Shown here: positions 1-36,848 of the stretch, one piece after another | Layout of the letters: each line of letters starts with the position of its first letter | Position numbering within the stretch: position 1 is the first letter of the stretch | Source of the DNA: Octopus bimaculoides | Taxonomy: Eukaryota | Direction of reading: 5' to 3' | NCBI RefSeq assembly: GCF_001194135.2 | Contig: NC_068988.1 | Location: 84,320,481-84,357,328 of the forward strand | DNA length: 36,848 nucleotides | Translations under genes and position numbers: made by a program | Notes under the pieces: model-generated | Seen by the model: only the letters and a program-made list of their open reading frames with translations | Database searches by the model: none | What the model was told of the DNA's origin: nothing

Positions 1-39
<39 letters not shown>

Positions 40-954
40 ATTGCTGTGAGGTTAATATACTAGGTTATTGGATCACTCAAGTCATGAGTTCAGTTCCTTG
101 ATACTTCAGTTTGCTAAGACTGGAAGGTGTCCTCACACTGGAGACTTGGCCTTGAATGCTTGCAACAGAGTAGACTCTGATAAGGATAACACTGGTGTCA
201 TGGCACGATTTGAACTTTGAAACTAAAAGATTGGAATATAAGATGTCCAGTCCAACATTCTTACACTTCTGCCATTCCATTATCTTGGATTGGCACTTTA
301 TTATTTTTTTTAACCTGGAAGGATAAAATTTTAAGCTGACTTTCATGGGATTTGAACTGAGAATGCAAAGAATTTGAATAGATTATGCAAAGCATTCTTT
401 CTTTCACTTGAACAGCTCTACCAATTCACTGTTTATAACATTAGTTATAACCAGACTTTATATCCAGCCCTATTCATGCTGACAGTCAGAAACCCTGTCA
501 GCATAACATTTTCTCTCCCTCACACATCTTTGTGTGTCATATGTATGTGTGCCTTATGTGTTTGTGTACATAACCTCAATTTTCAACTATGTCTTGTTTA
601 CCTATTTATATATTCATATATAAAGATTTCCATATGTCTTCATATAAATATGTCCATTATTAAATTTATTTTGACTGTTTCGCCTGACACCTTATTCAGC
701 CTGGTTGAGTAAGCTACCAAGTGAAACTTAAAAATCCCAGTCAAAATAAATTTTATTATTTAACTATACTTTCAGTATTGAGTCTCCACCATCAGTCACT
801 GTTCTGTTGTTATTCTTAAACTTGCTTCTAAAATAATAGACATAAATTCAAAACATTCATAAATTAACATTTATGAATATGTTCACTTATTTATATAAAT
901 TCTCATTTCTATATAAAAACTTCTGACCATCTCTCTCTCTCTTTCATATTTCAG

Positions 955-1016
955 TATTCAGCAATCATCAGGTAGTAACTACAGTAGAGGCAATGACCCT
1001 CTCACTCCTACAGAGC
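955..1016 (+). CDS. PTK2: Probable FAK linker exon (IQQSSGSNYSRGNDPLTPTE), upstream of the Y397 exon
   Basis: Pyrimidine tract ctctctctttcatatttcag, then an open frame, then a gtatgt donor at 1017. It ends in phase 1 (C), matching the GT start of the next exon to give CGT (Arg). The peptide is not recognisably conserved, so support is splice signals and phase only. Confidence 0.6.
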
Positions 1017-1049
1017 GTATGTACAACTTTGAGTATTACTCTATAGTAG

Positions 1050-1082
<33 letters not shown>

Positions 1083-1428
1083 GGTAGTATTTCACTCCAA
1101 ACTTGTCTGACTGATCATAAGTAAGGGTCAGTAGAAATTTCATTGTATAACAAACAGTGCAGTTGAAGCAACAGGAGTGTGGAGATGGAAATGTACAGAG
1201 TATTATATTGTATACCTAACTAACTTATGTTATGGATGGTGGTACATCTATGTTCAGAAGGAAGAATGTAGTTGATAACAAGGGAGTGTTGTTGTTGTGG
1301 TTCGTGGTGGAAGTACTACTACAGCTGATGTGAATGGTAGTGGTGATGGTAGTGGTGATGGAAGTATTGCTGCTGATGGTATGGGTGATGGTATAGTTGA
1401 TATTTGTAGTATGGTTGGTGATGATGAC

Positions 1429-3189
1429 GGTTGTGGTACTCTGCATCTTATCTTTGATTCATCCATTGTGCTATTGCTGATAGCTCCACAAGACAATGAC
1501 TTTGAAACCTCTACCTTGACGGTAACTCGAACTCCTATATATCACATAACTGACACTGACTCCAATTGAGAACTCATACAACGATTCTACTAGTACTGAC
1601 CTCCTACAACAACTGACTTTCTGACTTTATAGTGGCTGGTTCATACCACTTTGTCACATGGGAAGGGGTGTACCATTTTCACTACAACATCTCCCTTTTT
1701 AGTTTATTTTTTTCTTTGGGAAACAAGTAATTTTATTCACTCCTCCTTTTTTTTTTGTGTTTATTTGTAAGAACTCTGCGTTCCTTTTTTCTTCCTCTTG
1801 TACACGTGGGTTCAACTACCTGTAACAGTGTTAGTACCTGGAATGTGCTATATAGCCATTCCATTGTTTCTTCCAATCTATCTGGTTCATTTTCTATGAA
1901 TCTCTTCTTCAATTGGTTTCTGTGTCTTTTTTCAATATATTTTCTGCTTTTAATTCTGTACATCATTTTTCCTATGTACTTTGTAATTTTGCCTTCTTCC
2001 CAGTAGGTTTCCTTTTTTATATAACCTCATGTACACCTTATTTTGAAAAATTTTGGATTGTTTTTCCTAGTACTTTTTCTTTCCTCACCAGGTAACAGTT
2101 TATCAAAAACTGATTTCATCTTCCTCTCGAACATCAGTTCTGCTGGTGTATTGGGGTTTGATGTCACCCTGTATACCCTTAGGAGTTGCTGCAGAGTGAC
2201 TTTGTGGCTTCGATGTCACCCTGTATACCCTTAGGAGTTGCTGCAGAGTGACTTTGTGGCTTCTTTGCTTGCTTTTCTCAAATCTCTTTTAAAAGTGTCC
2301 ACAAAACACTCTGACTGTCCATTTGATCTGGGATGGTAAGGCATTATTGTTTTATGTTCTACCATGAACATTTTCAGAATTTCTAAAATTCAATGTAAGG
2401 TTACAGTATTTTTTGTGCTCTATCGTCACCAGTTTCCTCAGAATTAGACGTTTTCATTTCGTCCGTCCAGTCTTGGCATTCTTCTTCAATAATTTGGTCA
2501 AATCTTTGGTAATATGCCTCGAAAGTGATTCCTTCTTCCAAGTCATATTCAAATTCATTTATTGAATTTGCTACATGGTCTGGCAAAAACGTATTTTCCA
2601 GTTCTGTTACCAACTTCATTTGTTGTAGCATTTGTTGTTGTTCTTGTTTCCTTTGAGTTGTTGTTGCTGTTTTTGCAACTCAACTGAACCCTCTATCAAG
2701 TTTTCCATCATTTTACAGATTTTTCGTAAAATATATACAACAAAAATGTTTGTTACTCCTCTGTCAAGTTTTTAATTTCTCCATGAGAAAAATGTTTTGA
2801 CATCATCGGCATGAATTGTTTATTTTCTTGTGAAAAAGATTATTTTCAACGTTGTCCACATAATTTTTTATATCCTCGTCGCCACTGTTATAATGTGGAT
2901 CCTCGTCCACATGTATGTTGTTGTCAGTGTTGTAATATTCTTGTCGCCACTAATATGTTGTGGTGGTATTCCACGCCTTTGACTCATCAATCATGCTATC
3001 GTTGATAGCTCCACAAGACAATGACTTTGAAATATCTATCTTGACGGTAACTCAAACTTGTATATATATCGCATAACTGACACAACTCCAACTGAGAATT
3101 CATACAATGACTCTACTACTACTGACTTTATAGTGACTGATTCGTATCACTTTGTTATGTGGGAAGGGGTGTACCATTTTCACTACGGT
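1429..3189 (-). mobile_element. Internally deleted, decayed Ty3/gypsy LTR retrotransposon (probably Mag-like)
   Basis: Direct repeats at about 1429-1689 and 2956-3189 with TGTTGT...ACAACA-type termini. PPT AAAAAGGGAGA (1690-1700) directly precedes TG on the minus strand. PBS TGGCGACGAGGAT at 2872-2884. Gag-like FEYDLEEGITFEAYYQRF (2401-2631), integrase motif PYHPRSNGQSECFVDTFKR (about 2280-2345) and integrase C-terminal KRHRNQLKKR (1733-1966). Confidence 0.85.
2160..2263. repeat. Perfect 52-bp tandem duplication inside the integrase remnant
   Basis: gatgtcaccctgtatacccttaggagttgctgcagagtgactttgtggcttc at 2160-2211 and 2212-2263; it frameshifts the remnant. Confidence 0.95.
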
Positions 3190-3460
3190 GCTAGTATTGT
3201 TGATGTTGGTGATGGCACTAGTGGTTCATGATGGTAGTGCTTGTATTGTTGGGTGATGGTGCTGTTAGTGGTAATACAGTTGTTATGAGCATGCTGATGA
3301 TTGAGTTCATAATGTAGGTGGATGAGTAATATTGACAAATAGATGGTGACTGAATGAGTGGTAGTGATGATGATTATGTTGATCATAATGAGGAGTTGAG
3401 GGTGGCACTGGGCAGGTATGTTATTAACAAACTTCATAATTTCATTATGTTTACTTTCAG

Positions 3461-3517
3461 GTTTGTCAGATTATGCTGAAATTGTAGAAGAGGAAGGTGA
3501 CTACAGTATCCCAGATG
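3461..3517 (+). CDS. PTK2: FAK autophosphorylation-site exon (R)LSDYAEIVEEEGDYSIPD
   Basis: tttcag acceptor and gtgagt donor; 57 nt, phase 1-1. DYAEI matches the FAK Tyr397 Src-SH2 docking motif, and the later DY matches the Tyr407 region of human DDYAEIIDEEDTYTMP. Confidence 0.95.
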
Positions 3518-3845
3518 GTGAGTTCAGCTGTTAATTTTAGATGAAACTTCATCCTACACACACATACACACATATTTGCATACAGACACAACTTTTGCCC
3601 ACACATACATAAGTAATAATTGTCTCTGCCTGTATCCTGGCCACATGTTACATAATTCAGTGTGTCAATATAATATTCTCTAAATTGTGACAGCATGTAT
3701 GCATAACGTTATCTAATTTTTCTGAAGCATCCTACTATATGTATGTATGTCCTAAATATGGAATTGGTCTATTATGTATATATGGAAATTATATCTCTAT
3801 GGCTGTTGTTCATTTAACACATTTAATATTTTCAATAATTAATTT

Positions 3846-4015
3846 AGGAGGCGAGCTTGTAGAAGTGTTAGCATACCAGACAGAATGCTTAACAGCATTT
3901 CGTCCGTCTTAGCATTCTTAGTTCAAATTCTGCTGAAGTTGACTTTGCCCTTTATTCTTTCAGGGTCAATAAAATAAGTACCAGTTGATTAGTGGGGTTG
4001 AGTGGATTAGTGGGT
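3846..4015 (+). mobile_element. tRNA-derived SINE, family A (core gtcgactttgcctttcatcctttcggggtcgataaa..aagtaccag), decayed
   Basis: Similar by eye to the 14062-14273 copy. Further copies at about 13335-13545, 14715-14935, 26960-27115 and 28990-29190. Confidence 0.7.
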
Positions 4016-4436
4016 TGAGGGCAGTGAGATTGACATAGTCAGTGTTCAGCTTGAACAGCTGTAATTCAATATCTGCAGAAAAAAATATGTACAGAGACAG
4101 GATTCTCGTGGTTACTGCAGGACTTGCAAGACAAAGTTGATCTGTTGCAAATAGGAATGACAGTTTAGCAGGTGGGCTTCAGTGAAGATGATATGTAGTT
4201 AATGGAACAAAGGTTGGAATAGTAGCAATAGACTTGGTTGGAAGAAAATATAGTGCATCTTATCTGTAGATCAGAGGATGTAGTGTGTTGGTTCTGAGTA
4301 TAATACTAAATTTTCATTGTCTCAGTTCACCCAGTTGTGTGAAAAATGTGTCAGGTATTTTTGGTTGAAAGTACCCTAGAATGGGGATATATATCTCGCC
4401 TTGTCCTTAAGGATCCTTAAGCTTAATAAAAAGGGT

Positions 4437-4569
4437 TTAACTCTAAATACCAACCTGCCTGAGACTGTCCCTGGTTCATGATACACACATCCTGTTTTTA
4501 AAGTGTTCTAAATTAAAAACGTCCAATAAAATTTCATGTTAATCAGAAATATGATAACAAGAGGGTTAA
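4437..4569. mobile_element. piggyBac-like MITE flanked by TTAA; related inverted copy at about 30384-30515
   Basis: TTAA at 4437-4440 and 4566-4569 with an ...agaggg/ttaa terminus. The internal sequence matches the reverse complement of 30384-30515. Confidence 0.55.
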
Positions 4570-4689
4570 ATAATCCATGCAACTTGCAGTCATAAAATTA
4601 TTTCATCACCAACAAAATATTAGATAATTTACTTACTGATTGCTACTGTATTAATGTAACTTAATGATATTTTTATGTGTTTGTGTGCT

Positions 4690-4737
<48 letters not shown>

Positions 4738-5311
4738 AAAATATGCTGTTCCATGATTTGTCATGCAAATGAATAAAATCCAAAATGTTAAAATTCTTTA
4801 TNNNNNNNNNNNNNNNNNNNNNNNNNNNNNNNNNNNNNNNNNNNNNNNNNNNNNNNNNNNNNNNNNNNNNNNNNNNNNNNNNNNNNNNNNNNNNNNNNNN
4901 NNNNNNNNNNNNNNNNNNNNNNNNNNNNNNNNNNNNNNNNNNNNNNNNNNNNNNNNNNNNNNNNNNNNNNNNNNNNNNNNNNNNNNNNNNNNNNNNNNNN
5001 NNNNNNNNNNNNNNNNNNNNNNNNNNNNNNNNNNNNNNNNNNNNNNNNNNNNNNNNNNNNNNNNNNNNNNNNNNNNNNNNNNNNNNNNNNNNNNNNNNNN
5101 NNNNNNNNNNNNNNNNNNNNNNNNNNNNNNNNNNNNNNNNNNNNNNNNNNNNNNNNNNNNNNNNNNNNNNNNNNNNNNNNNNNNNNNNNNNNNNNNNNNN
5201 NNNNNNNNNNNNNNNNNNNNNNNNNNNNNNNNNNNNNNNNNNNNNNNNNNNNNNNNNNNNNNNNNNNNNNNNNNNNNNNNNNNNNNNNNNNNNNNNNNNN
5301 NNNNNNNNNNN

Positions 5312-5375
<64 letters not shown>

Positions 5376-5449
5376 AGAAACAAGAGAATAAGTACTCATA
5401 ACATGAACTAGAGTATATATGTGTTTGAATGTACACGTGACATATTGAG

Positions 5450-5586
5450 ATTTGTGAGGAAGGGCATCCATCCATAAAAACCATGCCAAAACAGACAGCC
5501 TGGTGCAGTTCTTTGGCTTGCCAGCTCCTGTCAAATCACCCAACCCATGCTAGCATAGAAGATAGATGTTAAATGATGATGATGGA
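5450..5586 (+). mobile_element. RTE LINE/SINE 3' tail fragment ending in (GAT)n
   Basis: aggaagggcatcca...ccaacccatgctagcat...gttaaatgatgatgat matches the tail at 34690-34832. Minus-strand tails also occur at about 6193-6410, 23937-24045, 25936-26125, 29552-29685, 29925-30160 and 34838-34945. Confidence 0.8.
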
Positions 5587-7132
5587 TAAAATCATCCTCC
5601 ACAAATTGTGGATTCTGTAAGTTGCAATGCAGGGTTATCCATCTGAGAGGACAATAATTCTGAATAAGAACTGATGCAAGGTGTAGTGGGACTTAAAGTC
5701 CTCTGTGTTTGCGATAACATTTTTCAGGCCTGTAGCATGATGAAATACACCCAGTTCATATTTTGGGCAGGTTGTTGCTGTGTGCAAGATAACCCAGACT
5801 GTGACAACTTGTTCAGACCATATCAGCATAGAAAATGGACAGATGATGATGGTGTGTCTCTTTGTGTTTGTCCCTCACCACTGCTTAACCGATGTTGATT
5901 TGTTTCCCTTCCCATAACTTAGTGGTTGATTTGGTCAACTAAGACCCTTCAGGGTTGTCTCAAGGTGGCCATAGTCCACTCACTGAAATGAGTTAGATAA
6001 AAAAATTATATATGTATTTGTATTTGCAAACCAGAGGACAAAGTACCCCGTACCAAAGTAAAGTATAACTATTGTGGTCCTCAGATGATTTTCTGTATTC
6101 CAACTTCAATGATTCTTTATTCTTCACATAACTTACATTATATATGTTCATGTGTGTGTGTATGTATATATAAGCCTATAACACACACACTACATCATCA
6201 TCATCATTGTTTTATTTCCGCTTTCCTTACAGTTAAGGGTTGGGTGGATCAGCAAAGTGCATGTCAGTTCTTATCCAGTTACCACTCAACTAGATGGAGC
6301 CAAAGAACCATATCTTGCTTGTGTTTCCTTTTTGGCGTGGTTTCTAAAGCTGGATGCCCTTCCTAAGACCAATCACTTTACAGAATGTAGTGGGTACATT
6401 TTTTCAAGGCACCAACTCTAGAGAGGTTGTCATGTCCTCAGTAAGACTAAAGGCTTCTTCTTAATGTCATAATTTACTGAGTAAGCTGGGCACATTTTTT
6501 CATGGCACCAGCATGAGAGTGGTTACTATGTCCTCAACAAGAATAAAGGCTCCTCTCACCTCCATGTCTCTGTTCACTCCCAAACGGCTTTACTGTGTAT
6601 CCTGAGTGCATTTATAGTGACACCAACACTAGTGGAATTGTCTTCTATCCTTTAAAACTAGAGAGTCCCCATCAGTGTGTTTGTTTTGTTCTCTCAAGGC
6701 TCCCTTTGTAACTGAGGAGCAGAACACGAGAACAACAATAATAAAAGAACAAGGAGGGGCAGGAAAGAGGAGCAAGAGTGTGATGGTAGAAACAGAATGA
6801 TAGTGATAAGAAGGTAGTAAAGGGGCTGAGAGAGTGAAGGATAATAAAAGTAGAGGATAAATGGTAACAGTGAATGATAGATGTTGATACCAGATAGCCT
6901 GGTAGGGTGCCAGGGAATATAGGGAAGATTGATAGTATGTGGAGTGCATGCAAATCTGATGTGATACTCCTTATACACAAAAACACTCACACATATATAC
7001 ACACACCAATGTGTAGTAAATATTTTGTTTACCTATGAAGTAAAATTCCTGAGCTTTACCATTGCCATGTCTTTGTGTTCAACCAAACTCTGTCTATTCT
7101 GTCTTCAACTGGATTCCTACTTGATATCTCAG

Positions 7133-7174
7133 GTGAAAATCTATGCGTTTCTCGCCGGAAGAAAGATACTAAGC
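7133..7174 (+). CDS. PTK2: Candidate alternative cassette exon of FAK, 42 nt, (G)ENLCVSRRKKDTK(P)
   Basis: Acceptor ...cctacttgatatctcag and strong donor gtgagt at 7175. Length is a multiple of 3, phase 1-1 as the flanking exons require, and there is no stop in that frame. No transcript evidence available. Confidence 0.6.
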
Positions 7175-7191
7175 GTGAGTTAATCGACTAA

Positions 7192-7729
7192 GCATGGTTT
7201 TCGTGCTTTTGTTCTTCAAGAATTTGGAGCTCTTTAAGCACTCACCGAAATTGGAATTTTACATTTGCCACACACTATTAGTATTGAATCTAGCATGTTC
7301 CATTTTGTTAGCATTTCCTGTTAAAGAAAGAATTAATAATAATAATAAATGATTAAAGTTACTAATCTAGTCACAAACCTACCTTTTGAGGCTTACAATC
7401 AGGTATATGCAAAAAAGAATAAAGAAAACAATGCATGGTATTGGAATTGTTATTTGAAACTAAATGTATAAGAAAAATGGAAAAAAAAAATCTGGTAAAT
7501 TCTTGATGCTGTAATTAAACTGCCATGTTATGAGAATGTAAGAAAAAGCATGTTTGATTTGAAACACATCTTACTAATATTAACTGCACACAATATACCT
7601 GCACATTGTGAAAATTAATATAAAATTGCTATTTGATGATAGTTAAGCATTAAGCAGACTATAGTTTGAGTTTAAACTGTGTGTATCTGAGTGTGTGTGA
7701 ATTTTTGTGTGTGTGTGTGTATATGCATG
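7192..7729 (+). promoter_or_regulatory. Cluster of RBFOX-type (T)GCATG motifs, plus two QKI-type ACTAAT motifs, downstream of the candidate cassette exon
   Basis: GCATG at 7192, 7293 and 7548; TGCATG at 7432 and 7724; ACTAAT at 7361 and 7573. Function is inferred. Confidence 0.45.
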
Positions 7730-9125
7730 CACCTGCGTGCATAAGCCTTGCATTACAGCTGATAATGAAATTAATATGCTTCCTGGTTTTGAAAATATGA
7801 CATAGCTACAGCACGTTATGAATCTTGGTAGTCCTTAAGTTTTTGATGCCAAGGCTAACCCTTGGGCAGCAAGCTAATTAATACATCTGGAGGATTAAGA
7901 GGAAAATGTTTCCCCATCAAATTTTATGACGCTTTTTAACAAGCACAATTTTTTTTAAAATTCATTCGACAGCCTAGAAAGAAATGTATATGTATCTCAT
8001 CTACAAGCAAGTTTGTGTTTCAGTAAGTGATAATAGGAGGACAGGGGAAAAGAGCAAATTTCACTCATCAAATGTAAGCAGTTTGATTTTATGTTGAAAA
8101 GAATTTTATAATTGTTTAGGTGTACTAGTTACCTACTTCTAAATTTTCTGTGAAAGACTAAACATCTACCTCGAAATCATTTTGATGTGTAACATAGCTT
8201 ACTGGACATGTTTAGGTTTTGTTTCAAAAACCTTGGTACTACCAATTGTAATTAATAAGGAATATATGGTACTCAGATGTCTTTGATATTTGTATTTCTT
8301 ATTGAAGTTTTTTTTTTTTTCTTTTTAACTGTTTCACATCCATTTTTCCATGTTACCATTGATAGGGTGGATTTTTTTCTTTTTTGTTTGCACAGCTTTT
8401 TTTTTCCATTGCAGCTGAGTGTTTTTCCCCAACCCCTTATAATGGACCATTCAAATATCAAGTAGTAGTGAAACTTGTTTGAGTTTGGTAAATTAGGCAA
8501 TCTGAGTCAAGCCTGTATTTTTAGTTAGCATTCTAATGTTCCTTGCATTAGGTATGTAGGCAGTATTGTTTTTCATGCAAATGGCATCTCTGAATTATTG
8601 TATTTCTAAATGGGTTTTTTTTTCATCCTACAACTAGCCTTTTACATTTGTGTAGTGTAGTGATTCTTTCATCACTAATTCACCAAATAGTGGGAACTTT
8701 GTTTTCCTGGTGAAGTCAGAATAATACTGAAATATGTACAGAGTTGTCAACCATACATCTCCGAAAATTTATAAAATGGAAATGATATTCTTCATTGATG
8801 AGTGTTTTTTTTTTCTCATCACATTTATTTCTAGCATTTTTAATAATATATTTAATGCATTAAACTTGAATTTACTGGTCAGAGTAATGCCCCAGAGACA
8901 CAACATAATGGATGTAGCTGCAATTTGAACTTATGGTCTTGAGGCTAGCAATCCAGCTCCTTTCACCTTCCATTCAGTGTTATATTGAATGCCATATTAG
9001 CTTTTGACTTCTTCAAAATAAGTAATCTAGGGGAATCAGTGTTAGCATATTTTGTACATGGAATCTTAGAAAATTAACTATACATAAATAGATTGTGAGA
9101 CACACTGATGCATTAGATAAATAGA

Positions 9126-9178
9126 TGGAGGGACTATAGATATAAGGATTAGACTGGAGGGACTATAGATATAAGGAT
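9126..9178. repeat. Short tandem duplication, period 29
   Basis: tggagggactatagatataaggat at 9126-9149 and 9155-9178. Confidence 0.9.
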
Positions 9179-9422
9179 AAGTTAGTGTTAACATTTAATT
9201 TGAAAATCGTTAAAAACCTAACTAGAAATAAATATGCAATGAAGGAAAAAACCATGAGTTAATGGCTAATATCTTCAATTTTTCCATAGGTATGGGGGAA
9301 GAAAGGTAACATTTCTTAACATGTTTGTCTTATTCTTATATTGTCAATGTAAGCATATCCTTCTCTCACAAAATCTGATTAAATAAAACAAGGTTACAAT
9401 TGGTATGTAAAAATGTGGGTGG

Positions 9423-10790
9423 TCGTCATCATCATCATCATCGTTTAAGATCCACTTTCCATGCTGTCATGGGTTGGATGGTTTGACTAAGGACTGAAAG
9501 CCAGGAGGCTGAACCAGGCTCCAATCTGTTCTGGCAAGGTTTCTACAGCTAGATGCCATTCTTAACGCCAACCACTCCAAGAGTGTGGTAGGTGCTTTTT
9601 ACATGTCACACTGACGCAGGAGCCAGTCAGGTGACACTGGCATTGACCACGCTTGAATGGTGCTTTTACATGCCACCAGTACTGGCATTGGCCACGCTTG
9701 AATGGTGCTTTTTACGTGCCAGCCTGGTGGCACTGGCATCGGCCACGATGATTTCACTTGACTCAACAGGTCTTCTCAAGCGCAGCATAACACCCAACGA
9801 TTGAAGGGTACTTTTAAACGGGTTGGTTATGCGACACTTGCATCAGCCACAGCTATAATCTCACTTGGCTTGCTGAGTCTTCTCAAGCACAGCATTTCGG
9901 TTGCTTGTCATTGCCTCCGTGAGGCCCAACATTCAAAGGTCGTGCTTCACCACCTCATCCCAGGTCTTCCTGGGTCTACCTCTTCAACAGGTTCCTTCCA
10001 CTGTTAGGGTGTGACACTTCTTCACACAGCTGTCCTCATTCATACACAACACATGACCATACCAGCACAGTCATCTCTGTTGCACACCACATCTGATGCT
10101 TCTTATGTCCAACTTTTCTCTCAGGGTGCTTCAGTGTATACACACTGGCATTACACATCCAGTGGAGCATACTAGCTTAATTTCTTTCAAGCCTGTGCAT
10201 GTCCTCAGCAGTCACAGCCCATGTTTCACTGCCGTGTAGCATGGCATATTTGCAAACATGCATCATACAGTTTACTTTTCACTCTGAGCGATAGGCCCTT
10301 TGTCGCCAGCAGAGGAAGGAACTCTCTGAACTTTTCTCAGGCTATTCCTTTAGCAGCTACGCTCTCGGAGCATCCACCCGTGCTACTGACTTGGTCACCT
10401 AGGTAACAGAAGCTATCAACTACTTCGTTTTTTGTCTTCTGGCATGTGATGGAATGTTTTCTGTATGTCTTTGGTATTTATTGTTGCCCCTCTGCATCTG
10501 CCACACACAAAAACTATCTTCCCGGTTAACCCTCCTTTGATATTGCTCCACCTTTTATGTGTCCATAGCTTACACCGGGTACATCTTAAGGAGTTTCTAC
10601 CTGAAGGGACTAGTGATTGTAGCAATCATGTTGGCCTTAGATACTGTCTGTTTTAGCACCATTACCTATTCTTTAAGTGCTTTTAGTAGGGTTCACTCTG
10701 TTGCAAGCCTTCAGACAAGCCCTCCAGCTCCACTTCAGTTTTCTTGTAGATGTTCAAACTGGACACCACCCCTCTCTTTCTTGCCAGTCT
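9423..10790 (-). mobile_element. 5'-truncated RTE-type LINE (late RT, PHD-like finger, 3' UTR, (GAT)n tail)
   Basis: Reverse complement of the 33300-34830 region. Minus-strand translation gives RNSLRCTRCKLWTHKRWSNIKGGLTGKIVFVCGRC and SFCYLGDQVS. The tail (CAT)n is at 9426-9440. The 5' boundary is uncertain. Confidence 0.9.
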
Positions 10791-11269
10791 GAGAGTGTGG
10801 CCTACAAAGGTCATGGACACTACTCTTCATCCTTTTACTATTTTATAGACAAGAAGAAAGGATTATAATGAGGATGGTGGTGATGGTTGTGGATGTTTGC
10901 ATTATGTTTCTTGAGTAAGACTCATAATACTTTGTTATAGTCTAGATATCTGACAGGTTCCACTCCTGAATCATACTTGAGTTATTAACAATTGAAAGAG
11001 GTAGACATATGTCTTACGCATGAAAAACATGACTACAGCAACAATGAAGTCAACAAAGCTGTGTTGTTCAAATCATTCTTGCACAGAAAAATTGGATGTA
11101 AAACTACTGTAGGAAAGAAAGATCTAGAATAATGTATAATAAGAGCAGGACAAAACTAAAGAAAAGAGGAGGTGGGGTGAACATGGTGGTGGCAGATTTG
11201 TTTGGTTTCATTTCTGTGGAGTTTTTCTGCAGCAGACAATTGGATGTTGATATAGTTCATTGAAAACTG

Positions 11270-11318
<49 letters not shown>

Positions 11319-14061
11319 TCAACAGTTTTGTTTTTCAAAGACATTTTTTTCTCCCATTCTTCACATAAGTTTTAATCCAATTTTCTTGACTGCTTTANNN
11401 NNNNNNNCCCACCTTTTTTTCCCAGTCATTCACACACACTGTTTTTTTTTGGGGGGGGGGGTATATAGTAGATATTGTTACATTACACATAACTTGTTAT
11501 ATTTTGAATTATTCATATACAGATGCTATAGTTAATCAGGAGCACAAAAATGCTATACTTACCTCACGTTCTTAATATATTCCCCCTTTCATGCACATCA
11601 TACATAAACATAATATTCTTATTTCTCTCTTCACACCTTTCTCTCTCTAATACAGGCACACATATTCAAATATCATCATTCAGTCTCATTCTCTTCCTCT
11701 ATATCAGACAGCGCTGTTGTTTCCTAAAGCTTGTAACCCGGATGAGCCTCCATTCAAAAAGTCGATGTCTGCTACAAGCTCTCGCCATTTTCATTTCCAT
11801 CCCACTATCTACTCTTACCTACTCAATGTTCTTCCTGTTATTTACAGCGCCAGTTGGGGCTATACCAATTCATCTTGTCTAGGATTTTTTTTCTTTATAA
11901 ACGTGAAGATAAGAAATCACCTAGATCATTAGTACTGTCATTGACTAGAGATGCATGAAGCATTGTTCATTAAAACATAGGGATGTACAATTTAATTTAG
12001 CATGTTTGTATACACTCACTGCAGAAATTGTCTGAAGAGAAAAATTCTCCTTATAGACAACATATGTGACTATGTACTATTTGTGGCTTAAACATAAGAA
12101 CTGGATCTTATGAACAACAGATTTAGTATCTATAACTGATGAAGTACAAAGATGCAGAGATTTGTTCTCTACATTTGGATGATGTCATTAGTGGTAGATT
12201 TTCATACATACTGTCTTTAAGAATTTTTCTCCTGGGACAATTTCCACAGCAAAGGTCTTTCCAAGCCTTAAAGTACATGAACACATTAAATATAACTGTA
12301 CACACACACATATATCATTAATATTCAAGTTACATCTCTTTACATTATGAGTTCAAATCCCAACAAGGTCATTAAAATACCAGTGAAGTGCTGGAGTTGG
12401 TTAAATCAGTTGATTGATCCCTACCCTGTAGATCGCAGATAGATTAGCCGGTTTTTTTTTTGTAAGGATTTTTGAATTACACCATCTGTTAAAATATTAT
12501 TCATGAACCCTTGAAAAGTGTTTATAAAGGTTTCTAATCAAGTTAAAGGAGAGGGTGTGATGTAAAAATCATACCAATCACTACTAACACACTCACATCA
12601 ATAGTTTAATACTTAGTAGTGTTTAGATTAGATATAGATTATATGTTTTGATACTGATTGGTTGATTGATTATTAATTGCATGTTCAAAATTCAACTATT
12701 GCTGTCTTTTTATTTTATTTGATTATTTTATTAATAATAATTTACTTTATATGCAACATTGATGTTACAAAATTTATGCAAAATACAGCAAAAACAAAAT
12801 GTAATGTATTGAGGTGGTGAAGCTATATCAATTTTTGGTTGTAGGATGACTGTAAGGTTAAAACACTGGTGAACAGACCAGATGGTCAGTGGTTCAGATC
12901 CAACCACCGTTATTGTATTGTGTCTCTGAACAAAACAAAGCTCGTTTGAACCAATTTATTTGCAAAATTAATAAAAATACAAAAACAGACTCTACTCTTA
13001 TTTAACATTTGAGTAGTTGATGGTAGGATAGAACATCCATCTATAAATATAATGCCTTCAGCAAATAAACCATCCCAATCACCTCCTACTGCATGAATAA
13101 CAAGATGTTAAGCAGTACCAAAAACAATGCTATTTTATGGAGAATCTGGATTGTTAGAGCAGTAAGATACCTGGCAGCCAAGAGAAAGGACAAAAATTCA
13201 AATTCCTGACAATACGACATGTCCATGGTGAAAATACTTAAATGTCTCATCTCCCAGACTAGCTTGTTGTAAATATCCTGTCATCAGGGATAATGGTTTC
13301 TTTGAGTTGAATTGGTCGACATTATCATAAGTTTAAAAATTAATAGATAAATTTTAGTGCTGTTAAGACAAAATACCTTGCAGTATTTCTTCTGATTCAT
13401 TGCATTCTGGGTTCAGATTCCACCAAGGTTAACTTTGCCTTTCATCCTTTTGGGGTTGTTAAAATAAGTACCAGTTGAGCTCTGAGGTTGATGTAATGGA
13501 CTTAGCTCCTGCTCCCAAAGTTGTTGGCTTTGTGCCAAAATTTGAAATCATTATTATTACTATTTTATAGATCAAGTGTGTGTGATATAAAATAATAATA
13601 ATCTTGGTAATACATTATTGATAATAATAATAATTTATATCAGAAATGAGTGGTGGTCCTTGATTGTTGGGTGCCAAGTTCATATTCTGGTATATGTGTT
13701 GTTTCCATAAACTCTAGTTGTAAATAGGTGTCACAAAACAAACAACTTGATATCAGAAATATTAATTGCATAAAACTTACAAGTTGTTTGTTAACTTATT
13801 GTTGGGCCCAAATCCTGCTATGAGCAGTATAAGTTACAGAAGAATGGGGGCTCTATCAAGCTGACGTGATCATGCATGTAATAAGAGAGACAAATAGTTT
13901 GAAAATGTGGATTAGTGTGCCTGGCTGTTATGACCAAGAGTTCCATTCTTACTTCAGCCAGTGTGTACTGTTGTTTAGCTCTGGTTCAACCTTGTTTGAG
14001 CAAGTGTTCTAATCACAACCATTTCATCTCTTTTAAGACTGTGAAATTATATTATATATCT

Positions 14062-14273
14062 ATTTCGTTATTGCCCACAAGGGGCTAAACATAGAGGGAA
14101 CAAACAAGAACAGACGAACGGATTAAGTCGATTGCATCGACCCCAGTGCGTAACTGGTACTTAATTTATCGACCCCGAAAGGATGAAAGGCAAAGTCGAC
14201 CTCGGCGGAATTTGAACTCAGAACGTAACGGCAGACGAAATACCGCTAAGCATTTCGCCCGGCGTGCTAACGA
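14062..14273 (-). mobile_element. Young SINE copy, family A, with CpGs retained
   Basis: The minus strand reads gttagcacgccgggcgaaatgcttagcggtatttcg...gagttcaaattccgccgaggtcgactttgcctttcatcctttcggggtcgataaattaagtaccag, with a B-box-like gagttcaaatt. The core resembles MetaSINE-type central domains (unverified). Confidence 0.8.
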
Positions 14274-14984
14274 TCCTTGGCCTTACATAAACCAATAGAG
14301 TTCAGTTTAAGGAATATTGTGATGGTAGTTCTAGCAGGTCAAGTGACTGTGTTAGGTTCTTGTACTGGCTTTGTATGTGCTTATGGCAGCGGTATAATGT
14401 GATTATCTCATTTGAAACTAAGTTTCATGTTTCACTTTTTATTTTCATCATTTATTTATTTGTTATATTAGGATTTATTCCCTTCTCTCATTTAAAATGG
14501 TTTTTTGTTATTGATTCTTCTTTAAATTTTCCTTTGTTTAATGAAAACACAAGTGAAGTGATCTAACATTTTAATTTTTGGGTTAAATCTTAAATCTTAA
14601 AAAATTTTTTTTTTTCTCTATAAAACATGTGTTTAATACATTTTTTTTTTTCCATCATATGAATTTTCTTTGTTTTGTTTTTAATTGAAGAACATCCTTT
14701 TGTTAACTGCTTTAATATTAGTGTGAGTCCATGTGTGTGGGGAGATTAGCTGAATTAATATAATGTGAGACTAAATGCTTTCTAGCATTTCGTTTAAGCC
14801 TTTTGTATTCTGAGTTCAAATCCTGACAGCCAATTTCACTTTTCATTTTCCAGGGGTCAATGGAATAGGTGCCATTTAACAACAGGGTTGATTGCCATCA
14901 CCCACCAAATGTCAAACCTTATATCTCTGTTACAAATTAATAAATCTGTATGTACAGTTACACACACACGGATAGGTGCAAACA

Positions 14985-15310
14985 TGGGTGTGTGGGAAGA
15001 AGTTTACTTCCCAACAACATAGTTTTGCTTTCAGTCCCACTACATAATACCTTGGGCAAGTGTCTTCTACAACGCCAGGCTGACCAAAGCCTTTTGTGTG
15101 TCTATCTGTCTCTCCTTGTCTTGACATTATGTGTTAGTTGGAAATGATTTGTCAATGTCACATAATCAATGTCATTCATTTCCAATATTCTGAGAGAACA
15201 TGTCTAGCCATGGGGAAATATTACCTTACTTGAAAACAGGTGATGGTTGGCAACAGGACAGGCATCGTGCCATAGAAAATCTGCCTCAATAAACTATGTC
15301 CAATGCATGG
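14985..15310 (+). mobile_element. CORE-like SINE (family B head) joined to an RTE-type tail
   Basis: ttcagtcccac...accttgggcaagtgtcttcta...gaccaaagcctt matches the 36190-36468 family. It ends in aaaagtgggtgttaaaatgat. Confidence 0.65.
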
Positions 15311-15364
15311 AAAAGTGGGTGTTAAAATGATATATGTTTCATTTTTCCATACTTTTTTTTTTTG

Positions 15365-17150
15365 TTGAATGAGTCATTTTCAGCACATGATCATACATTT
15401 TTTTCCTATTGTCATTTCCTTCATAAGGTTTAACTTCCTGAAGTCAGCTTTCAACATATTTTTTTCCTGGTTTTCCTTTTCTGCAAACTCTTTCCACTTC
15501 GGTCACTTAGCTCTTTGCTACACAGCTGGCATTCTCATCATACGTCTGTACCAGTTCACTCTTCTCTTTTGTACACATCTGATTATTTACCCAATGCTTG
15601 CTTCATTTGCTTTTACCTTTTGCACTGTCTCTGCATTCAGTGTATAATTTTTGCCAACCATCAACATCACATTCAACACACAAATTCAACATCATATTCA
15701 ACACACAATCTGGCTCTTTGAACTTACGTTATTTGTAGAACTGCAGGTGCTAGCACAAATTTATGCAATCTGTACTTATAGTTTGTGTGTAAAATTTACA
15801 TCCATTGTCTAAATAAATGTACTGAACATCTTAATTAAATTATATTGAATACCATTTAATAATACAATATACGCACCAAATATAACAATTAAATAGCATA
15901 TAAATAAGCATGTAATCATCTCATTCTTACTCTAGTTGCTACACTTTCTGAACACCCTCCTCCACTGCTAATTAGGTCACCTAGGTAACAGAAGGTATCA
16001 ATTATTTCTGGAGCCATCTGTGCATTTGAAAGAAATTATCTAGTAGTGCTCTTAGTGCTAACTACTCTTGTGTATCTGCTAACTATGAAGTCTGTCTCTC
16101 TCAGACTGATGTAATCCCACAGCACCTCTTTTGTATTCATAAATTATATTGTCTGCTCCACATGGAACTCCAGCTTACTCTTTTTCTGTATATTAAACAT
16201 GGCCACATCCTAGATGGATGTAAAATCTTTCCTGCAAACTTTTCTCTTTGAAGATCTCTCCATTCTTAGCTTTCCTTCCATGTTTGAAATTTCTTCTAAT
16301 TCTTGGACAGATTCAGCTATTAGAAGTAGGCTTACAGAAGTTCTCACAGACAGCCAATCTTAAACTGTTGTTATACCATTAAGAATTATAACAAGCAATT
16401 GGTGGATGAGAATTAAACCCTGATAGACACTTTCTTAAACACTAACTTCTGCTCTGAATCTATTGCTAAGTCACACCTTCTCTGTACATATCTTGTACAG
16501 CTCTCATAAGTCATTTGTCTATACTTTGTTTTCTTAGTGACCACCTGACTTCAGAGTGTAGTACCTTGTTAAAAGCCTTCTCCAGGTCAGTGAGTACTAA
16601 GTATTGTGGCTTGTTCTTTTCTGAGAACTTCTTAAAGTTGTTTCACTTGGAAGAAGCTATCAATGGTACTTACCATAGAACAAACTCAAACAGCATCTCA
16701 GCCATACTAATTTTCTTAATGCGATTTGGTTTATCTGTTTGATGCCTCAGTAGTTGCTTCTTTCTTGAGCATCTCCTTTGCCCTTGTATCAGTCAATGAC
16801 ACTGCTGCTGTGACTGTCAAATAGATATATTTCCACTTCAAGTGCTATCTGATCAACCTCTCCCTCCTACATATTTCCTTCACTTTGTAACCTCTTATAA
16901 TTGCCTTCCTATGCTTCCTTCTCTTCTGAATCATTACATACACATTTCATCAATGTAATTCATAATGATACATTGCTTTGCAATCCAGAACACGTTATGC
17001 TTCTGACTCCCATACCACAAAAAATTCTCCTACTTGCCATTTACCTTTCCTGCTAAGTACATCAAGCTTCTCTTCTAGTGACTCGAAATTGTTTCTTGCT
17101 CCTCTCCTTTTTTATACTTTCATGTCTATCTTTTAGCTTTTCTGGTTCCA
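15365..17150 (-). mobile_element. Old, heavily decayed RTE-type LINE of a diverged subfamily
   Basis: Minus-strand fragments: EKNKPQYLVLTDLEKAFNKV (RT), LLIAESVQELEENFK, WPCLIYRK..QKRCCGI (finger remnant), DTFCYLGDLISSGGGCSE and IRCVQKRRVNWY...GKP. It has many stops and frameshifts. A separate RTE 3' ORF scrap lies at about 17165-17350. Confidence 0.75.
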
Positions 17151-18103
17151 TCAACTGTACCATATCATAACAATTCTTTCTGTGTTGGAGAGGATCCATC
17201 CAACCTATACAAGATTGTCACCTGTGTTCCTATGTCATCTCCTTTGTGAGGTTCATTATCTCAAGATCAGCTTTCACCGTTTGCTTCATTTCTCTCTACC
17301 CTATACATGCCGTCTATGTACAATGCTCATTTCTCATTACCTTATACCATCACAAACAATGACATGACTACACTTCAGAAGATAAATATGACTGTATTCT
17401 TTCTAGAAAAGGGTTTTTTTTTGTTGTTGTTTACACATTTTATTATAAGTTATTACAATGTAACCCATGAGTATGACCTGCTCAAGGAGAACATTGCCAT
17501 ACAGTAGTGACATGGCATGGTTCAAGAAGAGCCACAAAAGGATATGCCATGTCCTTTTGTGCTGCAGCTGGTGTGATTGATTGATTGATTGATGGTCAAA
17601 AGATGTACACAGCTGATATCACTTCTATTGTGTACTGTTCCAATAACATAAGCATTAGTGCTATTGATACAGCTGATATTACAAAATGACATAGCATGAT
17701 TGTGTGTGTATGTACAAATAAATATATATATGCAACAACATATATATAAACAAACTTATATTTTTTTTTTTAGAAGTGTCGAATGTGTATTGTATTATGC
17801 AGACAAGAAAGCAATATTTCAAGTGCAGTATTGCCATGAAAACAGCAGAAAAAGTGCAAGGTAGAAAAAGTTGTCAACGAACAGGGCTGTTTGTTGACAA
17901 CTTTATTCAATCTTGCAAGTGTAATAATACCCAAATTTTCTGCTGTTTTCTTGGCAATACTGTGTTCAAAATATTACTTTCTTGGCCATATATGTATACA
18001 CACACACAATAAAAATAACAGCACAGCTTTGTTTTGAATAAATGTGTATATTGAAATTATATATAATGTTTTATAAGCACATTTAGTTTCACTGTATAAA
18101 CCT

Positions 18104-18245
18104 GAGTGGCCTAGTGGTTAGGGTGTTGGGTTCATAATCATAAGGATGCAGATTTAGTTCCTGGGCCAGGTGATGTGTTGTTTCCTTGGGTAAGGCACTT
18201 CATTCCACATTGCTCCTGTCTCCTCGGTTGAAATAAGTACCAGCC
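18104..18245 (+). mobile_element. Decayed tRNA-derived SINE head with CORE-like segment
   Basis: A-box-like tggcctagtggtta, followed by ccttgggtaaggcactt resembling the CORE motif. Confidence 0.5.
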
Positions 18246-19391
18246 AAGAGGATGTCTATATATATACATGCAACTATATAGGCACCTAAACCAACTGGTG
18301 AAACCATAGTACACATTACCAAGTATTACTTACTGTGGGTGATAGCTATTGTTTGTAGTTTTACTGTGAAAATACCACCAGTGGATAAATCACAAGAGCA
18401 TTGGTAGCTAAGAGTAAAGAATTGGTGAATGTTTTGTTTTTTTCCAGACCTATCTATAGTTATAGTTTCACCAAGTAGCTGAACATACACTCATTAACTA
18501 TATTGTATATGATTTCCATATTCACATTTATTCATAACCACGTGCTGGTGTAAATGATATTGCACCAGTAATAGTTTGTTAATTACACCAGTTATGGTTT
18601 GCACTAGTAACGGTTCGTTAATGTTTTTCATAAAGAGACATAGTTTTTGTAACTGCAGCATTTGAGAAGTGAAGTAAGAGATGGCTGGGGAGCCTTGACA
18701 AAGGTGAATCATGTCTGCTGGTTCCTTACTCTCTCAACTGTCAAAGAACGTGGCTTATTTAGAGGATATAACTTTACTACAACACTTTTTTCTTTCCTAA
18801 AAAGAGAAGAAAAAAAACACTATCTTGTATACTTTAACATACAGGGACACACACACGTTAACTATATAAGAGAAGGAAGGTCCTCTTAATATATGAAGCA
18901 GATTTTTTTTCTGTTTATTCACAGGAAACTTTTGGTTTACTTTGTTGCTATTCTTTATCGTTTCATTTCTTACATTTTTAAAATATAGCAAAGATTATGG
19001 TGGCATTGAATCAGTCTGTAAAACCAGTGAGTTGGTAATGGCAGTCTGAGATATCATTTCATACATGATGTGAATTAACAGCTAAGGTTTAAACATATTT
19101 GTAAAAATTAATTTTTTTCACAAATGAAAAATAACCTCTCTAACAGAGGATCAACCATATATAGAGATTGAAACTGATATTACATTGAGTCTGCAGTTGT
19201 GACACTTTCTCATTCCTGTCGTTGGATTTGATGGTGTTTTTTTTTTAATTTTGTATTGTCAGTTTGAGCTTGAAAAAAGTATAATGTTTTGTGCAGGTGT
19301 GTTTGTAATTATTATATTTATTTCCCTTTTGCTATGTGTTTATATATGACTGTATACATGTATAATATTCTGTTTACTATTTAAATTACAG

Positions 19392-19489
19392 CCAAAAATT
19401 ATGAAATAGAACGAGAATCCATTCAGCTTGAAGAAATCTTAGGTGAGGGGCAGTTTGGTGATGTGTATCGGGGCTTATTCTATGATAAG
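19392..19489 (+). CDS. PTK2: FAK kinase exon, subdomain I: (A)KNYEIERESIQLEEILGEGQFGDVYRGLFYDK
   Basis: ttacag and gtgagt junctions; GEGQFG P-loop; 98 nt, phase 1-0. Confidence 0.97.
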
Positions 19490-19981
19490 GTGAGTAACAT
19501 CACTTATTGGTTTTATGAAACTTTTTTATATCTCTATTGGTTTTAATACAATTAAAGGCATTGTTTTGATAAATCAGGATGAATCCACAACCTGTAGATA
19601 TTGTTTCAATTACACTGTGTAACACGATTTTTGTCCTTGGGTAGTAACTGCTATTTCCTATTTGCTTACTGCTAGAAAGTATGAAAAATGGCTAATATTT
19701 CCTTCAAACTTTGCTTTTGTTAAATTTATTCAAACATCAAAGAATCTCTCTCAACACATAATTGTGATGCTCCCCCACCACTAAGGGACATGTTCAAGTC
19801 AAACAAATCTGTGGTATTGAGCAGAATATTTGCAATCTATCTGTTTGGCTTCTTCCTTGTGATTGTGAGCCCAACAGATAGATTATGCAGACACATAATT
19901 TTTACAAGTTTTAATGTGTGTGTGTGTTTTTTTTTTTTTGTGTGAATAATAATTTTAATATTGTGCAAATTCCATTTGTAG

Positions 19982-20066
19982 GACAAGAAGGAAATTCCAG
20001 TTGCTGTGAAGACTTGTAAAGAAGATGATGAAAACTTAATGACTGAGAAATTTCTAGAAGAAGCTT
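19982..20066 (+). CDS. PTK2: FAK kinase exon, subdomains II-III: DKKEIPVAVKTCKEDDENLMTEKFLEEA
   Basis: ttgtag and gtaagt junctions; VAVK catalytic lysine and alphaC glutamate; 85 nt, phase 0-1. Confidence 0.97.
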
Positions 20067-20660
20067 GTAAGTTAAATTGATTTTATCTTTAAACAATTAT
20101 TCCGACCATGTTAATACCTAACTTTGGTAACAGAAAAACCTCTCATCAGGCAGTCAAATTGTATTGGTAATTATTTTATTGATCTCTATTTATCTATCAA
20201 ATAGCTAAGTTACAGTTTTGGCTGCAACACAATACACTGGTTGTCTGTGTGTGTGGTGGTGAAGGGTATAAGATATTGGTTACCTCAACACTATAGCTGA
20301 AATCATATACTGAAGGTGCTATACTGTGAGACTGAACCCACTGCTTTGGGTAGATATTTTCTACTATAGCTCCAGGTCAGTCAGAAGCCTGTAAGTGAAT
20401 TTGGTACATGGAAACTGCAAAATACCTATTGTGTGTGTGTGGACATCTGTATCTGAAAATATTTACATTCTGCTTTTGCATGAAAAATAACTGACTTGCA
20501 GGGAGTGTTTGTTGCCATTTCCCTATCATCAAATCATTTGGTTGGTTTACACTTAGGAAGAAAAGTGTAATTTAAAACTCTCTTGGGGTGAGGGAATGCA
20601 TAAGTCAGTATGTATTTGCCTAATCCATGCTAATATGAAAAGGCTGACATAAAACGAATT

Positions 20661-20713
<53 letters not shown>

Positions 20714-21045
20714 AACTGGAGGTGGGGAATCTGTTGCAGCTACTTTCGAAAATTGTAGTTTATATATATAAAACTGAGAATGTGTCTGTATGTGTGAATC
20801 ACTAAAACTCGAGAACTACCAAACCGATTTCATTCAAATTTTACACATGCCTTACTTAGGGTCCATGGAGTGTCTTGGGCCAAGAAAAGTTTTGAACTTT
20901 TTGCCTAATGCGAGCCCGGAGCAATCTCTTATCTCTGTTTCTGTATTATGTGTAAAAAGTGAAACAATAACATCTCTATTGTAATGTGATATAATAGTTT
21001 CACTGTTATAAGGTTTCAATTTCAATTTTAGTTTCATTATGTGTG

Positions 21046-21078
<33 letters not shown>

Positions 21079-21114
21079 TAGTTTCATTTTTATTAGTTTC
21101 ACTATGTATTTATA

Positions 21115-21520
21115 TACGACATTGCTGTGTGCTTAGATGCTTGCTTCCCAACCACATGTCCCAGGTTCAGTNNNNNNNNNNNNNNNNNNNNNNNNNNNNN
21201 NNNNNNNNNNNNNNNNNNNNNNNNNNNNNNNNNNNNNNNNNNNNNNNNNNNNNNNNNNNNNNNNNNNNNNNNNNNNNNNNNNTATATATATATATATATA
21301 TATATATTTATGTGTGTGTGTTAGTGTCTGTTTGTTCCCCCACAACCATCACTTAGGATCCGATGTTGCTGTCTTTATGCCCCTGTAACTTAGCAGTTCA
21401 GAAGAAGATATCGATGGAATAAGCACCAGGCTTACAAAGAATACGTCCAGGGGTCAATTTTTTTAACTAAAAGGCAGTACTCCAGCATGGCCACACTCAA
21501 ATGACTGAAACAAATAAGAG
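21115..21520 (+). mobile_element. SINE family B copy spanning an N-gap
   Basis: gcttgcttcccaaccacatgtcccaggttcagt before the gap; (TA)n(TG)n, the body and a tail ...atgactgaaacaaataagag after it. Partial copies at about 20330-20440 and 24955-25092. Confidence 0.7.
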
Positions 21521-21521
21521 A

Positions 21522-21918
21522 GTGCCACCAGCACGAGGGCCAGTCAGGTGGTACTGGCAACGGCCACGCTCAAATGGTGTTTTTTACATGCCACCTGCAC
21601 AGGAGCCAGTCAGCGGCCCTAGCAACGATCACGCTTGGATGGTGCTCTTAATGTTCCACTATCATGGATGCCAGTCAGGCGGTGCTGTCATCAGCCACGT
21701 CAGTGAATTTGATTTCAATTTCACTTGCCTCAACAGGTCTTCGCAAGCAGCATTTAGTGTCCAATGAAAGAAAGGTACACATAAGTGGACTGGTTACACC
21801 ACTGGCATAAGCCACAGGTTATGGTCTCGCTTGGCTTGCTGAGTCTTCTCAAGCACAGCATATTTCCAAAGATCTCAGTCACTAGTCATTGCCTCGGTGA
21901 GGCCTAATGTTTGAAGGG
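21522..21918 (-). mobile_element. RTE 3' UTR fragment carrying the roughly 64-bp repeat units
   Basis: ctggcaacggccacgctc and ctagcaacgatcacgctt are reverse complements of the gagcgtg(a/g)tcgttgccag units at 34414-34624. Confidence 0.8.
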
Positions 21919-21974
21919 AAATACCTTTTCCTTAAGCACATCCAATGTAGACACCATGTGTCCACATTGCAGTA

Positions 21975-22215
21975 CATGCTGTTACAGGATGTTATTCAAT
22001 GGTAAGGTGCCATTTCCAACTTGTAGCAGTTGATGAAAGAATTCCTCAGCTAAGGGGTTGTTGTAGAGATGAGCTTGCATATTGTTGCTTAATGAAAGCT
22101 GACAAACAAACCTCCATAGAGGTGAAAACTTCAGACACACATAGATGTCGTCAGCTTGCATACCCTGTGGTATGACTGGTAATATTTGATGGAAATCCCC
22201 ATGCGAGGACAACAG
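21975..22215 (-). mobile_element. Helitron PIF1-like helicase fragment
   Basis: GDFHQILPVIPQGMQADDIYVCLKFSPLW...LSLSNNM...LLQVGNG matches the Helitron/PIF1 signature GDFRQILPV...CLK.S.LW....L..NMR....LL.IG.G. Confidence 0.8.
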
Positions 22216-22636
22216 TTAAGCCTTCCCCCCCCCCCCCATAACGGCAGTATTGTTTCTAATATCCCTTAATGACATATCTAGGGCTTCTAGGGCTCAGTTA
22301 GATGCACTTAGGAATCCAGCCCGAAATTCTATTGATGGTTGCTTCTGCTAGAACCCTTTGGAGGTGATCCCTAAAGGCTCTACTTTCGTGACCCTCTCAG
22401 TAATTGTGGGTGGAGAAGATTGATGGATGGTTTCCCTGTTCGTGCTGAACAGCAGAAGACAGCAAGAGCAAACTTCTAGCATGGAATTTGAACTAATGGA
22501 AACATATACAAAATAGTAATAGGCTATGAGATATTTACTCCATTTAAGATGTTAAGTGTTTTTTACTTTGTAATACTATTTGCAAATGTGTGTATGTATT
22601 ATATATTTTTTTAATGAAAACTTGATGACCTTGTAA

Positions 22637-23047
<411 letters not shown>

Positions 23048-24269
23048 TAACTGGATTTCTTTCTCAAAATTTGGTAGTCTTGAAGCCTTTTTCAGTGATG
23101 TTAATAGCTCGATAGTTATTCATGTGAATATATCAACATATCTAACACAGTACTATGTAAGCTAAGGCAAGGTGCATCACTCTAACTGCAAGTACAGTGA
23201 ATGTTATAGTATTGAGATACAAACCTATTTGTAAAATATCCCCAATGTTTACTAACATATTCTGACATAGGTACATGGCCATACTTCAGTCATATGGCAC
23301 AGGTTCTCTGTACATTTTGTACAAGTGCCTTCTATCATAGAACTATGTCAATAAATACCTTGTGAATTGAATTTGATAGATGGGAACTCTGCAAAATATT
23401 GTCATCATTTTATGTCCACTTTCCATACTGGAATAGGTTAACACTTTCGTTACCAATTTTCTGCTGAGCTACACCATCTGTTTCAATTAATTTTGAAAAT
23501 AACAAAGAATTTAGTACAATAACATCACCTTTATTAAGCTTGTTTTTTGGAACATAAATTAATATGTAATTTTGATGGAAAGTTTTAATTTCGATCATAG
23601 TCAGATGCAGTTTTTGTCTCAGTCTGTCATTTCTTATTGCTCTCATTGACTGGTGCTTGTAGGTCTCACTTTGACTTGATTTCTGTAGGTGTATGTCCTT
23701 CCTGTCACCCATGGACAAGAAAGTTCGATAAGCCCTAGGTGACATGTATTTAAAGGGCTGTCACAGCCTTGCACTTTCACTGATCATTTGCTATCCACTC
23801 TACAGTGTATAGTGGTTCTATTTTTCATGGTACCAGCACTATGGAGGTTGTCAAAATCTCTGTGAAACAGGACTAAGGGGCTTCTCAACCTTACTTCATG
23901 TGCACTGGCTCACCAGTCGTTCTATAAGTATAATAATCATCATTATTTAATACCCGTTTTCAATGTTGGCTTAGATTGGACGGTTTGAGAGGATCTGACG
24001 AGTTGCAGGACTACGTCGAGATCCAGTGTCAGCCGCAGCCGACCCATGTGTGTTTATATAAATTTTTAAATACCGTCTTGCAATTATAAGTTGATGGGAA
24101 GTAACTCTCTTATGGTACGTAACTCGGGTGAATATTTAGCCATTAGGATTAATATAATTGACTGAGTGTTTCTACTTAGCTGCAGTTTAGTGATTGATTC
24201 TAGTAAAATAATACACACTTCACTGTATCTAAAATGTTAATTTTCTTACTGTTTTCGTGTATCTTTCAG

Positions 24270-24385
24270 ATGCGGGCTTATTTACAAAACAATAAACAAC
24301 GTCTGGATCAAGTAACATTGATTAAATATGCTTATCAATTGAGTACAGCTCTATCTTATTTAGAAAGTAAAAAGTTTGTTCACCG
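24270..24385 (+). CDS. PTK2: FAK kinase exon, subdomain VIa: MRAYLQNNKQRLDQVTLIKYAYQLSTALSYLESKKFVH(R)
   Basis: tttcag and gtaaga junctions; YAYQLSTAL.YLESK.FVHR is FAK-typical; 116 nt, phase 0-2. Absent from the ORF track. Confidence 0.97.
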
Positions 24386-25092
24386 GTAAGAATTAGATTT
24401 TTTTTTTTTTAGAAAGACATCTGTTTAATGTGAACTTATTATTGTATCTTATATAAATTTGGCAGGATATGTGATTTGAGAAAGTATATGCATGCACAAG
24501 GACTGATTGAAGACTGATCTGTGTGGTTGCTTAACCTGTTAGAAATAAAAACCAAATCTTCAAACCACCCTACAATCTTACAAACAAATGACTCATCAGA
24601 TGCGGTTGCCTATAGTCTAAACAAAAAAGTAGTGGGATCATTATGGCTGGAATTCTGATGATAGGTTTGCATGATTGACTGTGGCTTGGAACTAAACAAC
24701 AACAGCCAGTATGCATGAAGTTAGAGTGGTTATGGTTATACTTATGTGAGTTCCAAAAGTGAGTATACAGTGAAAATTCTTAGTCATGCAAGAGAGATAT
24801 TTGCTGTGTGAGTCACAAAGGTTGTATGGTTAAGATGTGTAGCTCTACACACTACACTGGCCATTCTATAGGGGCATATAACCCTGTATCCTTTAGTTCT
24901 CCAGACTACCAAAACCAAGTTTCACTCCGTTCTTCATGGCTAGTGGAAGGTCCAGGAGCATGATCCAGTTGCTGGTTTCAAGTGCTGTCCGACAGCATAG
25001 CACATTGGACAAAGTGTCTTCTGATAGTTGCAGGATCATCAAAGCCTTCTGAGTGGATTTGGTAGACAAATTGAAAGAAGCTCATCATATAC

Positions 25093-25615
25093 ATATATTT
25101 TGAATAATTGATAAGGAAGACCGTGTACTGTAAGTTTTATTTAGCATGACGATTGTTTTTTGGCTTGCATTTACACTGCTCCCTAGTGGGTGGGGAACGA
25201 TATAATGGAATCAAATGCACCCTACAGTGGAGAAAAAAGTTCATCTGGTTACATTGTTACAATGTTACGTGTACATTTCGCTACTGTGTGTGGCCAGATG
25301 GTGTTAGTATGATGCATGCATTTATAGTAGTAATCAAATATAAAAAGTAAATGGGAAAGTCAGAATGGCTTTTAAAAGAAAAAATCTCTCAAAGTTGTGA
25401 AGTTCATTAATGGTTGATCATGCATATCATTCATGGCAACATGGGTACACACACACTCTTACATGTATATATGAGGTTTCTTCTGCACTAGGAGGTGCAT
25501 TTGATTCCATTCTACCATTCCCCACCCACTAGGGAGCAGTGCAGATGTAAGCCAAAATGATTGCCGTGCTAAATCAAGCTTACTCTGTCTTCCCTATCAT
25601 TTATTTAAAATATAT
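25093..25615. mobile_element. Foldback/MITE-like element with roughly 140-bp inverted arms
   Basis: 25093-25236 is the imperfect reverse complement of 25478-25615, for example cactgctccctagtgggtggggaa versus ttccccacccactagggagcagtg. Both ends lie in atatat. Confidence 0.85.
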
Positions 25616-26346
25616 TAAGATGATGATGATGATGCACTGAGGAATTCCTTACATAGATCCTGCAACTAAAGTGCAGTGCTGCAGGTGATGCCTGGTAGCT
25701 GTATGTTGAGAACGTGCTCTCAAGGCACACTACTAGGGACATACATGAGATAAGGTTTGGATACTACTTTTTAAAGTCTTCTATCTAAACTTTAATTTTA
25801 AACATAACTTGTGTATGTGTAGAAGGGTACACACATAACTTGTGTGTGTGTGTGTAGAAGGTACAATTATCTTGATATTGTATGATAATTGTAAATAAGT
25901 GTCACTGTCATACAAGTGGTGTCCTTCATTTCTAATCATCGTCATCATCATTTAAGGTCCATTTTCCATGCTGGCATGGATTTGATGGTTTGACAGGAGC
26001 TGACCAGCTGAAGGGCTGTTTTGGCATAGTTTCTATGGTTGGATGCCCTTCCTAACACTGACCACTTAAGTGTGTACTGGTTGCTTATATGCAGCACTGG
26101 CGTGGGTGTTTTTTACGTGGCACTCTGTAAAAAAGATGTCTGGCTATGGGGAAATGTGGGTACTGGCAACAGGAAGTGGATGTTAAAACAATGATGATAG
26201 TTATCTCCATGGGCCTAATTTCACAGTGAGACATACTTGCTATGTTTAGTCAAATATCAATACAACTTTGTACATTATCTACATGCATATTTAGGCACAG
26301 CTTCATTATCAATTCTTTGAAACAATATTTTTGCTATTTTTCTTGA

Positions 26347-26490
<144 letters not shown>

Positions 26491-27997
26491 TAACTCTGCA
26501 ACCAAGTATGATGTATTTGGTTATGGTTACCATCATAACAACAAAAGTAGTATGAAACTACTTGCATTATACTGCAGTGAAACTTGAATATTTTGAAAAC
26601 TATATTAAGCTGTTGTTCACTAAAGATTTCATAAAATCAATGTAATAAGTTAATGGAGACTGACTGTGAAGTTGGTGGACTTTCAGTCATATGGTTTATA
26701 AGTTCAGATGATATTATGTCAATTGTTAGCTGTCAGGACATTGCATCAGTTAAAAAATTCTTTGCTTTCCGAAATTTACCAACACTATTCCTGATGTGTC
26801 TGTGCATCCTTTCCTCTTTAAAATTACTTAATCTTCATTTTTCTATCTATTTGTGTTTCATTCTTTGCTATCTTTCTTTACTGGACTTTCTGTCTCCTCT
26901 TTTAACCTTTTCCAATGAGTGTACAATAAGCTCATGGATTGGCAAAATTGGCAGCATTTTTTTCTGGTTCTTTACATCGTGTTCAAATCCTAACGAAGTC
27001 AACTCTGTCTTTCATCCTCTCTGGGTTGATGAAATAAAGCCTCAGTTAAATACTGGGGTTGATGTAATCAACTTGCCATCATCCCCTCAAAATTGTTAGC
27101 CTTGTTCCAAAATTTGAATTATTATAATTAATACAGTCACTATGGGATGGCGGGGGGAAAGAGTTTGTTGAGCAAGGCACATAACTCTGCTTGTTCTAGT
27201 TTGCCTGACAGACAAGATACAGGTTCCACTCCCTACTTCAGAGTAGAGTGGTTAATGGGATGAAGGATTTCACCCTGTTGTATAAACAACTGTTTCAATA
27301 AGAAAAGAGGTAAAAGAAAACCTTGTAATGCATATATGGAATGTAATTCTCAATTTTCACTGCAATATATGAAAGGGCATTGTTTCATTTCAAAGGCTGG
27401 ACAGTGTATTGTGTTATAGAATAAGGCATTTCATTTCATGTTGTTGATCAACTAATGGTCAATGAGATTCAGATACTTACTGTAAATTGTAGATGGGAAA
27501 AAAAAAAAAAAAACTATGTCTGAATCAGATGGACAGTCCCATTTTGAAATGGATAAAATGCTGGCATTTTAAATGGGGTTATGGATAAAAGGTGATGAAA
27601 ACGTCTCCTTAGGAATGTAAATTTCTATTTTGGTTGAAATGGCTGAGTAGATAAGGAATAGGACTACTAATTCATGGGCTTTGAGTTTACATTCACTACA
27701 GTATTTTGTCATGTTTCTGAATTAGACATTTTATTCTGTATTGCTTCTGTTGATTTTGTTGTGGCAGAATATAATCACCATTATATCTAGGGAAGTCACT
27801 TACAATAGACTGTTATCCTATCCTGAAGTAGATTTGTTTCATATCACCTTCATTGAAGCACCAGATCTAATAAATCCTTCCGGCTCGTAAGGAATTAACT
27901 GCTTGTCCCATTATTTCATGTTATGAAGTATTTATCTCCCCTGTACCCCTTAGACTCTTAGTAGATGTGGGAAAATATACCATGTGCTGTATGTTAG

Positions 27998-28393
<396 letters not shown>

Positions 28394-28869
28394 AAAGTAA
28401 AAGCAGAAAACAGGCTTTTTTTCATAGCTGCAGTTTGTGACAAACAGACTTATTTACATTGCTTGAACATTGCATGTTGGCTGTAAGCATGTGGTCATTA
28501 GTCAGTTACATTCAGTGTACCTCATGAGGTCATTATAATAATATAAAGGTTTCTAATATTAGTACAAGGCTGCAATTTAGGATAAATTAATCTATGTACT
28601 TGTTTGGTATTTATTTTATTGACCACCCACCCCTATGGATGAAGACTATGGAGAGATTTGAATGTAAAGTTACTAAAGTGCTGTTACTAAATATCAAAAC
28701 ATTTTGTCTACCATTCTATCAAATAGCTACAACAATTAAGATATTCAACTAATAGTACAAGCACTTAGTTGAATATCAAAAGAATAAAACCAGGTCACAT
28801 TATTTTGGGATATGTTTCTACATACAGATAGGGAGTCAACAAATTACCCAAACATTATTAAAGTGGATA

Positions 28870-28925
28870 GAGTATTGAATACAATATGCTGCAACCAATT
28901 GAGTATTGAATACAATGTGCTACAA
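28870..28925. repeat. Short tandem duplication, period 31
   Basis: gagtattgaatacaat(a/g)tgct(g/a)caa at 28870 and 28901. Confidence 0.85.
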
Positions 28926-29893
28926 TATTTTGTCCAATTATGACAAAATTTTACTGACATCAACTATAGATTGTCCCAAATTATTTCTTCTGTCTCAACT
29001 CCAAATTTAAAATCCTGCTGAGGTCAACTTCTTCTTTCATCTTCCCAAGGTTAATAAAAAGTACCAATCCAGCAGAGTGGATTGGCAGAACTATAAGAAT
29101 GTTAGATCAAATGCCTTGCAGTATGTGTTCTGGCTCTTTGCCTTCTGAGTTCAAATCCTACCATAGCCTTCATGGATAATAGATATAGCCTATGACCTAG
29201 TTTAATACCTTCACCTGGCACCTTGAGTGCTTTTGATTTAGTCCTTACTCTGTTGCAAGCATTTGGGCCAGATCTCTGGTTTGAGGATATCTTCCTCTGT
29301 CCCTCCCACCTGTCCGTGTAAAAGGTCATTGGTACTGCCTTCCCTCCTGACTAAAAGAAAAAAAAATCTTGGTGTTGATGGCATAACCATTGTCTGTCTG
29401 ACATGTTGAATAAGTGAAGTATTTACTTGACTTAAGTGTTTTCTACCCAAAGTATTAACAACTACCTAAATAGCCAGTTTTGAAATAGCATCATTAACCC
29501 CAGCATGCCATCGCTATTAAGTTTAAAACTATCAACTTACAAGCTATCAGTATCGTCATTTAATATCAGTATTACATGCTGGCATGAGTTGGACAGTTTG
29601 GTAAGATCTGACTAGCTTGTGGGTTGCCTTGGTCTCCAATGTCTGCCTTGGCAAGATTTCAACAGTTGGATGTCCATCCCAGCATAAAATATATTTACAT
29701 ACATAAATACATATCTTTATGTACATATATATAAACAGACTGGAGAAAGATATTTATGTACGTAAATACATATATTGATTGGCACTGAGCTGACTTTGAT
29801 TACTGAAGATGATCGTGCTGGATGTTTAGGAATATGTTTTGAAAGTTAAATGGGAATAATGAATAAAAGGTTAAACTGATGTTTTTTGTGTTA

Positions 29894-29924
<31 letters not shown>

Positions 29925-30170
29925 ATCATCGTCTAAGGACCACTTTCCATACTGGCATGGGTTGGACGGTTTTACGTGGAGCTGGCTAGCAGGAACCTGT
30001 CCAGACTCCAACTGTCTTGTGACATGGTTTCTATGGCTGGATGCCCTTCCTAATGCCAACCACTTAACAATGAACTGGGTGCTTTTTACATGCCACCAGC
30101 ACAGGTGTGTGTACACAGCTCTGGCACAACCACTTTTTAAGTGGCGCTGGCACCTGAAAGGACAAGCTTG

Positions 30171-30210
<40 letters not shown>

Positions 30211-30755
30211 GTATATATGTATGTATGTATGTATGTATATATACACACAGTATGTAGCTTTGCATCTAATTCACTAAATGTTGGTATATTTACATAATGT
30301 AAGGCACAACAATTTTTAATGCACTCAGTGTTTCTCTTGATTTTTAAGATAATTAAGAAATTAGTAAAATAATTTTGTCATTATTAAGCTGATGCTTGGA
30401 ATTTAAATTAGCATGAAATTTTGATGGAAGATATTAATTTAGATCACTTTATAACAACATATTTGTGTTCTAGAACCAGGGGCAGTCTCAGATGAGTTGG
30501 TAACAAAAGGGTTAAATAAAACTTGTGATTCTTGACAAAACTTTTTAATGTTTACATTCTTTTACAATTCTGCTACTGATGTGAATATCTGTTCACAAAA
30601 TAAAAAAAATACTTAATCCTACAGTGATGGTATTTTAGTTGAAAGACAATGAAATTGAGATAGATAACTGCATAATAGTTGGAAGATAACAAAATTGAGG
30701 CTAACGGTGACCAATTTGAGGTTGACATTGATGAGACGGAATTTGATAATGATGA

Positions 30756-31019
<264 letters not shown>

Positions 31020-31563
31020 TAAGATGCTAATTTTATTATCTTTACATGGGTGTTGGTTTATTACATTGTGTGTACATGTTTTCATGATGTCTCTGGAATC
31101 ATAATGACATGGGAAAAAAGCTGTTTACATTTCGAGTTCAAATCTCATTATAGTAACTACTTTTCAGTCTTTTGAGATAGACATTCAAGAGATGAAAAAC
31201 AGTCATTCTGGTTGGATGTTGATGATAATAATAGTAATAATGACAGTATTAACAATGTCAATCTTACAGATAATACAAGACAATGTGTATCCTGTTGGTT
31301 AAGCTAGTATAAGGAGACTAAAACAACATAGTGTGAGTGAGTGAACGTCTAGTTTGCTTGCTAAAGTTTCTAGTTTGCTTGTCTTCAGCAAGCAAACTAG
31401 AAAAAGGTTTCACTCTGAAGTCATTAGTATTCTAATCAAAATAAAACTGCAAATTTTTATCATAAGTTGTATTTAGTATTTCAGTTTCATACACACACAC
31501 ACATATATATATATATATATGAAATTAAATATTCAACTCTTTTGTTTTTAAAATATCACTCAC

Positions 31564-31600
<37 letters not shown>

Positions 31601-31855
31601 NNNNNNNNNNNNNNNNNNNNNNNNNNNNNNNNNNNNNNNNNNNNNNNNNNNNNNNNNNNNNNNNNNNNNNNNNNNNNNNNNNNNNNNNNNNNNNNNNNNN
31701 NNNNNNNNNNNNNNNNNNNNNNNNNNNNNNNNNNNNNNNNNNNNNNNNNNNNNNNNNNNNNNNNNNNNNNNNNNNNNNNNNNNNNNNNNCATGAATTTTT
31801 TACACGCTAGTTTCATGATAAAATTCTTATAAAAGATTTTTATCCCATTATTGAA

Positions 31856-31894
<39 letters not shown>

Positions 31895-31897
<3 letters not shown>

Positions 31898-34832
31898 TCA
31901 CATGATGTGGAAGACGACTGGAGGTTTCTATGGGACAACCTGCTGAGGGCCACTGATCAGATCTGTGGATGGTGCAAAGTCCACTCTCGACCCAAGGTAA
32001 CATGGCGTTGGAACAATGTTGTTGACAGGGCTATTAAAGAAAAGAAACAGGCTTGGAAGCACTGGAAGAATGGTGGTAGCAGGGAATTGTATCAGACTGA
32101 CAGNNNNNNNNNNGGAAGAATGGTGGTAGCAGGGAATTGTATCAGACTGACAGAAGGGAAGCTAGGAGACAGGTTTATTTAGCCAGAGGGGAAGCAGATA
32201 AGAAAAGAATTTGCCAATGTTCTGTGCCATGAGAACGAAAGACTTGAGGTATTTCGTGCTGCAAGACAGTGTGTGAGAGAGAATCGTGATGTCGTAGGAG
32301 AGAAATGTGTCCGCATGGATGATGGTTCACTTGCATTAAACGAGGCTGCAAAGAGAGAGGTTTGGAGACGCCACTATGAAAGGCTGCTAAATAAAGAGAA
32401 TGAATGGGAGAAAGAGAGTCTGCTGAATGTCGACCCAACAGAGGGACCAGCTATCCGAATTGACAGTACCTTGGTAGATAAAGCAATTAAGGGTATGAAG
32501 GTAGGGAAAGCCCCCGACCCATCAAGAATCACCACAGAGATGCTCAAAATATCTGGCAGTGTTGGTTATAGCCTAGTCACCTATATAGTTAACCAGGTGA
32601 TGCATGGAGTCATATCCAATGACTGGTGTAGCAGCACCATAGTCAACTGCTACAAAGGTAAAGGTGATACTTTAGATACAAATAATTACAGAGGTATCAA
32701 GTTGTTGGATCAGGTAATGAAGGTCACGGAGAGGGTCATAGCCCAACTAATTAGGGAGAGAGTCAGTTTAGATGAGATGCAGTTTGGTTTCATGCCAGGG
32801 AAAAGCACCACTGTGGCTATATTTCTGGTAAGACAGCTGCATGGAGAAATACCTAGCCAAAGATAAACCTTTGTACCTGGCTTTCGTTGACATGGAGAAA
32901 GCCTTTGACAGGGTCCCCCGATCCCTTATCTGGTGGTCAATGAGGAAACTAGGGGATAGTTGAATGGTTCGTGAAAGCTATGCAAACCATGTACAGGGAC
33001 GCTGTCAGTAAGGTGAGGGTTAGCAACGAGTACAGTGAAGAATTCCAAGTAGGAGTAGGGGTCCACTAAGGATCAGTCCTCCAGGCAATAACAGAGGAAT
33101 TCAAGACAGGATACCCCTGGGAGCTCCTCTGTGCTGATGACCTTGCTCTAATTGCTGAGTCACTATGAAAACTAGAGGAAGAGTTTCAGGTGGGGAAGCA
33201 AAGATTAGAATCGAAGGGCCTTAGAGTCAACCTAGCTAAAACCAAAGTCCTAATAAGTAGGAAAGCAGACAAACCACAAATCCTTTCAGGTAGGTGGCCC
33301 TGCTCGATCTGTAGAAAAGGTGTAGGTAGAAACTCCATAAGATGTACCCAGTATAAGCTATGGACACATAAGAGGTGCAGCAATATCAAAGGGAGGCTAA
33401 CTGGGAAGATATTTTTTGTATGTGGCAAATGCTCAGGTGCTATAAACACAGAAATTGTGCAGAGAACAGCTTCTGTCACATTCCAGGGAGAAAAACTACA
33501 AGTAATTGATAGCTTCCATTACCTAGGGGACCAAGTCAGTAGCAAGGGTTGATGCTCTGAAAGTGTAGCTGCTAGAATAAGAATAGCTTGGGCAAAGTTC
33601 AGAGAGCTCCTACCTCTGCTGACAACAAAGGGCCTCTCACACAGAGTAAAAGGTAGACTGTATGACGCATGTGTGCGAACAGCCATGCTACATGGCAGTG
33701 ACTGCTGGGGACATGCGTAAGCTTGCAAGGAATGAAGCGAATATGCTCTGCTGGATGTGTAATGTCAGTGTGCATACACGACAGAGTGTAAGTGCCCTGA
33801 GAGAAAAGTTGGATTGAAGAAGCATCAGATGTAGTGTGCAAGAGAGACGACTGCGTTGGTATGGTCATGTGTTGCAAATGAATGAGGAAAGCTGTGTGAA
33901 AAAATGTCACACCCTAGCAGTTGAGGGAACCTGCGGAATAGGTAGACCCAGGAAAACCTGGGATGAGGTGGGGAAGCATGACCTTTGAACATTGGACCTT
34001 ACTGAAGCAATGACTAGTGACCGGGACCTTTGGAGATATGCTGTACTTCAGAAGACCCTACAAGCCAAGTGAGACCATAATCCATGGCCTATGCCAGTGG
34101 GTGTAACCAGCCCATTTATGAATACCCCTCATTCATTGGACAATAAACCTTGCTTGTGAAGACCTAATCACAAAATCAAAATTGCTGACGTGGCCGATTG
34201 GCATTACCGCCTGATTGGCACTCATGCCAGTGAAACGTTAAAAGCACATCTGAGCGTGGGGTGTAACTGGCCCACTTATGAGTACCCCTCATTCATTGGA
34301 CAATGAAATTTGCTTGCGAAGACCTATTGAGGCAAGTGTAAACAAATCAAAATCGCTGACGTGGCTGATGACAGTACCACCTAATTGGCACTTGTGCCAG
34401 TGGAACGTTAAAAGAGCGTGATTGTTGCCAGGGCCACAGATTGGCTCCTGTGCTGGTGACACGTACAAAGCACCATTCGAGCGTGATCGTTGCCAGCATC
34501 ACCTTACCGGGACGTGCCGGTGGCATGTGAAAAACAACATTCGAGCGTGGTCGTTGCCAGTGCTACTGGACTGGCTCTCATGCAGGTAGCACATAAAACA
34601 CCTTTTGAGCGTGGTCGTTGCCAGAACCGCCTGACTGGCCCTCGTGTCGGTGGCACGTAAAAAGCACCCACTACACTCTCGGAATGGTTGGCATTAGGAA
34701 AGGCATCTAGCTGTAGAAACTTTGCCAGATCAGATTGAGCCTGGTGCATCCTCTGGCTCACCAGTCCTCAGTCAAACCGTCCAACCCATGCCAGCATGGA
34801 AAGCGGACGTTAAACGACGATGATAATGATGA
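31895..34832 (+). mobile_element. 5'-truncated RTE-type LINE: disrupted ORF2 (31895-34072), roughly 760-nt 3' UTR, (GAT)n tail
   Basis: RT motifs NYRGIKLL, QFGFMPGKSTT, LAFVDMEKAFDRV, ELLCADDL (YADD decayed), GLRVNLAKTK, FHYLG and C-terminal GRPRKTW. Several stops and frameshifts. It begins directly after a (TA)n tract. Confidence 0.93.
34414..34660 (+). repeat. Tandem array of 64-65-bp units in the RTE 3' UTR
   Basis: gagcgtg(a/g)t(c/t)gttgccag starts at 34414, 34479, 34543 and 34607. It is preceded by a roughly 160-bp tandem duplication (about 34100-34410). Confidence 0.9.
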
Positions 34833-34935
34833 TATATATCATCATTTAACATCCACCTTCCATGCTGGCATGGGTTGGACGATTTGACAGGAGCTGGCCA
34901 GGTAGAAGACTGCACCAGACTTCTGTGTCTGTTTT
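34725..34935. repeat. Tail-to-tail inverted pair of RTE 3' ends forming a long palindrome
   Basis: Perfect 22-nt palindrome at 34825-34846 (aatgatgatatatatcatcatt). The arms ccgtccaacccatgccagcatggaa and ttccatgctggcatgggttggacga are complementary. Confidence 0.9.
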
Positions 34936-35307
34936 GGTATAGCTTTTATGGCTATATATAATATACTTTCATGTTTTTCTTTTGTTTTTGTTCATTTTTC
35001 CATGCTCACCCTTTCTGACACTAGGCCTTATTTCCTTTTCCAAGTAAAGGATAACATATTTTACACTTTCTCAAAACTACATTGTGCACATGAAGTTGTC
35101 AATGACATTGATTTCATCAATTTAAGAAATATATATAAACATGTATGCATACACACATCTAGGCACATGCATAGATGTATGTAAATATGCATGTGTATGT
35201 ATGTATGTGTATATATATATATATATATATCTTCCTGAGCGTTAAACTAATACATATGTTTGTTTACACACCTGTCTTCGTCTTTTGTACTTTTGTAAAT
35301 TCCAACT

Positions 35308-36189
35308 NNNNNNNNNNNNNNNNNNNNNNNNNNNNNNNNNNNNNNNNNNNNNNNNNNNNNNNNNNNNNNNNNNNNNNNNNNNNNNNNNNNNNNNNNNNNN
35401 NNNNNNNNNNNNNNNNNNNNNNNNNNNNNNNNNNNNNNNNNNNNNNNNNNNNNNNNNNNNNNNNNNNNNNNNNNNNNNNNNNNNNNNNNNNNNNNNNNNN
35501 NNNNNNNNNNNNNNNNNNNNNNNNNNNNNNNNNNNNNNNNNNNNNNNNNNNNNNNNNNNNNNNNNNNNNNNNNNNNNNNNNNNNNNNNNNNNNNNNNNNN
35601 NNNNNNNNNNNNNNNNNNNNNNNNNNNNNNNNNNNNNNNNNNNNNNNNNNNNNNNNNNNNNNNNNNNNNNNNNNNNNNNNNNNNNNNNNNNNNNNNNNNN
35701 NNNNNNNNNNNNNNNNNNNNNNNNNNNNNNNNNNNNNNNNNNNNNNNNNNNNNNNNNNNNNNNNNNNNNNNNNNNNNNNNNNNNNNNNNNNNNNNNNNNN
35801 NNNNNNNNNNNNNNNNNNNNNNNNNNNNNNNNNNNNNNNNNNNNNNNNNNNNNNNNNNNNNNNNNNNNNNNNNNNNNNNNNNNNNNNNNNNNNNNNNNNN
35901 NNNNNNNNNNNNNNNNNNNNNNNNNNNNNNNNNNNNNNNNNNNNNNNNNNNNNNNNNNNNNNNNNNNNNNNNNNNNNNNNNNNNNNNNNNNNNNNNNNNN
36001 NNNNNNNNNNNNNNNNNNNNNNNNNNNNNNNNNNNNNNNNNNNNNNNNNNNNNNNNNNNNNNNNNNNNNNNNNNNNNNNNNNNNNNNNNNNNNNNNNNNN
36101 NNNNNNNNNNNNNNNNNNNNNNNNNNNNNNNNNNNNNNNNNNNNNNNNNNNNNNNNNNNNNNNNNNNNNNNNNNNNNNNNNNNNNNNNN
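35308..36189. other. Assembly gap (N run)
   Basis: Other gaps: 4802-5311, 11398-11407, 21172-21282, 31601-31789 and 32104-32113. Anything inside them cannot be seen. Confidence 1.
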
Positions 36190-36468
36190 TTATTCTATCG
36201 GTCTGTTTTACCGAACCGCTAAGTGACAGGGACATAAACACACCAGCATCGGTTGTCAAGCAATGCTAGGGGGACAAACACAGATACACAAACACACATA
36301 TATACGACGGGCTTCTTTCAGTTTCCGTCTACCAAATCCACTCACAAGGCTTTGGTCGGCCTGAGGCTATAGTAGAAGACACTTGCCCAAGATGCCACGC
36401 AGTGGGACTGAACCCGGAACCATGTGGTTGGTAAGCAAGCTACTTACCACACAGCCACTCCTGCGCCT
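36190..36468 (-). mobile_element. Well-preserved tRNA-derived CORE-like SINE (family B)
   Basis: Minus strand: A-box-like tggctgtgtgg, B-box-like ggttcagtccc, then gcatcttgggcaagtgtctt, which resembles the CORE domain. The 3' end is lost in the gap. Confidence 0.8.
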
Positions 36469-36672
36469 ATGTATAAATATGTATAAACATTGTCCATTAT
36501 GTGGATATTTTCAACTGTATCTGATGCTTCAAAAACCTGTATTTACTCATTTACTGATATGTAACAATATGCGATTTTCTATCATTAATAAAACTGTCAG
36601 TATTCTTGGCATGTGTATGCTAGTATCAATAATCGTACAAAGTCTTAAAGAACTCATAAATTTCTCTTAAAG

Positions 36673-36752
36673 ATCAATCCTGCAAGAAGAAAGATTTCGT
36701 CTTGAAGAAGAGATGAAGAGAGATAATCGAAGAGTGCGTGGAATATCTTGGG
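36673..36752 (+). CDS. PTK2: First post-kinase FAK exon: (G)SILQEERFRLEEEMKRDNRRVRGISW; gene continues beyond the window
   Basis: tttctcttaaag and gtaagt junctions; aligns with human STILEEEKAQQEERMRMESRRQATVSW; 80 nt, phase 2-1, matching the previous exon. Confidence 0.93.
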
Positions 36753-36848
36753 GTAAGTTTCATTTCTTTGTTATCAATTCGTATGTGTGTGTGTGTGTGT
36801 GTGTGTGTGCATATATATCAGACTAAGCTGTACATGCTTATATCTCTC

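What the first reader, a model, noticed from the sequence alone, without database searches (positions are those of the whole stretch)
7133..7174. Hidden 42-nt cassette exon at the position of the vertebrate neuronal FAK box 7
Seen: within a 15.9-kb phase-1 intron there is one clean ctcag/42 nt/gtgagt unit. It is open in the required frame and would change YSIPD-A-KNYEI to YSIPD-GENLCVSRRKKDTKP-KNYEI. The unit and its donor flank keep six CpGs in about 75 nt, and about 2.4 kb around it shows no repeat I recognise, unlike the rest of the intron. Known: vertebrate brain FAK inserts the phase-1 box-7 exon (KSYGIDE) between the Tyr397 exon and the kinase start, and boxes 6/7 raise autophosphorylation. 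Inferred: this lineage may have an independently evolved or deeply diverged neural FAK isoform at the same junction, with an unrelated basic (RRKK) insert.
Basis: partly seen in the sequence, partly recalled or inferred. Interest (0 to 1): 0.85.

Follow-up and report, generated by a model that had tools for sequence, protein, structure and literature searches.

The report
Conserved basic mini-exon in molluscan FAK
A 42-base stretch hidden in a long intron of a mollusc's focal adhesion kinase gene is very probably a real optional exon, because snails and two other mollusc-like genomes carry a matching unit in the same intron, at the junction where vertebrate brains insert "box 7".

Summary
Window 7133-7174 is a 42-nt ctcag|…|gtgagt unit inside the 15,874-nt phase-1 intron between the Tyr397 (DYAEI) exon and the first kinase exon of a FAK orthologue. 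It is open in frame and reads G-ENLCVSRRKKDTK-P.

In this window alone the splice-site and reading-frame anatomy is no better than chance: 33% of intron shuffles give an equal or better unit.

Comparison with other genomes changes the verdict. The orthologous intron in three other taxa (the snail Candidula unifasciata and two unidentified mollusc-like contigs) each holds exactly one short in-frame AG…GT unit ending in the same basic motif:
- GKHKGCRVRRKS (Candidula)
- GKPIARGSKRKKS (L004)
- GRKRKSRKKKT (L001)

Between the window and Candidula, each of the four differing codons of the shared core changes at one base without changing the residue. Every unit has a GCATG (Rbfox-type) site 18-61 nt downstream. 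None of 76 control pseudoexons in 259 kb of control sequence has a basic run (Fisher p = 1e-4).

I conclude it is a genuine, conserved, frame-preserving cassette exon at the vertebrate box-7 junction, unrelated to box 7 in sequence.

Not shown: transcription, neural specificity and any effect on autophosphorylation. The exon is not confined to one lineage.

The parts
3461..3517 (+). Constitutive Tyr397 (DYAEI) exon of FAK, 57 nt. It enters and leaves in phase 1 and its donor is ATG|gtgagt.
   Evidence: The exon has the same 57-nt length and boundaries in L001, L002 and L004.
3518..19391 (+). Phase-1 intron of 15,874 nt, with N gaps at 4802-5311 and 11398-11407. It is orthologous to the vertebrate intron that holds exon 16 (box 7).
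   Evidence: Phase-1 introns at the same codon are seen in molluscs and arthropod-like loci and are inferred for vertebrates.
7093..7132 (+). 3' splice region: pyrimidine-rich tract (70% C+T over -40..-4) ending in tctcag.
   Evidence: The crude PWM ranks this acceptor 26 of 838 AG sites in the intron.
7133..7174 (+). Cassette mini-exon, 42 nt, reading G-ENLCVSRRKKDTK-P. It has a purine-rich GAAGAAAGA core and Arg codons CGC CGG.
   Evidence: Counterparts: L001rc 2411-2440 (GRKRKSRKKKT), L002 89849-89881 (GKHKGCRVRRKS), L004 8510-8545 (GKPIARGSKRKKS). Background test.
7175..7180 (+). 5' splice site gtgagt, the same hexamer as the two flanking constitutive donors.
   Evidence: Rank 36 of 954 GT sites.
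7192..7196 (+). GCATG, an Rbfox-type (U)GCAUG core, 18 nt into the downstream intron. Further copies start at 7293 and 7433.
   Evidence: only 1.3% of window positions have 2 or more GCATG in the next 125 nt. The other three taxa have GCATG at +20, +61 and +29.
19392..19489 (+). First kinase-domain exon (KNYEIERESIQLEEILGEGQFGDVYRGLFYDK).

Best explanation
Window 7133-7174 is a genuine, evolutionarily conserved, frame-preserving alternative cassette exon of a molluscan focal adhesion kinase gene. It lies in the ancient phase-1 intron between the autophosphorylation-site (Tyr397/DYAEI) exon and the first kinase exon.

When included, it replaces the junction Ala with Gly plus 13 residues plus Pro. 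This places a polybasic S-[KR]-[KR]-K-K segment in the acidic, flexible FERM-kinase linker, just before the kinase N-lobe.

Shown: the anatomy of the unit, its orthologous position, and its conservation in four taxa.

Inferred:
(1) Inclusion is regulated and enhanced by an Rbfox-type factor bound to the conserved downstream GCAUG. This would favour neurons and/or muscle.
(2) As with vertebrate box 7, lengthening the linker changes how Tyr397 is autophosphorylated. The basic run may also add an electrostatic function, such as binding acidic lipids, folding back on the acidic DYAEIVEEEGDY stretch, or acting as a basophilic-kinase or nuclear-import signal.

My probabilities: real spliced exon about 0.85; Rbfox-type tissue regulation about 0.5; raised autophosphorylation about 0.3.
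For: (1) Position and phase are identical to the vertebrate box-7 junction (PMC1570463).

(2) Each of three other orthologous introns has exactly one short in-frame, open AG…GT unit with a basic run.
- L001rc 2411-2440, 30 nt: donor ranks 1 of 107. Chance of an in-frame open unit with equal or better site scores is 6.7%; with a [KR]{4} run as well, 0.1%.
- Candidula L002 89849-89881, 33 nt: acceptor ranks 11 of 679, donor 15 of 724.
- L004 8510-8545, 36 nt: acceptor ranks 2 of 315, donor 5 of 641.

(3) In 258.6 kb of control intron and flank sequence from the same loci, both strands, there are 76 in-frame open pseudoexons of 60 nt or less and none has [KR]{3}. The target introns have 4 of 10, one per taxon. 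Fisher p = 9.9e-5.

(4) Coding-type divergence between the window and Candidula: TGC/TGC, GTT/GTC, CGC/CGT, CGG/AGG, AAG/AAA. The residues C, V, R, R, K are kept while single bases change. All four lengths (42, 30, 33, 36) are multiples of 3.

(5) GCATG lies 18, 20, 61 and 29 nt downstream in the four taxa. The product of the empirical probabilities is 4e-5. Binding of Rbfox downstream of an exon promotes inclusion (PMC10551640).

(6) CpG retention in a strongly CpG-depleted intron, including CGN Arg codons in all four taxa.

(7) Vertebrate boxes 6 and 7 at this linker raise Tyr397 autophosphorylation and allow it to occur within one molecule (PMC1570463).
Against: - No transcript evidence of any kind.
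- No database protein carries the insert. Every FAK protein seen across the junction lacks it, apart from vertebrate box-7 forms and genomic intron read-throughs; this includes the annotated Candidula protein P0152 and a metatranscriptome fragment P0270.
- Splice scores in the window itself are only in the top 3-4% of sites, and anatomy alone is matched in 33% of shuffles.
- The basic-run criterion was refined after seeing the data ([KR]{4}, then [KR]{3}).
- Two of the comparison taxa are unidentified contigs.
- There is no nucleotide conservation in the flanks beyond GCATG.
- Neural specificity and biochemical effect are inferred from a 5-nt motif and from vertebrate analogy.
Confidence: 0.8

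Rival explanations
1. Chance pseudoexon: an intronic AG…GT pair that happens to be in frame and open, and is never spliced into mRNA.
For: Shuffled introns give at least one equal-or-better in-frame open unit in 33% of trials. A second such unit exists at 18925-19026. No transcript or protein with the insert was found.
Against: It does not explain one matching basic in-frame unit in each of three other orthologous introns when none of 76 control pseudoexons has a basic run. It also does not explain the residue-preserving codon differences from Candidula, the GCATG within 61 nt downstream in all four taxa, or the CpG island.
Confidence: 0.08
2. Recursive splice site with an RS-exon. The AG|GT at 7132/7133 would serve stepwise removal of the long intron, and the 42 nt would normally be removed again through the regenerated 5' splice site.
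For: AG|GT is juxtaposed in the window, L001 and L004, with a downstream 5' splice site 30-42 nt away.
Against: Candidula has AG|GA, which cannot regenerate a 5' splice site. The regenerated sites are weak (ATG|GTGAAA scores 0.7, ATG|GTAGAA scores -1.4) compared with the unit's own donors (2.1 and 4.4). Recursive splicing puts no constraint on frame or encoded residues, yet both are conserved.
Confidence: 0.03
3. A CpG-rich fragment of a mobile element, or an unmethylated regulatory DNA element (intronic enhancer or promoter), that only looks like an exon.
For: Two of the other three CpG clusters in the window are repeat copies (14096-14280 and 34439-34690). No genome-wide repeat library could be consulted.
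Against: The region has no similarity to any other part of the window even at word size 7. It has no Rfam or tRNA match. The feature conserved across taxa is the reading frame, the splice boundaries and the basic peptide, not the DNA sequence. That pattern is the opposite of what a conserved DNA element or a young insertion would show.
Confidence: 0.04
4. A real conserved cassette exon whose inclusion is not neural, for example muscle-, gonad- or stage-specific or low-level everywhere, and whose role is unrelated to Tyr397 autophosphorylation, for example nuclear import through the RKRK/KRKK run.
For: Rbfox-type sites also drive muscle exons. Vertebrate exon 16 is also abundant in testis (PMC1570463). 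The SRRM4-type UGC motif next to the 3' splice site is absent (nearest TGC is at -70 in the window). The basic runs resemble classical nuclear localisation signals (general knowledge, not tested).
Against: Nothing here argues against it. It differs from the main explanation only in the inferred steps.
Confidence: 0.35

Closest known systems
Vertebrate FAK exon 16 ('box 7', KSYGIDE), the neuronal FAK+6,7 isoforms
   Same: It lies in the same gene, the same intron and the same phase-1 junction codon (T412 in vertebrates, Ala here), between the Tyr397 exon and the first kinase exon. Both are short frame-preserving cassettes inserted into the flexible FERM-kinase linker. (U)GCAUG motifs were reported around the vertebrate FAK alternative exons (PMC1570463), and a GCATG lies downstream here.
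   Different: There is no sequence similarity. Box 7 is 21 nt and acidic/aromatic (KSYGIDEA; fish KEYYGLDQA and KYYGLEEA). The molluscan exon is 30-42 nt and strongly basic. Corsi et al. found no such exon outside vertebrates. Tissue pattern and biochemical effect are known for box 7 and unknown here.
[quoted passage not shown]
   Same: [quoted passage not shown] That study's species set includes an octopus.
   Different: FAK/PTK2 is not mentioned in its main text and its supplements are not held. Neural specificity is not shown here.
Rbfox-enhanced cassette exons
   Same: A (U)GCAUG core lies in the proximal downstream intron, the position that promotes inclusion (PMC10551640).
   Different: Only the pentamer GCATG is conserved, and none of the four sites is the full TGCATG hexamer. 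No binding or dependence data exist.
SRRM4/eMIC-dependent neural microexons
   Same: Short, frame-preserving, in a signalling protein's disordered linker. The vertebrate Ptk2 microexons belong to this programme (PMC12868881).
   Different: The lengths of 30-42 nt exceed the usual limit of 27 nt. No UGC motif lies between the pyrimidine tract and the AG in any of the four taxa.

Membership tests
FAK/PTK2 orthologue (host gene) | DYAEI autophosphorylation motif followed by a FAK-type tyrosine kinase domain | tested here: met
   The spliced exons match chicken FAK 2J0J/2J0K at E = 1.5e-130, with PYK2 second. Nearest named proteins are Aplysia FAK1 (88% identity over 67% of the query) and Candidula (82%).
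Vertebrate FAK box 7 (exon 16) | Cassette located in the phase-1 intron between the Tyr397 exon and the first kinase exon | tested here: met
   The junction codon aligns with T412. P0073 and P0163 show MPS-KSYGIDEA-RDYEI against MPS-T-RDYEI.
Vertebrate FAK box 7 (exon 16) | Sequence homology to KSYGIDE and a 21-nt length | tested here: not met
   The alignment shows no shared residues. Lengths are 42, 30, 33 and 36 nt.
Vertebrate FAK box 7 (exon 16) | Neuron-enriched inclusion and increased, intramolecular Tyr397 autophosphorylation | not testable with these tools
Bona fide alternative cassette exon | Splice boundaries, frame preservation and encoded peptide conserved in orthologous introns of other species | tested here: met
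   Four taxa, with one basic in-frame unit each. Controls gave 0 of 76. Fisher p = 1e-4.
Bona fide alternative cassette exon | Spliced reads or cDNA that contain the exon | not testable with these tools
No inclusion-form protein appears in the databases.
Rbfox-regulated exon | (U)GCAUG in the proximal downstream intron, conserved across species | tested here: met
   GCATG at +18, +20, +61 and +29. Joint empirical probability is 4e-5.
Rbfox-regulated exon | Inclusion depends on Rbfox | not testable with these tools
   This needs a minigene or knock-down experiment.
SRRM4/eMIC neural microexon | Length of 27 nt or less, with a UGC motif just upstream of the 3' splice site | tested here: not met
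   The unit is 42 nt. The nearest TGC is at -70. None is present in the other three acceptor regions.
Recursive splice site / RS-exon | Conserved AG|GT that regenerates a functional 5' splice site | tested here: not met
   Candidula has AG|GA. The regenerated sites are weak.
Exonised transposable element | Similarity to a repeated element | tested here: inconclusive
   No copy exists within the window. No genome-wide library was available. Conservation across molluscs argues against a young insertion.

The most novel reading that the evidence does not exclude
Molluscs and vertebrates may each have placed a regulated mini-exon at the very same codon of the FAK linker, basic in one clade and acidic/aromatic in the other. 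They could have done so independently, or by descent from a bilaterian cassette that has since diverged beyond recognition. Either way this would point to a general, evolutionarily recurrent linker switch that sets how FAK autophosphorylates in neurons. The molluscan version would add a polybasic electrostatic element for membrane or self-interaction.
Probability: 0.3. Interest if true: 0.75.

Novelty: new variant of a known kind. Interest (0 to 1): 0.62.

Why it matters
FAK's neuronal splice isoforms were thought to be a vertebrate invention; Corsi 2006 found none outside vertebrates. A conserved molluscan cassette at the identical junction, with an unrelated peptide, would be a clean natural replicate.

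It would allow a direct test of whether linker length or linker charge controls cis-autophosphorylation of Tyr397. It would also add a concrete, biochemically tractable case to the emerging pattern of recurrent neural exons in the same genes across bilaterians.

It also flags an exon that at least one genome annotation (Candidula) has missed.

Tried and rejected
- A protein search with the inclusion peptide found only two unrelated skipped fragments.
- An exhaustive phmmer search with P0001 and two further homology searches gave many FAKs, but none carried the basic insert. Only vertebrate box 7 and intron read-throughs were seen.
- A metagenome scan for the degenerate candidate exon gave 0 hits.
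- Scans of genome contigs and viral contigs for the Tyr397-exon pattern gave 0 hits.
- Exact look-ups of three window ORFs near the exon found nothing on record.
- The Aplysia locus L003 is mostly masked and lacks the Tyr397 exon.
- L006 is too short. L007 and L008 do not reach the Tyr397 exon within 10 kb.
- The Rfam and tRNA scans found nothing above threshold; the only hit near the unit is a far-sub-threshold SCARNA7 match on the minus strand just upstream.
- Self-similarity at word size 7 found no repeat copy of the region.
- MAFFT nucleotide alignments of the flanks show no conservation beyond the exon and GCATG.
- A by-eye resemblance of the downstream flank to the SINE at 14096-14280 was not significant and was dropped.
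- The papers on Drosophila FAK isoforms and Toutant 2002 are not held.
- The splice-site scores use a crude PWM built from general consensus frequencies recalled from memory. It under-scores genuine acceptors in these AT-rich genomes, so I used it only for ranking.

Full report
**1. What is in the window**

The window carries part of a focal adhesion kinase gene on the + strand.
- 3454-3517
- 19392-19489
- about 20000
- 22685
- 24260
- 26380
- 28090
- 30810
- 36674

The spliced translation matches chicken FAK FERM-kinase structures 2J0J/2J0K at E = 1.5e-130, with PYK2 second.

The Tyr397 exon is 3461-3517, 57 nt, reading …LSDYAEIVEEEGDYSIPD followed by G|. It ends in phase 1 at ATG|gtgagt. The next exon starts at 19392 (ttacag|CCAAAAAT…). 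The intron is 15,874 nt and contains two assembly gaps.

The candidate is exactly as described: tctcag|GTGAAAATCTATGCGTTTCTCGCCGGAAGAAAGATACTAAGC|gtgagt at 7133-7174, 42 nt. It reads G-ENLCVSRRKKDTK-P in the required frame.

The source organism was not revealed by any tool. The nearest named proteins are gastropod FAKs: Aplysia at 88% identity over 67% of the query and Candidula at 82%. The window is therefore from a mollusc.

**2. Is it more than chance in this window alone?**

Not on anatomy. With a crude consensus PWM the acceptor ranks 26 of 838 and the donor 36 of 954 in the intron. Fifteen AG…GT pairs score at least as well. Two of them are in frame and open: the candidate and 18925-19026. 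Dinucleotide shuffles give 0.40 such units on average, and at least one in 33% of trials.

Two things are unusual.
- The CpG cluster: six CpGs in 57 nt, local observed/expected 1.9 against 0.24 for the intron. It is one of only four such clusters in the window, and two of the others are repeat copies.
- A local excess of GCATG downstream, at +18, +119 and +259. Only 1.3% of window positions have two within the next 125 nt.

The region resembles nothing else in the window and has no RNA-family match above threshold.

**3. The junction is the box-7 junction**

Vertebrate sequences retrieved here show MPS-T-RDYEI in the standard form and MPS-KSYGIDEA-RDYEI with box 7 (P0073, P0163). Fish have KEYYGLDQA and KYYGLEEA. 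The split codon T412 aligns with the window's split Ala codon.

Corsi et al. 2006 (PMC1570463) place exon 16 (box 7) between exon 15 (Tyr397) and exon 17. They report higher, intramolecular autophosphorylation with boxes 6 and 7, and they state that none of these exons could be found outside vertebrates.

**4. The decisive evidence: other genomes**

*L001.* A pattern scan for the Tyr397 exon in metagenome contigs returned one genomic contig, L001 (ENA OREC01031106). It has the same 57-nt exon and the same phase. At 353 nt downstream lies ttatttcctgtgatag|GTAGAAAACGAAAAAGCAGAAAAAAGAAAA|gtgagt. It is 30 nt, in frame, and reads G-RKRKSRKKK-T. Its donor is the best of 107 in the available intron. 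In shuffles an in-frame open unit with equal or better site scores arises in 6.7% of trials, and one that also has a [KR]{4} run in 0.1%.

*Candidula (L002).* A homology search with the spliced kinase region found the snail Candidula unifasciata (P0152), and its locus L002 was fetched. The Tyr397 exon is 85720-85776 (57 nt), the kinase-start exon begins at 95775, and the intron is 9,998 nt. Inside it lies ccctttctag|GAAAACACAAAGGTTGCAGAGTCCGTAGGAAAT|gtaagt at 89849-89881. It is 33 nt and reads G-KHKGCRVRRK-S. The annotated Candidula protein is the skipped form.

*L004.* A third locus, L004 (ENA ERZ25071447), has the 57-nt exon at 2890-2946, a 7,064-nt intron, and cccttag|GTAAACCAATTGCCAGAGGTAGCAAGCGAAAGAAAT|gtgagt at 8510-8545. 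It is 36 nt and reads G-KPIARGSKRKK-S. Its acceptor is the second best and its donor the fifth best in that intron.

*What the four units share.*
- An initial Gly codon (G|GT or G|GA).
- A length that is a multiple of 3.
- A terminal [SV]-[KR]-[KR]-K-K motif. In the three comparison taxa this motif runs up to the donor, with one further base. The window has three extra codons (GAT ACT AAG) between the motif and its donor.
- A strong GTRAGT donor.

Window and Candidula codons for C, V, R, R, K are TGC/TGC, GTT/GTC, CGC/CGT, CGG/AGG and AAG/AAA. Each of the four differing codons changes at one base and still encodes the same residue (protein alignment).

**5. Controls**

I applied the same loose thresholds to 258.6 kb of other intron and flank sequence from the same loci, on both strands. 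That gave 76 in-frame open pseudoexons of 60 nt or less, and none contains three consecutive K/R. The four target introns (34 kb) give 10 such units. Four contain three consecutive K/R, one per taxon. Fisher p = 9.9e-5.

In open 11-15-codon windows of real intron sequence, a [KR]{4} run occurs at 0.25-0.3% in the window and about 2% in L001.

GCATG first occurs 18, 20, 61 and 29 nt downstream of the four donors. The empirical per-intron probabilities of any GCATG within 61 nt are 0.087, 0.143, 0.068 and 0.048, with a product of 4e-5. L001 and Candidula even share GCATGTTGAT.

Caveats: the basic-run criterion was sharpened after seeing the data, and the 61-nt limit was set by the data.

**6. 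Distribution**

The phase-1 intron is ancient. It is present, but short and empty, in three loci: L005 (about 190 nt), arthropod-like L009 (about 165 nt) and L010 (51 nt). It is lost in several lophotrochozoan-like fragments where the two exons are fused (P0092, P0291, P0031).

The basic mini-exon is so far seen only where the intron is long and the flanking exons look molluscan (…PD-A-…GDVY[KR]G).

**7. Rivals**

*Chance pseudoexon.* It cannot explain sections 4 and 5.

*Recursive splicing.* It is excluded because Candidula starts AG|GA. In addition, the regenerated 5' sites score 0.7 and -1.4 against 2.1 and 4.4 for the units' own donors.

*Transposon fragment or DNA regulatory element.* This is disfavoured because what is conserved is frame, boundaries and peptide, not DNA.

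*SRRM4-type microexon.* This is not supported. No UGC lies near any of the four acceptors, and the lengths exceed 27 nt.

**8. Mechanism**

Shown: a conserved, frame-preserving unit with exon hallmarks, at the linker junction.

Inferred: a conserved downstream (U)GCAUG predicts Rbfox-type enhancement of inclusion (positional rule in PMC10551640), hence neuron and/or muscle bias. Inclusion lengthens the linker by 10-14 residues, next to the acidic DYAEIVEEEGDY segment. By analogy with box 7 this could permit cis-autophosphorylation. The polybasic Ser-containing run could in addition bind acidic lipids, fold back on the acidic segment, or act as a basophilic-kinase or nuclear-import signal. None of these steps is tested.

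**9. Novelty**

The literature searches found no description of a molluscan FAK splice variant. Corsi 2006 reported none outside vertebrates.

A 2026 preprint (10.64898/2026.09.05.749416) describes widespread recurrent evolution of different neural exons in the same coding region of orthologous genes, which it calls type I convergence. It includes an octopus but does not mention FAK in its text.

This case fits that known kind, with a different peptide chemistry and clade. Gene-model pipelines may already list such an isoform for some species. I could not check that.

**10. Verdict**

Its neural use (about 0.5) and effect on pTyr397 (about 0.3) remain to be shown.

Noticed in passing
window 14096-14280; copies at 13377-13504 (-) and 3884-3986 (-): A CpG-rich SINE-type repeat (up to 11 CpG per 75 nt) that looks tRNA-related by eye. 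It shows that CpG clusters in this CpG-poor gene are usually repeat copies.
   Followed up: partly
window 34439-34690; copies near 9426-9679 (-), 21522-21800 (-), 29925-30097 (-): A CpG-rich element with an internal tandem unit of about 64 nt, repeated in several introns of the gene.
   Followed up: partly
window 23966-24055: The third CpG cluster (6 CpG per 75 nt), about 200 nt upstream of the kinase exon near 24260. No intra-window copy was found and its nature is unexplained.
   Followed up: no
window 18925-19026 and 15195-15239: Two other in-frame, open AG…GT units in the same intron: 102 nt encoding a hydrophobic peptide, and 45 nt. Neither has a counterpart in the other taxa, so I take them as chance pseudoexons.
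   Followed up: yes
window 6973-7006 and 7678-7725: A (CA)n tract and a (TG)n tract, 76% complementary and 684 nt apart, bracket the mini-exon. In pre-mRNA they could pair and loop the exon out. They may equally be ordinary microsatellites.
   Followed up: no
window 6629-7002, minus strand: A purine-rich low-complexity stretch on the + strand leaves all three minus-strand frames open for about 100 codons. None of these ORFs is on record as a called gene.
   Followed up: partly
window 4802-5311 and 11398-11407: Assembly gaps (N runs) lie inside the intron, so further small exons there cannot be excluded.
   Followed up: no
L005 9792-10043; L009 7838-8066; L010 9912-10019; proteins P0092, P0291, P0031: The phase-1 intron after the Tyr397 exon is ancient. 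It is short and empty in arthropod-like loci and one other invertebrate locus (51 to about 190 nt). It is lost altogether in several lophotrochozoan-like fragments, where the two exons are fused.
   Followed up: yes
L002 (Candidula unifasciata, CAJHNH020008467.1) 89849-89881: The deposited Candidula FAK gene model (P0152) omits the 33-nt mini-exon, so that annotation appears to lack an isoform.
   Followed up: partly
L007 3783-7832: A full-length retrotransposon ORF (RT, RNase H and integrase domains) sits in a FAK intron of an unidentified mollusc-like genome.
   Followed up: no
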